Positions 1 through 60,384 of a stretch of 60,384 nt of DNA are shown one piece after another. Position 1 is the first letter of the stretch. Every line of letters begins with the position of its first letter. Below the pieces are notes generated by a model that saw nothing but the letters and a program-made list of their open reading frames with translations, made no database searches and was not told the DNA's origin. The stretch comes from an uncultured Thermoplasmatales archaeon (GTDB lineage: Archaea > Thermoplasmatota > E2 > UBA202 > JdFR-43), in contig CBEXJS010000002.1 of NCBI GenBank assembly GCA_965563795.1, positions 1 through 60,384 of the forward strand, given 5' to 3'. The position numbers were made by a program, and so were the translations under genes.

Positions 1-105
1 AATTCCTCCTCTTCTTATTAAATGCTCATTATATTCTTTCCAATTCCTCTTTTCTAGCGCCCTATCCCCTGCTGGGGGACTGCCAGAAAATATAAGAATT
101 ATGGT
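1..105 (-). mobile_element. Possible 5' fragment of an IS5-like DDE transposase gene running off the window edge
   Basis: The minus-strand frame is open from 105 to position 1 (35 codons) and reads ...GSPPAGDRALEKRNWKEYNEHLIRRGGI. The pattern N-W-x-x-Y-N-x-x-L-x-x-R-G matches what I recall from N-termini of IS5/IS903-group transposases. There is no canonical start codon after the upstream TAA, and the fragment is too short for certainty. Confidence 0.25.
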
Positions 106-119
106 TTATACCACAAAGC

Positions 120-716
120 ATGAAAAGGCAAAAGTTTTTATTTTTAATTCATCTTATCTTTTTAATGGATGAAATTGAACATTTAAGGCAAGTACTTGAC
201 TATTTGCCTTGCAAAGTTTGTGAGGAAATAGTGCCAGAAGGAGAGAGAAAATATTTATGTACTGTATGTGCCAGAATAAATAGAGTAGTATCTGCAGAAA
301 AAGCTATACCAAAATGGAAAGTTGAAGGAGAAGAAGTTGTTGCTATTGAAGGAATGGAAATTGAAGAATTGAAACCAAAAGTTAGAATTATTGAGGGAGA
401 AGAAGAAAAAGGGGAGGAAATTGAAGAAACAGAAAAAATAGAGGTTCTTGAGATTGGAGAAGAGATTAAAGAGGAAGAAGTGCAGATAGAAGAAGAACTT
501 CCAGAGTGGGAGGCTGTAGGAGAGCCATATAAATACGGAGAATACACGCTATATACAAAAGAAGTTGAGTTAAAGGGAGGAAGGAAACAAAAAATATATT
601 TCTTTAGTAAAAAGGAGCAAGAAGATGCTACACCAGCGCCGTTGCCAGAAGGATACGAAGTTAAGGTTAATGATAAAACAGGATTACCATTTCTTAAGAA
701 AAAGACAGAGAAATAA
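120..716 (+). CDS. Zinc-ribbon, highly acidic hypothetical protein
   Basis: 198-aa ORF with CKVC...CTVC zinc ribbon and a long Glu-rich middle. The basic C-terminal module reads YTLYTKEVELKGGRKQKIYFFSKK...GLPFLKKK. Its stop overlaps the queA ATG by 1 nt (TAATG). The first 15 hydrophobic codons resemble a short form of the intergenic repeat, so ATG 165 is an alternative start. Confidence 0.6.
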   Translation: MKRQKFLFLIHLIFLMDEIEHLRQVLDYLPCKVCEEIVPEGERKYLCTVCARINRVVSAEKAIPKWKVEGEEVVAIEGMEIEELKPKVRIIEGEEEKGEEIEETEKIEVLEIGEEIKEEEVQIEEELPEWEAVGEPYKYGEYTLYTKEVELKGGRKQKIYFFSKKEQEDATPAPLPEGYEVKVNDKTGLPFLKKKTEK

Positions 717-1684
717 TGGTTTTGGATTATAATTTGCCAAAAGAGAAAATAGCGCAAATACCGACTTTTCCAAGAGACCATTGCAAATTATTAGTTTTAA
801 ATGGTGAAAAAATTGAGCATAGAAAATTCTATGAAATTATAGATTATTTGCATAAGGGAGATGTGCTTGTTTTAAATGATACTAAAGTTATGAAAGCCCG
901 TTTAATAGCAAGGAAACCAACTGGAGGAAAGCTCGATATTCTTATTATAAGAGAAAGAAATGGATTTTACGAATGCCTAATAAAGGGAAAATATAAGGAA
1001 GGAACAAAATTTTTCATTGCTAACAAAGAAGGAGAAATTTTGGAAAAGAGGAATGGAAGGTGCTTAATTAAATTGCCATTGAATATGGAAGAAATAGAAA
1101 AATTTGGAATAATGCCTACTCCTCCTTATATAAAGAGAGAAGTTGAAAATGAGGGATGGTATCAAACTGTATTTGCAAAGAAAAAAGGTTCTATTGCCGC
1201 CCCTACAGCGGGCTTGCATTTTACAGAGGAGTTGCTTAAAAAAATTGCTGAAAAAGGTGTAGAAATTGTTTATGTTACTTTACATGTTGGCTTAGCCACA
1301 TTTATGCCGCCAGAAAAAATGAAAGAGGAAAAGGAATATTATTCCATTAGCGAGGAATCAGCAGAAAAAATAAATAATGCTAAGGGAAAAGTTGTAGCTG
1401 TAGGGACAACAACAGTGAAAGCCTTAGAAAGCTCAGCAAAAAATGGAAAAGTTATTGCATCAGAAGGCTGGAGCAATTTGTTTATTTCTTTAGAACATAA
1501 ATTCCAATCTCCTATTCAAGGTATGGTAACAAATTTCCATATGCCTAATTCTCCCCCATTAATAATGACAGCTGCATTTGCTGGCAAAGAATTGCTTATG
1601 AAAGCATATGAAGAAGCTTTAAAGAAAGATTACAAATTTTTAAGTTTTGGAGATGCTATGCTTATATTAAGATGTTCGAAATAA
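716..1684 (+). CDS. queA: S-adenosylmethionine:tRNA ribosyltransferase-isomerase (QueA)
   Basis: 322 aa. By-eye full-length match to bacterial QueA blocks: LPKEKIAQ.P..RD..KLLV, GDVLVLNDTKV.KARL, MPTPPYI, AAPTAGLHFT, VTLHVGLATF, VGTTTVKALES, TNFHMPNS, FAG, FLSFGDAML. Confidence 0.85.
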   Translation: MVLDYNLPKEKIAQIPTFPRDHCKLLVLNGEKIEHRKFYEIIDYLHKGDVLVLNDTKVMKARLIARKPTGGKLDILIIRERNGFYECLIKGKYKEGTKFFIANKEGEILEKRNGRCLIKLPLNMEEIEKFGIMPTPPYIKREVENEGWYQTVFAKKKGSIAAPTAGLHFTEELLKKIAEKGVEIVYVTLHVGLATFMPPEKMKEEKEYYSISEESAEKINNAKGKVVAVGTTTVKALESSAKNGKVIASEGWSNLFISLEHKFQSPIQGMVTNFHMPNSPPLIMTAAFAGKELLMKAYEEALKKDYKFLSFGDAMLILRCSK

Positions 1685-2682
1685 TAGCTGAAAAAGGAAA
1701 GGCAAGAGCAGGCATATTGAAGGCAAGGGGCATTGAAATAGAAACACCTGTTTTTCTTCCTGTTGCCACCAAAGCCTGCATCAAGACCTTGCTTCCAAAA
1801 GAAGCAAAAGAAGTTGGTGTCAAAGCAATTATTGTCAATGCTCTACATATTTATAGGAGAGCCATGGAATTAGTTGAAAAAGTGGGTTTGCATAAATTCA
1901 TGAGATGGGATGGAATTATATTTACAGATAGCGGAGGCTTCCAATCAATAAAAAAATTTCCAGCTTTTGTTAAAGAGGAAGGGATAGCATTTAAAATGCC
2001 AGATGGAAAAGAGGAGTTTTTTACTCCAGAAAAAAGCATAGAAGTTCAAAAAAAGATAGGAAGCGATTTCTTCTTTGCTTTAGATGATTGTCCATCATAT
2101 CCATATAGCAAGAGAAGAGTAGAAAAAGCTGTAGAAAGAACTATAAAATGGGCTGAAAGATGCCAAGGAGAAAGAACGTTTGCCATTTTGCAAGGAGGAA
2201 TATATGAAGATTTAAGGAAATATTGTGCTGAGAAACTTTCAAAAATGAATTTCTTTGGATTTGCCATAGGTGGACTATGCATAGGAGAGCCAAAAGAAGA
2301 AATGCACCGCATGGTTAAGCTAAGCGTTGAATACCTGCCAAAAGAAAAACCACGTCACCTAATGGGAGTTGGCTCACCAGAAGATATTTTAGAATGTGTA
2401 AAATATGGAATAGATATTTTTGATAGCGCTTTTCCAACAAGAAATGCAAGGCATGGAACAATTTTAACAAGCAAAGGAAAAATAAATTTGGGAAAAAGAA
2501 AGGTAAAGGGAGATGTAATAGATGAGGAGTGCGACTGCTATACTTGCAAAAATTTTTCATTGGACTATTTAAATTATTTATTCAAAGAAAAAGAGCCATT
2601 GGCAATGAGATTGGCGACAATTCATAATCTCCGCTATATAAATAGGCTAATGGAAAATATAAGGGAAGAGATAAAGAGCTAA
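1672..2682 (+). CDS. tgt: tRNA-guanine transglycosylase, short bacterial-like type
   Basis: 336 aa with motifs FTDSGGFQ, FAIGGLCIGE and RHLMGVGSPEDILECVKYGIDIFDSAFPTRNARHG, plus zinc site CDCYTC. It has no PUA or extra C-terminal domains of archaeosine TGT. It overlaps queA by 13 nt. Confidence 0.85.
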   Translation: MFEIIAEKGKARAGILKARGIEIETPVFLPVATKACIKTLLPKEAKEVGVKAIIVNALHIYRRAMELVEKVGLHKFMRWDGIIFTDSGGFQSIKKFPAFVKEEGIAFKMPDGKEEFFTPEKSIEVQKKIGSDFFFALDDCPSYPYSKRRVEKAVERTIKWAERCQGERTFAILQGGIYEDLRKYCAEKLSKMNFFGFAIGGLCIGEPKEEMHRMVKLSVEYLPKEKPRHLMGVGSPEDILECVKYGIDIFDSAFPTRNARHGTILTSKGKINLGKRKVKGDVIDEECDCYTCKNFSLDYLNYLFKEKEPLAMRLATIHNLRYINRLMENIREEIKS

Positions 2683-3629
2683 ATAAGCAAATGAACATTT
2701 CCAATTCTTACATTTTTCAATCCAGCTTTTTTGGCTGATGCATAGCATTCTAAAGCTTGTTTTTTAGAAGTATTAGGCAAATCATTCATTTTATGGCATG
2801 GATAAAAAGCAAGTAAACTATAAGGAATGTTTTCATCAATAGATGCAATAAAACTTGCTATTTGATAAACTTCGTCTGCATCAACATAATATGGAACAAG
2901 CAAAGTGCTTGCTGCCATTTTGCAATATTTTGCCAAATATTCAAAATTTTGCAAAGTGTTTTTGTTGCTTACTCCGCACAATGCGATATGAAGCTTTTCA
3001 TTCCATGCCTTTAAATCAAATTTTACTATACCATTTGTTACTTCAGCTACTTTTGGAAGAAATTGTTTTGAAAAATTTCCATTTGTTTCCCAGCATACAA
3101 TACAATCAACATTTTTTGCAACATTTATTGCATGCTGAATTTGGCAGGTTGGGTCCCCTCCAAAGAAACATATACATTTTGCTTTTTTAGAGGCTTGAAT
3201 GAGCTCATCAGCATACATTAAAGGGAGCTTTCTTTTTGCCATTTCGTGATAAATTGCATTCTGGCAAAATAGGCAATCAAAACTACATGCGCCATAAAAA
3301 ACAGCTAAGTTATATCCTTTATCCATCCCACAAACCCATGATGCGACACAATTTGTTGGCAAGGCATCAAAATAGTATTCACCAATTGCAACATTAGCAT
3401 TTGAATAGCTTATTAACTTTCCTTTCTTATTTTCCCTAAGCCTACAAAATCCTTTTTCATTTTCTCCTATTTTGCATGAATTACCGCATATGTTGCATGG
3501 AATGCCATCTTGAGGCACTTTCTTATGCATAGCTAAAATATATTCATCTGCTTTTCCTTCAACTATGCATTTTTTGCAAACTTTAAGACAAGCTGAGGCA
3601 ATATGTTCTTTACAAATTATGCATTTCAT
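2679..3629 (-). CDS. Radical SAM enzyme, AmmeMemoRadiSam (AmrS)/PflA-activase-like
   Basis: 316 aa with CX3CX2C motif CSFDCLFC. An upstream Cys-rich segment CNICGNSCKIGENEKGFCRLREN is typical of AmrS-type proteins. There is an extra N-terminal CxxC...CxxC. Confidence 0.7.
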   Translation of the reverse strand: MKCIICKEHIASACLKVCKKCIVEGKADEYILAMHKKVPQDGIPCNICGNSCKIGENEKGFCRLRENKKGKLISYSNANVAIGEYYFDALPTNCVASWVCGMDKGYNLAVFYGACSFDCLFCQNAIYHEMAKRKLPLMYADELIQASKKAKCICFFGGDPTCQIQHAINVAKNVDCIVCWETNGNFSKQFLPKVAEVTNGIVKFDLKAWNEKLHIALCGVSNKNTLQNFEYLAKYCKMAASTLLVPYYVDADEVYQIASFIASIDENIPYSLLAFYPCHKMNDLPNTSKKQALECYASAKKAGLKNVRIGNVHLLI

Positions 3630-4714
3630 ACAAACACTCTTTTTATTTTTTCATATGGAGCATTTGTTTTAAAGGAATTAAAATCAAAATGATTTCTCCC
3701 TGCTTCAAATCCCTCTTCTTTTAACTTTTCAATTATTTTATTCAATTTTGGTTGCTTCACTTTTAAATCTTTTGCAACATAACTACTTTCATAATACATT
3801 GGAGGAAGTTCTGTTTCCTCCAGAAACAAATCAATATACTTTTCCAATTCTTTTTTTCTCTTAAAATTTCTTTCTTCCAAATATTCCTTTAATTTTTTTA
3901 CTAGTTCCACATCATGTAACTCGCCAATCCACAGCGGGCCAGCATAGTTGATGGTTGGCAACTCATCAAGCTTGCTTACTTTCCATCCATTATCCCAATA
4001 AATCCAACCTATTTTTGCTATATTTTCATTAGCTTTTCTCGCCCCTTTTTCAAAATACCCATAAATCCTAAAGAAATGACTATATGAAAATGAAAGCATT
4101 GGTTTGAATGCAAAATCATAACTTGCAGATTGCTTTGCTATATATCCAAGCAAAATTCTCATTCCCATTTCCTTAACTGCTTGCAATCTCAAAGGAATTG
4201 CATGATATTTTCTAATACATGCTTTCTTATATACTCCACAAAGTGTGGCTGTATCTGTTGCTGTAATTGATGCATAAGCTTTTCTCCTTATTCCTTTGAA
4301 AATGCATGGAATAAAAGGGATTGGCGAGCCATATGGATCGATATCAATATAATCATATCTTTTTTTATGCAATAATATGCAAAGATTTTCATTTAACGCA
4401 TTTGCATTAACATTATTTTCTCTCATGTTCTTTTTAATGAGTTCATGTGCCTTAGAATTTATATCATTGATATCAACTTCAATATCCCCTCCAACTTCTT
4501 TTGCTATTCTTATTCCTCTTATTCCTGTTGAAGCTAAACCATCCAAAAAATATTTAGCTCCTTTATTTGCAATATACTGGCAGAAGAGAACATTTATGTC
4601 CCTATCTATTTCTAAAGTTGGATTGTAAAAGCCAGGCTCTCTTTTTCCTGGTCCTTTATATTTGCGAAAACGCTCCAAAAAAATTTTCACTTTTCCCTCT
4701 TCAACTACTTCCAT
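3626..4714 (-). CDS. trm1: tRNA (guanine26-N2)-dimethyltransferase Trm1
   Basis: 362 aa with FYNPTLEIDRDINV, LDGLASTGIRGIRIAKE and IDIDPYGSPIPF. It overlaps the downstream radical SAM gene by 4 nt. Confidence 0.85.
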   Translation of the reverse strand: MEVVEEGKVKIFLERFRKYKGPGKREPGFYNPTLEIDRDINVLFCQYIANKGAKYFLDGLASTGIRGIRIAKEVGGDIEVDINDINSKAHELIKKNMRENNVNANALNENLCILLHKKRYDYIDIDPYGSPIPFIPCIFKGIRRKAYASITATDTATLCGVYKKACIRKYHAIPLRLQAVKEMGMRILLGYIAKQSASYDFAFKPMLSFSYSHFFRIYGYFEKGARKANENIAKIGWIYWDNGWKVSKLDELPTINYAGPLWIGELHDVELVKKLKEYLEERNFKRKKELEKYIDLFLEETELPPMYYESSYVAKDLKVKQPKLNKIIEKLKEEGFEAGRNHFDFNSFKTNAPYEKIKRVFV

Positions 4715-5253
4715 TCTTCCTTCAACAGCTTTTCAATTTTGTATGGTAGAAGATTTCTATTTACTCTTGTAATTTCAAAAATTCTTACATTGTTCATATT
4801 TCTTATATCCTGCAACAATGAATCTCTTGATTTTTTGTGGAGTGTTAGCAAAACAGGCTTTTCGCAATACAAAGCTTCTTTTACAACTTCCCTAAACTTT
4901 TTGCTTTCCAACGCCAATTTCCCAACTTCATCTATTACAATTATGTCTATGCTTTCATCCTCCATTGCATCTTGTATGGCGGGAATACCAAATTCCTCCA
5001 AGACTTTCATATCAAGCTTGTATTTCCCTACCCTATACGAAGTATCTAAATTTATATGGGCGAAAAGTCGCTCCTCTTGAGTTTGCCAATTAACTATTTT
5101 AAAGCCAACTCTCACACCATTTTCCTCTATTCCCTTTGTAATCATTCCTCCAAAAATATAATAATCTTCTAACCTTCTTATAACCCTTATAAGCCCTTCG
5201 GTTTTGCCAACCCTAGGCATTCCTGTAATTCCAACTTTAGGTACTATGCTCAT
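4705..5253 (-). CDS. THEP1-type nucleoside triphosphatase
   Basis: 182 aa with P-loop ITGMPRVGKT and Walker B IIVIDEVG. The size is typical of THEP1. It overlaps trm1 by 10 nt. Confidence 0.75.
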   Translation of the reverse strand: MSIVPKVGITGMPRVGKTEGLIRVIRRLEDYYIFGGMITKGIEENGVRVGFKIVNWQTQEERLFAHINLDTSYRVGKYKLDMKVLEEFGIPAIQDAMEDESIDIIVIDEVGKLALESKKFREVVKEALYCEKPVLLTLHKKSRDSLLQDIRNMNNVRIFEITRVNRNLLPYKIEKLLKEEWK

Positions 5254-5305
5254 TTCAAATATGAATATAATTTAAATATTTAAATTTAAAAAATCATTTC
5301 AAAGC

Positions 5306-5923
5306 ATGCTAATAGTATTTGATATGGATGGTATATTCATTGAAGAAAGGAGTTCGTGGAAAATAATACACAAAGCATTTGGAATAGATAACTCAGATAT
5401 TGTTGAATTGTATAAAAAAGGGCTAATAAATGATAAGGAATTTTTGGATAGAGATATTGAAAGATGGAGAAATAATGGAATTAAAAGAAAGGATATTGAA
5501 AAAATTCTTTATAGTGTGCCCATCACTAATGGAGCAGAGGAGTGTATAAAATTTCTAAAAAGGATAGGCAAGATTGCTATAATATCTGGAGGGATAGACA
5601 TATTGGCAAAAAGAATAGCAAAATTTGGTATTGATTATATTTATGCAAATGGTATTGAATTTAAAAATGAAATACCATGGAAAGGTATATTGAGGGTTCC
5701 ATTAAAGGAGAAAAATAAAATTTTAGAAAATTTAATGAAAAAATTGGGAAAAGAAAGAGAAGAGGTTGTTGTTATAGGAGATACGAAATACGATTTATGC
5801 ATGTTTAAAATAGCTGGAATAAGCATTGCTTTCAACCCAACAGAGGAAATTGCAAATAAGACAGATTATGTTATAAAAAAGAGAGATTTAAATGAATTAA
5901 TTCATATATTTGAAAATTATTAG
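5306..5923 (+). CDS. HAD-superfamily hydrolase (phosphoserine phosphatase-like, subfamily IB)
   Basis: 205 aa with N-terminal DxDG motif (IVFDMDGIF) and C-terminal GDTKYDLCMFKIAGISIAFNP. Confidence 0.7.
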   Translation: MLIVFDMDGIFIEERSSWKIIHKAFGIDNSDIVELYKKGLINDKEFLDRDIERWRNNGIKRKDIEKILYSVPITNGAEECIKFLKRIGKIAIISGGIDILAKRIAKFGIDYIYANGIEFKNEIPWKGILRVPLKEKNKILENLMKKLGKEREEVVVIGDTKYDLCMFKIAGISIAFNPTEEIANKTDYVIKKRDLNELIHIFENY

Positions 5924-5927
5924 GAAT

Positions 5928-6530
5928 ATGCTTCGCTTCTTTATTTTTCTCATAATAGCCCTGCTTTTCTATTTGCTTTACATGGTTTTAGTTACTGCTT
6001 TTGAAGAAGTTGGATTTAATGGATGGGAAGCTGGTTTAATAGTTTTTAGCTGTATAATATTTGGCTCAGTTAATATTGAACTTTTTTCTTACGGTAAGTG
6101 GATTATTGCAATAAATGTTGGAGGTGCATTGTTGCCAATATTAATTAGCTTATATCTCATGTTATCAAGGAAAGTATTTGGGAAAAGTCTGGTTGGAATA
6201 ATAATTGTTGCATATTTTGCATATGAAGTTACATATGCTACTTCAGCTGGCATAGTTTCCGAATTTCCTTACTGGCTGATTCCTCCATTTGTTGCAAGTT
6301 TATATTCTGTAGCTGTAAGTTTGAAAAATAAGAAAAAAGCTGCTTCAATAGCATACTCATCTGGAACTCTCGGTGTGTTAATTGGAGCTGACTTGCTACA
6401 TATAAATGAAATTCTTCAAATGCCCAAGGGAGGGGTAGCAAGCATAGGAGGAGCAGCAATACTTGATATGGTTTTTCTTACTGGCATAATAGCTGTGTTA
6501 ATTGATGCCTTTTTATATGGGAGAGATTAA
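5928..6530 (+). CDS. Multi-pass membrane protein (DUF1614-like)
   Basis: Hydrophobic throughout, with 5-6 predicted TM segments. The track start 5910 is TTG and overlaps the HAD gene. ATG 5928 lies just after the HAD stop. Confidence 0.55.
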   Translation: MLRFFIFLIIALLFYLLYMVLVTAFEEVGFNGWEAGLIVFSCIIFGSVNIELFSYGKWIIAINVGGALLPILISLYLMLSRKVFGKSLVGIIIVAYFAYEVTYATSAGIVSEFPYWLIPPFVASLYSVAVSLKNKKKAASIAYSSGTLGVLIGADLLHINEILQMPKGGVASIGGAAILDMVFLTGIIAVLIDAFLYGRD

Positions 6531-6745
6531 AACATAACCGAAGGTTGGCTGTTATAGCAATTTTATCAAAGTCAGGATTCAAGAAAAATTAATGAAATGA
6601 GATTTTGCTATGGGCTTAATTCTTTTTTGCAATAATAGCATGAAGTAGGGTAATTCTCTCTCATTTAAAACGGGTTTGATAATAAATGAAGGAAGTGGGT
6701 TATTATCAGCTATTTTTCATGGAAGAGAATTTTTCCTTGAAAGTT
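6531..6745. repeat. Composite of at least 3 units of the dispersed intergenic repeat family
   Basis: The full unit 6591-6666 (minus orientation) starts with AATGAAA and ends with CTCATTT. A plus-orientation unit begins at 6685 (AATGAAGGAAGTGGGTTATTATCAGCTATTTTTCATGGAAGAGAATTT). A degenerate piece occupies 6541-6590. Confidence 0.7.
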
Positions 6746-6772
6746 TAAATATAAACTATAGATTTTTTAATT

Positions 6773-7258
6773 ATGAAGTACATTAAGTATATAGCAGTTG
6801 GGATTGCAATCTTTATAGTTTTAGTGTCTATATTTTATTTCCAAAAGAGTGAAGCAGAAAAAGAAAATAAACTTAGTGTGGATGCAATGTATCTATTAAA
6901 AAGAAATGAAACGAAAGAGTACGTTAATGCAACTGCCATTATTTACTTAACAAATCTTCATGCAGAATCAGGAGAAATAAAAATAATTGTTTATTTAATG
7001 GAAAGATGGAAAGGAGTAGCAATAGATAAAAGAGAATTGGAAATAGGAAAATTACAGAAGGATAAAACAGAAGAAATTCAAATTGATGTGCAAATGGAAA
7101 ACAAGAGTTATGATTTAGAGATCCTTGTATTTGAAAATGATTTATTGAAAATTAAGGGGAGTGGAGGAGTAACAGTTTACCTATATAATGCTGGAAAAGG
7201 AGGTTACAGGTATGAAGTTTCCTTAGATAGCTTGTATTTCGAAAAAGTTCATGAATAA
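6773..7258 (+). CDS. Hypothetical membrane-anchored protein
   Basis: 161 aa with one N-terminal TM helix and then a soluble beta-rich region. No motif recognised. Confidence 0.5.
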   Translation: MKYIKYIAVGIAIFIVLVSIFYFQKSEAEKENKLSVDAMYLLKRNETKEYVNATAIIYLTNLHAESGEIKIIVYLMERWKGVAIDKRELEIGKLQKDKTEEIQIDVQMENKSYDLEILVFENDLLKIKGSGGVTVYLYNAGKGGYRYEVSLDSLYFEKVHE

Positions 7259-7289
7259 CCCATCTTAGAAAGAAAAATAAAGGGGGGAG

Positions 7290-8636
7290 TTAAATCCATC
7301 CTCTATCTTTCATTGCCTCTACCACTCTTTCAATGCTAACAATGTATGCTGCTGTTCTTGTATGGATATCTTTGCCTTTCTCCTTATATTCCTTCTGCTT
7401 GTTTATTACATCCCAGAAAGCTTTGCTCATCTTCTTATCTAATTTCTCATAAACTTCCTCGAAATCCCAGTAATATCCATTGATATTTTGCACCCATTCA
7501 AAATAGCTAACTGTTACTCCTCCTGCGTTTGCAAGGAAATCTGGCAATACTAAGATGCCTTTCTTGTGCAATATTTCATCTGCTTCTGGTGTTGTTGGTC
7601 CATTAGCCAATTCAAGCACAATCTTTGCCTTGATGCGCTCTGCATTGTCATGCCTTATGACATTTTCCAAAGCAGCAGGTACAAGGACATCTACATCCAA
7701 TTCAAGCAATTCTTCATTTGTTATTTTCTTTGCTCCTTCATAATTAACAACGCTTCCTGTTGTTGCTTTTACTTCCTTTACTTTCTTATATGGCAAACCT
7801 TCTTCGCTATAAATTCCGCCCTTTGAATCGCTAACTGCAACTACCTTTACATTCTTGAACAACCTTGTTATGAGCAAATGGGCAAACTGTCCAGCATTTC
7901 CATATCCCTGTATTGCAACTGTTATTGCATTTCCCTGTGGAATCTCATCTCCAATTTTTTCTAATTCCTCATATGGTTTGTGCATGTTCTCTGGATTTTC
8001 CTCTAAAGATAAACCAATATACTTTGCAGCCTCCCTAAGAACATACATTCCTCCTCTTGCTGTTGCGTCTGCTCTTCCTTTGCTTCCTCCTACGCTAAGT
8101 GGCTTTCCTGTAATTACGCCCGGAGCATTGTAGCCTACGATTTTGCTGAATTCATCCATCATCCATGCCATTATTTGTGGATTTGTGTATACATCTGGAG
8201 CTGGAATATCCTTTTCTGGACCAATGAAACGTCCTATTGCTCTTATGTATCCTCTTGCCAATCTTTCTTTCTCAGCATCGCTCATCTCCTTTGGATTGCA
8301 GACTATTCCTCCTTTTGCTCCTCCATAAGGCAAATCCACTACAGCTGTTTTCCAAGTCATCCATGCAGCCAAAGCTTTTACTGTGTCGAGAGTTTCTTCT
8401 GGATGCCATCTTATTCCTCCCTTTGTAGGACCTCTCGCATCGTTATACTGTACTCTGAAGCCAGTAAATACTTTTGTTTCTCCATTATCCATTTTTACTG
8501 GTATCCTAACTATTAATGTTCTCATTGGTTCTCTTAGCATTTGGCGAGATGCTTCATCCAAACCCATTATTTCAGCTGCTTCATCCAACTGCTTCTGGGC
8601 TATTTTAAAAGGGTTAAGCTCTTCCATTTTTTTCAC
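7290..8636 (-). CDS. gdhA: Glutamate dehydrogenase
   Basis: 448 aa with [18 protein letters not shown] and [13 protein letters not shown]. By eye it is close to hyperthermophile GDHs. It carries a roughly 24-aa insertion before the dinucleotide-binding glycine motif. Confidence 0.9.
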
Positions 8637-8766
8637 CTGCTGGAAATACTGATATTAAATTTAAAGATTAGCTGAATCGTGTTAGCAAACATCACGAAAA
8701 TAAATTAAAGGAATATTCGCTTCCTTATCAGAATGGAAAAAGAACCACCTCCTGAAGGCGATATGC

Positions 8767-9972
8767 ATGCTTGGAAAGTTTCAATTCAAAGGAGAGACAG
8801 CGAAAGACTTAAAGGAGACTTTATTCTCTCTCATATTCTGCACTTTTGGTGATTTAATAACTGGCATAACAATGGGTTTTTTCAGTCATAAGCTAAATGC
8901 ATTGCCTGCATTAATGGTTTTGATTCCTCCTGCCATTGGAATGCGAGGAAACATTTTTGCTTCACTGGGTTCAAGATTAGGAACTTATTTTTATACAGGA
9001 GAAATTGTAATTGGAAAGAAAAATAAAATTTTAGGAGAAAATATAATGGCAACTTTTGCCCAAACTTTTACAATGAGCTTTTATATTGGAATAATTGCAT
9101 GGATTATATCTCAGCATTTTGGAATGAAAAATGTAAGCATAACAGATTTAGCTCTCATATCTTTACTAGCTGGTGTTTTTTCTGCCTTCCTTCTCCTTTT
9201 CTTCACATTTGCAATAGCCTTTTCCAGCTATAAAAGAGGATGGAATCCAGATAATTTAACAGCTCCTCTTATAACACTCGCAGGAGATATAACCACCTTG
9301 CCCCTTCTATTTTTCTCAATGGAAATTGTTGTTGTAGTAGGAAAAGAAATAAAAGTAGCAATGTTAGCCTTCTTTCTATTGCTCAGTATATTCAGCCTTC
9401 TACTATCTTCCAGAAAAGTAAATGCAAAAAGAATAGTGATTGAAAGCATCCCTGTTTTGCTAATATGTGGGTTGCTTAGCAGTTTTTCAGGAAGCATCTT
9501 AGGTATGAAAGCAGAAGAAATTCTGAGTGTTGCTGCTATCCTAACAATCATTCCAGCCTTTTTGGAGGATGGCGGAGCTATAGGAGGAATTTTGGCGGCG
9601 AGATTTTCCACATATTTGCACACTGGAGAAATTAGATACGGTGAAAAATTACCAAAGAAGGCTATTAGCCTATTTATTTTGATGCACTTGGAAGGATTAA
9701 TAATATTTCCTCTGATAGGTATATTCGGATTTATAGCAGGAAGTTATATGGGTTTGCCAACATATTCCATTTTGAGGATGATATTGATTTCCTTAATAGC
9801 TGGTGAAATCATGGTATTGATTGTAAATTTCCTTTCCTTTTATGTTGTTATGTTATCTTATAAAGTTGGAATGGACCCAGATAATGTTACTATTCCCATT
9901 TTAACTAGCTTAATGGATTTTATAGGAACAGCTTGTTTAATTGGCGTTGCCTTCTTTTTATATCCTGCCTAA
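8767..9972 (+). CDS. MgtE/SLC41-family divalent cation transporter (two MgtE membrane repeats)
   Basis: 401 aa with an internal duplication. Repeat-marking motifs are PALMVLIPPAIGMRGNIFASLGSRL/NPDNLTAPLITLAGD and IIPAFLEDGGAIGGILAARF/DPDNVTIPILTSLMD. Confidence 0.75.
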   Translation: MLGKFQFKGETAKDLKETLFSLIFCTFGDLITGITMGFFSHKLNALPALMVLIPPAIGMRGNIFASLGSRLGTYFYTGEIVIGKKNKILGENIMATFAQTFTMSFYIGIIAWIISQHFGMKNVSITDLALISLLAGVFSAFLLLFFTFAIAFSSYKRGWNPDNLTAPLITLAGDITTLPLLFFSMEIVVVVGKEIKVAMLAFFLLLSIFSLLLSSRKVNAKRIVIESIPVLLICGLLSSFSGSILGMKAEEILSVAAILTIIPAFLEDGGAIGGILAARFSTYLHTGEIRYGEKLPKKAISLFILMHLEGLIIFPLIGIFGFIAGSYMGLPTYSILRMILISLIAGEIMVLIVNFLSFYVVMLSYKVGMDPDNVTIPILTSLMDFIGTACLIGVAFFLYPA

Positions 9973-10212
9973 AAGAATTTCTATTGCTGAAACGTTTCTA
10001 TTTTCAATCTCTTCAGTAAAAATTTTAATATCTTTTATCTCTATTCCTTCCAAAAATTTATTCATGCTTATCTGGCAGGCATCAACAGCTGTAGATATTG
10101 CTCTTCCTCTTGCCTTTATCAAAACCTCATCTGCTCCCTTGTTAAACTCTGTTGCAACAGCAGTTGCATACTTTATTGGCGCTTTATTTCCTATATATAT
10201 TATCGATTGCAT
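9958..10212 (-). CDS. albA: Chromatin protein Alba
   Basis: MQSIIYIGNKAPIKYATAV...EVLIKARGRAISTAVDA matches the Alba core. The track ORF (to 10335) is over-extended into the repeat region. ATG 10212 sits 22-29 nt downstream of a TTTATATA box. Confidence 0.85.
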   Translation of the reverse strand: MQSIIYIGNKAPIKYATAVATEFNKGADEVLIKARGRAISTAVDACQISMNKFLEGIEIKDIKIFTEEIENRNVSAIEILLGRI

Positions 10213-10233
10213 TGCCTTGCCATCTTTTTTCAA

Positions 10234-10241
10234 TATATAAA
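10234..10241 (-). promoter_or_regulatory. TATA box of alba (leaderless configuration)
   Basis: The minus strand reads TTTATATA at -29 to -22 relative to the A of ATG 10212. Confidence 0.5.
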
Positions 10242-10391
10242 ATTTTGTGTTTTTAGGAATTGAATAGATGAAAGAAATGATTGCCATTGCTATTGTTGCA
10301 TGGAAGGAAATCACTAAGGCAACTTTCCTTTTCATTGTATTTTCAACTGTTTTAGGAATTGAATAATGACATGTTTAAAGCCCACCTCCAT

Positions 10392-10629
10392 ATAAGCATG
10401 AAGGAAGCGGTAAAGAATGTAAAAGTAGCTATTGAAGCATCTGCAAACTATAGCTACTTGTAGATGCTTTAGCAAAAGAAGGCTATGGTTTTAGTGGCAG
10501 ATTTAACAAGAGGAAACTGCTATAACATCTTTTCATCTTTAGATATCATCGAAAAATTAATGGAGTGAAGTATTGGCGAGTAAATTCTCTTCTTGCAATA
10601 ATTGCCAATGATAGCCATTTCATTCATTT
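10392..10629. repeat. Intergenic repeat units (two degenerate plus-orientation units and one good minus-orientation unit at 10559-10629)
   Basis: The reverse complement of 10559-10629 reads AAATGAATGAAATGGCTATCATTGGCAATTATTGCAAGAAGAGAATTTACTCGCC..., matching the family consensus. The spurious ORF 10565-10756 arises here. Confidence 0.65.
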
Positions 10630-10651
10630 ATCAACAGACTCTATAAAAATA

Positions 10652-10736
10652 TGCGAGGGGCCGGATTTGAACCGGCGACGGCCTACGCCAGCAGATCTTG
10701 AGTCTGCCGCCTTGGACCTGGCTTGGCTACCCTCGC
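10652..10736 (-). tRNA. tRNA-Leu (anticodon CAA), class II with long variable arm
   Basis: Minus strand: GCGAGGG-UA-GCC..GGC-G-GCAGA-CUCAAGA-UCUGC-long variable arm-GCCGG-UUCAAAU-CCGGC-CCCUCGC-A. It forms a perfect 7-bp acceptor stem. CCA is not encoded, and a T-run follows the 3' end. Confidence 0.92.
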
Positions 10737-10773
10737 TCATTCATAATATACCTTAGAATTTTTAATTTTATCG

Positions 10774-11700
10774 CTACTCGACTTGTTCAAAAGTGCATTC
10801 ATCTACGCTTTTGTCTTCTCTTAGCCTTTTAAAAGCTGGTGCTCTAAGCTCATTATCTTTTGTTATTTCTAAATATTCTACTTCTGCAACAAATTTTGGC
10901 TTAACCCATATAACATTTTCTGGAGCATTTTCTGGATTAACAACTGGAGGAGAATCAACTTTCTCAAATTTTTTGAGCATGTAGTTCATGAGCTCTTCAT
11001 CAAATCCCGTTCCAACTTTTCCAATGTAATAGAGTTTGCCATCCTTCCATAATGCCATTGCTAAAGCACTTATTTCTCTTATTTCTTGGGTATATCCAAC
11101 TATAACAACATCTATTGTTTTTGTATTCTTTATTTTAAGCCATTCTTTCCTTCTTTCTCCTGGATAATATTTGCTTCCCAGCTTTTTTGCAATTACTCCT
11201 TCCATTTCCCTTTTTATAATTTCTTTCCATAATGCCTCACCATTTGGCGTAGAAAAAATTAATTCCAAATGCGCAGATTTTTCAAATAAATCATTCAATA
11301 TTTCTTTTCTTTCTTCCAATGGCTTCTCTATCAAACTTTTTCCATCAATTTCGAGAATATCAAAAATAACATATGTTGCAGGAATAAGCTTGGCTTTAAT
11401 TTCTATAATGAATTCATTATCTATATGCTCTCTTTTTTGCAATAAATAAAAATCTGGAATGCCTTCCTTATTATAGCAAACTATCTCCCCATCAAAAACC
11501 ATTCCTTTATATTTTTTCAATTCTTGACAAATGAAAGGATATCTTTTCCTTATATTCTTCTCCCTTCTATTGAATAAATTCACCTCTTCATTTATTTCTG
11601 CAATGCATCTTGTTCCATCGAGTTTTGGCTCAAATATGTAATCTTTACTTCTAAGTAATTCTTTTGTGCCTTTCTTGCATAGCATTGGTAAATATTTCAT
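10774..11700 (-). CDS. ATP-dependent DNA ligase, small LigD-ligase-domain type
   Basis: 308 aa with adenylation motif I EPKLDGTR. The compact size is typical of NHEJ ligase domains. It has an ATGA overlap with ku. Confidence 0.8.
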   Translation of the reverse strand: MKYLPMLCKKGTKELLRSKDYIFEPKLDGTRCIAEINEEVNLFNRREKNIRKRYPFICQELKKYKGMVFDGEIVCYNKEGIPDFYLLQKREHIDNEFIIEIKAKLIPATYVIFDILEIDGKSLIEKPLEERKEILNDLFEKSAHLELIFSTPNGEALWKEIIKREMEGVIAKKLGSKYYPGERRKEWLKIKNTKTIDVVIVGYTQEIREISALAMALWKDGKLYYIGKVGTGFDEELMNYMLKKFEKVDSPPVVNPENAPENVIWVKPKFVAEVEYLEITKDNELRAPAFKRLREDKSVDECTFEQVE

Positions 11701-12461
11701 TTTTCAATGCTTGCTTTTAAAGCTTCCATTAAACTAATTTCTTCCTCCTTTGGCTTTGCTTCCTCAATTTTAACTTCTTCTCCAGCCATCTTCTTCTTTA
11801 CCAGTTCTTTCAATTCTTCAATAAATGTATCTTTGTATTTACTCAAATCAAATTTCTCGTTGTAATATTTCTGTATAAGAAGTCTTCCTAATTCCTTTTC
11901 TTTTTCGCTAATTTCTGGAACTTCATCTAGATTTTCAAGCTCATTAACATCTCTTATTTCATCATAATAATGAAGGATTGAAAGAAGCAAGCCCTTTTTA
12001 TATGGTTGTATTGCGCAAAGATATTCCTTATTTTTTATTACTACTTTTCCTATTGCAGCTTTTTTCATTTCTTCCAAAAGTTCTCTAAGCAGGAAGAAAG
12101 CTTTATCTCTCTTTTTTTGAGGAATCATATAATAATGCTTTTCATAATAAACAGGATCAATTTGCTCTAAATCAACAAACTCATATATTTCCAGCGTATC
12201 AGTTCTCTTAGGCTTTAACTTCTTTATTTCTTCAGTATCTAAAATGAAATAGCTCTTTTTCTCAAATTCTAAACCCATTACAACATTATCCTTAGAAAGT
12301 TCTTCTCCATGCTCACAAACCATTTTATAGTGGACTGGAACAACATGTTCTTTACAGAGCATTCTAAAGCTAACTTGCTTTGATTTTGTGGCAGAGTAAA
12401 TTTTGACTGGAATGTTTACCAAGCCCCAGCTTATGCTTCCGCTCCAGCTCGCTCTCATCAA
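11697..12461 (-). CDS. ku: Ku DNA end-binding protein
   Basis: 254 aa. The N-terminus SWSGSISWGLVNIPVKIYSAT matches the prokaryotic Ku signature, and the basic/acidic C-terminal tail also fits prokaryotic Ku. Confidence 0.8.
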   Translation of the reverse strand: MMRASWSGSISWGLVNIPVKIYSATKSKQVSFRMLCKEHVVPVHYKMVCEHGEELSKDNVVMGLEFEKKSYFILDTEEIKKLKPKRTDTLEIYEFVDLEQIDPVYYEKHYYMIPQKKRDKAFFLLRELLEEMKKAAIGKVVIKNKEYLCAIQPYKKGLLLSILHYYDEIRDVNELENLDEVPEISEKEKELGRLLIQKYYNEKFDLSKYKDTFIEELKELVKKKMAGEEVKIEEAKPKEEEISLMEALKASIEK

Positions 12462-12513
12462 TTTTATTTACTTCCTTTTATAAAAACTTTTATTTATATA
12501 ATACAGGTTGTAT

Positions 12514-12610
12514 ATGAAAGAAGGTTGGCTTGCCATTGTTGCATAGTTGTTGGAATAATAGTTGTTACCTCACAATTTTCAATCATGCAATAATAGCCTA
12601 TCCTTTCATT
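12514..12610. repeat. Two repeat units in tail-to-tail (palindromic) arrangement
   Basis: The plus arm is ATGAAAGAAGGTTGGCTTGCCATTGTTGCATAG... . The reverse complement of the minus arm is AAATGAAAGGATAGGCTATTATTGCATGATTG. The pair lies in the divergent ku/mbf1 promoter region. Confidence 0.65.
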
Positions 12611-12665
12611 TGTTCAATGCCCCTCTTAATTGCAAAAATTCTTAATGTGCTATCCATTTATTATC

Positions 12666-13118
12666 ATGAAATGTGAGATTTGTGGCAGAGAAGCTAAGTT
12701 AAGAAGAGCTTTAGTTGAAGGTGTTGAAATGCTTGTCTGCCAAGAATGTAGTAGATATGGAATTGTTTTGCCTGAAAAAAGAGCTTTTGTTCCAAAACCA
12801 AAGAAAAAGCCATTGCCATATTCAAAAGATGTTTTTGAAGAAATGGATAAAGATTTGGTGCCAGATTGGGGAAAGAAAATAAGAGAGGCAAGAGAAAGAA
12901 AAGGACTAAGTAGAGAGCAACTTGGAGCTATGGTGGGAGAAAAAACAACAACTATTGCAAAAATTGAAAATGAAGAACTGCGCCCGACAGATGAAACAGT
13001 TAAGAAATTAGAGAAAGTGCTGGAAATAAAATTATTCCAAGAAGTTGGGAAAGCTTTGATTAAATCAAAAGGCACTCGCCCCTTGACTATAGGGGATTTA
13101 CTTAAAAATGCAAAATGA
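12666..13118 (+). CDS. Archaeal multiprotein bridging factor 1 (aMBF1; zinc ribbon plus XRE HTH)
   Basis: MKCEICGRE...CQEC zinc ribbon followed by the HTH segment GLSREQLGAMVGEKTTTIAKIENEE. The track start 12630 is TTG inside the repeat. ATG 12666 is preferred. Confidence 0.8.
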   Translation: MKCEICGREAKLRRALVEGVEMLVCQECSRYGIVLPEKRAFVPKPKKKPLPYSKDVFEEMDKDLVPDWGKKIREARERKGLSREQLGAMVGEKTTTIAKIENEELRPTDETVKKLEKVLEIKLFQEVGKALIKSKGTRPLTIGDLLKNAK

Positions 13119-13707
13119 AATAAGAAAAGCTATTAAGTTGCTTAAGCAAGGAGAACTAATTGTTTATCCTACAGATACTTTATATGGTTTAGGAGCAGAC
13201 ATTTTTAATGAAGAAGCTATCAAAAAAGTTTATGAGGTGAAAAAAAGACCTTTTGATTTGCCTTTATCAATAGCTATAGCCAGTGTGGATGAAATAAATG
13301 AATATGCATATATGAATGAGATTGCATATAAAATTGCTCGTGAATTCCTTCCCGGGGCAATAACAATTATTTTAAAAAAGAGGAAAGTAATTCCAGATAT
13401 AATTGCAAAAGAAAAAATAGGTATAAGGATACCAGCAAATGAAATTGCTTTAAAAATAGCAAAAGAATTGCCTATAACAGCAACGAGCGCCAACATACAT
13501 GGAAAAAATCCCCCTAAGGAAATAAAAGAGGCTAAGGAACAATTGGGGAATAAAATTGCTCTATATATAGATGGAGGAAAGTTACCAGGAAAACCGTCGA
13601 CAATTGTGGATGTTTCTGAAGGAAAAATTAAAATTATAAGGGAGGGAGCAATAAGGAGAGGGGAAATATGGAAAATTATGAAGAATATAAGGAAGCGGGA
13701 AGAATAG
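13108..13707 (+). CDS. L-threonylcarbamoyladenylate synthase, YrdC/TsaC-type (Sua5 family, single domain)
   Basis: 199 aa with the YPTDTLYGLGAD motif, SANIHG and STIVD. Confidence 0.8.
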   Translation: MQNEIRKAIKLLKQGELIVYPTDTLYGLGADIFNEEAIKKVYEVKKRPFDLPLSIAIASVDEINEYAYMNEIAYKIAREFLPGAITIILKKRKVIPDIIAKEKIGIRIPANEIALKIAKELPITATSANIHGKNPPKEIKEAKEQLGNKIALYIDGGKLPGKPSTIVDVSEGKIKIIREGAIRRGEIWKIMKNIRKREE

Positions 13708-14528
13708 CGAGAGATGCTTTAAAGCTGGGGATTAAAAATATAAAGGAAGGAAAAAGTTATTTAGAGTTGGCAGAAGAAATTGAAGAATATATAAAAAGAA
13801 AAGCTGGTTTAGCTTTTCCAGTAAATATATCTGTTAACAGCACAGCTGCTCATTATACGCCAGCAAAACATGACGAGCTTGTTTTTGAAAAAGGAGATGT
13901 TGTGAAGATAGATGTTGGAGCACATGTTAATGGTTGCATAGGAGATACAGCAAGAACAGTTGAAATAGGAACAAAAAAATATGAAAAACTCATAGAATCA
14001 GCTGAAAAAGCTCTGGAAGAAGCTATAAAAATGGCAAGAGATGGTGTTAAAGTTTCAGAAATTGGAAAGAAAATCGAAGAATGCATTGCCAAATATGGAT
14101 TTAAGCCAGTTAAAAACTTGCAAGGACATTCTTTGGAAAGGTATAATCTTCATGCTGGTTTATCTATTCCAAATTTTGACAATAAAAGTCAAAAAAAACT
14201 TAAGGCGGGGCAAGTAGTTGCCATCGAACCATTTGCAACAGATGGAGCAGGAATTGTTGTAGATGCTGGAATAGGAAATATTTACAGAATAGCAAAAAAT
14301 TCTCCATTTATAAGCCAAATAAGAAAAAAATTCTCTTCCCTACCATTTGCAGAAAGATGGCTATACGAAATTTATGGAGAAAAAACACAGTCCAAACTAA
14401 TATTCTTTATTAGAAGGGGGTTAATAGTTCCATACTACAAGCTGGTTGATATGCAGGGAGGAATAGTGGCACAGGCAGAACATACTTTGCTTATAAAAGA
14501 GGATGGTTGTGAAGTGCTGACTATTTGA
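13668..14528 (+). CDS. map: Methionine aminopeptidase, type 2 (archaeal)
   Basis: 286 aa with metal-ligand context AAHYTP, VKIDVGAHVNGCIGDTA, HSL..Y..H and EPF...G. Confidence 0.85.
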   Translation: MENYEEYKEAGRIARDALKLGIKNIKEGKSYLELAEEIEEYIKRKAGLAFPVNISVNSTAAHYTPAKHDELVFEKGDVVKIDVGAHVNGCIGDTARTVEIGTKKYEKLIESAEKALEEAIKMARDGVKVSEIGKKIEECIAKYGFKPVKNLQGHSLERYNLHAGLSIPNFDNKSQKKLKAGQVVAIEPFATDGAGIVVDAGIGNIYRIAKNSPFISQIRKKFSSLPFAERWLYEIYGEKTQSKLIFFIRRGLIVPYYKLVDMQGGIVAQAEHTLLIKEDGCEVLTI

Positions 14529-14551
14529 ACAATGAAGACTAGATTACAATA

Positions 14552-14622
14552 AATGAAATGGATGTTGTCGTAGTAAATTCTCTTCAATGCGATAATAGCC
14601 AATGACAATCTTTTCTTTCATT
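14552..14622 (-). repeat. Full-length unit of the dispersed repeat family (71 bp)
   Basis: The reverse complement reads AATGAAAGAAAAGATTGTCATTGGCTATTATCGCATTGAAGAGAATTTACTACGACAACATCCATTTCATT. The ends form an imperfect inverted repeat (AATGAAA...TTGTC / GACAA...TTTCATT). Confidence 0.75.
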
Positions 14623-14683
14623 CTGATTTTTTCATCAATCCAAAAGAACCAAAACTTAAATATGGTGGGAATATGGCGTTATA

Positions 14684-15583
14684 ATGAAATTCATTGTATA
14701 TGGAGCGGGCGCCCTTGGCTCCCTATTTGGCGCTTTGCTTTCAACAAAGCATGATGTTTTGCTTGTTGGAAGAGAAGAGCATATAAAGGCAATAGAAAAA
14801 AATGGTTTAAAAATAGAAGGAGCAACAAAAGGAATTTTTTATCCAAAAGTAAAATGGGATGGAAGTAGGTATGATGTTGTTTTACTTACTACAAAATCAT
14901 ATGATACAAGAAAAGCTGTTAAGGAAATAAAGGAAAAATTTGGAAAAATAGCTGTTCTGTCCCTCCAAAACGGATTGAGGAATGAAGAAATTATTGCTGA
15001 AGAAATGGGAATGGAATATGCTTTGGGAGGAATAACAAGTCAAGGTGCAACATTTTTGCAAGCTGGAAAAATATACCATGCTGGAAAAGGAGAAACAGTT
15101 ATAGGCGAGTTAAATGGAAAGATTACAGAAAGGATTAGAAAAATTGTAGATGCATTCAATGAATGTGGGATAGAAACAAAAATAAGTAGAAATATAAAGG
15201 AAGAGATATGGAGAAAAGCCATTATTAACTCTGCTATAAATGGTTTAACTGCAGTATTGAGATGCAAAAATGGAGAAATCTTAAGAGATGCATATGCAGA
15301 AAAATTGCTTGAAGAAATTTGTAAAGAAGGTATAAGAGTAGCCAATGCTGAAGGTGTGGAAGTTGGTAATGAAGTTATACAAAAAGCGAAAGAAATTGCA
15401 TATAAAACAGCAGATAACATATCCTCAATGCTTCAAGATATCTTAAAGGGGAAAAAGACAGAGGTTGAAGAAATAAATGGAGAAATTGTTAAAATAGCCA
15501 AAAAACATGGAATAGAAGCGCCTTTAAATGAATTTTTAACTTATGCCATAAAAGCAATGGAAAATGTGCGGCATCTGGGTTGA
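14684..15583 (+). CDS. panE: 2-dehydropantoate 2-reductase (PanE/ApbA family)
   Basis: 299 aa with N-terminal Rossmann motif IVYGAGALGSLFGALL and PanE-like length. Its last roughly 7 codons overlap the 3' hairpin of the antisense H/ACA RNA. Confidence 0.75.
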   Translation: MKFIVYGAGALGSLFGALLSTKHDVLLVGREEHIKAIEKNGLKIEGATKGIFYPKVKWDGSRYDVVLLTTKSYDTRKAVKEIKEKFGKIAVLSLQNGLRNEEIIAEEMGMEYALGGITSQGATFLQAGKIYHAGKGETVIGELNGKITERIRKIVDAFNECGIETKISRNIKEEIWRKAIINSAINGLTAVLRCKNGEILRDAYAEKLLEEICKEGIRVANAEGVEVGNEVIQKAKEIAYKTADNISSMLQDILKGKKTEVEEINGEIVKIAKKHGIEAPLNEFLTYAIKAMENVRHLG

Positions 15584-15685
15584 CCTGGCGGTCATCCTTT
15601 TATCCCGCAGGGGCCCGTAGATGCCGCTGTTGCTCCATGCTTGCACCTCTACTCATGGTTCGTAGAGGCCTTCGGATGGAGCAAT
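15562..15685 (-). ncRNA. Double-hairpin box H/ACA guide sRNA
   Basis: A GC-rich island in AT-rich DNA. Minus strand hairpin 1: GCUCCAU-CCGAAGG-CCUCUAC-GAACCAUGA-GUAGAGG-UGCAAGC-AUGGAGC-A-ACA. Hairpin 2: GCGGCAUCU-ACGGGCC-CCUGCGG-GAUAAAAGGAUGA-CCGcCAGG-UCAACCC-AGAUGCCGC-ACA-UUUU. Both have perfect 7-9 bp lower stems, 7+7 nt internal pockets and 7-bp upper stems. Both apical loops start GA and end UGA (K-loop-like). An ACA follows each hairpin, then an oligo-U run. Confidence 0.72.
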
Positions 15686-15704
15686 TAATAAATGTATTGT
15701 TGCA

Positions 15705-15713
15705 TAAAAATAT
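15705..15713 (-). promoter_or_regulatory. Candidate TATA box for the H/ACA sRNA
   Basis: The minus strand reads ATATTTTTA at about -31 to -23 from the first base of hairpin 1 (15682). It overlaps the stop codon of the upstream peptidase gene. Confidence 0.4.
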
Positions 15714-17446
15714 TACTTTGTTTTTGGTTTTCTTAAAAGAACAGCAATTACAGCTATAAAGAGGATTAAGGAAGAAACAATTACAATTTGTTTTACATCT
15801 TTTTCCCTTCCATGTTTTATTCCAAACAATTTCTCATCTGTTTTTTCAAAAATTATTCTTATCTGCTCCATGGCATCCTTATATTTTCCAGAATTTACCA
15901 ATTTTTCTGCATATGCATAGTCATTCATTAATTTGCTTCCATTGACAATATTTTCCACTTCCACCCTTGCCTTGCATATACTCAAAGCTATCTGTGCAAG
16001 CAGTTCTTTTCCATATTCATCAAAACTTCTTATTTTCCTTTCAATGTTACATATTGTTTTGTAATAGCTTTCATTCCATATATCTTTTAAAATTTCTCTT
16101 TCATTTTCATTAGCATTCAAATACAATTTTTGCATTAGATAAGCTTGCTTTTGCATTTCCATATCCACTACAGTTAAAATTTGTGGAGCTTTTCCCTTTT
16201 TAATAGCAAGCTCTTCCATTTTTTCATTTTCTTTTATAAGCACTTTTTCAACATTCCTAAAATTAACACCACCATGCCCAAATTTAGTAAGTAAAGCTAC
16301 AGCTATTTCTGCAACTTCTCCATCTTTATAAGGCTCATAAATATCGCTATCGCATATATGAATCGGAACATAAATGCTAACGCATTGATCAGGGGCAAAC
16401 CATGCCATATATAAGTCATTATCTATGGGAATTTTGAAAATCATGGTTGCTTTTCTTTCTCCTTCACAAAATCCTCTTAGCCCTTCTAAATCATAAGAAT
16501 GTAGTCTTGAAAGATTCATTAAATCCATAACAGTAATTTTTCCGTATTTTTGGCGTAGCATATCTAATATTTTGTTTTCCCATGCATAATACTCATAACT
16601 AACTTTTATTCTTGCTGTTTTCCCATCGCAATCTTCAACATACACATAATAATAACCAACTTTTTCTCCCTTGCCTTCTTCTATCTTAACTTTATCTCCT
16701 AAAGGAAACTGTCTAACAACAATAAAATCTTTTCCAATTTTTAAAATTCTTATACCTAATGTACCACCAAGCCTAACAATTTGCCATTTCCTAACAACTC
16801 CTTCATATACTCTGTCAAAATTTGATGCAATTGTTACTCTTTTAAGCACTCTTGTATGCCACAATTGCTTAGGATAATTCGACATAACAGCCAAATCCTT
16901 TACTTCTTCTTTTACAAAATGAATTGCATCTGCTTCAATAACATATGCTTTATCTTTTCCAACAACAAACAAATTTTCTCCTATGCCAGGAGCATGCATT
17001 TTAACAACTTCTTCTAAATCACCTACAGCTTCTTCCACACTGCTTGCATTCTGGGCAGCATAACGAAGCCAGTCAAAATCATCCCATGCATATTTTGTTG
17101 GATTTATATAATAAGTTGGAGAATCGGCATCCCCATATGCAATTCCTGCATCACTCAGCAACATGCCTGCCTTTATTATATTTGGGGGAGTATCTCCAAG
17201 TGTAGCTACTCCAATTAGCTTATGTTTTATTGTATATGGAATGTTATATCCTTTCCAAGGGTGATGATATGAATATTGATAACCCTTATCAACCATAAAA
17301 ACAACTTGTAAACCTGGCCTAGAAGGATCGCGGACTTTCATGAAGAGATTATAATTTCCAGCGGTTGCATCATTCATAACAATAACATCCTTACATGCAG
17401 ATGCTACAGGAAGGAATAGAATGAATAGAATGAGTAATTTTTTCAT
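15713..17446 (-). CDS. Secreted, C-terminally membrane-anchored Ntn-hydrolase-type cysteine peptidase-like protein (C69/C45-like)
   Basis: The signal peptide MKKLLILFILFLPVASA is followed directly by Cys (ASA|CKDVIVMND). This is the arrangement of N-terminal-nucleophile cysteine hydrolases. There is a C-terminal TM helix plus a KPKTK tail. The track start 17461 is TTG, and ATG 17446 is preferred. Confidence 0.5.
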   Translation of the reverse strand: MKKLLILFILFLPVASACKDVIVMNDATAGNYNLFMKVRDPSRPGLQVVFMVDKGYQYSYHHPWKGYNIPYTIKHKLIGVATLGDTPPNIIKAGMLLSDAGIAYGDADSPTYYINPTKYAWDDFDWLRYAAQNASSVEEAVGDLEEVVKMHAPGIGENLFVVGKDKAYVIEADAIHFVKEEVKDLAVMSNYPKQLWHTRVLKRVTIASNFDRVYEGVVRKWQIVRLGGTLGIRILKIGKDFIVVRQFPLGDKVKIEEGKGEKVGYYYVYVEDCDGKTARIKVSYEYYAWENKILDMLRQKYGKITVMDLMNLSRLHSYDLEGLRGFCEGERKATMIFKIPIDNDLYMAWFAPDQCVSIYVPIHICDSDIYEPYKDGEVAEIAVALLTKFGHGGVNFRNVEKVLIKENEKMEELAIKKGKAPQILTVVDMEMQKQAYLMQKLYLNANENEREILKDIWNESYYKTICNIERKIRSFDEYGKELLAQIALSICKARVEVENIVNGSKLMNDYAYAEKLVNSGKYKDAMEQIRIIFEKTDEKLFGIKHGREKDVKQIVIVSSLILFIAVIAVLLRKPKTK

Positions 17447-17579
17447 CGAAAAATAATGCAATCATAAAATAAAGTATTTTTGTTTTAAATGAAAAAGGAT
17501 ACTGCATTTGCTGATGATGCATTTCTTTATCATTGTTATTATTCTTTAAAAAATTGGGTACACCGAATAAATTCGATTA

Positions 17580-17649
17580 AATGAAAGATTGGTTATCATT
17601 GGCTTTATTGCACGGAAGAAGATCTGCCATGACAATATCTCAATTCATT
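17580..17649 (+). repeat. Full-length unit of the dispersed repeat family (70 bp); a partial unit lies at about 17487-17535
   Basis: AATGAAAGATTGGTTATCATTGGCTTTATTGCACGGAAGAAGATCTGCCATGACAATATCTCAATTCATT. Confidence 0.75.
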
Positions 17650-17696
17650 AATTATCCAAGAATAATAAAAAAGTAAAATAAAAAGGGAAAAAGGCA

Positions 17697-21246
<3,550 letters not shown>

Positions 21247-21249
21247 TTT

Positions 21250-21849
21250 TCATAACCTAAACTTCTTATATATTTGCCATGAGCGCTCGAAAATTGTAAT
21301 TATGGAAAGAATTGTTATTATTATTAAGCCGTAAAAAAGCTGGTTTAAGGCTATAGCTATAATTAAAACAACCATTCTTTCCGCCCTGCTCCCTATGCCA
21401 GTATATTTTACGCTTCTTTCCCAAGAAGCAATATAGCTTGTTAAATAAGAAGAAAGTAAAGCTATAAAGCAAAGAATATAAAGTTCTTCGTAAGCAATTG
21501 CTAATGATAAGTAAATGGTTCCTTCTACAACTCTGTCAACAAACGAATCATAAAACCCACCAAATTTTGTTACATGTCCACAATTTTTTGCTATTGCTCC
21601 ATCTAAGGCATCGAGAAATGAGATGGTTATAAATAAGGCTAAAAAGAGCCATCTATTGTGCAAAAAAATAATGGAATAGATAGCTACAGGAAGAAGAACT
21701 AAGCCGAGAGTTGTAATAAAATTTGGTTTTATTCCATGTTTATATAAAAACACAGTAAATGGAGCAATGAATTTTCGAAATCTTTTTCCAAATTTCTCAG
21801 CTATCACACATGGTATAACATTTTTACCTATAAAGTTTTTAATGTGCAA
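21250..21849 (-). CDS. CDP-alcohol phosphatidyltransferase (archaetidyl-serine/inositol-phosphate synthase-like)
   Basis: 199 aa, multi-TM. It carries the DALDGAIAK...FGGFYDSFVDRV form of the D-x2-D-G-x2-A-R...G-x3-D-x3-D motif. Confidence 0.8.
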   Translation of the reverse strand: MHIKNFIGKNVIPCVIAEKFGKRFRKFIAPFTVFLYKHGIKPNFITTLGLVLLPVAIYSIIFLHNRWLFLALFITISFLDALDGAIAKNCGHVTKFGGFYDSFVDRVVEGTIYLSLAIAYEELYILCFIALLSSYLTSYIASWERSVKYTGIGSRAERMVVLIIAIALNQLFYGLIIITILSIITIFERSWQIYKKFRL

Positions 21850-21862
21850 TACTTACATTTCC

Positions 21863-22369
21863 ATGAAAGTCGGAAAAGATACTTATATAGCAAAGAGTGC
21901 TGTTATAATAGGAGATGTTATTATTGGCAATAAGTGTAGCATATGGGAAAATGCTGTTATTAGAGGAGATTTAAATACAATAGAAATAGGAGATGAAAGC
22001 AACATTCAAGATTGCTGTGTCGTTCATGTCTCTCCAGAGCATAAAGTTAAGATTGGAAAGAAGGTATCAGTTGGGCATGGAGCAATTGTTCATGGTGCAA
22101 CTATAGAAGATGAGTGCATTATAGGAATTAATGCAACAGTTTTAGATGGCGCTGTCATTGGACATGGAAGCGTTGTTGCAGCAAATGCAGTTGTTTTGCC
22201 AGATACAAAGATTCCAGAGAATAGTTTGGTGGCTGGAGTGCCAGCAAAAGTAATAAGACAAGATGAAAGCTTGATAGATATGATAAGAAGAAATGCAGAA
22301 GTTTATATGAAGTTGGCAGAGAGATATTTAAGGGGAGAATTTAGCTTGCAGAATTTAAAAGAAAAATAA
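21863..22369 (+). CDS. Gamma-class carbonic anhydrase-like / hexapeptide-repeat protein
   Basis: Left-handed beta-helix hexapeptide repeats (IGDVIIG, IWENAVIRGD, VGHGAIVHG, IGINATVLDG). The track start 21767 overlaps the divergent gene. ATG 21863 (MKVGKDTYI) is preferred. Confidence 0.75.
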   Translation: MKVGKDTYIAKSAVIIGDVIIGNKCSIWENAVIRGDLNTIEIGDESNIQDCCVVHVSPEHKVKIGKKVSVGHGAIVHGATIEDECIIGINATVLDGAVIGHGSVVAANAVVLPDTKIPENSLVAGVPAKVIRQDESLIDMIRRNAEVYMKLAERYLRGEFSLQNLKEK

Positions 22370-22393
22370 TTAAGGCGAAGATGATTTATTTTT

Positions 22394-24235
22394 ATGAAGT
22401 TTCTTCCAATTGCTATTTTATTAATCTTAATTTTTACCCAGCCCATGATTTACAATCTTGAATCCACAAATAATTCCATCAGATTTGAATCAACAAATGT
22501 TTCATTGACTCAACCAAAACAGTGGTATGAACAACCAACAAAAATTATATGGTTTAATGGAAGTTTTCAGAGGGGCGAGGTTGGAATAAAACAATCAAAA
22601 AATTTATGGCTATGGCATCCTAAAGGAGGAAATATAAAAGCAAGGGAAATCACCCAATATTTTAATGGAGATAAATTGGCAAAAATAGAAATAGAATTGG
22701 CTTGGAAAAATAGCCAGCTAAACAGAGCTGATTTAGATATTCTTTGGATGAATCCTTATGAAGGGAGATGCACATTTAAGCCAAATGATATAAAAATTGG
22801 AGAACATATCGAAAAAGCAACTTTTTATTATAAAAAGAGTAAAGAATGGCGAATGTTTGTTGGCGCAACTTGTTGGAATGGAATAATAACAAAAGAATTA
22901 CCCTTTTCTGAGAAAATAATAATATATGAAGAACCAGATCTAAAGGAAATAAATGTTTCTGGTGATTCAAAAGCATGGATTGAAACATACAGAGTTAAAG
23001 AAGTTAATTACTCTTATGTGCCGATATTTTCTGATTTCCGTTCAGTTTTACGCATTACACCTAACATAACTTTTGAAAGGGTAGATGATGATATTTCAAT
23101 TGGAGATTTAATTTATATTAATTATAAAGTTACTTTGAATTTAGATGATATTGCCACTATAGGAGCAGAATGTGAAATTACCTTGCCTAATGGGAAAATT
23201 ATTTGCCTAGATTCATGGGATGTTCGCCATAAATATGCTCCAATTTCAGAAAATCCTCGTCCACCATACCCAAGATGGAATGGCATGCCTTGGTGGAAAG
23301 CTTGCAAAAGATTTGATTTACCAGAAATACCTTCTTCAGTTTATACTTTATCTCCAGAAAATAATTCATATACATTCAGATGGACTTTTAGGGCAGGAAT
23401 GTTTGGAAAATATAATGTAAAGTTGAGATTAAAAAATGCTGGGGGATTTGAAAAAACCATAAGCTTTGAAGTTAAAGAACCAAAATCTTTCCAAGAAAAA
23501 TATGCATTAATTTTTACTTCTGATTCATTTAGCGAGGTAAATGCGTGGGCAAACAATTATGAAATGTATGATGTTTTAGTCAATCATTATGGATTCCCTG
23601 CTTCAAATGTTTTTTCATTAATGGATGGAACGTGTACAAAAGAAAATTTAACTGCTTTAATGAGTTGGCTAATTGAAAATACAGACGAAAATGCAACTGT
23701 CGTAATATGGTTTTCATGCCATGGTGGTTATGAAAAGAATCTGGATGGAGACAAAGAAATAATAGATGGTTTTCTATATCTCTGGGGCTCACCATATTCA
23801 AAGGAAAATATATTAACTGATGAAGAGATGGCTAAATTCATAGCTAACCTGAAATCCAGAAAAATTTTGCTGGGAGGAGATGCTTGTAATGGTGGAGAAT
23901 TTGGAGGAAGACTTGATATTGGAGAAAGAATAAATGAATTGATAGGTAATGTATCCTTAAATAAAGATGGTGTAATTGTTGCTGTTGGAGCACCATGGTT
24001 TAGGGCAGAGATGGTATCAACATATGGTGGGGCAGTATTTACTTTATGGTTTTCTGCTGGTTTGCAAGGAATGAAAGATTTTAGAGGAAAAGATGCAGAT
24101 GATTATGGAAATAAGGATGGCAAAATAAGTGTTGAAGAAGCTTTTAAATGGGCATTTATTCAAATGCTAACAGATAATCCTCTTTACCCATATGATTTCA
24201 ATGATAATTATAAGGGGGAGATGTATTTGATATAG
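22394..24235 (+). CDS. Secreted protein with C-terminal clan CD (caspase/legumain-like) peptidase domain
   Basis: 613 aa with a signal peptide. The C-terminal roughly 250 aa carry a His-Gly then Cys dyad in clan CD context (VVIWFSCHGG ... ILLGGDACNGGEFGG). The N-terminal roughly 350 aa are unrecognised. Confidence 0.6.
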   Translation: MKFLPIAILLILIFTQPMIYNLESTNNSIRFESTNVSLTQPKQWYEQPTKIIWFNGSFQRGEVGIKQSKNLWLWHPKGGNIKAREITQYFNGDKLAKIEIELAWKNSQLNRADLDILWMNPYEGRCTFKPNDIKIGEHIEKATFYYKKSKEWRMFVGATCWNGIITKELPFSEKIIIYEEPDLKEINVSGDSKAWIETYRVKEVNYSYVPIFSDFRSVLRITPNITFERVDDDISIGDLIYINYKVTLNLDDIATIGAECEITLPNGKIICLDSWDVRHKYAPISENPRPPYPRWNGMPWWKACKRFDLPEIPSSVYTLSPENNSYTFRWTFRAGMFGKYNVKLRLKNAGGFEKTISFEVKEPKSFQEKYALIFTSDSFSEVNAWANNYEMYDVLVNHYGFPASNVFSLMDGTCTKENLTALMSWLIENTDENATVVIWFSCHGGYEKNLDGDKEIIDGFLYLWGSPYSKENILTDEEMAKFIANLKSRKILLGGDACNGGEFGGRLDIGERINELIGNVSLNKDGVIVAVGAPWFRAEMVSTYGGAVFTLWFSAGLQGMKDFRGKDADDYGNKDGKISVEEAFKWAFIQMLTDNPLYPYDFNDNYKGEMYLI

Positions 24236-24239
24236 CCAT

Positions 24240-25418
24240 TCATAAATACTTCCTTGGGTCTGTTATTTTTCCTTCTATAGCACTTGCTGCTACTGTGGCA
24301 GGAGATGCCAAATAAACTTCAGCTTCTTTTGAGCCCATTCTTCCCTTGAAATTTCTATTTGTTGATGTTATCGCAACTTCATTGCTAGCTAAAATTCCTT
24401 CATGCGCCCCCAAACATGGACCGCATCCCGGGTTCATGACCACGCCTCCAGCTTGAATAAAGATATCAATGAGCCCTTCCTTTAAAGCTTGCCTGTAAAT
24501 TTTCATTGAAGCAGGAAATATAAGGAATCTTACACCATCTGCAATTTTTCTCCCTTCCAAAATTTTTGCAGCTATTCTTAAATCTTCAATTCTTCCATTT
24601 GTGCAGGAGCCAAGTACAGCCTGATTTATTTCTTTTCCTTCAACGTCTTCAATACTCTTTACGTTGTCAACGCTATGAGGACATGCTATTTGTGGGCTTA
24701 AATCGCTAACATCGAATTCAAATTCCTTTTCATATGGTCCCTCGTTATCTCCTCCAAATAAAGCTGCTTTAGCTCCCATTTCCATTGACATGTTAGCTAT
24801 GGTAATCTTATCTGCTAATGGCATTTCTTCTACAATGCCATAATATTCGCATGCCTTGTAATTTGCACCATCTGCTTTTAACTCACCAATGATATGTAGA
24901 ATTATATCCTTAGCAAAAACTCCCTTAGGCAATTCTCCAGTTATTGTTATTTTATAAGTTTCTGGCACCTTAAGCCATATTTTGCCAGTTGCCCATACAG
25001 ATGCCATTTCTGTGGCTCCTATACCTGTTGAAAAAGCCCCTAAAGCTCCATAGCTAGTAGTATGGCTGTCTGTTCCAACAATAAGCATTCCTTTGCTTAC
25101 ATGCCCTTCTTCAATCATAACTTGATGGCATATTCCATAGTTTATATCATAGAAATTTTTGATGCCGTGTTTTTTAACAAATTCCCTTATTTTCTTATGG
25201 GCTTCAGCAGTTTTAATGCTATTAGCAGGCACCCTGTGATCAAGAATAATAACAATTTTGTCAGCAATTTTTAAAGGCATTCCAATTTCTTCAAAATATT
25301 TTATGACCAATGCTGCATTATCATGACTCATAGCCTTATCTACGCTTGCTTCAACAATATCTCCTGCTTCAGCTTTCATTCCACTTTTCTCAGATAAAAT
25401 TTTTTCCGCCAACGTCAT
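24240..25418 (-). CDS. Aconitase-family dehydratase large subunit (LeuC/HacA-like)
   Basis: 392 aa with MSHDNA, VGTDSHT, GSCTNGR, NPGCGPCLG and STNRNFKGR. It has an ATGA overlap with citF. No small subunit is adjacent. Confidence 0.8.
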   Translation of the reverse strand: MTLAEKILSEKSGMKAEAGDIVEASVDKAMSHDNAALVIKYFEEIGMPLKIADKIVIILDHRVPANSIKTAEAHKKIREFVKKHGIKNFYDINYGICHQVMIEEGHVSKGMLIVGTDSHTTSYGALGAFSTGIGATEMASVWATGKIWLKVPETYKITITGELPKGVFAKDIILHIIGELKADGANYKACEYYGIVEEMPLADKITIANMSMEMGAKAALFGGDNEGPYEKEFEFDVSDLSPQIACPHSVDNVKSIEDVEGKEINQAVLGSCTNGRIEDLRIAAKILEGRKIADGVRFLIFPASMKIYRQALKEGLIDIFIQAGGVVMNPGCGPCLGAHEGILASNEVAITSTNRNFKGRMGSKEAEVYLASPATVAASAIEGKITDPRKYL

Positions 25419-26947
25419 TCTTTCACCTTCCTTATTACATCCAAAACCGTTCCATCCCTATATTCAACAATTGCAACAATTTCATCACTAAATTTTGGTT
25501 CTTTTGGCAAGCCAACTAAACTTTTTGCTTTCTTATATAACTCCTCAATATCAACTATTTCCATTTTTCCCTTCACAGCTTCAATCAAGTCTTCTCTTTC
25601 TGGATTTATTGCTATTCCCCTATCTGTAACAACAACATCCACTGTATGGCACGGCGTGGAAACAGTTGTAACTTCCTTCCTTATAACAGGGACTCTTCCC
25701 CTAAGTAAAGGAACAGTTATTATTGTAACATCGCTTCCTGCCGCCGCATCTTGATGGCCACCTATTCCATGCAAGAGCAATCCATCTGAATGAGTATTGA
25801 CATTTACATTGAAATTTATGTCAACCTCTGTTGCTCCTAAAAAGCATGCATGTTGCCTATTGACAACGCACCCACATGTATGAGGATCGCCAAACATGAC
25901 ATGGCTTACTTCTACATGTCCCTCATCTTTTGCAATAGATTCAACAGCTTTTAAATCAAAGCTCTGCCCATCCAAAATTTTTCTTATTGTTCCGTCATGG
26001 AGCATATCAACAACATAGCCAGTTATTCCCCCCATAACAAAGTCACCAACGATTCCATTCTTTTTCATATATTCATGCAAAAATTTTGTTACCGCTAAGC
26101 TTATTCCTCCCGCCCCAGCTTGGAAGGAAAAGCCATCTTTTATTATGCCTGCTTTTGCCAAAAATTTAACAACATTTTTTGCTATGTTAAGACGAGCTGG
26201 ACTCCTTGTTATTCTCATTGTTCCTGTTTGAATGCCAGAAGGATCGCCAATGCTATCAACTTCAACAACATAATCAACATAAATTTGGGGAATTGAAATA
26301 GGCGTAACTGGATATGGCTGTAAGTTATCTGTTACAACAACAACGTTGTCAGCATGCATTGCATCTGCATATGCAAATCCCATTGCTCCAAAAGCAGATT
26401 TGCCAAGCATTCCATTGCAATTACCATATTCATCAGCTATGGAAGCAGCAATAAAAGCAACATCTATATGTAAATCTCCGCTTCTTACCGCCCTTGCCCT
26501 TCCTCCATGGCTACGTAGTACAACAGGCTCCTTCAATCCATGCCTCGAAACATACTCTCCCAATGGCCCATTCAAGCTTCCTTCTATGGCTGTTATTACT
26601 CCATTTTTTATATGTTCTATGAGTTTTTCATGAACGGGAAATAAAGCTGTGGGGGCAAGCTTTATGTCTTTAATTCCCATCTTTGCAATTGTATCTACAA
26701 CTAAATTAACAACTGCATCTCCATTCCGCAAATGGTGATGGAATGAAATGGTCATTCCATCTTCCAAACCTACTTTTTTAATTGCTTCTTTTAAAGAAGG
26801 CAAAAGCTTACTTTCATCAGGAAAAACAGCTTTTAAAGGCTTTGCATATTCTCTGCCAGTCGGTTTAAATGAAAAAGGCCCCTTATAAGGTTTTAATTTT
26901 CTCCCATTCAATTCCTCTGGAATTTCTCTTCCAACTGCATTTAACAT
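25415..26947 (-). CDS. citF: Citrate lyase alpha subunit / citrate CoA-transferase (CitF)
   Basis: 510 aa. By-eye collinear match to CitF as I recall it: DGMTISFHHHLRNGD.VVN.VV, LIEHIKNGV, SHGGR......G.L.IDVAF, FSFQAGAGG.SLAV..FL, GGITG, QSFD, ITVPL.RGR.P, VVTD.GIA.NP and VEYRDG.V.DVIR.VK. Confidence 0.8.
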   Translation of the reverse strand: MLNAVGREIPEELNGRKLKPYKGPFSFKPTGREYAKPLKAVFPDESKLLPSLKEAIKKVGLEDGMTISFHHHLRNGDAVVNLVVDTIAKMGIKDIKLAPTALFPVHEKLIEHIKNGVITAIEGSLNGPLGEYVSRHGLKEPVVLRSHGGRARAVRSGDLHIDVAFIAASIADEYGNCNGMLGKSAFGAMGFAYADAMHADNVVVVTDNLQPYPVTPISIPQIYVDYVVEVDSIGDPSGIQTGTMRITRSPARLNIAKNVVKFLAKAGIIKDGFSFQAGAGGISLAVTKFLHEYMKKNGIVGDFVMGGITGYVVDMLHDGTIRKILDGQSFDLKAVESIAKDEGHVEVSHVMFGDPHTCGCVVNRQHACFLGATEVDINFNVNVNTHSDGLLLHGIGGHQDAAAGSDVTIITVPLLRGRVPVIRKEVTTVSTPCHTVDVVVTDRGIAINPEREDLIEAVKGKMEIVDIEELYKKAKSLVGLPKEPKFSDEIVAIVEYRDGTVLDVIRKVKE

Positions 26948-26949
26948 GC

Positions 26950-27127
26950 AATGAAATGAAAAACGAATTTATAAGGATATCTCATTCATCGTCACAAATG
27001 GTACCTATATGAAGAAATTAGCGGCTTTGACATGATTGTTTGTCATCGTAATTCTCATGGAGTGCAATATCAGAAATTTTGACAGTTTCCAAAAAAAATT
27101 TTTTAATAATGAACCTCTTTCATTCAT
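26950..27127. repeat. Repeat units (short form 26950-26990; longer minus-orientation unit about 27041-27127)
   Basis: The short form is AATGAAATGAAAAACGAATTTATAAGGATATCTCATTCAT. The second unit, GTCATCGTAATTCTCATGGAGTGCAATATCAG...CTCTTTCATTCAT, ends in the ATG used by pyrK. Confidence 0.55.
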
Positions 27128-27890
27128 GCAAATTTGCAAAATAGAAAAAATCGTAACTCATTCCAAATTGCACAAAACATTCTTTTTTGATTTAAGAATG
27201 AATGCCAAACCAGGACAATTTATCATGCTCTGGATCCCCGGCATAGACGAAATACCAATGTCATTAAGTCATATTGGAGATAAAATTGGAATAACAGTAG
27301 AAAAAGTTGGAGAGGCAACAAAAGCTTTACATAAAATGAAAGAAGGGAATAAAGTTGGAGTGAGAGGACCATACGGAAAAGGATTTGAAATTGTTGGTAA
27401 AAAAGCTTTATTTGTTGCAGGTGGCACCGGAATAGCACCTCTTTTCTCCTTGATTAAAAAATATAATGGAGAAAAACATATTGTGCTTGGTGCTAAAACA
27501 AAAGATTTGCTTCTTTTCAAAAAAGAGTTGGAAGAATCAAACCACCTTTACATCTCTACAGATGATGGGAGTCATGGTTATAAGGGTTTTGCCTCAGATT
27601 TAGCCAAAAAAATTATTGAGAAGGAGAATTTCGATATTGTTTATACATGCGGACCTGAGCCAATGATGAAAAAAATTCTCGATTTATGCTTGGAAAAAAA
27701 TATTCCAATGCAGGCAAGCTTAGAAAGATATATGAAATGTGGTGTAGGCATATGCGACTCATGTGCTATAGATGGTTATCATGTGTGTAAAGATGGTCCG
27801 GTTTTTAGTCATGAAGTTCTAAAGAAAATAAAAGATTTTGGAAAATGGTGGAGAAATGCGTCAGGAAGAAAAGAAAGTATAACTATTTAG
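27126..27890 (+). CDS. pyrK: Dihydroorotate dehydrogenase electron-transfer subunit-like FAD/[2Fe-2S] protein (PyrK family)
   Basis: Motifs PGQFIML, PMSL, VRGPYG, VAGGTGIAP and cluster motif CGVGICDSC...VCKDGPVF. The track start 27036 is TTG inside a repeat. ATG 27126 (MQICKIEK) gives a typical roughly 254-aa length. Confidence 0.75.
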   Translation: MQICKIEKIVTHSKLHKTFFFDLRMNAKPGQFIMLWIPGIDEIPMSLSHIGDKIGITVEKVGEATKALHKMKEGNKVGVRGPYGKGFEIVGKKALFVAGGTGIAPLFSLIKKYNGEKHIVLGAKTKDLLLFKKELEESNHLYISTDDGSHGYKGFASDLAKKIIEKENFDIVYTCGPEPMMKKILDLCLEKNIPMQASLERYMKCGVGICDSCAIDGYHVCKDGPVFSHEVLKKIKDFGKWWRNASGRKESITI

Positions 27891-28092
27891 CTGACTCTCT
27901 TTCTTTCCATACTTCTATAAATTTTTCAATGCTCCTATCATAAGTTTTTTCAACATCTGGCGGGAAAAAGCAAGCTGGCACCTCATTACGGCTCAAATGA
28001 TATCTTAAGCATTCACAACACACCCCCTTCCTACTACATGGTTCCCAAGTACAGGGGCAATTCCTTAAATTTTCTTCTCTTCTGCACTCCAT
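27883..28092 (-). CDS. Small cysteine-rich protein (function unknown)
   Basis: MECRREENLRNCPCTWEPCSRKGVCCECLRYHLSRNEVPACFFPPD has 8 Cys in 40 residues. The track start 28155 is TTG, and ATG 28092 is preferred. Confidence 0.5.
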   Translation of the reverse strand: MECRREENLRNCPCTWEPCSRKGVCCECLRYHLSRNEVPACFFPPDVEKTYDRSIEKFIEVWKERESAK

Positions 28093-28188
28093 GAAATGAA
28101 ATAAGCAAGGGTAAATAAATTGTGCTGAAAATAAAAAGAAATTGTTTTCAACCAACCATATTATTTATTTTATGCTGAGCTTTTTATC

Positions 28189-28797
28189 ATGGAAAATGAA
28201 GTGATGAAATGCATTAAAGAAAGGAGAAGTATAAGAAATTATTTGGTTAAAGATGTGCCTAAAGAAATTATCGAAGAAATTATTTTAGCTGGAAAATATG
28301 CACCATCTGCAGAAAATAGACAGCCGTGGCGTTTCATAGTTATAACAAATAGAGAATTTATAAAAGAATTATCAGAGAAAGTTAAAGAGCAAATAAAGAA
28401 ATTGCTGAAAAAGAAAAGAAGATGGAAGAAAAGGTTTAAAGAATTGGAAGATGAAAGACTAATTTTATTTTTACAAGCAATAGCAAATTCAAAAGAGGAT
28501 GTTGTCTTCCATAATGCACCAGTAGTTATATTTATAATTACAAAAGACGAAGCATTTAACGATGAATCTTGTGCTTGCTGTGCAGAAAACATGATGCTTT
28601 ATGCTTGGAGTATTGGCATAGGTAGCTGTTGGATTGGTCTGGCAAAATTTTTAGAATTGGATGAAAAAGTCATGGAAGGGTTGAATGTGCCAAAAGAGTA
28701 TCATGTATCAGCATGCTTAACTTTTGGCTATCCAGCTAAAATTCCAAAAACTCCAATAAGAAATCCATCTGCTGATGTTATAAAATGGATTGAATAA
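28189..28797 (+). CDS. Nitroreductase-family oxidoreductase
   Basis: RRSIRNY...APSAENRQPWRFIVI is typical of the family. It has a Lys-rich insertion (KKLLKKKRRWKKRFK). Confidence 0.75.
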   Translation: MENEVMKCIKERRSIRNYLVKDVPKEIIEEIILAGKYAPSAENRQPWRFIVITNREFIKELSEKVKEQIKKLLKKKRRWKKRFKELEDERLILFLQAIANSKEDVVFHNAPVVIFIITKDEAFNDESCACCAENMMLYAWSIGIGSCWIGLAKFLELDEKVMEGLNVPKEYHVSACLTFGYPAKIPKTPIRNPSADVIKWIE

Positions 28798-28861
28798 ACG
28801 AAAGAAATGTTATCATTGACTATTATTGCATAGAGAAGAATTTACATAGTAATGTTATGTC
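28793..28861 (+). repeat. Unit of the dispersed repeat family (3' end degenerate)
   Basis: AATAAACGAAAGAAATGTTATCATTGACTATTATTGCATAGAGAAGAATTTACATAGTAATG. The head overlaps the nitroreductase stop codon. Confidence 0.65.
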
Positions 28862-28897
28862 TAGTAAATTATATATGTGGATAATTATTGAACTTTT

Positions 28898-30337
28898 ATG
28901 AATCAGAGAACATTTCTGTTTATTTTATCTTTTATAATTATTGCACCATCGATCCTGCTACAAATTAATAAAGAAACAACATCCCATCCATTATATGCAG
29001 AATATTTTCTTGGGGATGTCCCCCTCAATATAACGGGAAATCTTAGTATTGGTGAAAAACCGTCTATTTCTAATTTGCTTATCCCTCCAAGCTGGGACTG
29101 GAGAAATTATTTAGGGCAAGATTGGACCACACCAGCAAAATATCAAGGACCTTGTGGCTCTTGCTGGGCTTTTGCTGCAATGGGAGCATTAGAATCTGTT
29201 ATAAAGATAAGGGAAGGATGCTCTCTTTTCAACCCAGATTTATCGGAGCAATATTTGCTCTCATGCCCGCCAAATAGTGGAGGATGTAGTGGGTGGAATG
29301 CCTATTATGCTTATGATTATTTATACAAGCATGGTGGGGCTTTGTTGGAGGATTGTTTTCCATATAGAGCAAATGATGAAATTCCATGTAGCCAAAAATG
29401 CGAAAACTGGTTAGAGAAGCTAGTTCCAATTAGTGGATATGGACGTTTTTATCAACCAGCTAGAGACTTCATGAAAAAATTCCTTGTTGAAAATGGACCA
29501 TTTGTTGTTCGCATGGCAGTATATAGTGATTTTTATCGTTATGATGGAGGCATATACGAACACCCGGGCATTGAACCACCAAGCGATATAAATCACGAAG
29601 TAATTATAGTAGGATATAACGATAGCCAGCAATATTGGATTTGTAAAAACAGCTGGGGAAAACAGTGGGGAGAAAATGGATTCTTTAGAATAAAATATGG
29701 AGATTGTCAGATTGAACACGACTTGATATATGTAAATTATAATGCAGACTCTTTTAACTGGCCTCCTATTGCTAACGCAGGTGATAGTTACAAAGGGAGG
29801 CCAAACGAGGAAATAATATTTGATGGTAGCGAGAGTGTTGATCCAGATAATGATATAGTCTTATATGAATGGAATTTTGGAGATGGAAGCTTTGCCAATG
29901 GAAAGACCGTTAAACATGCTTATACTAAAGAAAGAGTGTATACAGTGAGCCTAAAAGTTACAGATAGTGAAAACCATTCTAGCACAAATACAGCTCTTGT
30001 ATATATAGATGGAACCTCTCCAAATATCAAAATACTTCAGCCAAAAGAAGGATGCTTATATGTATTTGGCAAGGAATATGCACGCTTTTTTGGTTTTGTA
30101 TTTCGTAAGCCAGTAATAATTGGTCCAATTACAATATACGCTGATGCAAAAGATAATATGAAAATCGAGAAGGTTGAATTCTACATAGATGAAAACTTAG
30201 TTTATGAGTGTAAAAACCCACCTTATTCGTTTCATTGGAAAACAGCAACAAATGGACAGCACTCAATAAAAGTGATTGCATATGATTATGTAGGTAATAA
30301 AAACGAGGAAAATATGAATGTCATAAGATTTGGTTAA
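28898..30337 (+). CDS. Secreted papain-family (C1) cysteine peptidase with PKD domain and C-terminal Ig-like module
   Basis: Signal peptide. [18 protein letters not shown] contains the catalytic Cys89 (codon 29162-29164). His context is NHEVIIVGY, and the Asn/Trp block is [15 protein letters not shown]. The PKD-like segment is [23 protein letters not shown]...YTVSLKVTD. Confidence 0.88.
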
Positions 30338-30360
30338 AAGGGATATTTTATTCTGCAACC

Positions 30361-30368
30361 TTTATATA
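30361..30368 (+). promoter_or_regulatory. TATA box of rps15 (leaderless configuration)
   Basis: TTTATATA at -29 to -22 relative to ATG 30390. Confidence 0.5.
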
Positions 30369-30389
30369 TTAGAAGGTTATATCCAAACA

Positions 30390-30815
30390 ATGGCACGAAT
30401 GCATGCAAGGAGAAGAGGCAAATCCGGTTCAAAACATCCAGTAGAGAGAATGCACCCAGAATGGAGTTTAAAACCAGAAGAAATCGAGCAATTAATTGTA
30501 AAATTGGCTGAAGAAGGTAAGCCACCATCAATGATTGGCTTAATACTACGTGACTCCTATGGTATTCCAGACGTAAAAGCAGCATTAGGGAAAAAACTCA
30601 CTCAAGTACTTAAAGAGCATGATTTATTGCCGCCTATTCCAGAAGATTTGGCTAATTTACTGGAAAAGAGAGCTAACTTAATAAAGCATTTACAAGAGCA
30701 CAAAAAAGATATTCATAATAGGAGGAGATTGCAACTTATTGAAGCAAAAATAAATAGACTCGTTAAATACTATAAAAGAGAGGGAGTTTTGCCTGAGAAT
30801 TGGAGTTATTCATAA
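30390..30815 (+). CDS. rps15: 30S ribosomal protein uS15 (S15P/S13e)
   Basis: [17 protein letters not shown]... is the archaeal/eukaryotic S13e-type N-terminus, followed by a C-terminal S15 helix bundle ([20 protein letters not shown]). The track start 30330 is over-extended. Confidence 0.88.
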
Positions 30816-31540
30816 TTTTTATTCCTTTGTCTTTCTATAGCTTCTTCAAGTTCTATCTCCCCCATTAAAACTTTTTTGGCTAATTCCTTAGAAATAGTAA
30901 TGTTTTTGCTTTTTATCCTACTCAGCCTTTGCATTTCTTTGATCTCTCCTTCTTTTGGTTCAATAGAAAGATTCTCTTTTACTTCTACGCCTTTTGTCAT
31001 TGCAATTGAAGAAGCTGCAAGAGCGTCATCATCTATGCACGGGATGGAAGCTTCATTTACCACTTCAATTTTTATTTTTTCTTTTCTGAGTAAGTTAATT
31101 ATTCTATTTCTTATTAATCTTGCACCATCCCCAATCCTTACAATAATATCATTTGCAGAAACATCTTTTATAAATGATTTTATAAAGTCAACAGCTTTAT
31201 CTGGAGATTTTGCAACAAATCTCCTCAACAACATTTCATTTCCATAAATTGCTATTCCTATATTTATGCCAGGATCAATTCCAAATATAATTTTTGCATT
31301 TTCACAATATTCCATAAGCAATGCTTTGTCGACCATATTTTCAACATTACAATTTGCTTTGCATGCAACAAGCTTATCAAACTTAATATTGTTTTTTTCT
31401 TCTTCAGAAGTAATTATAACCCCAACATTTGGAGGAATTTCTTCATTAAAAGTAAGAGAGACAAATGGAATGTTTCTTTTCCTAAGTACATTTACCAAAT
31501 CATAATACAAGGAGAAGTTCGAGGTTAATAATCCAATCAC
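30806..31540 (-). CDS. Hypothetical protein with RNase H-fold (RuvC/YqgF-like) centre
   Basis: 244 aa. The segment [17 protein letters not shown] resembles the first acidic motif of RuvC/YqgF-type nucleases. The rest is unrecognised. Confidence 0.35.
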
Positions 31541-31594
31541 AATTTTATAAAGGCATATTATTTAAACTTTATATTATTTGCAGAAATAACAATC

Positions 31595-31864
31595 ATGAAA
31601 AGAGCCCATGTAAAGATTTATGGCAAAGTGCAGGGGGTATGGTTTAGAGCCCACACAAAAGAAATGGCGGATAAGCTTGGCATAAAGGGATGGGTAAGAA
31701 ATGTTCCAGATGGAAGTGTTGAGGCTGTTTTTGAAGGTGATGATGAAGCTGTTGAAGAAATAATAAAATGGTGCCATCATGGTCCGCCGTTGGCAAGAGT
31801 AGATAAAGTGGAAGTGAGTTATGAAGAGCCAAAAGGAGAAAAAGATTTTAGAATTATTTATTAA
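31595..31864 (+). CDS. acyP: Acylphosphatase
   Basis: 89 aa: [16 protein letters not shown]...[20 protein letters not shown]...GPPLARV. Confidence 0.88.
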
Positions 31865-32961
31865 ATTATCTTTTCTCTTTTTATCCATTCTCTAAAGAAA
31901 AAATCAGCGATTCTGTTTTCGTGAATTATGCCCATTTTTTCTAATGTTATTATTGCTTTTCTAATGTGGGCGAATGATTTTAAGTCGTGCTCTTCAATGA
32001 ACTTTGTGTTTGGTTTGAAATTTTTATCTTCTTTAGCCATTATAATCAACAATCTTCTTTGATATTCACTTCTTACATTTCTCCATATAATTTCAAATCC
32101 AGGACTAAAGGAAGAGATAAGATTATCCATTGCTTTTTTTACCACTTTCAAATCAATATTTTCTGCAAGATTCCATGCCTCATGGCATATGGCCTGCACG
32201 TAGAAAGGGATGCCCTCGCTGAAATCCAGTATAAAATTTATTGCACTTTTACTAATTTTTTTACCTGTCTCTTTAAACTTTTCAACAATAAATTTTTCTA
32301 AATCCTCTCTCTTTATTGGACCGAGTTTCACCATTTTTCCAAATCTATAAAATGGGCGTTCTTCATTTTCAAATATTAATGATATTAGATGCTTTTCACT
32401 ACCCGCAAAAAGATAAGAAACATTTCTTTGCTTCTCCATTATTGCTCTCATTAGTTTTTCTATCTCTAAACCATCAAATTTTTCTATCTCTTGGAACTCA
32501 TCAAACGCAATGATTAATCTTTTCTTTTTCCCCTTTTTATCTAAAAACTCAAGCGCTTCTTCCAAAAGTTCTTTTTTATCTCTAAATAATGGTTCAACAG
32601 CTATTTTATCTCCTTCAATTATTATTCTTACGCTTATTTTCTCAAAAAATTTTTTTATTTCATTTATTGCCTTTTCAAAAGAGGAGTATGCTTTTCTTAT
32701 TACCTCAGCTATTAATAGTTTTGCAAAATCTTCTTTTGTTATAACACTCTGTAAATTAATCCTTATTGCTATTGCTTTCCCTCCTCTATTTATCCTTCTA
32801 AACATCTCCTCTATAAGAGAGGATTTCCCCATTTTTCTGGGAGAATATAATATGATGTGCTGTCCAGAAAGCAAATCATTCATTATGCCATTTATTTCTT
32901 TTTCCCTATCAACAAAATATTTTCCCGTTACAATTGTTCCGTAAATGAAAGGATTTTTCAT
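31861..32961 (-). CDS. Archaeal ATPase family protein (AAA+ P-loop, Arch_ATPase/DUF234-like)
   Basis: 366 aa with FVDREKEI, Walker [12 protein letters not shown] and Walker B IIAFDEFQ. Confidence 0.7.
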
Positions 32962-33001
32962 AAAATTAAATACGCTAAGTTTAATAACCTTTTGGTTATA
33001 A

Positions 33002-33763
33002 CTATTTAGTTATAACTTCTAAGTAATTAGAAACAATTCTTTTTATATTCTCACATTCTCCATGAAAATAAGCTTTTTTACAATTTGGTGTCTTATTTAT
33101 CATTTCCTCAATTAATTTTTCATTTAAATAAGGAATTGCATATTTTGCAGCAATATGTCCAAATGCAACCTTTTTATTAAAAGCTATATCAGTAAAACGA
33201 GGGGCATAGTGTCCACCGCCTATTCCAATTGCAACATCATAATTTTTTCTTTCCAGTTCAAGTATCACTTCTGCTATAGCTTTGCAAGCTTTTTTATCAT
33301 TCCATTCTTTTTCTGTGCTTCCTACTTCTATAAAAAAGCACGGCTTTTCCAAATAGGGACCATGATGAGTTGCTTCATAACACACTTCGTATCCATCTAT
33401 ATCTTTTTCTTTAAGCAATTCTAAAGCATTTCTCATAAGTAATGGCTCACAAAGAACAAGCTTTCTATCCTTTCCTCCATACTCAGCCTTGCTGTAATTT
33501 CCAACAGCATGCACTGTCAATGTTTTTCTTTTTGCCATTGATGCATGACGAGATGCAAAAATTATTGTATCAATTTCATATCCTTTGCTTTCAATTTCTT
33601 TATCAATGTTATCATGGTAAATATGTGTATCTTCAATAAAATAGATTATTTTATCATCTGAGAAATAAATCCCATTTTTCTCTTTCCATTTCTCTAATGA
33701 TAGCAAAAACTTTCCTATATTAATGCTTGCAATATCTTCCTTTGATACAATTATGCAGCGCAT
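33002..33763 (-). CDS. dtdA: D-aminoacyl-tRNA deacylase, archaeal DtdA type
   Basis: 253 aa with YEATHHGP and GIGGGHYAPRF blocks typical of DtdA. Confidence 0.7.
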   Translation of the reverse strand: MRCIIVSKEDIASINIGKFLLSLEKWKEKNGIYFSDDKIIYFIEDTHIYHDNIDKEIESKGYEIDTIIFASRHASMAKRKTLTVHAVGNYSKAEYGGKDRKLVLCEPLLMRNALELLKEKDIDGYEVCYEATHHGPYLEKPCFFIEVGSTEKEWNDKKACKAIAEVILELERKNYDVAIGIGGGHYAPRFTDIAFNKKVAFGHIAAKYAIPYLNEKLIEEMINKTPNCKKAYFHGECENIKRIVSNYLEVITK

Positions 33764-33764
33764 G

Positions 33765-34157
33765 CTATCTTTTTATTTCTTTTATTGCATCTTTTATTAT
33801 TTTTTCATGGTCAAAAGCCAATGGTGGCAAGTTATCTAAGCTGAAAAATTTTGCATCTGCTGCATCATCTCCTGCTTTTGGCTCTCCTTCTGCTTCCAGC
33901 AAGAAAACAACAGATATTACATGCCCTCTTGGATCCCTATCAGGCTCAGAATATACTCCTAACAATTTCTTTATTTTTGCTTTAATGCCCACCTCTTCTT
34001 GAAATTCTCTGAGAACAGCATCCTCTACTCTTTCTCCATATTCAACAAATCCACCTGGCAAAGCCCATTTATCCTTGAATGGCTCGTTTTTCCTTTTTAT
34101 TAGCAAAATTTTCCCATTTTTTATTAATACTCCATCTACCGCAACGCTTGGTTTCAT
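33765..34157 (-). CDS. NUDIX hydrolase
   Basis: The Nudix box is GGFVEYGERVEDAVLREFQEEVGI. It overlaps the upstream C25 gene by 4 nt. Confidence 0.88.
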   Translation of the reverse strand: MKPSVAVDGVLIKNGKILLIKRKNEPFKDKWALPGGFVEYGERVEDAVLREFQEEVGIKAKIKKLLGVYSEPDRDPRGHVISVVFLLEAEGEPKAGDDAADAKFFSLDNLPPLAFDHEKIIKDAIKEIKR

Positions 34158-36379
34158 AGCATCACCGCAAAAATTTTCACTTCATCTTCCGCCACATTAT
34201 CTGCCATATCATAACCCACAACCTTGATTTCATGATTTCCTAAAACTCCCTTTAGCTTCCAGGTAAATGGAGAATCGTAATCTGTATACATAAGTTCATT
34301 ATCTAAATAAAATTCCACTCTTGCAACATCTCCTTCTGCCACAACATCTATTCTTCCTATTATAATAGCAATTTCTTTGTTTATGTCAATCAATTTTCTG
34401 TTGAAAAGGTATATGGCGCCTTCTTCAGGCTTTGTTATATTTATAGATGGCGAAGAGAAGTCAAAATAACATGAAGTATCAGCAACAGCAGGCTTATTTT
34501 CTGTGTAATTTCCCACCCTTATTGAAGTATAGAACTCATAATATCCTTCTTCTTCTTCTGGCAAAAATTCCCATTCATAAGGAGGAGAATATAGAGTGTC
34601 ATACAACTGCCAGCCTCCCCAAAACAATCCTACCTTCCTATAATATAAATCTATAGTTACATTCGTTTCCTGTGTTTCAGCCCATATCTTGATGGCAGTA
34701 TTTGACCTATTTTTGCTTGCTATAGCTTTTGATGTTAATGGCTGGGAAGAAATTTTTATAGATGGGTCTCCAAGCAAATTATATTCTATAACTGTAAGAA
34801 CATCATAATCATTCTTAAATGGGTGATTTGTTAAATAATCCTCTTTAGCCCTAGCAAAAATTTCTCCAATAGATAAGCAACCATCATAGTGTGCTTTAAA
34901 GAAAGCTTTATCTAAATATCCACTCAATCCTCCCTTTATTGATTTGCCAAGATAAACATAGGCAACTCTGCTACTCCCAGCGTAAGCAATTGCTCCACCA
35001 TTAGCACGCAATACAAACCTCTCTCCTAAGCAATCTGTTGTATCAAATTGATTCGTTGAGCAAGCCATAGCAAATACAATGGGCAAAAAGCGATTTGTAA
35101 GCATATTTACATGGCTTATATAAAAGCCACTGAGTTGCCATCCCATTCCATATGGACTGCCATGGGAGGCAAAATTCACAAAGAGCATGCCTTTCTTAAT
35201 ATATTTAATAATATTTTCTGCGGTTGAATATCCATCACTTGGATAGACGTTTGTTTCATATAGCTTTATTATTTCCATATTTATTTCTTGGCTTATGATT
35301 TCTTTTAAATAATCCCCCTCACTAATTTCTGTATCCCAGAAAAGCTCGGTCCCAACCATTAATGCTCTCATTGGTGGCTCTTCATAGTTTATAATTTTGT
35401 TAATCAAAATTTTTAACCCATTCTCCTCACTTGCTGGCAATCTCCCAATATAGATATCTGGATATAAATCTGGTTTATCATCTAATCTCTCTCCATAAAG
35501 ACCATCCTTATCTAAATCCCAAGAGCAAAAGCTTCCATTTGCATAATAAACGTCTGCAAAATATAAATCAGAAGGCACATCTTCAATTACAGTATAAGCA
35601 TATCTTACAGGCAAAATATCCGCATCTCCAGCAAGAATAACATATTTTATTCCCCATTGCTCAATTGCATTTTTAATGAAATATTTTATTTTTTCAGCAT
35701 CATCTCTTCCTTGGCATGGAAAATACAAACCATTATATATTTCATCTAAGGAGATAACTATTGTTTTTATTCCTTGGCTCTCCTTAAACTGTTTTAATTC
35801 CTGTAATTCATCTTCAAATTTGCTTGGGCAAATGATAAGCAAGTCATATTCATCTTTGTTAAACAATGGCTGAGAAGGTAATTTGTAATCAATGGAAATG
35901 TCGAAATCCTTTGCATATAAAACTTCATTTCTTATAGCATTGTATCTCACTGGATAGAGATAAATGTTTAAGAAAACAACATGCTTTCCATCTTTTATTC
36001 CCATTCCTATGCTATAATCATACCATTCATTTGGATAAAATTCATCCTTGCTATAAATTTCTCCTTCCTTTATTTCGTATTTATATTCCATATTCAATGG
36101 CATAGCTGGTGGAGCTGGCTGTATCTTCTTTTCAAGCTTTATTTCCTCAATTTTCTTTGCTTCAACGTTTATTTCATTTATTTTTGTTCCAGCAGGATAC
36201 GTATATGTCTTTACATAATATGGCAATATAGGATAGCCTTCACTGTACATATACAAAGCATTTTCAAGCTGTAAAATGCAATAGTTGCCATTGTCAATAA
36301 TTGGTAAATCATCATCATTTTCTGCCCTAATAAAAGGCAGGAAAAGAAGCACAACTAAAATTGACATAAATTTTCTCAT
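34154..36379 (-). CDS. Secreted peptidase C25 (gingipain-like), paralog 2, with C-terminal Ig-like module
   Basis: Blocks KDEYDLLIICPS and DDAEKIKYFIKNAIEQWGIKYVILAGD. Dyad contexts are VNFASHGSP and IVFAMACSTNQF. ATG 36379 (MRKFMSILVVLLFL signal peptide) forms an ATGA overlap with the asnS stop. The track start 36451 runs into asnS. Confidence 0.8.
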   Translation of the reverse strand: MRKFMSILVVLLFLPFIRAENDDDLPIIDNGNYCILQLENALYMYSEGYPILPYYVKTYTYPAGTKINEINVEAKKIEEIKLEKKIQPAPPAMPLNMEYKYEIKEGEIYSKDEFYPNEWYDYSIGMGIKDGKHVVFLNIYLYPVRYNAIRNEVLYAKDFDISIDYKLPSQPLFNKDEYDLLIICPSKFEDELQELKQFKESQGIKTIVISLDEIYNGLYFPCQGRDDAEKIKYFIKNAIEQWGIKYVILAGDADILPVRYAYTVIEDVPSDLYFADVYYANGSFCSWDLDKDGLYGERLDDKPDLYPDIYIGRLPASEENGLKILINKIINYEEPPMRALMVGTELFWDTEISEGDYLKEIISQEINMEIIKLYETNVYPSDGYSTAENIIKYIKKGMLFVNFASHGSPYGMGWQLSGFYISHVNMLTNRFLPIVFAMACSTNQFDTTDCLGERFVLRANGGAIAYAGSSRVAYVYLGKSIKGGLSGYLDKAFFKAHYDGCLSIGEIFARAKEDYLTNHPFKNDYDVLTVIEYNLLGDPSIKISSQPLTSKAIASKNRSNTAIKIWAETQETNVTIDLYYRKVGLFWGGWQLYDTLYSPPYEWEFLPEEEEGYYEFYTSIRVGNYTENKPAVADTSCYFDFSSPSINITKPEEGAIYLFNRKLIDINKEIAIIIGRIDVVAEGDVARVEFYLDNELMYTDYDSPFTWKLKGVLGNHEIKVVGYDMADNVAEDEVKIFAVML

Positions 36380-37665
36380 GGATATGCCCTCCTTAGTAAG
36401 CGTGGAAATGGAGTTGCATCTCTTATATGCTCCAATTTTGCAAGCCAGCAAATTAGTCTTTCCATTCCCAATCCAAAGCCTGAATGAGGAACTGAGCCAT
36501 AGCGACGCAAATCAAAATACCATTGATAATTTTCAATGTTAGCACCATCTTTTTTAAGCCTCTCTATCATTGATTCAATATCTTCTTCCCTTTCAGAGCC
36601 TCCTATTATTTCTCCATATCCTTCCGGAGCCAGCATATCTGCACATTCTACAGTCTTTTTATCTGGAGAAAGTTTCATGTAAAATGCTTTTGATTCTGCT
36701 GGAAAGTGGGTTACAAATATTGGCTTATCCTCTCCTTCTACCAACGCCTTTTCATGTGGCGCTCCAAAATCATCACCCCATTGTATATCAAAGCCTTTTT
36801 CCTGCAAAATTTTGATTGCATCCTTGTATTTTATTCTTTTGAAAGGTGGCTCAACAGCCATTAAGTCTTTTGGGTCTCTTCCAAGAAATTCTAACTGCTC
36901 CTTGCATTCTTTAGCAACTTTTTGGCATACATAGCTTATCATTTCTTCCTGCAATTTCATATTTTCTTCGTTTCTCACCCATGCTTCCTCTGCCTCCAAA
37001 TGCCAGTACTCTATTAAATGCCTTCTTGTTCTCGATTTCTCCGCTCTAAACGAAGGAGTTAAACTCCATACTCTTTCCAAGGAAAAAATCAAAGCTTCTA
37101 AATACATCTGGGCTGTCTGGCTTAAATACGCTTTTTGCCCAAAGTAATCAAAGGAGAAAACTGTTGCTCCTCCCTCGGCAGCATTCATTGTAATAACGCT
37201 TGGAGTAACCTCCCAAAATTCATTCTCATCAAACCATTCCCTTATAAATTTCAAAACCTTTGCCTTTAATTTCATTACTTCCGTTAGCTTCCTGGAACGA
37301 AGCCATAAATGACGGTTGTCAAGCAAAAATTCAACACTCTGATATTCTGTTATAGGAAATTCTTCAGCAAAGCTAATAACATTGAATTTTGTAGCATGAA
37401 TTTCTCTACCCCCAGGAGCTCTTTCATCTTCATGAATTATTCCTTCTACTTCAACAGATGATTCAATTAAAGCTTTTTTTGCATTTTTGAAATCCTCCTC
37501 AGCTACTTTTCCCTTTTCAACAATAACTTGGATTATACCTGTTGAATCTCTCACAACAACAAAAATTATTTTTCCCCCTTTCCTTTTCCTATAAATCCAT
37601 CCTCTTATCTTTGTTTTTTCTCCCTCTCCTTTTTTCAATGCATCTCTTATTTTTTCAAATTCCAT
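36376..37665 (-). CDS. asnS: Asparagine--tRNA ligase
   Basis: 429 aa, class IIb. Near-collinear by eye with archaeal AsnRS: SLTPSFRAEKSRTRRHL.E.WHLE, DMLAPEGYGEIIGGS.RE, YGSVPHSGFGLG.ERL and ending FPR....YP. Confidence 0.88.
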   Translation of the reverse strand: MEFEKIRDALKKGEGEKTKIRGWIYRKRKGGKIIFVVVRDSTGIIQVIVEKGKVAEEDFKNAKKALIESSVEVEGIIHEDERAPGGREIHATKFNVISFAEEFPITEYQSVEFLLDNRHLWLRSRKLTEVMKLKAKVLKFIREWFDENEFWEVTPSVITMNAAEGGATVFSFDYFGQKAYLSQTAQMYLEALIFSLERVWSLTPSFRAEKSRTRRHLIEYWHLEAEEAWVRNEENMKLQEEMISYVCQKVAKECKEQLEFLGRDPKDLMAVEPPFKRIKYKDAIKILQEKGFDIQWGDDFGAPHEKALVEGEDKPIFVTHFPAESKAFYMKLSPDKKTVECADMLAPEGYGEIIGGSEREEDIESMIERLKKDGANIENYQWYFDLRRYGSVPHSGFGLGMERLICWLAKLEHIRDATPFPRLLRRAYP

Positions 37666-37671
37666 CGTTTT

Positions 37672-40212
37672 TTAATGCAATCCTATCATAAAAATTTTGG
37701 TGTTCGGAAGAAATTTTCTTCCAAGTAGGTATATTCCTTTGGAATCAAATTCTATGAATTCAAAAATAAATGGCTTAACTTTTATTTCAGAGTTTGTGGG
37801 GAAGCGAAGCCAGGGCCATATTTTTACCCATCCAGGATAAACGAAAATAGCATCTCCTTTCCATGGTTTCTTAAACAAAAAACTCGGGCCAAACCAACTA
37901 CCCCAATAGTTATAGGTAGCATTATCATGACAATTCTCTCCCTTTATGCCGTATTTTGAATTTCCAAATATATTGTTGTAGTTTATCTCATTGTTTTTTG
38001 TATTTGTCATGTTTATTCCAATTTGATTCTCGCAAATACAATTGTATTTTATCTTATTGGAGGTGGATATTTTTATTAATATGCCATAATTGTTAGACAC
38101 GATCTCATTTTTGAAAATAGAATTGTTAAATGAATCATATATGAAAATAGCTATATCATTGTTAGAGAAATTATTTCGAGATATATTAGCAAAACAAGCC
38201 CATGACATTGAAATTCCTTTTGTATTTTTACAGAAAGTATTTTTTATTATTTCATCATACCATGTACTCTCCATTAATAGCGCTTCTGAATTATTATAGA
38301 AAATATTGTATCCTACATAGTTATTAGAAGCTCTATTAATTTCAATACCTTGAAAATTATGAGAAATATTGCAGTTTGATATATTATTTGCATCTGAATC
38401 TAATGTAAGAATACCGGTAATGTTGCTGTAAAGTATATTACTGTTAATAATTTTGCAATTTTTCCCATTGAGAAGTAGAATACTTATGTTGTTATTGTTT
38501 AAAATACATTCATCAATAATGCAAGAAGTTGAATTATGTAATTCTATTCCAATAACGCTCTTTGTTAATATACTATTTACAATATTGCAATTATTTGAAA
38601 AACCTATTTCTATGCCCACTGTAGCATTGCTTATATTTTGATTTTTTATAATGACATTTGAGCAATTTGCAAGAATAACTTGTCCTACTCCAGATGGAAC
38701 TATTCCTCCTTTAATATTCTTCCAGTAATATACTGGTTTACCATTTACTGTATTTGTAACATCTATTTCATGTGTATTCCAGTATTTTAATGAATCTCCT
38801 CCTAATACAATTCCATTGTTAATCATTGTGTTGTTTGTAAGTGTGCAATTTATAGCTTCTATGGCGATGCCGACGAGTCCGTATTTAATTACATTATTAG
38901 CAATATAGTAGTTATTGGAGGCAATGATACCAACTAAATTTTGGTTAAAAGTGTTATTGGTAATGATACTGTTAGCAGATTTCGGAGGGTAAATACCATA
39001 TACATTACCTTTTATAGTGTTATTATCTATTATATTATTTTTTGAATGATATAAATAAATGCCATAGGAGAAATAAAAGCTATATAAGTCAAAATAAAAA
39101 GAGGTTATTTGTTTTTTTATCTCATTATTGCTAATTCTGCAATTATCGGAATAACGAAGTTCAATACCTTTTGTATTATTATCCACTACATTATTTACAA
39201 TATTGCAATTATTTGAAAAACCTATTTCTATGCCCACTGTAGCATTGCTTATATTTTGATTTTTTATAATGACATTTGAGCAATTTGCAAGAATAACTTG
39301 TCCTACTCCAGATGGAACTATTCCTCCTTTAATATTCTTCCAGTAATATACTGGTTTACCATTTACTGTATTTGTAACATCTATTTCATGTGTATTCCAG
39401 TATTTTAATGAATCTCCTCCTAATACAATTCCATTGTTAATCATTGTGTTGTTTGTAAGTGTGCAATTTATAGATTTATATAACATAATCCCTTTTTTAT
39501 TGTTATAAAGATAATTTTGTGTAACAATGCAATTGCTGGAATGATAAAACCAAATACCTGCGTAATTGTTATTGAGAATATTATTAGATACTGAAATATT
39601 AGCAGAATTTATCAAATGAATGCCATCCAAGTTGTTTATTTCGTTGCCAATGATACTGCAATTATTAGCTTCATATAAAACAACAAAACCATAACTTATA
39701 TTATTGCCAACAAATGCAAAATCACTTGAATACCTTATCGAGACACCATTTTCATATAAAATTACATTTTCTACTTCCCCGTTTCTAACATTTAAGAAAA
39801 CCATACCATAATTATAATTTTCTATGCCTTTGTATATATAGCAATTTCTTATTACAAAATATGCTGTTGTATTTTCTATTCTAATTCCGTCTGTAATGCT
39901 TGCATTTATTTCCCATCCTTCTATAATATATGGATTCTCTTTTGTTCCGTTTCCTCCAACAACACCATTCTCTTCTGTAAAGTTTTCATTCCCATTTATA
40001 TAAATTGGTGGGCGAGGGGTGTAGATATCAGGGACTTTCAAATGAGGAGTTTTATTTTGTATCTTTTCCTGATTAAATTTTAAATAATTAAAAAAAGGAT
40101 ATATTGAAATGGGACTTTCATCATCTTTTATTAAAATGTTTTTCTCTTCGTTCCCTACAGAAAAATTTGCAAATAAAAGAATGAAAAGAATGGCTATTAC
40201 CATCCTTCTCAT
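37672..40212 (-). CDS. Secreted right-handed parallel beta-helix repeat protein (PbH1/NosD-like)
   Basis: 846 aa with a signal peptide and tens of roughly 22-aa N/I/G-rich beta-helix coils (NNxIxxNxxGIxL). The C-terminal block is YNYWGSWFGP. It contains a perfect internal duplication. Confidence 0.75.
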   Translation of the reverse strand: MRRMVIAILFILLFANFSVGNEEKNILIKDDESPISIYPFFNYLKFNQEKIQNKTPHLKVPDIYTPRPPIYINGNENFTEENGVVGGNGTKENPYIIEGWEINASITDGIRIENTTAYFVIRNCYIYKGIENYNYGMVFLNVRNGEVENVILYENGVSIRYSSDFAFVGNNISYGFVVLYEANNCSIIGNEINNLDGIHLINSANISVSNNILNNNYAGIWFYHSSNCIVTQNYLYNNKKGIMLYKSINCTLTNNTMINNGIVLGGDSLKYWNTHEIDVTNTVNGKPVYYWKNIKGGIVPSGVGQVILANCSNVIIKNQNISNATVGIEIGFSNNCNIVNNVVDNNTKGIELRYSDNCRISNNEIKKQITSFYFDLYSFYFSYGIYLYHSKNNIIDNNTIKGNVYGIYPPKSANSIITNNTFNQNLVGIIASNNYYIANNVIKYGLVGIAIEAINCTLTNNTMINNGIVLGGDSLKYWNTHEIDVTNTVNGKPVYYWKNIKGGIVPSGVGQVILANCSNVIIKNQNISNATVGIEIGFSNNCNIVNSILTKSVIGIELHNSTSCIIDECILNNNNISILLLNGKNCKIINSNILYSNITGILTLDSDANNISNCNISHNFQGIEINRASNNYVGYNIFYNNSEALLMESTWYDEIIKNTFCKNTKGISMSWACFANISRNNFSNNDIAIFIYDSFNNSIFKNEIVSNNYGILIKISTSNKIKYNCICENQIGINMTNTKNNEINYNNIFGNSKYGIKGENCHDNATYNYWGSWFGPSFLFKKPWKGDAIFVYPGWVKIWPWLRFPTNSEIKVKPFIFEFIEFDSKGIYLLGRKFLPNTKIFMIGLH
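38574..38855. repeat. Copy 1 of a 282-bp perfect direct repeat inside the beta-helix gene
   Basis: Base-for-base identical by eye to 39192-39473. The offset is 618 bp (206 codons), which is in frame. Confidence 0.9.
39192..39473. repeat. Copy 2 of the 282-bp perfect direct repeat
   Basis: Identical to 38574-38855. It encodes ...CTLTNNTMINNGIVLGGDSLKYWNTHEIDVTNTVNGKPVYYWKNIKGGIVPSGVGQVILANCSNVIIKNQNISNATVGIEIGFSNNCNIVN. Confidence 0.9.
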
Positions 40213-40250
40213 AACATAATTATATTTAATGGATATTTAAAAATTCACAT

Positions 40251-43200
40251 TTATCCTATCTCTTTCACTTCTTCATAAATTTGTTTTAAAATTTCCATAT
40301 AATCTGCTTTTCCATTTTCTACCATGTCCATTTCTTCTTCAATTTTCCTTGTTCTTTCCTCGCTAACGAAGCTTCCGTAGTTTTGGCTCAAAAATTCATA
40401 AACTTCTTTTCCCCTTTTTGTCGGAATTATTTTTCCGTTTTTCTCTATTACATAATCTCTTATGAAAAGTTTTTCGACAATGGTAGCATAGGTAGAGGGG
40501 CGCCCAATGCCTTTTACACGCATGTCATGAATAACCTCTGACTGAGTATATAAAGGCATTTTCGGCAGATACTTTATTATAGCTTTTTTCCTGAATTTGC
40601 CTATCGGCAATTCATTTTTCACCCATACCGCCTTATATAAATCATATGCCCTTCCTTTTGCTTCAACAACTCTTTCTTCCTCAATTTCTTTTCCATCATA
40701 TTTTATTCTATATTTCTTTATCTTGACAATATATTCCTTGCATTGACTCGCCATAAATCTGCGGAAAATCAAATCATATAAAGCTAAATGTTGCCAGTCT
40801 ATATCCTCAACTTGCAAAACTTTTTCATGGATTAGGCGTTGAAGTAAATTCTTATCCCATGGGCGAGTTGGTCTAATGCATTCATGCGCTCCTTCCTTGA
40901 AGAATGTTCTACCCTTGAAATCATCGCCTAAAAACTCTTTTGCCACTCTCAGTCCAGCGTCGCTAACACGGGTTGAATCTGTTCTGTGATAAGTTATTAA
41001 ACCGCTTTCAAACAAAGTTTGGGCTATTTTCATTGCTTTATTTGCAGGAAGTTTTAGAATGGCATTTGCATCTTTCAGCATTTCATCAGTTGTATATGGT
41101 GGCAGTGGTTGCTTTTCCTCCTCTCTTTCTTCCAATAATTCAATCTCCAGCTTTATCTCTTCGCCTGCATTTTCAAGCATTAAGCCAAAGTCCTCAATTA
41201 TAGCTACTTTTTTCTTTTGCCTGTATTGCTTCTCCCTTTCAATTATCCATCCTAGCACGGGCGTTTGTGCTCTCCCTGCTGATAAATTTCTATTATTAAA
41301 AACATCCCATAATTTCTGGCTTAAACAAAATCCAATCCACCTGTCTTCTATCCTCCTCACAATTTGAGCCTTAACTAAATTTTCATCTATGTTTCGCAAA
41401 TTCTCAAAAGCATGTCTTATTGCTTTTGGAGTAATCTCATGAAATTCAGCTCTCCTTATTTTTCCACATCCTGCCAATAAATTTGCAATGTCCCAAGCAA
41501 TTTTTTCCCCTTCAGCATCTGGGTCTGTGCCTATAATTATTTCCTCCACTTCATAAGCAAGTTTTCTTAATGAGGAAATTCTATTCTTTGAATCATCTAT
41601 ATTCTCGCTTTTACATCTTATGCATATCTGGCTCTCTTCGGTAAATTGATAGCCACAATCCTTGCATCTTTTTATTGAAGCATATATAGGAACAAAGGTT
41701 CCATTTAGCTCTATACCATGAAATCCTCTATTTGTTATTAAATCTGTAAGATGCCCCAGGCTTGCTGTAATGAGCAATACATATTTTTCTGTAGCTACTT
41801 CATAAGCAATTGAATTTCCAATTACTTTAATGCTGGGCTTACCAAAGAAACGAGAAATTTGCTTGGCTTTTGTTGGACTCTCTACAATGAATAATGCCGG
41901 TTTAATCAAATCCTTCTTTTCTTCCTTCCTTTCCTTTCTGCTTTCCTCTACTTCCTTTTTTAACTTCTCAAAGTCTATCTCCTCCAATCTTTTAAACTCA
42001 ATATCATAATAGCTTGCTCTTTCTATAAATGCTCTTAAAATTTCGCCATCATCTTCAAAAAGAAATGATGCTCCTTTTGTTATTCCTCCTGCCAGCAAAC
42101 GAGATGTTCTGCCAGATCCTTGTATATAAGTTCTTACATCAGGAAATATGATTTCTCCTTTTCGAAGGACAAAATCTCTTTCTTCTTTTATTCCTTCTTC
42201 CATTATTCTTTTTATTGCTAATTTTAATTCCTCAAATTCCTTCCTTTTTTCGATAGTTGGCAAAATAGGAATAAATTTCTTTATCTCTTCCCTATTCCTA
42301 AATAAGTTGGCTATAACTTTTATTGCATTTGGGCTAAGCTCATCAATTTCTTCAATTCTTATTCTATTGACGGGGGCGCCAATAAAAACAGCATACTTTA
42401 TCTCTTTCGGCAAGTCTATGCCCCTAATTAAAGCTCCATAGTAATATGCGGTGCCTATAAGAAAATCAAGTTCTCCTTCCTTAAATTTCTCAAATGCTTC
42501 TTTACTTTTTGATGTTACTAATCCAATCTTAAATTCATCTTTTAGCTTTTCATACCATTTCTCACATTCTTCTATACTCCTCGCATATATTATTACTCCT
42601 TTTTTCAGCTTATTCAAAAGTTTTTTTATTTCTGCTTCATTTTCCCCTTCAATATAAACATCTTCAATATTTCTTATGGTAAAATAGGAAGAGCCTATAT
42701 CAAAGTTTAAAAGTTGCCTGAATAGTTCTGCTTTCTTTCCTTTTTTAGCCGTTGCTGTTGAAACCATTAAAATTCCCTTTGCTTTACCTTTCCATTTGCC
42801 ATCATAATAAAAGCCCAGCAAGCTTAAGATTCTATCAATGTTGCGAGAAGCTTTTAAAATAGCATCAACATCATCAACAAAGATGAAGTCAAATGTTATT
42901 CCTTTTAAATCGTCGAAATGCTTTGCTAAAAATTGCGTAGTAGTCAACAAAATTTTGAATTCCTTATTTTTAAGTTTTTCAAAAAATTCTTCTTTTTCTT
43001 TCATCCCTCCATAGTAGTAAAGCACTTTTTCTTTCAGCTTAAGCTTTTCAGAAATTTTATTTATTGTTTCTAAAGATTGCTGAACTAGGAGAGTTGTTGG
43101 AAAAATAAGATAGCTTTTTTTGCCTTTCTTTGCAAAGAATAATGCCATTGTAATGCCAAATGAACTCTTGCCAATTCCTGTTGGAGCTACGGCGGCGAAA

Positions 43201-43418
43201 CTTTCTCCTCTTAATATCCTTTTTGCCCAAAATTTCTGCAATGCTCTTGGCTTTCCTATAGCTTTTTCAAAGAAGCTAAAAAATTCATTGATTATTTCTT
43301 CTTCTTTTGCATAACAAAGTGGCTTGTTTTTTTCCTCGCATTTATTTAAAGCTATTTCCTCAGTAGCTAAATCTTTTTTGCATATGGGGCATAGATTTGC
43401 ATATTTTGCTTCAATCAT
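40251..43418 (-). CDS. rgy: Reverse gyrase
   Basis: 1055 aa. It has an N-terminal zinc finger CPICKK...C and helicase motifs APTGIGKS and VDDVD. A Toprim/topoisomerase IA half follows (LFIVESPTKAKQI, TDPDAEGE, ITYHRTDS). Confidence 0.92.
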   Translation of the reverse strand: MIEAKYANLCPICKKDLATEEIALNKCEEKNKPLCYAKEEEIINEFFSFFEKAIGKPRALQKFWAKRILRGESFAAVAPTGIGKSSFGITMALFFAKKGKKSYLIFPTTLLVQQSLETINKISEKLKLKEKVLYYYGGMKEKEEFFEKLKNKEFKILLTTTQFLAKHFDDLKGITFDFIFVDDVDAILKASRNIDRILSLLGFYYDGKWKGKAKGILMVSTATAKKGKKAELFRQLLNFDIGSSYFTIRNIEDVYIEGENEAEIKKLLNKLKKGVIIYARSIEECEKWYEKLKDEFKIGLVTSKSKEAFEKFKEGELDFLIGTAYYYGALIRGIDLPKEIKYAVFIGAPVNRIRIEEIDELSPNAIKVIANLFRNREEIKKFIPILPTIEKRKEFEELKLAIKRIMEEGIKEERDFVLRKGEIIFPDVRTYIQGSGRTSRLLAGGITKGASFLFEDDGEILRAFIERASYYDIEFKRLEEIDFEKLKKEVEESRKERKEEKKDLIKPALFIVESPTKAKQISRFFGKPSIKVIGNSIAYEVATEKYVLLITASLGHLTDLITNRGFHGIELNGTFVPIYASIKRCKDCGYQFTEESQICIRCKSENIDDSKNRISSLRKLAYEVEEIIIGTDPDAEGEKIAWDIANLLAGCGKIRRAEFHEITPKAIRHAFENLRNIDENLVKAQIVRRIEDRWIGFCLSQKLWDVFNNRNLSAGRAQTPVLGWIIEREKQYRQKKKVAIIEDFGLMLENAGEEIKLEIELLEEREEEKQPLPPYTTDEMLKDANAILKLPANKAMKIAQTLFESGLITYHRTDSTRVSDAGLRVAKEFLGDDFKGRTFFKEGAHECIRPTRPWDKNLLQRLIHEKVLQVEDIDWQHLALYDLIFRRFMASQCKEYIVKIKKYRIKYDGKEIEEERVVEAKGRAYDLYKAVWVKNELPIGKFRKKAIIKYLPKMPLYTQSEVIHDMRVKGIGRPSTYATIVEKLFIRDYVIEKNGKIIPTKRGKEVYEFLSQNYGSFVSEERTRKIEEEMDMVENGKADYMEILKQIYEEVKEIG

Positions 43419-44004
43419 GCAATTTTTCCTTTATTTTGTGCAATAGTTCGGCAGGGCTTTTTACAGGATATTCTATTTCTTCCAAAATTTGTTCAACATC
43501 TTTTCCCATTATTTTCATTCCTGCCAGTCTTTCCTTAAGCTTTTCTTTCTCTACAGGAAAATCTAAGCCTTTTATCTCCGCTAAAACATGAACAGCCCAA
43601 TCTATACCCAAAGCTTCTGCTTCCTCCTTCTTCAATTCAACTTTTTCTAACTCGCCAGCCTGCTTTAGCTTTTTATAAGCAAGCTTTGCAATTCCTCCCG
43701 CAATGTGCTCTCCTGGTCTTTCTCCGCCTTCCATAACATATTCTTTAACTTTTTCCTCATCTGCTGTTGCAATATTTTTGGCAGTTTGCTCTGTTATGCC
43801 CAAAATTTCTGCTATCTGGCTGTATGTCTTGAAAGCCTCATTTTTAAGCACAATTACATAAGCAGCTTCCGCTAAAGAAGGAAGCCATGTTAAGTTGCGA
43901 TACTCAACCAGCTTTTTCAACCCTCCCAAAATTCTTATACTCTCCATAAAAACTTTTTCAGCCATTTCATCTATATTTCCACCAACAGGCTTTATTACTT
44001 CCAT
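43411..44004 (-). CDS. HTH-containing protein co-transcribed with KaiC-like ATPase (KaiC-associated regulatory protein-like)
   Basis: 197 aa with HTH-like segment TYSQIAEILGITEQTAKNIA. It starts 5 nt after the KaiC-like gene and overlaps rgy by 8 nt (ATGATTGA). Confidence 0.5.
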   Translation of the reverse strand: MEVIKPVGGNIDEMAEKVFMESIRILGGLKKLVEYRNLTWLPSLAEAAYVIVLKNEAFKTYSQIAEILGITEQTAKNIATADEEKVKEYVMEGGERPGEHIAGGIAKLAYKKLKQAGELEKVELKKEEAEALGIDWAVHVLAEIKGLDFPVEKEKLKERLAGMKIMGKDVEQILEEIEYPVKSPAELLHKIKEKLHD

Positions 44005-44008
44005 TTCA

Positions 44009-44854
44009 TCACCTCCTTATATATTCTGCCAGAGGAGCTATAATTTCAACAGTTCCCAACTCAGTAATTTCAAAAACCCATGTTCTTGTGTCATGCCCAG
44101 CTAGCCTGCAACCATCAATTCTTATTGTCCTTACAACATCTCCTATTGGCTTTTTATACAATGTTGCTTCTCTCTGACTCATTATAAGTTTTTTATCAAC
44201 AACAATTGTCCCATCAACAATGTGGGCAACAGCAAGCCCCCCAGCAGCCTCAACGCTTTCTGATGCCTGAGCGCTTCTTTTTTGAGAAATAAACAAGCCT
44301 GTTTGCTTCCACTTTTTGAGGAAATTAAAGAATTGCCTCACAATCTGACGAGCCATCATTTCTTTATGCTCATATAATCCAGTTATACTGTCTATAATAA
44401 CATTTGTCACCTTTTTTTCTTTAATGGCATAAGCCATTGTATCCATCAAAGTTTTTGGATTTTCCCTTAACTCTTCTTCAGCTGAAGCATCTATTACAAC
44501 TATATTTTCTTGGGTCTCCTCAAAATTTAAACCCAAAACTTTACATTTTTCTTTTATTGCATTGTATAAAAAGTTGGCTGGGCTTTCAACAGTAACAAAC
44601 AAAACTTTATAGCCTTTCGATGCCTGATAGGCAGCAAATTGCTCAGCAAATAGACTTTTTCCAGTATCAGGTGTGCCAGTAATATTGAATATAGATAAAT
44701 ATGGCAAGCCCCCTAACGGTTTTTTAACTAATGAACCATCCTCTTCTTCCACCTTAAAAAACATCTCATCTAGTTTAGTTCCTGTTGGTATGCCGAATAG
44801 TTTTGGTGCTTTTGTTTCTAATTCTTTTAACTCATAGTATCCATATTCTGGCAT
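44009..44854 (-). CDS. Single-domain KaiC/RadA-like (RecA-superfamily) ATPase
   Basis: 281 aa with Walker A GTPDTGKS and Walker B VIIDSI. Architecture is KaiC-like. Confidence 0.75.
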   Translation of the reverse strand: MPEYGYYELKELETKAPKLFGIPTGTKLDEMFFKVEEEDGSLVKKPLGGLPYLSIFNITGTPDTGKSLFAEQFAAYQASKGYKVLFVTVESPANFLYNAIKEKCKVLGLNFEETQENIVVIDASAEEELRENPKTLMDTMAYAIKEKKVTNVIIDSITGLYEHKEMMARQIVRQFFNFLKKWKQTGLFISQKRSAQASESVEAAGGLAVAHIVDGTIVVDKKLIMSQREATLYKKPIGDVVRTIRIDGCRLAGHDTRTWVFEITELGTVEIIAPLAEYIRR

Positions 44855-44879
44855 TAGAAATATATGGATAACCTATTAA

Positions 44880-45000
44880 TAAAGGTTATGAGATAGGATT
44901 ATGCAAGAAGAGACACAGTTTTATAACTCTAATGAAAATCTTTTGTTACTCAAAATAGAAAAGAGGCGTTGTCATAGTAAATTCCTTTTACTTCATTCAT
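44880..45000. repeat. Degenerate repeat units between C25 paralog 3 and the KaiC-like gene
   Basis: AAAGGTTATGAGATAGGATTATGCAAGAAGAGA... is in plus orientation. GTTGTCATAGTAAATTCCTTTTACTTCATTCAT is a short form in minus orientation. Confidence 0.5.
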
Positions 45001-45034
45001 CAAACTCGCTATAATAAAAAATAAATGGGAGGAG

Positions 45035-47506
45035 TTATGGATATCCTCCTATTTTTAGGCTTGGATCCCCTAGCAAAACCCACTGTTGCACCGTCTTTTC
45101 ATCTATCCAGTCCCATCCCAAATCTGGATACCACCAGCACTCTGGCAGAGTAAATTCCTTGAAATGCTGTATATAGCTATTTATTGTTTGCACGTAATTT
45201 ATGCCAAGCATGTTATATCCATGCTCACCGTATTGTCTAAAGAATTCAGATGTAATCCATCCATCTCCAGCACCAACAGTACACCATTCTCCTTCCCATC
45301 CCCATCCATAGCCAGTGTTGCCCATTGATGCTATTGCTCCAGTGTTAGGTAATCTAACGAGGCACCATGACAGGCACTCTGGAACAAGCTGTCCGTATGT
45401 ATGCATCCATATGTTTTTTCCCATAAACAGGAGGAACAAATGCAATACAGATGGAACAGCTGAAACGTTAAACTGGCTATTATGACATCCTCCGATAACT
45501 GTAATTGGCCACTTTCCTTCATTTGAAATTTCTTTTAGGGGGAACAATGGAAAGCTAATGTATGGGAAGTAACCTTTTACTTGAGATACAACAAGCCCAG
45601 CAAGCTGAGCATATCTTCTATTTCCTGGTATTCCTGGCAAGTGATCCCCCCAGAATCCAGGGCTTCCATGACCGGAGAGAAAAGCAAATCCATGTCCCTT
45701 GCTATATGCATCTATTACATCATCCATACCAGTATACCTTCCATTTGAGGTCCATAGTATATCTCTTTCAAAGTCATCTGGCATGTAATACAATGCTCCT
45801 CCTCTTCCATGCAACTCTTTCTCACCAGTTACCCATTCTCCTTCATAATACATTTCTGTATTGTTGCGCCATGCTTCAAAAACAACTTCGCCATCCTCAT
45901 TTTCTACCCATACATGAATGCTTGTTACATTTCCATATGGCTTTGGATCATATGATTTGCCCCTTATTGTAAGGATACCATTTTCATAACTTATATCTGC
46001 CCAGTGGAATAATTCATTACAATATGCTTCCCATTCTGATGGAGTATAGGTATAGTCTGTATTGCCTAAAATATCTCCATCTGATACGCTAACAATCTCT
46101 GCAATTGGAGGAGCAGGATATCCATTTTGCAAAGCTGGATTTAAATGATCATCATGATTGAAAGTAAGTTTTGTTTCCTTGCTTCTATCTATAGTAATGT
46201 GAATTTCATCAATTGGGCCTGCTTCGCCTTCATCATTTATGCTTTGGGCATAAATGACATATTTTCCATCTGGCAATCCTTTTGTATCCCATGTAATGTT
46301 CAAGTCTTGCTGATCAAGAAATCCATCTCCAGATACAACCAAAATCCTTTTGAACCACTGGCTACCATAAGCATTTTTCTCATATTCAATGATTTTATTT
46401 ACCACATCTTCAACTTCCTTAAGATTTCTGCATGCAAGCCTTCCAACAGCAACATCTGGATATAAGTCTAAAACATCATCCGGTTCTTTTTCGATATCAA
46501 GCCATTCTGCAAATATACCATTGCCATTGCTGTCCCAGTCATCAAATTCTCCCCCTTCTTTATATATGTCTGCATAATATAAATCGCAAAGATAACCTGG
46601 CTCTTCAGCTATAAGGTTTGAATATCTTACTGGCAAATGCCATCCAGTTACGCCAGCATTTTTATTATCTTTTGGCTTTGCATATATTAATGATTTTAAT
46701 CCACCTACAAGTAATACATATTTTATTCCATATTGTTCAATTGCATTTTTAATGAAATATTTTATTTTCTCTGGCTCATCTCTGCCATTGTATTTGCTGT
46801 AAATTTCTTCAGTAGTCATTAAAAATGTTTTTACTCCATAGTTATTTTTATGCTCAACAAGCTTTTGCAATGCATCAGAAAATTCTGAAGGAGCTATAAT
46901 CACCATATCATATACATCTCTCTGTATCCATGGTTTCTTTGGAGGTAAATAACTTATTTTTATTTCTGCATTCTTAGCCACAACCACCTTATTTTCTGCT
47001 GGCAAATATCTTACTGGATAAATGTTTACTGTAACAAAAGTAACATGCTCCATTTTCTCATTTAGCCCACAACCTACTCTATAACTATACCAGCCAGATG
47101 GATAAAGCTTATTGCTGGAATAAACCTCTTCATCTTTTCCTAGAGGATGGTATCCTTTTATTGGCGTTAATGGCATAGGAGCAGGAGCTGGCATTATCTG
47201 CTTTTCTATGATTTTTTCCTCTACTTCTTTTACCTCCACCTCCACTTTTACGTTCCTTACACCAAATGGAAGCTCAAAAATTTTTAGTACTCTTGGAAGC
47301 ATTGGTTTGCCAGGAGCCATAATGTATAATTCCTCTCCATTTTCATTGGGCATTTTTATCCTTATATAGTTTTCTTTTTGCGTGAATTTCGGCTCAAAGA
47401 ATTGCACTTTTATTTTCTTGGTATATTCTTCAGCATTGCTAAATGTTATTCCTCCAAAAATTAGTATGGTAACTATTGCAATAGCTACTACTCTTTTCAT
47501 TTTCAC
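45035..47506 (-). CDS. Secreted peptidase C25 (gingipain-like), paralog 3
   Basis: 823 aa with a signal peptide. Blocks are YDMVIIAPS and EPEKIKYFIKNAIEQYGIKYVLLVGG. Dyad contexts are AFLSGHGSPG and ITVIGGCHNSQF. The C-terminus is LLGDPSLKIGGYP. It carries a roughly 200-aa insertion between the halves relative to paralog 1. Confidence 0.8.
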   Translation of the reverse strand: MKMKRVVAIAIVTILIFGGITFSNAEEYTKKIKVQFFEPKFTQKENYIRIKMPNENGEELYIMAPGKPMLPRVLKIFELPFGVRNVKVEVEVKEVEEKIIEKQIMPAPAPMPLTPIKGYHPLGKDEEVYSSNKLYPSGWYSYRVGCGLNEKMEHVTFVTVNIYPVRYLPAENKVVVAKNAEIKISYLPPKKPWIQRDVYDMVIIAPSEFSDALQKLVEHKNNYGVKTFLMTTEEIYSKYNGRDEPEKIKYFIKNAIEQYGIKYVLLVGGLKSLIYAKPKDNKNAGVTGWHLPVRYSNLIAEEPGYLCDLYYADIYKEGGEFDDWDSNGNGIFAEWLDIEKEPDDVLDLYPDVAVGRLACRNLKEVEDVVNKIIEYEKNAYGSQWFKRILVVSGDGFLDQQDLNITWDTKGLPDGKYVIYAQSINDEGEAGPIDEIHITIDRSKETKLTFNHDDHLNPALQNGYPAPPIAEIVSVSDGDILGNTDYTYTPSEWEAYCNELFHWADISYENGILTIRGKSYDPKPYGNVTSIHVWVENEDGEVVFEAWRNNTEMYYEGEWVTGEKELHGRGGALYYMPDDFERDILWTSNGRYTGMDDVIDAYSKGHGFAFLSGHGSPGFWGDHLPGIPGNRRYAQLAGLVVSQVKGYFPYISFPLFPLKEISNEGKWPITVIGGCHNSQFNVSAVPSVLHLFLLFMGKNIWMHTYGQLVPECLSWCLVRLPNTGAIASMGNTGYGWGWEGEWCTVGAGDGWITSEFFRQYGEHGYNMLGINYVQTINSYIQHFKEFTLPECWWYPDLGWDWIDEKTVQQWVLLGDPSLKIGGYP

Positions 47507-47529
47507 CTCCCAAAAACAAATAAATTCAT

Positions 47530-47983
47530 TCTATAAAAGAATTTGTGAAAGAATGCTAAATAACAATCTAGTCAAGAGCTTCCATTCACCAAATCCTTTT
47601 GTTGTTCTAATTTCTATATATTGCAACCCAGGTGTAAACCATTCTGGTTCAAAATATCTTAATGCTGGCCATACAAATCTTCCAAAAATGTATAACCTGT
47701 TCCCCATATGGTATGATTTGCCCTTTGCCCCTCCCCTCTTATTAATACACCAACTCCTCCTGTAAAATATGGTCCTACTCTTGCACTTACACTTATTTTC
47801 TCACAATCTGGAGGAGTAGTAAAAGTATCTCTAATCGACTTGCTTCTTCCAAAAACAATTATTTGTTATTTCATACAGATTATATGTTTTTCCTGCTTCC
47901 TTGTCCACTCCATATGCTGAAATGAAAGGAAATAGTAGCAAAGAAACAATGAGAATTATTTGTATAAAAGAAAAAGTTTTCAT
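47530..47983 (-). pseudogene. Possible decayed gene for a small secreted protein
   Basis: Minus-strand ATG 47983 opens a 50-codon ORF with a signal peptide (MKTFSFIQIILIVSLLLFPFISAYG...) that ends at TAG 47833-47831. Coding-like sequence continues in another frame (about 60 codons, ...FTGGVGVLIRGEGQRANHTIWGTGYTF...) and is then broken by further stops. Confidence 0.3.
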
Positions 47984-48042
47984 TGGCAATTTTTGTTCAT
48001 TCCTTTTCATAATTAATTTAAAGAAAAGGCAATAATAAAACT

Positions 48043-49257
48043 ATGGAAAAAATTGTTGCTATGATAATTATGCTTCTTTTCCTTTTCCCCTTTATAAGTA
48101 GTGAAAATACAGTCCATGTTGCTAACACAAATAATGTTTTATATGTTGGAGGCACCGGTCCAAACAACTACACAAAAATACAGGATGCAATAAATGATGC
48201 AAAAGATGGCTACATCATTTATGTTTACCCTGGCTATTATAATGAAAGCATTGTAATAAACAAAAGTATATCATTGATTGGCATAGGGGAAGAAAAGCCA
48301 GTTATAAATGGAAAAGGAAATGAATATACTGTATTGATAGAAGCAGATAATTGTACTGTTAAGCAATTTGTAATAAAAAATGGAAAGATAGGCGTTAAAT
48401 TAACAGATGTATACCACATTAAAATAGAAAATAACACTATCAGGTATGCATCTATAGGGATTTTATTATTAAATTCTTCACAATCTTTAATCAGAAACAA
48501 CACACTAAATGAAAATGGCATGGGAATCAATCTGCAAGGGTTTTCAAATAATAATGCAATAATTGGAAATATAATTTATAATAACAAGGGAACTGGAATA
48601 GGTATATATGGGATATTTTCTGAAAAAACGCACGGCATAACTATTTCATACAATAATATTACAAAAAATTTTGATGGCATCGAAATATTTGTTTCATCTG
48701 ATGGCATGATTTCCTTCAATCATGTTTACAAAAATAAACAATACGGAATATCAATTGATATTTGTGAAAACATGTCCATTTTAAATAATTCTATTCATGA
48801 CCATACATATGGAGGATTGCAACTGATGGATTGTTCATATAGCATTGTTGAGGGAAATGAAATATATGAAAATTCTGCAGGAATAATGGTGCAATCAAGC
48901 TATACATGGGGAGAACATTTCAATCTTATAAAGAGAAATGATGTATATTCAAATGCTGACTATGGAATATATGTGGAACGTTCTTTGTATAATGTCTTTA
49001 CTCAAAATAATCTTATAAATAATGGGAGGAATGCATGGTTCTGGTATCATGTTATTATTGGCAATCCTTCATTGCCAATAAGACCCTGTCACAATAGATG
49101 GTTCAATAATTACTGGGATGACTGGAAAAGTACTTTGCCAAAGCCGGTGGTAGGTTTACTGGATGTTGATGTTGACCTTTTTGATAGATACATATGCATC
49201 TGGAGTGGTTCATGGCTCAACTTTGACTGGCATCCTGCTTTAGAACCATGGAAGTAA
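48043..49257 (+). CDS. Secreted right-handed beta-helix repeat protein (PbH1/NosD-like), short paralog
   Basis: 404 aa with a signal peptide and beta-helix coils (IRNNTLNENGMGINL, IIGNIIYNNKGTGIGI). The C-terminal block is NNYWDDW...W. Confidence 0.7.
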   Translation: MEKIVAMIIMLLFLFPFISSENTVHVANTNNVLYVGGTGPNNYTKIQDAINDAKDGYIIYVYPGYYNESIVINKSISLIGIGEEKPVINGKGNEYTVLIEADNCTVKQFVIKNGKIGVKLTDVYHIKIENNTIRYASIGILLLNSSQSLIRNNTLNENGMGINLQGFSNNNAIIGNIIYNNKGTGIGIYGIFSEKTHGITISYNNITKNFDGIEIFVSSDGMISFNHVYKNKQYGISIDICENMSILNNSIHDHTYGGLQLMDCSYSIVEGNEIYENSAGIMVQSSYTWGEHFNLIKRNDVYSNADYGIYVERSLYNVFTQNNLINNGRNAWFWYHVIIGNPSLPIRPCHNRWFNNYWDDWKSTLPKPVVGLLDVDVDLFDRYICIWSGSWLNFDWHPALEPWK

Positions 49258-49317
49258 AATTGAAAAAGTGATTAACAAACATCACTAATAAATAGTTGTT
49301 TCATATATCGTTATAAA

Positions 49318-50160
49318 ATGCATGATGAAAAGCTTATTAAGGAATTAAAAAGAAAAGCTTTGCAGATAAGAAAATGGGTTATTGAATCTGTTTATAGGGC
49401 TGGTTCAGGTCATCCAGGAGGAAGTTTATCAATTGCAGACATTTTAGCATGCTTATATTTCCATGAGATGCGACATGATCCTAAGAATCCAAAATGGCCA
49501 GATAGAGATAGACTTGTTTTATCGAAGGGGCATGCAGCTCCTGCCTTATATGCTGCTTTGGCTTTGGCTGGATATTTTCCTGTTGAAGAACTGAAAAATT
49601 TGCGAAAAATTGGGCATTTCTTGCAAGGACATCCATGCATGAAGAAGGTGCCAGGTGTGGACATGTCAACAGGCTCTTTAGGCCAAGGACTTAGTGTTGC
49701 AGTTGGAATGGCTTTGGCTGGAAAGTTGGATAAAAGAGATTATAGAGTTTTTGTTATACTTGGAGATGGAGAAATTCAGGAAGGACAAATATGGGAAGCT
49801 GCAAATGCTGCATCTCATTACAAGCTTGATAATTTGATTGCTATATTAGATAGAAATAAACTCCAGATTGATGGACCAACTGAAGAAATAATGCATGTAG
49901 AGCCGTTGGCAATGAGATGGAAAGCATTTGGATGGGATGTTATAGAAATAGATGGACACGATATAGAGGAGATTTTGGATACATTTCATGAAATCAAATT
50001 AAATGAAAAGCCAACCATAATTATAGCTCATACTATAAAGGGAAAGGGTGTTTCGTTTATGGAAGGAACCTTATCATTTCATGGAAAACCTCCAAGTTAT
50101 GAGCAGTATATAAGGGCTATGAGTGAGTTGGAGCAGGAGGAGAGGGAGTTAAATGGTTAG
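49318..50160 (+). CDS. Transketolase, N-terminal (TPP-binding) subunit
   Basis: 280 aa with GHPGGSLS, LSKGHAAPALYA, GSLGQGLS and GDGEIQEGQIWEA. Confidence 0.9.
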   Translation: MHDEKLIKELKRKALQIRKWVIESVYRAGSGHPGGSLSIADILACLYFHEMRHDPKNPKWPDRDRLVLSKGHAAPALYAALALAGYFPVEELKNLRKIGHFLQGHPCMKKVPGVDMSTGSLGQGLSVAVGMALAGKLDKRDYRVFVILGDGEIQEGQIWEAANAASHYKLDNLIAILDRNKLQIDGPTEEIMHVEPLAMRWKAFGWDVIEIDGHDIEEILDTFHEIKLNEKPTIIIAHTIKGKGVSFMEGTLSFHGKPPSYEQYIRAMSELEQEERELNG

Positions 50161-51103
50161 CGCAATTTTAACAGATAAAAAAAGAAATTTGAGGGATGCA
50201 TATAGCTCAGCTTTAATTGAGCTTGGTCATAAAAATCCTGATGTTGTTGTTTTGGATGCAGATTTGGCTTTATCAACAAAAACAAAAAGATTTGGAACTG
50301 TATTTCCAGATCGCTTCTTTGACATGGGTATAGCAGAGGCAAACATGATGGGAGTAGCAGCCGGACTAGCAGCATGTGGAAAAATTGTTTTTGCTTCCAC
50401 CTTTGCTGTCTTCGCCACTGGAAGATGCTATGATACAATTCGCCAATCTATAGCTTATCCAGAGCTAAATGTTAAAATCGTTGCCACCCATGCTGGCATA
50501 TCTGTAGGAGGAGATGGAGCAAGCCATCAAATGCTGGAAGATATAGCTTTAATGCGTGTATTGCCAAATATGACTGTTATTGCCCCAGCAGATGCAACGG
50601 AAATGGAAGATGTTGTTCCAGCTATTGCTGAGCATGAAGGACCTTGTTATGTAAGGATAGGGAGGGAAGATGCTCCAATAATTTTTGAAACCCACGGAGC
50701 ATTTGAAGTAGGAAAAGGATATGTGTTAAGAGATGGAAGTGATATAGCCATTATAGCAACAGGAACAATGACTGCAGAGGCTTTAAAAGCATATGATTTG
50801 TTGAAGGAAGAAGGCATAGAAGCAAAAATAATTCATATGCCAACAATAAAGCCATTGGATGAGGAGCTTGTAAGGGAAGTTGCTGAAGAAACAGGAAGAA
50901 TAATAACCTGTGAAGAACATTCCGTTATAGGAGGGCTTGGAGATGCTGTTGCAATGGCTATAGCAAAAAAACCAGTTCCAATGATAAGGATAGGAGTAAA
51001 TGATGTTTTTGGAGAATCTGGTAAAGCAAGAGAGCTTATGGAAAAATATGGGCTAACTGCAGAAAATATTGTGGCAAGAGCAAAGGAATTAATTGAAAAA
51101 TAA
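50153..51103 (+). CDS. Transketolase, C-terminal (pyrimidine-binding) subunit
   Basis: 316 aa with FFDMGIAEANMMGVAAGLA and HAGISVGGDGASHQ. It overlaps the N-terminal subunit gene by 8 nt. Confidence 0.9.
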   Translation: MVSAILTDKKRNLRDAYSSALIELGHKNPDVVVLDADLALSTKTKRFGTVFPDRFFDMGIAEANMMGVAAGLAACGKIVFASTFAVFATGRCYDTIRQSIAYPELNVKIVATHAGISVGGDGASHQMLEDIALMRVLPNMTVIAPADATEMEDVVPAIAEHEGPCYVRIGREDAPIIFETHGAFEVGKGYVLRDGSDIAIIATGTMTAEALKAYDLLKEEGIEAKIIHMPTIKPLDEELVREVAEETGRIITCEEHSVIGGLGDAVAMAIAKKPVPMIRIGVNDVFGESGKARELMEKYGLTAENIVARAKELIEK

Positions 51104-51164
51104 TGAAAAAATGTTTTATTGCTATCTTCCTCATGCTAATATCCTAATAATCCTTCTTTCATTT
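51102..51164 (-). repeat. Unit of the dispersed repeat family directly upstream of the ubiquitin-like cassette
   Basis: AATGAAAAAATGTTTTATTGCTATCTTCCTCATGCTAATATCCTAATAATCCTTCTTTCATT is bracketed by AATGAAA/TTTCATT. Its left end overlaps the transketolase stop codon. Confidence 0.6.
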
Positions 51165-51226
51165 TGGGAATCATAGTTTCACAATAAAATTTTTTAATGC
51201 ACAATTAATTTTCTCATGGTGGCAAA

Positions 51227-51460
51227 ATGAAAATTACTGTTAAAGATGCTGAAACAGGCAATAAAGTAAATATGGAAGTTGAAGATGATAATACCATTGA
51301 AGAAATAATTGAAGAAGTGGCAAATTACTGGAAAAAGAATCCAGGAGCATATGTAATAAGATATGGAAAGAAAATTTTGCAAGCTGAGCTAACTGTTGAG
51401 GAAGCAAATTTGCATGAAGGAGATGTCATTGAATTAATTCCTGATCCAGAAGGAGGTTAA
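51227..51460 (+). CDS. Ubiquitin-like beta-grasp protein ending in Gly-Gly-stop
   Basis: 77 aa: [27 protein letters not shown]...[35 protein letters not shown]. It aligns by eye with eukaryotic ubiquitin ([26 protein letters not shown]...LIFAGKQL...LRGG). GGTGG lies 4 nt upstream of the ATG. The stop TAA abuts the ATG of the E2 gene. Confidence 0.8.
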   Translation: [77 protein letters not shown]

Positions 51461-51979
51461 ATGCCTCTTCCAAGAGATTTGTTATTAAAAAGAATAAAAA
51501 ACGAGATTAGGGAATGTAAAAGAAAGCTTAAACACCATTTTGTTGTTTCGGATCCAGAATTTAAAAAATTGCCATTAGAAATAACTGTTACATTGGTAAA
51601 TACCCCTGGACCAATATGGAGTGATGGAAGAGTAATTCATAAATTTACACATAAATTAAAGATAATTATTACTGAGGATTATCCATATCAAACACCTATA
51701 GTAAGATGGAAAAGCCCAATTTTTCATCCAAACATAATGCCTCCTGAAGATGGTGGCTATGTTTGCACAAAACTTTTAGAGGGATGGAGCTTTAAATCAA
51801 ATCTTTTAGCTTTTATTAAAGGGCTAGAAGTTTTACTTGCTAATCCAAATCCGCAGAATCCTTTTGAAACAGATGCATGTACAAGAGCTGCAGAATATTT
51901 TAATAAGCATCCCTACAATCCGCCAGAAATAAAGGAAAAGAAACCCAAAATTTTGAGAGAAAATGGTGAAGATAAGTAA
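51461..51979 (+). CDS. Ubiquitin-conjugating enzyme (UBC/E2)-like protein
   Basis: 172 aa with UBC core signature YPYQTPIVRWKSPIFHPNIMPPEDGGYVCTKLLEGW...LLANPNPQNPFE. HPN is at codons 89-91 (51725-51733) and the candidate catalytic Cys102 at 51764-51766. A GGAGG Shine-Dalgarno is formed by the Gly-Gly codons of the upstream gene. Confidence 0.82.
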   Translation: MPLPRDLLLKRIKNEIRECKRKLKHHFVVSDPEFKKLPLEITVTLVNTPGPIWSDGRVIHKFTHKLKIIITEDYPYQTPIVRWKSPIFHPNIMPPEDGGYVCTKLLEGWSFKSNLLAFIKGLEVLLANPNPQNPFETDACTRAAEYFNKHPYNPPEIKEKKPKILRENGEDK

Positions 51980-52490
51980 CGAAGAAAAGAAGGAGCCAAA
52001 GCTTCAGCCCCCTCCCCAGCAAATTTTATATAGGCATGGCAAGGAGAAAGAATTTGAATTGTACATAAAGGAAAATGCATTTCAAAGTTTGCTAGAGCAT
52101 TGCAATAAAATGGCAGAAGAGAATAAGGAAGCAATGGGATTTTTGGTAGGAGATGTAAAATATTGGAATAAAGAATATGCTGTTGTATATGATATTGCCA
52201 CTGCATCCTTAGATGCTTCTCCATATCATGTTAAATTCAGAAAAGATGCTTTTGAAGAATTATTTAATAAATTAGATGAAATAAGCTTTGATTATATACT
52301 AGTAGGATGGTATCATTCTCATCCTGGCTACTCAAGCTTTATGTCCGAAATTGATGTTGAAACTCAGAGAAAATACTTCAATAAAAGCTTTCATGTCGCC
52401 TTAGTTGTTGATCCAATTAAAAAAGAAATAAAAGCATTTAAGCTTAAAAATTCAGAATGCGTTGAAATAGGATATGCAATAGTTAAATAA
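51963..52490 (+). CDS. JAMM/MPN+ metalloisopeptidase (Rpn11/JAB-like)
   Basis: 175 aa with catalytic Glu context EAMGFLVG and a complete HxHx7Sx2D motif, HSHPGYSSFMSEID. It overlaps the E2 gene by 17 nt. Confidence 0.85.
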   Translation: MVKISNEEKKEPKLQPPPQQILYRHGKEKEFELYIKENAFQSLLEHCNKMAEENKEAMGFLVGDVKYWNKEYAVVYDIATASLDASPYHVKFRKDAFEELFNKLDEISFDYILVGWYHSHPGYSSFMSEIDVETQRKYFNKSFHVALVVDPIKKEIKAFKLKNSECVEIGYAIVK

Positions 52491-54024
52491 ACTCCTTTAT
52501 CCTTTTTAAAACAAATTCTCTTCCTAATGATTGAAGAAAATATCCTGCTCTTGGTCCACGCTCTTTCTTTAAAAATATTTTGTATATGGTTGAAAAAGCT
52601 TTGCCTGCTTTCATACGCATTTCTTTTGCAGTTTCATGTATAGCTGTATGAATTTTTTCGGCATCCCACTCAATTTTTTCAAAATGTTCTTTAAGCTTCC
52701 TTAAAAAATTCTTTTCTTCCTCCTCCAATTCAACATCTGGCTTTTCCCTTTGCAATTCAAATTTTATTTCTTCTGGAGCATAATTTTTGAGCCAGTATAG
52801 CACTTTTTCATATCTCTCCTTAAGTCTTTCTAAATCAACATCTTTCAAATCATATTTTCTTGATAGAATTTCAACAACTTCATCAAAATTTCTACCAATT
52901 TGAGCCACCACTGCCAAATGACGGTAAGGAATATTAAACGGCTTGCTTTTAGGCACTTTATATGGCTGGGAGAGCTCATAAACTCTCTTCACATCTTTCA
53001 TTCCAGCTATTTCCTTCTCCAGTCCAAAATATATTCTCTCATACTTATCGTACTCATCAACCAAATCCAACAAGCCAAAACCTGTATCAAATTCAATGTG
53101 GCGAGATGGTTCATACTTCATGAACAAAAATCTTAAAACTTCAGCAGGGAGCATTTTTAGCACTTCATTTGCGGCAACAGCAACGCCTGTGGAGCCGTGC
53201 ATTGCCCCTTTGCCCTTTAAATGAATGAACTCATATACTAATGGCATTGGGGGTTCATAATTGTATATTTTTTTGGAGATTTCTTTTCCTGTGTCCCATG
53301 AGCTACCTGCTGCAGCATGGTCTTTTCCAAAAGCTTCAAAAGTAACTCCAAAAATTTTCCATCTCGCTGGCCAGTCTATGCGCCATGGAAGTTTTCCTAT
53401 GCCTCCTTTTCTTAAGTCTATCTCCCCTTCAAATTTGCAACTTTTGCATTTATATTTTGCATATGGATATTCATATTCTACAATTTCTCCTTCTAATCTG
53501 TTGCAATTCTCACATTTAACATTGAATGGCATCCAGTTTGGTGGCAAATCTCTTTTTGCAATTTTTTCCAAAATTTCCCTAATCTCATTTGCTTTATCAA
53601 GAGCGATTTTTATTGCTTCATTATACTTTCCTTCTTTGTACAGTTCATGAGCAAGATATACCTCTGGTTTTATTCCTAACTCTTTTAAACTTTCTAAGAA
53701 AGGTTGCAAAAAATGCTCAGCATAATTTTTATGCTCATTGCATGGACAAGGTATCTCAGCTAAAGGCATGCCAACATACTTTTCATAATGAGATGGCAAA
53801 AAGGGATATAGTTTTCTAAGGGGATCGAAAGTGTCGCCAATGTATATAAGCTCCGCTTTTATTCCTCTATCCTTCAATGCTCTATAAATTGCTTCTGTAG
53901 TCATTACTTCTCTTAGATTTCCTACATGAATGGGTCCAGAAGGAGTTATGGCTGTAGCTAACACATGTTTATCCTTTTTCTCCACCAATTTTTCTGCTAC
54001 AACATCCGCCCAGTGCACACTCAA
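52483..54024 (-). CDS. lysS: Lysine--tRNA ligase, class I
   Basis: 513 aa. (M)SVHWADVVAEKL...PSGPIHVGNLRE is the class I LysRS N-terminus with the HIGH-like motif. The start is TTG 54024 or GTG 54018. Confidence 0.85.
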   Translation of the reverse strand: MSVHWADVVAEKLVEKKDKHVLATAITPSGPIHVGNLREVMTTEAIYRALKDRGIKAELIYIGDTFDPLRKLYPFLPSHYEKYVGMPLAEIPCPCNEHKNYAEHFLQPFLESLKELGIKPEVYLAHELYKEGKYNEAIKIALDKANEIREILEKIAKRDLPPNWMPFNVKCENCNRLEGEIVEYEYPYAKYKCKSCKFEGEIDLRKGGIGKLPWRIDWPARWKIFGVTFEAFGKDHAAAGSSWDTGKEISKKIYNYEPPMPLVYEFIHLKGKGAMHGSTGVAVAANEVLKMLPAEVLRFLFMKYEPSRHIEFDTGFGLLDLVDEYDKYERIYFGLEKEIAGMKDVKRVYELSQPYKVPKSKPFNIPYRHLAVVAQIGRNFDEVVEILSRKYDLKDVDLERLKERYEKVLYWLKNYAPEEIKFELQREKPDVELEEEEKNFLRKLKEHFEKIEWDAEKIHTAIHETAKEMRMKAGKAFSTIYKIFLKKERGPRAGYFLQSLGREFVLKRIKEFI

Positions 54025-54065
54025 ATAGAATTCCTCTAATTTATTTTTTTGTATTAAAAAAGAAA

Positions 54066-54243
54066 AATGGAAGAAATGGCTATTATTGGCTTTATTGCAT
54101 AAAAGGAATTTTTACTATAGTTGTTATGGCATATTCTCTCATGTGATAATAGTCAATGTCAAAAATTCATTTATTCAGCATACTGGAAAAATGAAAAATA
54201 TTTAAAAAATAATGAAAAAGATTGCTATGGGAGTTTTTCATTT
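54066..54243. repeat. Repeat units: plus/minus tail-to-tail pair (54066-54172) and short form (54211-54243)
   Basis: The plus arm is AATGGAAGAAATGGCTATTATTGGCTTTATTGCATAAAAGGAATTTTTACTATAGTTGTTATGGC. The reverse complement of the minus arm is AAATGAATTTTTGACATTGACTATTATCACATGAGAGAAT. The short form is AATGAAAAAGATTGCTATGGGAGTTTTTCATTT. Confidence 0.65.
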
Positions 54244-54302
54244 AAATAAACAGATTGATTTTCCTTATTTGTTTTGGAATAACAGCTATTTCTTCTATAA
54301 CT

Positions 54303-55136
54303 TTATTCTATTGCATTTATAACATCAATTAAGGTTTGACTGCTTGTATACCCTGTTTTAACATATTTCCATCTTCCATGGCTATCAAATATAGCAAGTG
54401 TTGGAATCCCTCCTTCAAGCACATATTTTGATGCAACTTTGTATTCATCCATGCCGAAAATCCATTTATTGACGTATTCTCCAAAAGTATTTTTTATTTT
54501 ATTGGCATCATCTCCTTCATATATGTCGAGAGAAATTATGTAAATGTTATTGCCAAAATGTTCCTTAACTTTACTAAGCTCTTTCATTTGCATATGACAT
54601 GGCTGGCACCATGTTGCCATAAAATCAACAATTACTGGCTTTCCTCTATAATCACTTAAATGTTTTACTGTTCCATCTAACAATACAAATGGAAAATCAT
54701 CTCCCATTTTTCCTTTTAATGCATCATCCATTTTTTGGAGAAACTCATTTAATGTTGTTATTCCAACGACTCTAAACAATTCTGTTCCATTTAAAAGAAA
54801 GATTACAGTAGGCAAATATGGAATATATTGTATGCCATATTTATAAGCTAATTGTCCTCCATCAGAAGAATCAACATCTACTTTTATGAGCAAAAAATCT
54901 TTTGCTTTTTCTATAAAATCATTAGAAGAAAAAACATTTTCTTCTAGCTTTTCACATGCAGAACATTGCTCTTTCGAATAAAAATATAGAATTGCATAAC
55001 TTCCATTTAACTTCTCTTTAACCTCCTCATAATTTTTCCATTCTTCTTGGCTTGAGGAAACTTTTACTTCCTTTTCTTCAATGCATCCAGTTAGTGGCAA
55101 AATAAGAATTAAGATTAAAGCTAAACTTTTCTTCAT
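54303..55136 (-). CDS. Lipoprotein with two thioredoxin-fold domains (TlpA/ResA-like thiol-disulfide oxidoreductase)
   Basis: Lipobox-like LPLTGC. The first domain carries CSAC and the second ATWCQPC. ATG 55136 forms an ATGA overlap with the trx stop. The track start 55154 extends into trx. Confidence 0.7.
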   Translation of the reverse strand: MKKSLALILILILPLTGCIEEKEVKVSSSQEEWKNYEEVKEKLNGSYAILYFYSKEQCSACEKLEENVFSSNDFIEKAKDFLLIKVDVDSSDGGQLAYKYGIQYIPYLPTVIFLLNGTELFRVVGITTLNEFLQKMDDALKGKMGDDFPFVLLDGTVKHLSDYRGKPVIVDFMATWCQPCHMQMKELSKVKEHFGNNIYIISLDIYEGDDANKIKNTFGEYVNKWIFGMDEYKVASKYVLEGGIPTLAIFDSHGRWKYVKTGYTSSQTLIDVINAIE

Positions 55137-55528
55137 ATATATCTCTCCACCCAATCCCTTAGCATATCCTCAGGCAAAGCTCCAACAAGCCTATCCACCA
55201 TCTTCCCTTCTTTAAACAGAATAAGCGTTGGAATACTCATTACTCTATATCTCATTGCCATTTTCGGATTTTCATCTACATTTAATTTTGCAAAAACTAC
55301 CTTTCCTTTCATTTCCTTAGCCAGCTTTTCTATAACAGGCGCTATAAGGCGGCAGGGACCACACCATGGCGCCCAGAAATCAACCACTACCACATCATAT
55401 TTAGAAATGATTTCATCAAAATTTTCATCTGTTGCTTTTAAAGGCTTGGATGGCATTTCTTCTTTCTTTTGCATATTCATTAGCATTTTTCTTAACATTT
55501 TTTGCTTCAATTTTTCCACTTCATCCAT
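55133..55528 (-). CDS. trxA: Thioredoxin
   Basis: Active site FWAPWCGPC. ATG 55528 (MDEVEKL) is preceded by TTTATATA-like boxes. The track start 55579 is over-extended. Confidence 0.85.
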   Translation of the reverse strand: MDEVEKLKQKMLRKMLMNMQKKEEMPSKPLKATDENFDEIISKYDVVVVDFWAPWCGPCRLIAPVIEKLAKEMKGKVVFAKLNVDENPKMAMRYRVMSIPTLILFKEGKMVDRLVGALPEDMLRDWVERYI

Positions 55529-55608
55529 GCTGGTTATATATTTAGTTATATAAAACGTTTTTGCATAATTTTTGCACAACCGTTTTATATAGCTTTTTAT
55601 TTACATTT

Positions 55609-55944
55609 GTGGATTGTGAAAATGTATTCAAATGCTTATTCAATGCAGGGAAAAGAGAAATAGAGATTTATAAGCTTCTCCTGAGAGGAAGTAAAAGAGT
55701 AGATGAAATTTGTCAAATTGTTGGGAAAGATAGGAGCACTGTGCAACGTATATTGAATAAGTTAGTAAAATGTAAAATTGTGAGGAGAGAAAAAAGAATA
55801 ATAAAAAATGGAGGAGGATACTATTTTGTATATAAAGCGGTATCTCCAGATAAATTAAGGAGATGGTTGGAGAAATGTATTGAAGACTGGCAAAAGGAAA
55901 TGAAAGAAGCAATAAAAAATATTGAGGAATTTATGTTATCTTAA
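55609..55944 (+). CDS. Winged-helix transcriptional regulator (TrmB/ArsR-like)
   Basis: REIEIYKLLLRGSKRVDEICQIVGKDRSTVQRILNKLVKCKIV is a wHTH. The track start 55561 is TTG abutting the trx promoter. GTG 55609 is a plausible start, but the start remains uncertain. Confidence 0.6.
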   Translation: MDCENVFKCLFNAGKREIEIYKLLLRGSKRVDEICQIVGKDRSTVQRILNKLVKCKIVRREKRIIKNGGGYYFVYKAVSPDKLRRWLEKCIEDWQKEMKEAIKNIEEFMLS

Positions 55945-56317
55945 AAGCATATTCTATTTTTACCTTATCTTTCAGCATATTTGCAATAGAACAATATTTT
56001 TGTATAGAAAGCTCAATAGCATCTTTACATGCTTTTTCTTCTAAATCCCCCTTAAAAATATAATTTATTTTAATTTCTTCAAAAATTTTGGGATATTCAT
56101 CTTTTCTTTTTCCTTCTATTTCTATTTCCAATTTTTCCAGATTTTGCCTTTTCTTTTTCAATATTACAACGACATCCATTGCTGTGCATGTTGCCAATGA
56201 AAGCAATAAAGCTTGCATTGGAGATAAAGAATTTTTTCCATCGTCTAATATGATAGAATGGTTTTCTATCTCTCCTAAAAAACACAGGTCCTTTATGTAA
56301 GTTATTTTGCCTTTCAT
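55931..56317 (-). CDS. OsmC/Ohr-family peroxiredoxin-like protein
   Basis: SPMQALLLSLATCTAMDVVVILKK is the OsmC Cys motif. ATG 56317 (MKGKITY) gives a typical length of about 128 aa. Confidence 0.7.
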   Translation of the reverse strand: MKGKITYIKDLCFLGEIENHSIILDDGKNSLSPMQALLLSLATCTAMDVVVILKKKRQNLEKLEIEIEGKRKDEYPKIFEEIKINYIFKGDLEEKACKDAIELSIQKYCSIANMLKDKVKIEYAFKIT

Positions 56318-56340
56318 GATTGTTAATCTCTTTGCAAATA

Positions 56341-56350
56341 TATTTTTATT
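56341..56350 (+). promoter_or_regulatory. TATA-like box of the Memo-family gene (leaderless configuration)
   Basis: TATTTTTATT at -28 to -19 relative to ATG 56369. Confidence 0.4.
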
Positions 56351-56368
56351 CGATTTTGATATATCTTC

Positions 56369-57199
56369 ATGCTTCGAAAACCAGCTGTTGCAGGGCATTT
56401 TTATGAAGGAAAAAAAGAGGCTTTGCTTGAGGAAATAAGAGAATGTTTTTTAAAAGGTCCTGGAGAAATTCCTGTAGTTGAGGAAAGAAAAGGGCATATA
56501 AAAGGAATAGTTGTGCCACATGCTGGTTATATATACTCTGGATACGTTGCTGCCTACGCTTACTATGAGTTGGCTGATGATTTTCCAGATAAGTTTATAA
56601 TTCTTGGTCCAAATCATCATGGATATGGTGCGCCAGTTGCAATCATGACTGAAGGAGAATGGGAAACCCCCTTAGGCAAGGTTAAAATAGATGAAGAAGC
56701 GAAAAAATATTGCAAGGGCATTATCCAAAATGATGAAATTGCGCATATGTATGAACATAGTTTAGAGGTTCAGATTCCCTTTTTGCAATTCTTAAAGGAA
56801 GATTTTACAATAATTCCCATATGTTTTGGCTATCAGGACTATGAAACAGTAAAAGAAGTTGGAGAAATTCTGGCGGAGAATGAAGATGCTGTTTTTATTG
56901 CAAGTAGTGACTTCTCCCATGTTAGCTTTTCCAAATTTCCAACCAAAGAAGATATAAAAGAAAATGTAGAAAAGAAAGACATGATGGCAATAGAAGAGAT
57001 ACTGAATTTAAATGCAAAAGGACTCATTGAGAAAGTAGAAAAATACAACATAACAATGTGCGGATATGGCGCGGTAGGGGCAATGCTTGAAGCGTTGAAA
57101 GGAAAGGCTAAAAAAGCAAGGTTGTTAAAATATGCAACTTCCTATGATGTGGAGCCAGGCACCTATTGCGTAGGATATGCTTCTATAGTTATAGAATAA
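56369..57199 (+). CDS. MEMO1-family protein (AmmeMemoRadiSam system protein B)
   Basis: 276 aa with RKPAVAGHFY, VPHAGYIYSG, GPNHHG, HSLEVQIPFL and SSDFSH. Confidence 0.82.
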   Translation: MLRKPAVAGHFYEGKKEALLEEIRECFLKGPGEIPVVEERKGHIKGIVVPHAGYIYSGYVAAYAYYELADDFPDKFIILGPNHHGYGAPVAIMTEGEWETPLGKVKIDEEAKKYCKGIIQNDEIAHMYEHSLEVQIPFLQFLKEDFTIIPICFGYQDYETVKEVGEILAENEDAVFIASSDFSHVSFSKFPTKEDIKENVEKKDMMAIEEILNLNAKGLIEKVEKYNITMCGYGAVGAMLEALKGKAKKARLLKYATSYDVEPGTYCVGYASIVIE

Positions 57200-57559
57200 T
57201 CAACCTTTACTTTGTATTGCTTCCTGTATTCTATTCTGTAATTCTTCTATTTTTTCTTTTAATCTGCTTTCCTGGCTTTCCAAGCTCTTCTTTCTTATTT
57301 CCAAGCTTTCTTTATCTTCTTGTAGTTCTTTTAGTAACTTATCCTTATTTGCCTTGACAATTAAATTTCCTATAGCCTTATAAACAGCTTCCTCTCCACT
57401 CAATTTACTTAACTCCTCTATTGCTGTCTCTGTCTCCTTTAACCTTGCCTCAATTTGCAATCTTTGTTGTGCTATAATTTCATATTGTTGTTGTAATTGT
57501 TGCATTTGCTTAATCTGATTTTGCACTTGTGGAGGCAAGTCTTCATATTTTATTGCCAT
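57200..57559 (-). CDS. pfdB: Prefoldin beta subunit
   Basis: 119 aa coiled coil with LPPQVQNQIKQMQQLQQQ and VYKAIGNLIVK in the central hairpin. Confidence 0.82.
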   Translation of the reverse strand: MAIKYEDLPPQVQNQIKQMQQLQQQYEIIAQQRLQIEARLKETETAIEELSKLSGEEAVYKAIGNLIVKANKDKLLKELQEDKESLEIRKKSLESQESRLKEKIEELQNRIQEAIQSKG

Positions 57560-57583
57560 GGAAAAGTTATCAGCTATACAGTT

Positions 57584-58048
57584 TTAAATATATTGGTAAC
57601 TTGCCTCCACATTTTGTTTATAATCAATTAAAGAAAAGAAAATTTTACCTTTAATATACCCTTTCAATGTTATTTTGAAATTCAATTTCTTTATTGCTTC
57701 GACAATACTTTCTGCAACTTTATCAAAATATATTTTGATACGCATACTAATACTCCTGCTTGAATAGCTAGGAATATCAATTTTTGAGAAATTCATTTCT
57801 CCTATAGAAACATTTAGGATATAAATATTGAATTTTCCTTGTAAATCCTCTATCCTCTTTTTCTCATCATTTATAATTTTTATGCTTAAATTAAGAGTAA
57901 CATATCTATGAATTAAATTTATTTTGCCCAATTTTGCATCATAAATTTCAACTTTTGCATTTTTAATTGCTCTAATTTCCAATCCAACATTGTATATTAG
58001 AGCGATTAGAATCAAAGCTGAAGCAAAAATTGCTATAATTTTTTTCAT
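57584..58048 (-). CDS. Hypothetical membrane-anchored protein (LEA_2-like beta-sandwich possible)
   Basis: 154 aa with an N-terminal TM helix. No catalytic motif recognised. It overlaps fen by 4 nt. Confidence 0.45.
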   Translation of the reverse strand: MKKIIAIFASALILIALIYNVGLEIRAIKNAKVEIYDAKLGKINLIHRYVTLNLSIKIINDEKKRIEDLQGKFNIYILNVSIGEMNFSKIDIPSYSSRSISMRIKIYFDKVAESIVEAIKKLNFKITLKGYIKGKIFFSLIDYKQNVEASYQYI

Positions 58049-59067
58049 CCAAAATCAAACAAACTTTTTTGCTTAAAGCTTTTTGCAAATTTCTTATATT
58101 TTTCCAAAGCATTTCTCACTCTATCCTCGCTAAACTGATGCTCATTACAAAGCAAATCTATTACTTTGTTTTCATCCACCTCTCTCCACTCCAACTTATA
58201 GTTCTCATTTACTTCTGGCTCAAGAAATATTTTCCTTATTTCCTCATAATTTTCTATCTCCGGTATTTTTTTCATTTCAACTAACCTTTCAATACTCTTA
58301 TATTCCTTAATGAGTTGCAAAGCTTTTTTTGGTCCTATCCCTTTTATTCCCTCGTTAAAATCAGTTCCTATTAAAATAGCAATATCTACCAATTGCTCTC
58401 TTGTAATTCCATTTTTCTCCAACACTTTCTGCAACTCAACTTCTTCTGGCACAACTTCCACATATATTTGCTTATCTGGAAGCTTTCTTTTTCCAGTAAT
58501 AGCAAGATTTCTAACAAGCAAGGGAGAGCCAAAAAGCAAAGCATCATAGTCTTGTGAGGCAACCATATCAACATCTCCTCTTGCATTCATGTACGCTGCC
58601 TGCGCCTCCCCCTCGCTTTTTGCGTCAACGTAAGGAATGCCTAATGCATCAAGCAGTTTTTTGGCTTCCTCCACTTTTTCTTTGTCTATACTGCTTGTTC
58701 TTACAGCTTTTTTGAAAGCTTCCTCTAAATCACCTGCTTCCAGTGCCTTAATCCATTCTTCTTTTGCCTCTTCCCTTACAGCTTTTCTTTCTTCAAGAGT
58801 TTTTAATTTCAAAGGATGTGGTTTGCCATCAAAAACATAAACTGGTTTAATGCCCTCTTCCACTAAATTTGCTGTTCTATAAAGCAATCCTGATAAATGG
58901 GAAGTTATTCTGCCTTTCGAATCTTTTAATGGAGTGCCATCTCTCTGCCTTATTATGGAAAGAAATTGGTGCATTGCATTGTAGGCGTCGATAGCAACAA
59001 CTTTCCCTTTCAAATCATGCAAACTTATTTGCTTTGCTACAATTAAAGGCTTTAGATCTACTCCCAT
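58045..59067 (-). CDS. fen: Flap endonuclease 1
   Basis: 340 aa with MGVDLKPLI...GKVVAIDAYNAMHQFLS, SQDYDALLFG, GTDFN and a C-terminal PIP-like SLFDFG. Confidence 0.92.
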   Translation of the reverse strand: MGVDLKPLIVAKQISLHDLKGKVVAIDAYNAMHQFLSIIRQRDGTPLKDSKGRITSHLSGLLYRTANLVEEGIKPVYVFDGKPHPLKLKTLEERKAVREEAKEEWIKALEAGDLEEAFKKAVRTSSIDKEKVEEAKKLLDALGIPYVDAKSEGEAQAAYMNARGDVDMVASQDYDALLFGSPLLVRNLAITGKRKLPDKQIYVEVVPEEVELQKVLEKNGITREQLVDIAILIGTDFNEGIKGIGPKKALQLIKEYKSIERLVEMKKIPEIENYEEIRKIFLEPEVNENYKLEWREVDENKVIDLLCNEHQFSEDRVRNALEKYKKFAKSFKQKSLFDFG

Positions 59068-59420
59068 TTTATCTCAAAGCTGAACCACTCTACTTTTTTA
59101 TCTTCAACGAGTTTTTTAATTTTCTTCTGCTCTTGGCTTAATTTCCCTCCAGCAGATTTGAATTCAACGAAAATTATCTTGTCATCTTCAAATTGTATGC
59201 CATCAATAGGAGAGCCAATGAACCTGAATTTTTTTGTGTCATATGGATAATCTTTCATAAAAGGAGCAAACTGCTCTGTTATTTTTCCATATAAAGAAGC
59301 CATGCTCTTCTTTTGCTTTTTTAAAGGAATAGCGACTTTGCGGTAAATAATAACGCTTCCAATAAGAAAACCAAATAAAATGCCTATAACAAAAATCCAT
59401 AGTAGCAGAAATATATCCAT
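59058..59420 (-). CDS. Membrane-anchored endonuclease-like protein related to archaeal Holliday-junction resolvase fold
   Basis: 120 aa with an N-terminal TM helix. The segment RFIGSPIDGIQFEDDKIIFVEFKSAGGKLSQEQKKI is a PD-(D/E)xK-like D...E-x-K pattern. Confidence 0.5.
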   Translation of the reverse strand: MDIFLLLWIFVIGILFGFLIGSVIIYRKVAIPLKKQKKSMASLYGKITEQFAPFMKDYPYDTKKFRFIGSPIDGIQFEDDKIIFVEFKSAGGKLSQEQKKIKKLVEDKKVEWFSFEIKWE

Positions 59421-59422
59421 TT

Positions 59423-60115
59423 TTATCCTCTAAATTTATACTTTATTAAATATTTAAAATTCTCCCAACCATCTTTCCAAGATTGTAGTTTTGCTTCCCC
59501 TTTCCTTTCATATAAGCATGAAGGAATTTCTTTTGCTTTTATTTCCTTGTTTTTAAACATCTCTATTTTTATTTCTTCTGAAAATGGCATTCCATCATGA
59601 AATTCTTCCAATGGCTTTATTTTCTCCAGAGCTTCTTTTCTTATTATCCACATTCCAGATTGAGAATCTTTTATATTTATGCCGTATAGAAGGCGGAGAG
59701 TCAAAGATAAAATTAAATTCCCTACTTTGTGCTTAAAACTCATTGCTTTTTTCGATAAACCAGCAAATCTATTTGTTGTTATAAAATCCAAATTTTCTTT
59801 TAGCATTAAATCAATATATTCATGAACTTTATCAAAAGGATAGGTTCCATCTGCATCTCCTGTAACAATAATATCTCCATCTGCTTCCTTCAATCCAGTT
59901 TTATAGGCTCTTCCGTATCCTTTTCTTGGCTCAATTATAACTTTAGCTCCTTTTTTCTTTGCAATTTCAACAGTTCTATCTGTTGAATTTCCATCTACAA
60001 CCAATATTTCTAAATCCCACCCTCTTTTTTTGAATTCTTCTTTTTTAATGGAGTCTATAGTTATTCCTATTCCTTCTTCTTCATTCAATGTTGGCAATAC
60101 AATACTTACTTTCAT
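59423..60115 (-). CDS. Family 2 glycosyltransferase (dolichyl-phosphate mannose/glucose synthase-like)
   Basis: 230 aa with VSIVLPTLNEEEGI, VVDGNSTD and TGDADGT (DxD). Confidence 0.82.
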   Translation of the reverse strand: MKVSIVLPTLNEEEGIGITIDSIKKEEFKKRGWDLEILVVDGNSTDRTVEIAKKKGAKVIIEPRKGYGRAYKTGLKEADGDIIVTGDADGTYPFDKVHEYIDLMLKENLDFITTNRFAGLSKKAMSFKHKVGNLILSLTLRLLYGINIKDSQSGMWIIRKEALEKIKPLEEFHDGMPFSEEIKIEMFKNKEIKAKEIPSCLYERKGEAKLQSWKDGWENFKYLIKYKFRG

Positions 60116-60170
60116 TGATTTGCATATAGTTTCATCTTAAAATTTTTTGTATTTTATGGTAAATGAATGA

Positions 60171-60331
60171 AGTTGAATAAAATGAAAGAACGGTTGTCAC
60201 TGATCAATATTGTATGAGGAATCTACTATAGCAACATCTTTTCATTAATTTTTCACCTGAATGAATATTCGAGGCTATGAAAGAAATATTGTCATTGGCT
60301 ATAGATGGGAAGTTTTGCTATGATTTTCGGC
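60171..60331 (+). repeat. Two plus-orientation units of the dispersed repeat family (60171-60236 and 60267-60331)
   Basis: Unit 1 (66 bp) is AATGAAAGAACGGTTGTCACTGATCAATATTGTATGAGGAATCTACTATAGCAACATCTTTTCATT. Unit 2 is ATGAAAGAAATATTGTCATTGGCTATAGATGGGAAGTTTTGCTATGATTTTCGGCAAGAATTCAT. Confidence 0.7.
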
Positions 60332-60384
60332 AAGAATTCATGTAAGGAAATGTGATAGCAAAATAACAGAATTTTATAGAAAGC

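Follow-up and report, generated by a model that had tools for sequence, protein, structure and literature searches.

A likely ubiquitin-family modifier encoded with an E2 and an Rpn11-like protease in a Thermoplasmata archaeon

The small protein encoded at positions 51227..51460 (+) of an archaeal contig ends in Gly-Gly and lies beside a gene for an E2-like enzyme. This raises the question of whether it is a relative of ubiquitin itself or of sulfur carriers such as ThiS and MoaD, which likewise adopt the beta-grasp fold and end in a Gly-Gly that a ThiF-family adenylyltransferase activates. The window (the whole stretch of 60,384 nt that was analysed) contains 305 ORFs of at least 40 aa, among which we found no paralogue of this protein, from here on called the tag, and no second ORF ending in Gly-Gly. 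The translation of 77 aa ends in PDPEGG, i.e. in a mature Gly76-Gly77, directly followed by a TAA stop codon. A first-pass annotation of the same DNA had given the lengths of the tag and ubiquitin as 77 and 76 aa and had held that no C-terminal processing is needed; ORF translation confirms the former, and the latter is right for this gene. The tag gene is followed on the same strand by genes for an E2 (51461..51979), with its ATG (51461) immediately 3' of the tag stop codon, and for an Rpn11-like JAMM protease (51963..52490); transketolase and LysRS genes are the other neighbours. ORF and translation, Pfam, AlphaFold2, Foldseek and hhalign all enter into the assignment of the tag to the ubiquitin family. 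We consider it likely, with good confidence, that the 77-aa tag genuinely belongs to the ubiquitin-family modifiers, has the beta-grasp fold and is synthesised already mature, with its Gly-Gly end free, and that its gene is the first of a three-gene tag-E2-JAMM operon in a thermophilic Thermoplasmata archaeon. This explanation is based on the sequence, the predicted fold, membership of a family and the gene order, together with the conservation of these across the phylum.

Ubiquitin and sulfur-carrier models compared

The tag matches the Pfam ubiquitin model (PF00240) with 33.9 bits (E = 2.6e-8), passing the gathering cut-off of 25.4, whereas its match to ThiS (PF02597) has 17.7 bits and falls under the cut-off of 22.5. 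The archaeal MoaD model of NCBIfam (moaD_arch) gives 17.4 bits against a cut-off of 49.5, and no NCBIfam model reaches its cut-off for the tag, the E2, the JAMM protein or the E1 discussed below. Of 31 family members scanned with Pfam, all match ubiquitin, and 17 also match ThiS, more weakly. In hhalign comparisons of the family profile, the probability is 92.7% for ubiquitin (E = 4e-7) and 71.6% for NEDD8, and at most 10% for the ThiS/MoaD families (1.4% for E. coli MoaD, 1.1% for E. coli ThiS, and 9.8%, 0.3% and 2.1% for SAMP1, SAMP2 and Urm1, these last three values being approximate). Smith-Waterman z-scores of the tag are 2.4 against E. coli ThiS and 2.8 against E. coli MoaD.

Structure prediction gives the same picture. 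The AlphaFold2 model (pLDDT 93.6) has the secondary-structure elements in ubiquitin order, with DSSP strands at residues 2-7, 13-17, 42-46, 49-51 and 67-72, a helix at 24-34 and a turn at 47-48. The best PDB match of the model in Foldseek is Caldiarchaeum ubiquitin (6fnn_C, TM 0.90, 27% identity); TM scores against ubiquitin, NEDD8 and Caldiarchaeum ubiquitin are 0.82-0.90 (rmsd 1.0-2.7 Å), and the best 50 matches consist of these three and SUMO. At the sequence level, the family profile finds only ubiquitin in the PDB, the single sequence finds ubiquitin plus other UBL proteins, and an exhaustive search of 1.84 billion (1.84e9) representatives has eukaryotic polyubiquitins as the next-best matches after the tag's own family. 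Neither the PDB sequence searches nor the exhaustive search had ThiS, MoaD or SAMP among the matches. A point on the other side is that the tag's match to mono-ubiquitin in a database-wide single-sequence search is weak (13.5 bits, E = 0.84). The first-pass annotation had proposed from a by-eye alignment that the tag resembles ubiquitin rather than ThiS/MoaD/SAMP, and every formal test (Pfam, hhalign, Foldseek and sequence searches) agrees; the classification of the tag as ubiquitin-type, not ThiS/MoaD/SAMP-type, holds.

Two alternatives can be weighed at this point. The first takes the tag for a beta-grasp protein of the sulfur-carrier or SAMP type (ThiS/MoaD/SAMP/Urm1-like) that mainly serves thiocarboxylate chemistry via a MoeB/UbaA-type E1, with any conjugation being independent of an E2. 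It can draw on the Gly-Gly end, the sub-threshold ThiS and MoaD matches, a cognate E1 that is a single-domain ThiF-family protein with ThiF, MoeB and UbaA as its nearest NCBIfam models, and a weak match of the JAMM protein to the haloarchaeal desampylase (36.5 bits, cut-off 130). We nevertheless regard it as very unlikely, since ubiquitin models come out ahead in all comparisons, the tag's operon always includes a UBC-fold E2 whose HPN...Cys active site is intact while sulfur-carrier systems have none, and the E1 is closer by PDB score to Uba1, UBA7 and SAE2 than to MoeB/ThiF. Nor are the partners of sulfur insertion (ThiG/ThiF, MoaE, NcsA) found adjoining the tag, either in the window neighbourhood or at the loci of relatives, and no thiazole or molybdopterin synthase genes are among the tag's neighbours.

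The second alternative, that a eukaryotic ubiquitin gene was captured by recent horizontal transfer or contamination and has no native archaeal cascade, is suggested by the polyubiquitins being nearest outside the family and by the E2, JAMM and E1 proteins each scoring best against eukaryotic PDB entries. It is extremely improbable in view of an identity to ubiquitin of merely 26%, and of the 60-kb contig being archaeal, with reverse gyrase, class I LysRS and a split transketolase and a uniform GC of about 0.34. Moreover, the family has its own invariant signature across 76 distinct sequences (W35, R45 and PDPEGG), and the operon layout, overlapping genes and minimal E1 are prokaryotic features.

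Alignment register and the Ile44 surface

The optimal global alignment of the tag with human ubiquitin has 20 identities in 77 positions (26%), in line with the "roughly a quarter" of the first-pass annotation, and scores 67, compared with 12.9 ± 5.9 for 2000 shuffles (z = 9.2), none of which reaches 67. The BLOSUM62 global alignment, HMMER, hhalign and Foldseek concur in placing a single one-residue gap in the turn between strands 1 and 2; Foldseek has 77 columns for the 76-aa ubiquitin, and the identity counts fit only this single-gap register. The pairs of interest are then Ile44 of ubiquitin with Arg45 of the tag, Gly47 with Lys48, and Lys48 with Lys49. The register is weakest at about residues 30-50, with column confidences of 3-4 (of a possible 9) in hhalign. 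The five codons R45-Y46-G47-K48-K49 (51359..51373, +) make up the hairpin between strands 3 and 4, as placed by the single-gap register, the DSSP landmarks and family conservation, with G47-K48 as the turn and the counterpart of Ala46-Gly47 in ubiquitin. Among the 76 distinct family members R45, G47 and K48 are invariant, as is the tail PDPxGG with both G76 and G77, and Lys49 is a lysine in 63.

The first-pass annotation had instead matched Ile44, Gly47 and Lys48 to equivalent positions of the tag. The residue aligned with Ile44 is the invariant Arg45, Gly47 is paired with the invariant Lys48, and a lysine does align with Lys48, although it is Lys49, one position further on. Similarly, of the three matching stretches it described, the first and the C-terminal one agree with the optimal alignment and the middle one is shifted by one residue; identities do cluster in strands 1-2 and the start of helix 1 (12 of 20 within residues 1-25), while the equivalence of the Ile44 patch does not stand. 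The earlier register takes two more gaps and scores 55 against 65-67, conflicts with the DSSP landmarks and the 77-column Foldseek alignments, and would have the invariant Arg45 on its strand facing the protein core. We reject it with considerable, though not complete, confidence.

Mapping of the hydrophobic patch follows from this. Leu8, Ile44, His68 and Val70 of ubiquitin correspond to Glu9, Arg45, Glu69 and Ile71 of the tag, so that only Ile71 for Val70 is retained. The Leu8-Ile44-Val70 patch was thus not found on the tag, in a register of moderate confidence. Because Ile44 is paired with the invariant Arg45, and Leu8 and His68 with Glu9 and Glu69, the canonical hydrophobic patch appears from the aligned residues to be absent, i.e. 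the Ile44 patch of ubiquitin is not conserved in the tag. Arg42 of ubiquitin is replaced by Val43, and as Val43 and Arg45 are both invariant, the tag's partners probably read a charge-swapped surface (Arg45 for Ile44, Val43 for Arg42). The Leu8-Ile44-Val70 patch is a feature of ubiquitin proper, and not of every family member. Since Lys49 occupies the Lys48 position, chain formation through this residue is possible.

Overall, the tag shares with ubiquitin and NEDD8 the fold and element order, 26-27% identity, a near-equal length (77 versus 76 aa; a single indel, in the turn between strands 1 and 2), the free C-terminal Gly-Gly, Lys6, a lysine at the Lys48 position, and partner enzymes of the same types, a UBC-fold E2 with HPN...Cys and a JAMM protease of Rpn11 type. 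It differs in its tail (PDPEGG versus LRLRGG in ubiquitin), in lacking Lys11, 27, 29, 33 and 63, and, compared with ubiquitin, in being encoded as a single mature unit with no polyubiquitin or ribosomal-protein fusion. The eukaryotic system also differs in its enzymes, as the E1 of the tag has about 257 aa without a Cys or ubiquitin-fold domain, and there is no linked RING or HECT E3.

Partner enzymes and distribution of the operon

The 172-aa product of 51461..51979 (+) is identified as a UBC-fold E2 conjugating enzyme by Pfam (UQ_con, 57.1 bits) and by its best PDB matches, all of them eukaryotic (Rad6/UBC1, UBE2T, UBC9 and UBE2N). Its HPN motif is at residues 89-91, and the predicted catalytic Cys102 (codon 51764-51766) aligns with the catalytic Cys of 2aak; His89, Pro90, Asn91 and Cys102 are invariant in 33 homologues. 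The 175-aa Rpn11-like JAMM/MPN+ metalloprotease (51963..52490, +; Pfam JAB, 51.4 bits), the gene of which overlaps that of the E2 by 17 nt, carries Glu56 and the motif HSHPGYSSFMSEID at residues 118-131 (52314-52355), and has as its best PDB matches yeast Rpn11 (E = 1e-12), the Caldiarchaeum Rpn11-like protein 6fjv (E = 4.5e-12), CSN5 and AMSH-LP.

In a collection with one genome per species we found 385 related stretches, the best 80 of which are all labelled Thermoplasmata, Thermoplasmatota, Methanomassiliicoccales, Methanobacteriota or Euryarchaeota, apart from one labelled only "archaeon". In 82 loci the adjacency tag-E2-JAB is invariant, and in 60 of them a ThiF gene precedes these three. 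The family is thus widespread in Thermoplasmatota, usually as a ThiF(E1)-Ub-E2-JAMM operon without a RING E3. The tag ends exactly at Gly-Gly in 61 of the 82 loci, and some relatives carry 1-8 residues after it. All of the public copies of the tag that we checked are annotated "hypothetical protein". Full-text literature searches found no description of the tag or operon; the only mention in the literature found is made in passing, in a single sentence that refers to a deep "Ca. Thermoplasmatota E2" clade.

Within the 60-kb window no E1 was found by tblastn with two in-operon ThiF proteins of relatives, and no ThiF is present among the 46 ORF translations of at least 110 aa, which were read by eye; an E1 gene in the window is ruled out on both counts. 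For the window's clade, orthologous stand-alone ThiF genes (69-72% identical) are present on other contigs of the same MAGs as the operons, and the E1 of this clade is encoded away from the operon. As seen in the window by itself, the cascade is incomplete, which counts against a complete system. The in-operon ThiF of relatives has 119 bits to the active adenylation domain of Uba1 and about 70 to MoeB/ThiF, and UBA7 and SAE2 also rank above MoeB/ThiF in the PDB. These proteins are 229-266 aa long and align only with the Uba1 adenylation domain (residues 422-578), with a zinc motif at the end; in 62 sequences the GxGxxG motif is accompanied by a CxxC...C zinc site, and Cys186 is invariant. Neither an E1 Cys domain nor a C-terminal ubiquitin-fold domain was found in the cognate ThiF; these are the parts that eukaryotic E1s use for E2 recruitment, and their lack counts against the cascade proposed below.

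As for an E3, the 4211 ORFs lying up to 4 kb to either side in the 82 loci were clustered all against all, and the outcome was the tag, ThiF, E2, JAMM and housekeeping neighbours only. No conserved operon-linked E3 was among them, a point against the proposed cascade, and no RING-like domain appeared in the Pfam scans of the window. A conserved operon-linked RING E3 is therefore rejected; this search covers ±4 kb around 82 loci, and an unlinked E3 remains compatible with it.

The gene content also bears on a third alternative, that the operon is an archaeal counterpart of Bil-type (BilABCD) or CBASS-type anti-virus defence, putting the tag on viral proteins, as opposed to housekeeping regulation. 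BilABCD comprises a Ubl, an E2, a JAB protease and an E1, without an E3, so the ISG15-like Bil operons and related bacterial Ubl-E1-E2-JAB operons have the same four components, no dedicated E3 and a compact E1. Further, the JAMM protein weakly matches the JAB (38.7 bits) and BilC (26.7 bits) models of PADLOC, and the E1 weakly matches the E1 part of the CBASS E1-E2 models. However, the Ubl and E2 models of PADLOC match neither the tag nor the E2, the latter belongs to the eukaryote-type Pfam family UQ_con and not to the prokaryotic-E2 family, and the tag passes the Pfam ubiquitin cut-off. The operon lies in conserved housekeeping neighbourhoods across many species (LysRS, TrpRS/TyrRS-type synthetase, ribosomal protein, SIS and AP-endonuclease genes) and not in variable defence islands, and its presence in hundreds of species of one phylum looks like vertical inheritance. 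We consider a defence role very improbable. Membership of a known defence system was rejected with PADLOC (PADLOC-DB of 2023), as the BilC score of the JAMM protein is below that of the generic JAB models and the E1 hits are generic CBASS E1-E2 ones.

A possible cascade and related systems

Taking the tag as a ubiquitin-family modifier, a cascade of four steps can be proposed by homology and analogy. The first step would fall to a compact ThiF-type E1 (about 257 aa), the gene of which is directly upstream of the tag in most relatives and probably lies at another place in this genome; it would adenylate Gly77 and probably form a thioester on the invariant Cys of its crossover loop. The tag would then be handed to Cys102 of the adjacent UBC-fold E2. 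This enzyme would join the tag, with no RING E3 from the operon, to lysine residues on target proteins or on the tag. Finally, the Rpn11-like JAMM protease would remove the tag, and in relatives with 1-8 residues after Gly-Gly it may also mature the precursor, as in Caldiarchaeum. Biochemical precedent is provided by the ubiquitin, E1, E2 and Rpn11 of Caldiarchaeum, where Rpn11-type maturation of the precursor was shown (PMC5654768). We tentatively suggest, as a plausible reading that falls a little short of being probable, that Thermoplasmatota carry a vertically inherited, phylum-wide, E3-less ubiquitin cascade, in which a eukaryote-type tag, UBC E2 and Rpn11-like deubiquitinase work with a minimal homodimer-type E1, and the tag is read via a charge-swapped surface (Val43/Arg45 for Arg42/Ile44). 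An observation that counts against the proposed cascade is that the tag is without the canonical Ile44 patch, on which the closed E2~Ub state depends in eukaryotes and Caldiarchaeum.

The closest known systems are the operons of Caldiarchaeum subterraneum (Aigarchaeota) and Asgard archaea (Nunoura 2011, PMC3082918; Hennell James 2017, PMC5654768; PDB 6FNN/6FJV), in which a ubiquitin-family tag, a UBC-type E2 and an Rpn11-like JAMM protease are encoded together, as in the 82 loci here. Caldiarchaeum ubiquitin has 9 aa after Gly-Gly, comparable with the short pro-peptide of some Thermoplasmatota relatives, and likewise has no Ile at the 44 position, where it carries Thr46 (both PMC5654768). Unlike in these archaea, there is no small RING-finger E3 in or near the Thermoplasmatota operon, and the host phylum is neither TACK nor Asgard. 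The model of the Caldiarchaeum E1 comprises inactive and active adenylation, Cys and C-terminal Ubl domains, whereas that of Thermoplasmatota is single-domain, and the Caldiarchaeum JAMM gene is adjacent and divergently transcribed (PMC5654768), whereas here it is within the operon. The operon may correspond to "Cluster III" of Hennell James (E1 without Ubl domain; PMC5654768). SAMP/UbaA/HvJAMM1 of Haloferax and Urm1/ELSA of Sulfolobus resemble the present system in combining an archaeal beta-grasp modifier with a GG end, a single-domain ThiF-family E1 and removal by JAMM. They have no E2, which here is always adjacent, and use modifiers of the ThiS/MoaD or Urm1 families.

Among archaea, Caldiarchaeum alone has a characterised eukaryote-like ubiquitin system, and discussion of such systems has centred mainly on Asgard archaea, while the tag belongs to a large, unstudied family, in a host outside the groups usually linked to eukaryote origins. 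If the proposed cascade is correct, the module of ubiquitin, E2 and Rpn11 either dates back further than an Asgard-centred view implies or has passed between archaea more widely than that view allows for, and E2 charging and conjugation can proceed without an E1 ubiquitin-fold domain and without a RING. As a minimal four-protein system without an E3, it could serve as a model for the charging of a UBC-fold E2 by an E1 of ThiF size, could show whether the Ile44 patch is dispensable, and bears on the age of the ubiquitin/E2/Rpn11 trio in archaeal evolution. The family includes thermophiles, the proteins of which suit biochemistry and structural work. For annotation, we propose the names ubiquitin-like modifier, E2 and JAMM deubiquitinase for these genes.

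A minor point concerns the junction between the tag and E2 genes. The Shine-Dalgarno-like 7-mer AGGAGGT (51451..51457, +), made up of the end of the Glu75 codon and both Gly codons, ends 3 nt upstream of the E2 ATG, with its GGAGG core (in GGA GGT, 51452-51457) 4 nt upstream, and could act as a ribosome-binding site, as the first-pass annotation held. GGAGG is indeed there, and only one Shine-Dalgarno match in the window is longer than AGGAGGT, but codon usage alone explains the motif and its dual use is unproven. GGA makes up 57% of Gly codons, and 70 of 102 Gly-Gly pairs in the window (69%) are already encoded with GGAGG, so that the motif is no evidence of selection. Shine-Dalgarno matches of at least 5 nt are confined to 6 of 58 genes, with spacings of 7-8 nt in most of the six and 12 nt in the sixth, compared with which the 4 nt of the E2 gene is short and atypical. 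GGAGG is only partly conserved in the family, relatives having GGGGGT or GGCGGA for the same Gly-Gly pair.

The ubiquitin-family tag and its operon

The tag is encoded at 51227..51460 on the forward strand, and re-translation bears out the coordinates, the length (77 aa, against 76 aa for ubiquitin) and the Gly-Gly followed directly by a stop (TAA) reported in the first-pass annotation. Of the 305 ORFs in the window that reach 40 aa, no other ends in Gly-Gly, and the window carries no paralogue of the tag. Aligned globally and optimally (BLOSUM62), tag and human ubiquitin are identical in 20 of 77 columns (26%, score 67), with a sole gap of one residue in the strand 1-2 turn. Shuffled tags score 12.9 +/- 5.9 (n = 2000, z = 9.2, none reaching 67), i.e. 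the similarity exceeds chance. The identities are concentrated N-terminally as first described, 12 of the 20 lying within residues 1-25. A database-wide search with the single tag sequence matches mono-ubiquitin weakly (13.5 bits, E = 0.84); besides ubiquitin and its variants, the matches listed comprise further ubiquitin-like proteins, for example ubiquilin, Rad23 and NEDD8/RUB1, and a small number of weak matches to unrelated proteins.

The Pfam ubiquitin model (PF00240) scores 33.9 bits on the tag (cut-off 25.4, E = 2.6e-8) and Rad60-SLD 24.4 bits, whereas ThiS (PF02597), the model for ThiS, MoaD and proteins of SAMP1 type, reaches 17.7 bits, under its cut-off of 22.5. When aligned tag relatives are scanned singly, ubiquitin matches 31 of 31, and ThiS only 17 of 31, more weakly. 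Against the PDB, the family profile retrieves ubiquitin chains only, at full length (1-77 versus 1-76). In hhalign, the 76-sequence family profile gives 92.7% for ubiquitin (E = 4e-7) and 71.6% for NEDD8, versus 1.4% for MoaD and 1.1% for ThiS (both E. coli, NC_000913), 9.8% for SAMP1, 0.3% for SAMP2 and 2.1% for Urm1. An AlphaFold2 model from the family alignment (pLDDT 93.6) has strands 2-7 and 13-17, a helix 24-34, a short helical turn 39-41 and strands 42-46, 49-51 and 67-72, a predicted order that matches ubiquitin. Its best Foldseek match in the PDB is Caldiarchaeum subterraneum ubiquitin (6fnn_C, TM 0.90, 27% identity), followed by ubiquitin, NEDD8 and SUMO (TM 0.82-0.88, rmsd 1.0-2.7 A), with no ThiS, MoaD, SAMP or Urm1 entry among the top 50. 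The central proposal of the first-pass annotation, that the tag is nearer to ubiquitin than to ThiS, MoaD or SAMP, is upheld by Pfam, hhalign, Foldseek and an exhaustive HMM search, and in the profile comparison set beforehand as its refutation test ThiS and MoaD scored lower. We give very little probability to the reading of the tag as a sulfur carrier only. The exhaustive search, with the tag family against 1.84 billion representatives, retrieved 239 proteins, ranking the tag's own family first and multi-repeat proteins second; the two of the latter that were inspected (P0305 and P0324) are eukaryotic polyubiquitins. That the tag is itself a captured eukaryotic gene is extremely unlikely; GC is about 0.34 along the entire contig.

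The second gene (ATG at 51461, ending at 51979, forward strand, 172 aa) starts directly after the tag stop and encodes a UBC-family E2 (Pfam UQ_con, 57.1 bits) with best PDB matches to Rad6, UBE2T, UBC9 and UBE2N. Its HPN motif (residues 89-91) and Cys102, whose counterpart in plant UBC1/Rad6 is the catalytic Cys, are kept in 33 of 33 homologues. The third (51963..52490, forward strand, 175 aa) overlaps the E2 ORF by 17 nt and encodes an MPN+/JAMM protease (Pfam JAB, 51.4 bits) in which Glu56 is present and residues 118-131 form the motif HSHPGYSSFMSEID. In the PDB this protease is closest to yeast Rpn11, the Caldiarchaeum Rpn11-like protein, CSN5 and AMSH-LP. One conserved operon carries the mature form of a ubiquitin-family tag together with an E2 and a JAMM protease, both intact.

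The Gly-Gly codons GGA GGT (51452-51457) include GGAGG, 4 nt ahead of the E2 ATG, and among the Shine-Dalgarno matches of the window AGGAGGT (51451-51457) ranks second in length; matches of at least 5 nt precede only 6 of the 58 genes. The aligned spacing in these six is 4 nt for E2, 7-8 nt for four others and 12 nt for one. The earlier suggestion that these codons double as the E2 ribosome-binding site is plausible, as is stop-start coupling of tag and E2 translation, but there is no sign of selection, given that 70 of the 102 Gly-Gly dipeptides in window genes are encoded GGAGG (GGA makes up 57% of Gly codons). Close relatives have GGAGGT, GGGGGT, GGAGGA or GGAGGG and then TAA-ATG; distant, GC-richer ones have GGCGGA-TAG-N5-ATG. 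The AT-rich spacer upstream of the tag (51104..51226, 123 nt) holds, by eye, a TATA-like run, ATAAAATTTTTTAA, at about 51186-51199 and GGTGG (51218-51222) 4 nt ahead of the tag ATG, elements that may serve the operon as promoter and weak Shine-Dalgarno site.

Register of the Ile44 and Lys48 positions

HMMER, the global alignment and hhalign agree on a constant offset beyond the first gap, ubiquitin residue n-1 standing opposite tag residue n. Foldseek alignments to 76-residue ubiquitins have 77 columns, and their identities (wild-type ubiquitin 26%, 20/77; S65D mutant 27%; NEDD8 27%, 21/77) are exactly those predicted by this single-gap register. The model landmarks, i.e. turn 39-41, strand 42-46, two-residue hairpin 47-48 and strand 49-51, also agree with the offset, their counterparts in ubiquitin 1UBQ being 38-40, 40-45, 46-47 and 48-49. 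The single-gap register is probably correct, with hhalign column confidence at residues about 30-50 of only 3-4 out of 9. The equal-position register that the first-pass annotation gave for the middle stretch takes two additional gaps, scores 55 rather than 67 and would turn an invariant Arg toward the core, and is unlikely.

From the uniform offset, ubiquitin R42, L43, I44, F45, A46, G47 and K48 pair with tag V43, I44, R45, Y46, G47, K48 and K49, and L8, H68 and V70 with E9, E69 and I71; K6 pairs with K6. The claimed Ile44 equivalence is therefore probably wrong, R45 occupying that position, and the Gly47 match is displaced to ubiquitin A46. A lysine does stand at the Lys48 position, as K49, one residue from the K48 originally named. 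V43, R45, G47 and K48 are invariant in all 76 distinct family sequences, position 44 varies only among L, I and V, and K49 is Lys in 63 of 76. On this register the hydrophobic patch around Ile44 is not conserved, a predicted, conserved Val43/Arg45/Glu69/Ile71 surface taking its place. Caldiarchaeum ubiquitin likewise lacks Ile at that position, having Thr46 (PMC5654768).

Distribution, E1 and proposed cascade

Among 90%-identity clusters the E2 has 271 relatives at E <= 1e-3. A collection with one genome per species yields 385 confirmed stretches for it, and the 80 best all carry a Thermoplasmata, Thermoplasmatota, Methanomassiliicoccales, Methanobacteriota or Euryarchaeota label, except one labelled just "archaeon". 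The nearest public tag copies are from Thermoplasmata MAGs, several with isolate labels (Guay for Guaymas, AUK, HyVt) that we read as hydrothermal. The tag, E2 and JAB genes are adjacent in 78 of 82 non-redundant loci, i.e. everywhere the contig permits seeing it, and apart from these and the ThiF-family gene described next no conserved gene, RING-like or other, was found within +/-4 kb of the operon in the 82 loci.

A ThiF-family gene (229-266 aa, mostly 5-125 nt away) lies upstream of the tag in 60 of the 82 loci. Its product best matches the yeast Uba1 active adenylation domain (119 bits), then UBA7, SAE2, UBA6 and UBA3, with MoeB/ThiF at about 70 bits, and carries GxGxxG, a zinc site of the form CxxC...C and, within an RFSCTG loop, a Cys that is invariant; this E1 has neither a Cys domain nor a ubiquitin-fold domain. 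No ThiF gene was found in the window, or beside the tag in those of its nearest relatives whose sequence extends far upstream. Orthologues with 69-72% identity to a ThiF from within an operon stand alone in MAGs that also carry an operon, on a different contig (CAZDCH01, contigs 8 versus 34; JAGGYX01, 1 versus 143). Downstream of one of these, in a window-clade MAG (L087:6001-11354), come first AlaRS and next three genes for TrmB, thioredoxin and a Trx-like protein; the same trio lies in the window at 54303..55944, just past the tag, E2, JAB and LysRS genes. This shared trio suggests that a local rearrangement parted the E1 from the operon.

We propose that an unlinked ThiF-type E1 would activate tag Gly77, that the tag would move to E2 Cys102 by transthioesterification and be conjugated to lysines, E3-independently or via an unlinked E3, and that the JAMM protease would reverse conjugation. 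By analogy with Rpn11, which matures Caldiarchaeum pro-ubiquitin (PMC5654768), it may also mature the precursor where the tag carries 1-8 residues beyond the GG, which is so in 21 of 82 relatives. In some relatives (L001:10229-10258, L016-L018 and L020) the GG stop is lost and the tag is extended by 8 residues across the E2 start codon, with tails such as KCPYQRRY and xCFQKICL, several with one or two cysteines; such tails would be a predicted pro-peptide requiring JAMM processing. Other architectures of tag relatives, among P0303, P0345, P0302, P0310, P0325, P0339 and P0312, include natural tag-E2 fusions, with ...PDPTGG running directly into the E2 domain, a membrane protein with two tags in tandem, a tag-like N-terminal domain that lacks GG and is joined to a C-terminal domain of ~110 aa, and a tag relative inside a 1684-aa protein.

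Archaeal eukaryote-like ubiquitin cascades are a kind of system already known. Compared with the Caldiarchaeum/Asgard type, this one has a minimal E1, no RING, the JAMM gene inside the operon and a host of another phylum; unlike SAMP/Urm1 systems, it has an E2 and a tag of the true ubiquitin family. An anti-virus system of Bil type has identical gene content, but bacterial Bil operons differ in protein families and genomic context; neither tag nor E2 has a PADLOC match, and the surroundings are housekeeping (a split transketolase upstream; class I LysRS, thioredoxins and a TrmB regulator downstream), so that we consider an anti-virus role improbable. A deep-branching "Ca. Thermoplasmatota E2" clade is mentioned in one sentence of a preprint (bioRxiv 10.1101/2023.07.25.550441), beyond which no mention of the tag or operon was found in the searchable literature; "Cluster III" of Hennell James et al. 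(PMC5654768) has E1s without a Ubl domain. The tag is annotated "hypothetical protein" in every public copy checked, and no NCBIfam model names the tag, E2, JAMM or E1.

Other genes of the window

No Pfam match at E <= 1e-4 was found for a 582-aa protein (15713..17461, reverse strand) or a 198-aa Glu-rich CxxC...CxxC protein (120..716, forward strand). A bacterial-style end-joining pair spans 10774..12461 on the reverse strand of this archaeal contig, with Ku (11697..12461; PF02735, 148 bits) directly upstream of an adjoining ATP-dependent DNA ligase (10774..11700). Three paralogous secreted, gingipain-type C25 peptidases with C25 propeptides (45035..47506, 17697..19562 and 34154..36451, reverse strand) and large NosD/beta-helix proteins (37672..40212, reverse; 48043..49257, forward) suggest, from their predicted domains, an extracellular protein-degrading lifestyle. 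A 1055-aa reverse gyrase with helicase, Toprim and topoisomerase IA domains (40251..43418, reverse strand) indicates that the host is a thermophile or hyperthermophile.

Follow-up and report, generated by a model that had tools for sequence, protein, structure and literature searches.

The open reading frame shown above most probably encodes the active E2 (ubiquitin-conjugating enzyme) of a minimal, eukaryote-like conjugation system of the ubiquitin type in a thermophilic archaeon of the Thermoplasmata. The E2 gene is genuine and strongly conserved. With its two neighbours it forms a translationally coupled cassette encoding a ubiquitin-like modifier (Ubl) that ends in Gly-Gly, the E2, and an Rpn11-like JAMM protease (Table 1). 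Conservation of the active-site residues and the predicted structure support the view that the protein is a catalytically competent E2 of the UBC fold. "The window" denotes here the whole analysed stretch of 60,384 nucleotides. Rfam and tRNA scans found no RNA gene near the locus.

Table 1. Coordinates of the cassette genes and of their main sequence features, counted from the first nucleotide of the window
Feature	Position	Strand	Basis and remarks
Ubl gene, 77 aa	51227..51460	+	Product ends ...ELIPDPEGG, then stop; Pfam PF00240
Shine-Dalgarno GGAGGT for the E2 gene	51452..51457	+	Read from sequence; made up of the Ubl codons for Glu-Gly-Gly
E2 (UBC-fold ubiquitin-conjugating enzyme) gene, 172 aa	51461..51979	+	ATG to TAA; Pfam, PDB matches, AlphaFold/Foldseek
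Helix α1, aa 5-22	51473..51526	+	Secondary structure of the model; counterpart of the E1/E3-binding helix in eukaryotic E2s
HPN motif, His89-Pro90-Asn91	51725..51733	+	Invariant in 121 sequences; pairs with UBE2D2 H75-P76-N77
3-residue insertion Met93-Pro94-Pro95 in the HPN-to-Cys loop	51737..51745	+	Gaps opposite in Rad6, UBE2A and UBE2D2 alignments
Catalytic Cys102	51764..51766	+	Invariant; pairs with Cys85 in UBE2D2 and Cys88 in Rad6
Trp109	51785..51787	+	Conserved; equals Trp93 of UBE2D2; followed by S-F-K instead of the S-P-A loop-7 motif
PNP, aa 129-131, of the LLxNPNPxNP block	51845..51853	+	P129, N130, P131 and P134 invariant; Asn133 at the UBE2D2 Asp117 position
C-terminal tail motif, aa 160-166	51938..51958	+	Column counts in 121 sequences; segment without predicted structure
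Rpn11-like JAB/MPN+ metalloprotease (JAMM) gene, 175 aa	51963..52490	+	Pfam JAB E=1.1e-13; PDB matches
JAMM catalytic Glu56	52128-52130	+	Conserved in 73-homologue alignment
JAMM zinc-site motif H118-S-H120...S128-x-x-D131	52314..52355	+	Conserved in 73-homologue alignment

The resemblance to E2 enzymes far exceeds chance in Pfam, phmmer, family-profile and hhalign comparisons. The Pfam model UQ_con (PF00179) matches the protein over profile positions 1-126 of 140 with 57.1 bits (E=1.9e-15, gathering cutoff 27); the UEV model matches it weakly (E=0.12). A phmmer search of the PDB gave 238 matches (best 1.9e-11); the 60 matches listed are all canonical E2s, and HPN, Cys, Trp and PNP are in register in the alignments. 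With a profile of the family, the best PDB match improves to about 2e-14 (UBE2A, 2.3e-14). Alignment to UBE2D2 by hhalign pairs H89/P90/N91 with H75/P76/N77, C102 with C85, W109 with W93, and PNP129-131 with PNP113-115. Identity to eukaryotic E2s is about 22-26% in structure-based alignments and about 32% over the conserved core (hhalign). The sequence-only reading had proposed an E2-like protein with these motifs, and on re-reading both motifs and coordinates proved correct, including those of the N-terminal segment (LLLKRIKNEIRECKR, aa 7-21), YPYQTPIVRW (aa 74-83), GYVCTKLL (aa 99-106), EGW (aa 107-109), LLANPNPQNP (aa 125-134), and the C-terminal tail (PPEIKEKKPKILRENGEDK, aa 154-172). No NCBIfam model is reached at its cutoff by any of the four system proteins. 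Pfam already recognises the gene, and in some database entries it is annotated as an E2. Membership of the E2 in a defence system was considered and rejected, as PADLOC returned no match.

In total, 271 E2 homologues were found, mostly in Thermoplasmatota, and conservation was assessed in a set of 121 that share 53-98% identity. Cys102, H89, P90, N91, W109, P129, N130, P131, and P134 are 100% invariant in this set, as are L8, R11, and E15 of helix α1, the counterpart of the E1/E3-binding helix in eukaryotic E2s. A dN/dS of 0.028 relative to the closest relative indicates strong purifying selection. The invariance of HPN89-91, Cys102, Trp109, and PNP129-131 argues against a UEV-like pseudoenzyme, i.e., a non-catalytic variant limited to Ubl binding or to scaffolding of other enzymes, and so does the UQ_con score far above that of UEV. 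Besides the weak UEV match, such a role might be suggested by distant relatives, detected with the family profile, in which the cysteine is replaced, either in Ubl-E2 fusions (Ser in P0266, Glu in P0278, His in P0282, Lys in P0272) or in other proteins (Tyr in P0257, His in P0259). These Cys-less proteins, however, form a separate lower-scoring tier with other architecture and genomic context, and together with the purifying selection on the E2 this leaves the non-catalytic reading with hardly any probability, in agreement with the earlier proposal of a true E2 rather than a degenerate fold.

The AlphaFold2 model of the E2 (pLDDT 85.4, pTM 0.76) contains α1 (aa 5-22), six strands, the crossover helix α2 (aa 115-127), and α3 (aa 138-149), while residues 150-172 are unstructured. 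All of the top 50 Foldseek matches in the PDB are E2s (Ubc9, UbcH5c, Ube2K, Rad6, E2S; probability 1.00), with TM scores of 0.6-0.73 normalised by target. The UBC core fold was thus found by structure prediction and comparison, and Cys102 would, by alignment, correspond to the surface Cys85 of UBE2D2. The retention of a "complete" eukaryotic active-site architecture, as the sequence-only reading had put it, holds for HPN, Cys, Trp, and PNP; it does not extend to several other elements. Helix α4 is absent: no helix follows aa 149 in the model, and the Pfam match ends at profile position 126/140. An extra β-hairpin (aa 50-61) is present relative to eukaryotic class I E2s. Due to the insertion of M93-P94-P95, Cys102 lies at N+11 instead of N+8 relative to the HPN asparagine. 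The insertion sits within a conserved motif, IMPPEDGGYVC, in which M93, G98, and G99 are invariant, and conservation reaches 90% or more at P95, D97, and Y100. In the alignment, D87, D117, and S94-P95-A96 of UBE2D2 are replaced by K/R104, N/S133, and S-F-K in the archaeal E2; position 133 is N in 76%, S in 18%, and D in 3% of the 121 sequences.

The C-terminal tail was previously described as basic and overlapped by the start of the JAMM gene. The overlap stands, and amounts to 17 nt; the tail, however, is more than basic filler, as it bears a conserved motif with the consensus [RK][RK][PIV][RK][IV][VIL]G (KKPKILR in the protein from the window). Column by column (n=121), the counts are 95 for R/K, 90 for R/K, 121 for P/I/V, 102 for R/K, 120 for I/V, 120 for V/I/L, and 92 for G. 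The pLDDT at the motif is 48-59. A similar PR[IV][IV] is present in distant archaeal relatives.

The Ubl matches Pfam ubiquitin above the cutoff (E=2.6e-8), and its ThiS match is below the cutoff; its PDB matches are ubiquitin, polyubiquitin, and ubiquilin, and its dN/dS is 0.015. As Gly-Gly directly precedes the stop codon, the Ubl of the window is made in mature form. The same terminus is found in 60 of 78 homologues, and the other 18 carry 1-8 extra residues (e.g., ...PEGGSCFLKTCL in locus L018). The Ubl stop codon (TAA, 51458-51460) directly abuts the E2 start codon, which, with the Shine-Dalgarno sequence located within the Gly-Gly codons, implies translational coupling of Ubl and E2. The 3' end of the JAMM gene overlaps the 3' end of a convergent class I LysRS gene, and its dN/dS is 0.077. 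The JAMM protein matches yeast Rpn11 (1.1e-12) and the Rpn11-like protein of Caldiarchaeum (PDB ID: 6FJV and 6FJU, about 5e-12, best 4.5e-12), followed by CSN5 and AMSH-LP.

Pfam scans of about 53 ORFs and a jackhmmer search seeded with ThiF detected no E1 in the 60-kb window. In about 60 of 86 related loci, a gene of the ThiF family is located upstream on the same strand, mostly directly before the Ubl gene and in a few loci 2-5 kb away. The E1 of the family is a protein of 256-280 aa (about 257) with a single Rossmann-type domain of ThiF size, and its invariant features are GxGxxG, SNLxRC, CxxC, and a loop cysteine in [FY]SCTG. In its AlphaFold model (pLDDT 85.7), the loop bearing this cysteine (aa 180-199) is disordered. 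The model superposes globally on UBA5, ThiF, and MoeB with TM scores of about 0.8-0.88; by sequence profile, the E1 matches Uba1/Uba6/Uba3/Uba2 at 1e-40 to 1e-35, MoeB/ThiF at 1e-26 to 1e-24, and UBA5 at about 3e-21. Unlinked orthologues carrying all E1 family signatures come from two other MAGs with the same E2 family, on CAZDCH contig 008, the MAG of which also has an E2 of the window's own subclade (L020), and on JAGGYX contig 001, the MAG of which has a more distant relative (L026, 64% E2 identity). Further E1 sequences (P0122, P0126, P0129, and P0131) likewise belong to MAGs other than that of the window, and P0133, in which the loop cysteine is Cys188, is an example from the sister subclade.

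No RING E3 was detected by a regular expression applied to ORFs with a length of 40 aa or more in the full 60-kb window and in 86 related loci up to 10 kb on either side of the E2, a crude pattern that would miss U-box or novel ligases as well as unlinked E3s outside the covered intervals. Nor was a RING domain found by Pfam in the scanned ORFs of the window and in the called neighbours, a set that leaves out a few ORFs (e.g., 45035-47506).

In E2s of the UBE2D type, the acidic residues D87 and D117 are thought to help to activate the attacking lysine. Since they are replaced here, lysine-directed conjugation, for which the sequence-only reading had argued from the retained HPN asparagine, is something that we infer. 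Given K/R and N/S at these positions and the missing α4, the E2-bound Ubl could have an acceptor other than lysine. A genuine E1-E2 relay might thus serve N-termini, Ser/Thr/Cys, a non-protein nucleophile, or a sulfur-carrier/tRNA-modification pathway like SAMP/Urm1. The disordered tail with a conserved motif in place of α4 could be taken in the same sense, as N-terminus-specific UBE2W likewise has a non-canonical disordered C-terminus, and so could the ThiF/MoeB size and fold of the E1. A relay of this non-lysine kind is nevertheless considered unlikely: HPN is kept and invariant, the modifier is ubiquitin-like and not ThiS/MoaD-like, an Rpn11-like isopeptidase is co-translated with the E2, and the operon contains no sulfurtransferase or rhodanese gene. 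Moreover, alignments show that Rad6-type E2s also have Ser, not Asp, at the D117 position.

A relative occurs in at least 388 species-representative genomes, and the best 80 of these 388 are all Thermoplasmatota. A search for the nearest relatives outside Thermoplasmatota led, by way of cluster members, to Methanomethylophilaceae, Sysuiplasma, and Theionarchaea. The order Ubl-E2-JAB is kept in every related locus that is not ended by a contig edge. Pairwise identity of the E2 correlates with that of ribosomal protein L13 (Pearson 0.89, 29 loci) and of other neighbouring genes (0.89-0.92), and the neighbours of the cassette include genes for tRNA synthetases, transketolase, and ribosomal proteins. 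By these comparisons the operon looks vertically inherited, and as at least 388 genomes carry a relative and E2 divergence tracks L13, the system looks housekeeping rather than defensive.

Bil and CBASS-Cap2/Cap3 systems use a Ubl, an E2, and a JAB protease to act on phage proteins by modification or to prime immune signalling. The content of Ubl, E2, JAB, and E1 formally equals BilABCD, and PADLOC models give weak matches for the JAB protein (JAB model 1.6e-10, BilC 8.5e-7) and the E1 (Cap2 E1-E2 models, about 1e-15). An anti-virus module of this kind is already disfavoured and appears very improbable: the E2 matches no PADLOC model at E≤0.01 and has HPN, not the CEHH of BilB, and the E1 is a 257-aa single-domain protein, neither the multidomain BilD nor an E1-E2 fusion. 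The wide distribution, the correlation with L13, and neighbours that are housekeeping genes instead of defence islands also speak against it. The role of the system is probably one in housekeeping proteostasis or regulation, not in defence.

As the best solved-structure matches of all components are eukaryotic proteins, it has to be weighed as well whether the genes were recently acquired by horizontal transfer from a eukaryote or entered the metagenome bin as eukaryotic contamination. This origin is effectively refuted by the context: the genes form a prokaryotic operon with overlaps and Shine-Dalgarno sites, the flanks in the window are archaeal (class I LysRS, reverse gyrase, and split transketolase), the identical locus is present in several independent assemblies, and a phylum-wide distribution is combined with low identity to eukaryotic E2s.

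In the preferred reading of an active E2 within a minimal conjugation system, the 77-aa Ubl with its free Gly-Gly would be adenylated by the compact E1 of ThiF/UBA5 size (~257 aa). In the subclade of the window organism this E1 is probably encoded elsewhere in the genome, and its adenylation domain is nearer to Uba1/Uba3/Uba2 than to MoeB/ThiF. The Ubl would be moved onto the invariant cysteine of the flexible crossover loop and then to Cys102 of the E2 by transthioesterification; an E2-Ubl thioester is indirectly suggested by the conserved operon partnership with E1 and Ubl genes. A substrate amine might then attack the thioester, with Asn91 of HPN organising the active site. Since neither the window nor the 10 kb around the E2 yielded a RING E3, the transfer is probably E3-independent or mediated by an unlinked factor. 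The co-translated JAMM protease might remove the modification and mature the precursor where the Ubl has a short extension. The analysis itself establishes gene structure, fold, motif register, invariance, purifying selection, conservation of the operon, and the existence of unlinked E1 orthologues in sister genomes; from these we infer the thioester chemistry, the pairing of E1 and E2, the nucleophile and the substrates that are modified, and the role in the cell.

A broader and clearly more tentative idea is that Thermoplasmatota possess, throughout the phylum and by vertical inheritance, a minimal ubiquitylation machine that works without an E3 and consists of the Ub-like modifier, the E1, the E2, and the Rpn11-like protease. 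In it, the E1 would combine a Uba1/Uba3-like adenylation core with a retained ancestral single-domain ThiF architecture, and α4 of the E2 would have been swapped for a conserved C-terminal docking peptide (aa 160-166) that replaces the interaction with the ubiquitin-fold domain (UFD) of the E1. If so, the system would represent an intermediate between sulfur-carrier E1/Ubl pairs and the E1-E2-E3 cascade of Caldiarchaeum, Asgard archaea, and eukaryotes, and canonical E2 chemistry would exist also outside the TACK/Asgard lineage.

To our knowledge, biochemistry of canonical archaeal ubiquitin machinery is available for one Aigarchaeote only, and discussion has concerned mainly Asgard and TACK archaea. 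In a full-text literature search, neither an account of a Ub-E1-E2-JAMM operon from Thermoplasmatota nor a paper connecting the Thermoplasmatota lineages concerned with ubiquitin came to light. Here, an E2, a modifier, and an Rpn11-like protease of the same kind occur in a conserved, apparently housekeeping operon across a euryarchaeal-side phylum, which adds a data point on the timing of E2 chemistry relative to eukaryogenesis. The stripped-down set, with its single-domain E1 and no RING E3, is suited to asking what an E2 does without an E3, and how an E1 lacking a UFD loads a canonical E2. The source organism comes from enrichments at about 70 °C and has a reverse gyrase gene, so the proteins should be thermostable and easily reconstituted.

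Among known systems, eukaryotic class I E2s (Rad6/UBE2A, UBE2D2, Ubc13, and Ubc9) are the best matches of the E2 in sequence and fold, with HPN, Cys, Trp, and PNPxxP in register, and like Rad6 (Ser120 by alignment) the E2 is non-acidic at the D117 position of UBE2D2. In contrast to them, it has C-T-K/R for C-L-D and S-F-K for the S-P-A loop that contacts RING domains, lacks α4, and carries the 3-residue insertion before Cys and the hairpin at aa 50-61. The E1 of the family resembles that of the UBA5-UFC1-UFM1 cascade, a non-canonical eukaryotic pathway whose E1 is compact and homodimeric, in its single adenylation domain, its flexible-loop cysteine, and its lack of a UFD (UBA5 match E=1e-20, TM about 0.8), and by analogy this cascade illustrates how a minimal E1 might load an E2. 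In sequence, however, the E1 is nearer to Uba1/Uba3/Uba2 than to UBA5, and unlike UFC1, the E2 of the window is a canonical HPN-type UBC protein.

The four-gene logic of Ubl, E2, JAB protease, and E1 is shared with BilABCD. In the Bil operons, of which 162 are nonredundant and which are sparsely distributed, the E2 (BilB) is of a diverged CEHH type and the E1 (BilD) has several domains (Chambers et al. preprint). The E2 of the window differs from Bil and Cap2 as a stand-alone HPN-type UBC protein, and its operon is phylum-wide, not sporadic. In the E2-independent archaeal sampylation by SAMP/UbaA, a MoaD/ThiS-type modifier is conjugated by the E1 alone, and a JAMM1 protease serves as desampylase. 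Here, in contrast, the modifier scores as ubiquitin and an E2 is present; the E1 of the family reaches 61-73 bits against the UbaA model (cutoff 450), and the JAB protein 36.5 bits against the desampylase model (cutoff 130).

The closest comparison is with archaea. The ubiquitylation operons of Candidatus Caldiarchaeum subterraneum (Aigarchaeota) and of Asgard archaea encode Ub, E1, E2, a small RING finger protein, and Rpn11 (Nunoura 2011, PMC3082918), and reconstitution has been reported in two later papers (Hennell James 2017, PMC5654768; Fuchs 2018, PMC6043591). Like the operons of Caldiarchaeum and Asgard archaea, that of the window encodes a ubiquitin-family modifier with a C-terminal Gly-Gly (...PDPEGG), a canonical UBC-fold E2 with α1, HPN, Cys, and the PN loop, and an Rpn11-like JAMM, the JAB protein matching CsRpn11 nearly as well as yeast Rpn11; like CsUb, some Thermoplasmatota Ubls are pro-Ubls with a short C-terminal extension. 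It differs from them in that no RING E3 was detected across the window or, in 86 related loci, up to 10 kb from the E2, in that α4 and the WSPA motif of loop 7 are missing from the Thermoplasmatota E2, which carries a 3-residue loop insertion and a conserved tail motif instead, and in its host phylum, Thermoplasmatota rather than TACK or Asgard. The E1 of the family has neither a separate Cys domain nor a C-terminal ubiquitin-fold domain, its cysteine lying in the crossover loop, whereas the Caldiarchaeum E1 has both domains, according to Hennell James 2017 (PMC5654768).

Two published groups resemble the operon by description. JAMM-3 comprises prokaryotic JAMMs nearer to Rpn11, whose operons hold homologues of Ub, E1, and E2 but no E3 (Fuchs 2018, PMC6043591), and Cluster III E1s lack a C-terminal UBL domain (Hennell James 2017, PMC5654768); both descriptions fit the Thermoplasmatota operon. 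Cluster III E2s, as described there, group with bacterial E2-like proteins, whereas the E2 of the window matches only canonical eukaryotic E2s among the solved structures listed. The system joins the eukaryote-like ubiquitylation systems already known from archaea as a further member with E3-less and minimal-E1 features, and it involves no new principle.

The ORF of the 172-residue E2 is intact from ATG to TAA, and a script check of the translation located the HPN motif, Cys102, the alpha1-like stretch, YPYQTPIVRW, EGW, LLANPNPQNP and the basic tail where the sequence-only reading had placed them. The protein scores 57.1 bits (E=1.9e-15) against Pfam UQ_con, whose cutoff is 27 bits, and reaches only E=0.12 with the UEV model (E2 variants lacking the catalytic cysteine). 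Matches listed in a search of all PDB sequences are all canonical eukaryotic E2s (Rad6/UBE2A, UBE2T, Ubc9, and UBE2N), with HPN, Cys, Trp, and PNP within the alignment; a 72-sequence family profile again retrieves eukaryotic E2s only, with the best match improved to 2e-14. The hhalign alignment fixes the register relative to human UBE2D2: H89/P90/N91 correspond to H75/P76/N77, C102 to C85, W109 to W93, PNP129-131 to PNP113-115, and P134 to P118. In agreement with the UBC fold claimed earlier, the AlphaFold2 model (family alignment as input; mean pLDDT 85.4, pTM 0.76) contains alpha1 (5-22), a beta-sheet, alpha2 (115-127), and alpha3 (138-149), and its best 50 Foldseek matches in the PDB are all E2s (probability 1.00; target-normalised TM 0.6-0.73).

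Of 271 homologues found by protein search, nearly all of the named ones come from Thermoplasmata or Thermoplasmatota MAGs. Across a 121-sequence alignment (53-98% identity), H89, P90, N91, C102, W109, P129, N130, P131, and P134 are 100% invariant, as is R11 of helix 1. Measured against the closest relative, with dS unsaturated at about 0.35-0.56, dN/dS amounts to 0.015 for Ubl, 0.028 for E2, and 0.077 for JAB. The invariant residues and low dN/dS thus mark E2 as a constrained enzyme, not a decaying or UEV-like copy; the sequence-only reading had argued against a UEV-like fold from the retained HPN asparagine. UEV-like proteins do occur in the wider family, for which an exhaustive profile search gave 4057 matches at E<=1e-3, 31 of them at E<=1e-30. 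The next tier of relatives includes proteins from Methanomethylophilaceae, Sysuiplasma, and Theionarchaea, as well as Ubl-E2 fusions of about 225 residues (P0266, P0272, P0277, P0278, P0282, and L097:5001-5672) with an N-terminal Ubl-like domain, a retained HPN, and Ser, Glu, His, or Lys in place of the catalytic Cys. These are genuine UEV-like derivatives in another genomic context; P0277 adjoins a 1447-residue protein with a faint Prok-RING_1 match. Unlike this tier, the orthologous group of the window never loses the cysteine. The same tier contains two E2-JAB fusions, P0243 (682 aa) and P0259 (534 aa, which has His for the E2 Cys and carries an added repeat region), which could be either Rosetta-stone support for a functional link or frameshift artefacts.

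The earlier claim of a complete UBC active-site architecture holds for HPN, Cys, Trp, and PNP; it fails for alpha4, the equivalents of UBE2D2 Asp87 and Asp117, the S-P-A motif, and loop length. The UQ_con match runs out at position 126 of the 140-position profile, and alpha4 is absent from the model (residues 150-172 at pLDDT 48-59). A three-residue insertion, M93-P94-P95, separates HPN from Cys within a family-specific, nearly invariant IMPPEDGGYVC loop. Asp87 of UBE2D2 (CLD) is replaced in the family by Lys/Arg104 (C-T-K), Asp117 by Asn133 (family: N 76%, S 18%, D 3%), and the loop-7 S-P-A motif by S-F-K in the window E2. With both aspartates replaced and alpha4 lost, the acceptor may be something other than lysine. 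The tail is present as described, yet it is not a random basic sequence: Y152-x-P-P and [RK][RK][PIV][RK][IV][VIL]G are conserved although the tail has no predicted structure, and both recur in distant archaeal relatives, the second motif in P0295, P0300, P0303, and P0311. Since E1 lacks a ubiquitin-fold domain, our favoured guess is that the tail might serve as an E1-docking peptide. Cys19 and Cys140, kept in 99% and 100% of the aligned homologues, align with the buried Leu13 and Ala124 of UBE2D2, respectively; they could form a disulfide or metal site or just be packed within the core.

Coordinates of the Ubl-E2-JAB cassette and of sites within the E2 gene
Feature	Position	Strand	Basis or remark
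Ubl gene, 77 aa, ubiquitin family	51227-51460	+	Pfam PF00240 2.6e-8
GGAGGT Shine-Dalgarno of E2 gene and Ubl stop	51452-51460	+	sequence reading
E2 ORF	51461-51979	+	ATG to TAA, 172 aa
Cys19	51512-51517	+	further Cys within E2 gene
HPN motif	aa 89-91, 51725-51733	+	script check of translation
Catalytic Cys102	51764-51766	+	script check of translation
Cys140	51878-51880	+	further Cys within E2 gene
E2 C-terminal tail motif	aa 160-166, 51938-51958	+	column conservation
JAB/MPN+ gene, 175 aa	51963-52490	+	JAMM site intact, Rpn11-like PDB matches

The upstream Ubl falls below the cutoff of Pfam ThiS, and its PDB matches are ubiquitin and ubiquilin. It ends exactly at PDPEGG; the C-terminus is GG in 60 of 78 homologues, while the remaining 18 carry 1-8 further residues and would need processing. 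The stop codon TAA directly abuts the E2 ATG, and the Glu-Gly-Gly codons make up the E2 gene's Shine-Dalgarno sequence, so that the same bases serve the conserved -EGG end and translational coupling. At the other end, the JAB gene overlaps the E2 gene, as noted before, by 17 nt. Its JAMM site is intact (E56, H118-S-H120, S128, and D131), and among solved structures the protein is nearest to yeast Rpn11 (1.1e-12), followed by the Caldiarchaeum Rpn11-like protease (about 5e-12) and CSN5, and not to desampylases. Most orthologues are longer (206-222 aa, e.g., L008:4189-4812); since the C-termini align, the difference lies in an N-terminal low-complexity region, and the catalytic core is intact.

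Neither a ThiF-family gene nor a RING domain was found among the window ORFs scanned. In a scan of one genome per GTDB species, relatives occur in at least 388 genomes, the best 80 all from Thermoplasmatota. Across 86 loci, the order Ubl-E2-JAB is kept wherever no contig end breaks the locus; about 60 of the 86 have a same-strand ThiF-family gene (E1) upstream, which in most immediately precedes Ubl and in a few is 2-5 kb distant. In the subclade of the window, transketolase occupies this place. The MAG CAZDCH, which holds a member of this subclade (L020), encodes an E1 orthologue on contig 008, where OMP decarboxylase and AlaRS flank it; another lies on contig 001 of JAGGYX, whose trio (L026) is a more distant relative with 64% E2 identity and an upstream flank ending at the contig end. 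Both E1s bear all family signatures. The E1 gene adjoins OMP decarboxylase in several lineages (L092:6001-6771, L096:3685-4458, and L098:2803-3582). Because the four-gene operon adjoins OMP decarboxylase in L098 and LysRS, as in the window, in L089, and the CAZDCH E1 lies by OMP decarboxylase, gene order points to a rearrangement that separated E1 from the trio in this subclade, unlinked E1 being known from CAZDCH and JAGGYX.

E1 is 256-280 residues long; its GxGxxG, SNLxRC, and CxxC pair are invariant, as is the cysteine of [FY]SCTG, 16 residues past CxxC. The model is a single Rossmann-type domain (pLDDT 85.7), with the cysteine in a disordered loop (180-199), and superposes globally on UBA5, ThiF, MoeB, and MccB (TM about 0.8-0.88). 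The profile nevertheless matches active adenylation domains, namely those of Uba1, Uba6, Uba3, and Uba2 (1e-40 to 1e-35), far more strongly than MoeB/ThiF (1e-26 to 1e-24) or UBA5 (about 3e-21). As size and fold are those of ThiF whereas the adenylation core is nearer to Uba1/Uba3/Uba2, E1 combines a canonical-E1-like core with an ancestral compact architecture, without Cys domain or UFD.

Beyond the genes, folds, and conservation, we infer the following route. E1 would adenylate the terminal Gly of Ubl, and its loop cysteine would then hold Ubl as a thioester. Ubl would be passed to Cys102 of E2 and, in a site organised by Asn91, discharged without a RING E3 onto a substrate amine. The JAMM protease would undo the modification and, where Ubl is extended, mature the precursor.

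No PADLOC model matched E2. Neighbours of the cassette are transketolase, LysRS, thioredoxins, SIS/AP-endonuclease, and the L18e-L13-S9 ribosomal cluster. In 29 loci, pairwise identity of E2 tracks that of ribosomal protein L13 (Pearson 0.89, Spearman 0.80), and the two span similar ranges (0.49-0.98 vs 0.43-0.99). Together these argue for vertical descent and a core role in the cell, though linked genes could in principle co-travel.

Elsewhere, the window encodes reverse gyrase with helicase and topoisomerase IA domains (40251-43418, -), a marker of hyperthermophily, which fits an apparent hot-enrichment-culture origin (the isolate names of sister MAGs of the same project end in 'HD70'). QueA (Queuosine_synth, 2.9e-103) adjoins TGT (6.8e-125) at 716-2682 (+). 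QueA is part of the bacterial queuosine pathway and would not be expected in an archaeon, since archaea normally make archaeosine; it may have been acquired horizontally. A Ku70/80-like protein (4.6e-43) and the adjoining ATP-dependent DNA ligase (10774-12461, -) are a non-homologous end-joining pair, uncommon in archaea. Two gingipain-like Peptidase_C25 proteins and a papain-family C1 protease with PKD/Ig domains (17697-19562, -; 34154-36451, -; 28898-30337, +), together with NosD/beta-helix surface proteins (37672-40212 and 48043-49257), constitute a set for protein degradation outside the cell, as is typical of sediment Thermoplasmata.

A literature search of incomplete coverage found no account of a Thermoplasmatota Ub-E1-E2-JAMM operon; Grau-Bové et al. 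reported one Marine Group II euryarchaeote with RING and UCH genes only. Eukaryote-like archaeal Ub operons are known, and have been reconstituted, from Caldiarchaeum and Asgard archaea (PMC3082918, PMC5654768, PMC6043591). Fuchs et al. noted that in prokaryotes Rpn11-like "JAMM-3" proteases occur in Ub-E1-E2 operons that have no E3 (PMC6043591), and the E1s of Cluster III, as defined by Hennell James et al., have no UBL domain (PMC5654768). Some such proteins are already labelled "ubiquitin-conjugating enzyme E2" in GenBank and IMG records. Given these precedents and labels, the window system belongs to the known archaeal ubiquitylation kind, and the variant features of the Thermoplasmatota system are a minimal E1, no RING E3 among the scanned genes, and an E2 that lacks alpha4 and carries a tail motif.
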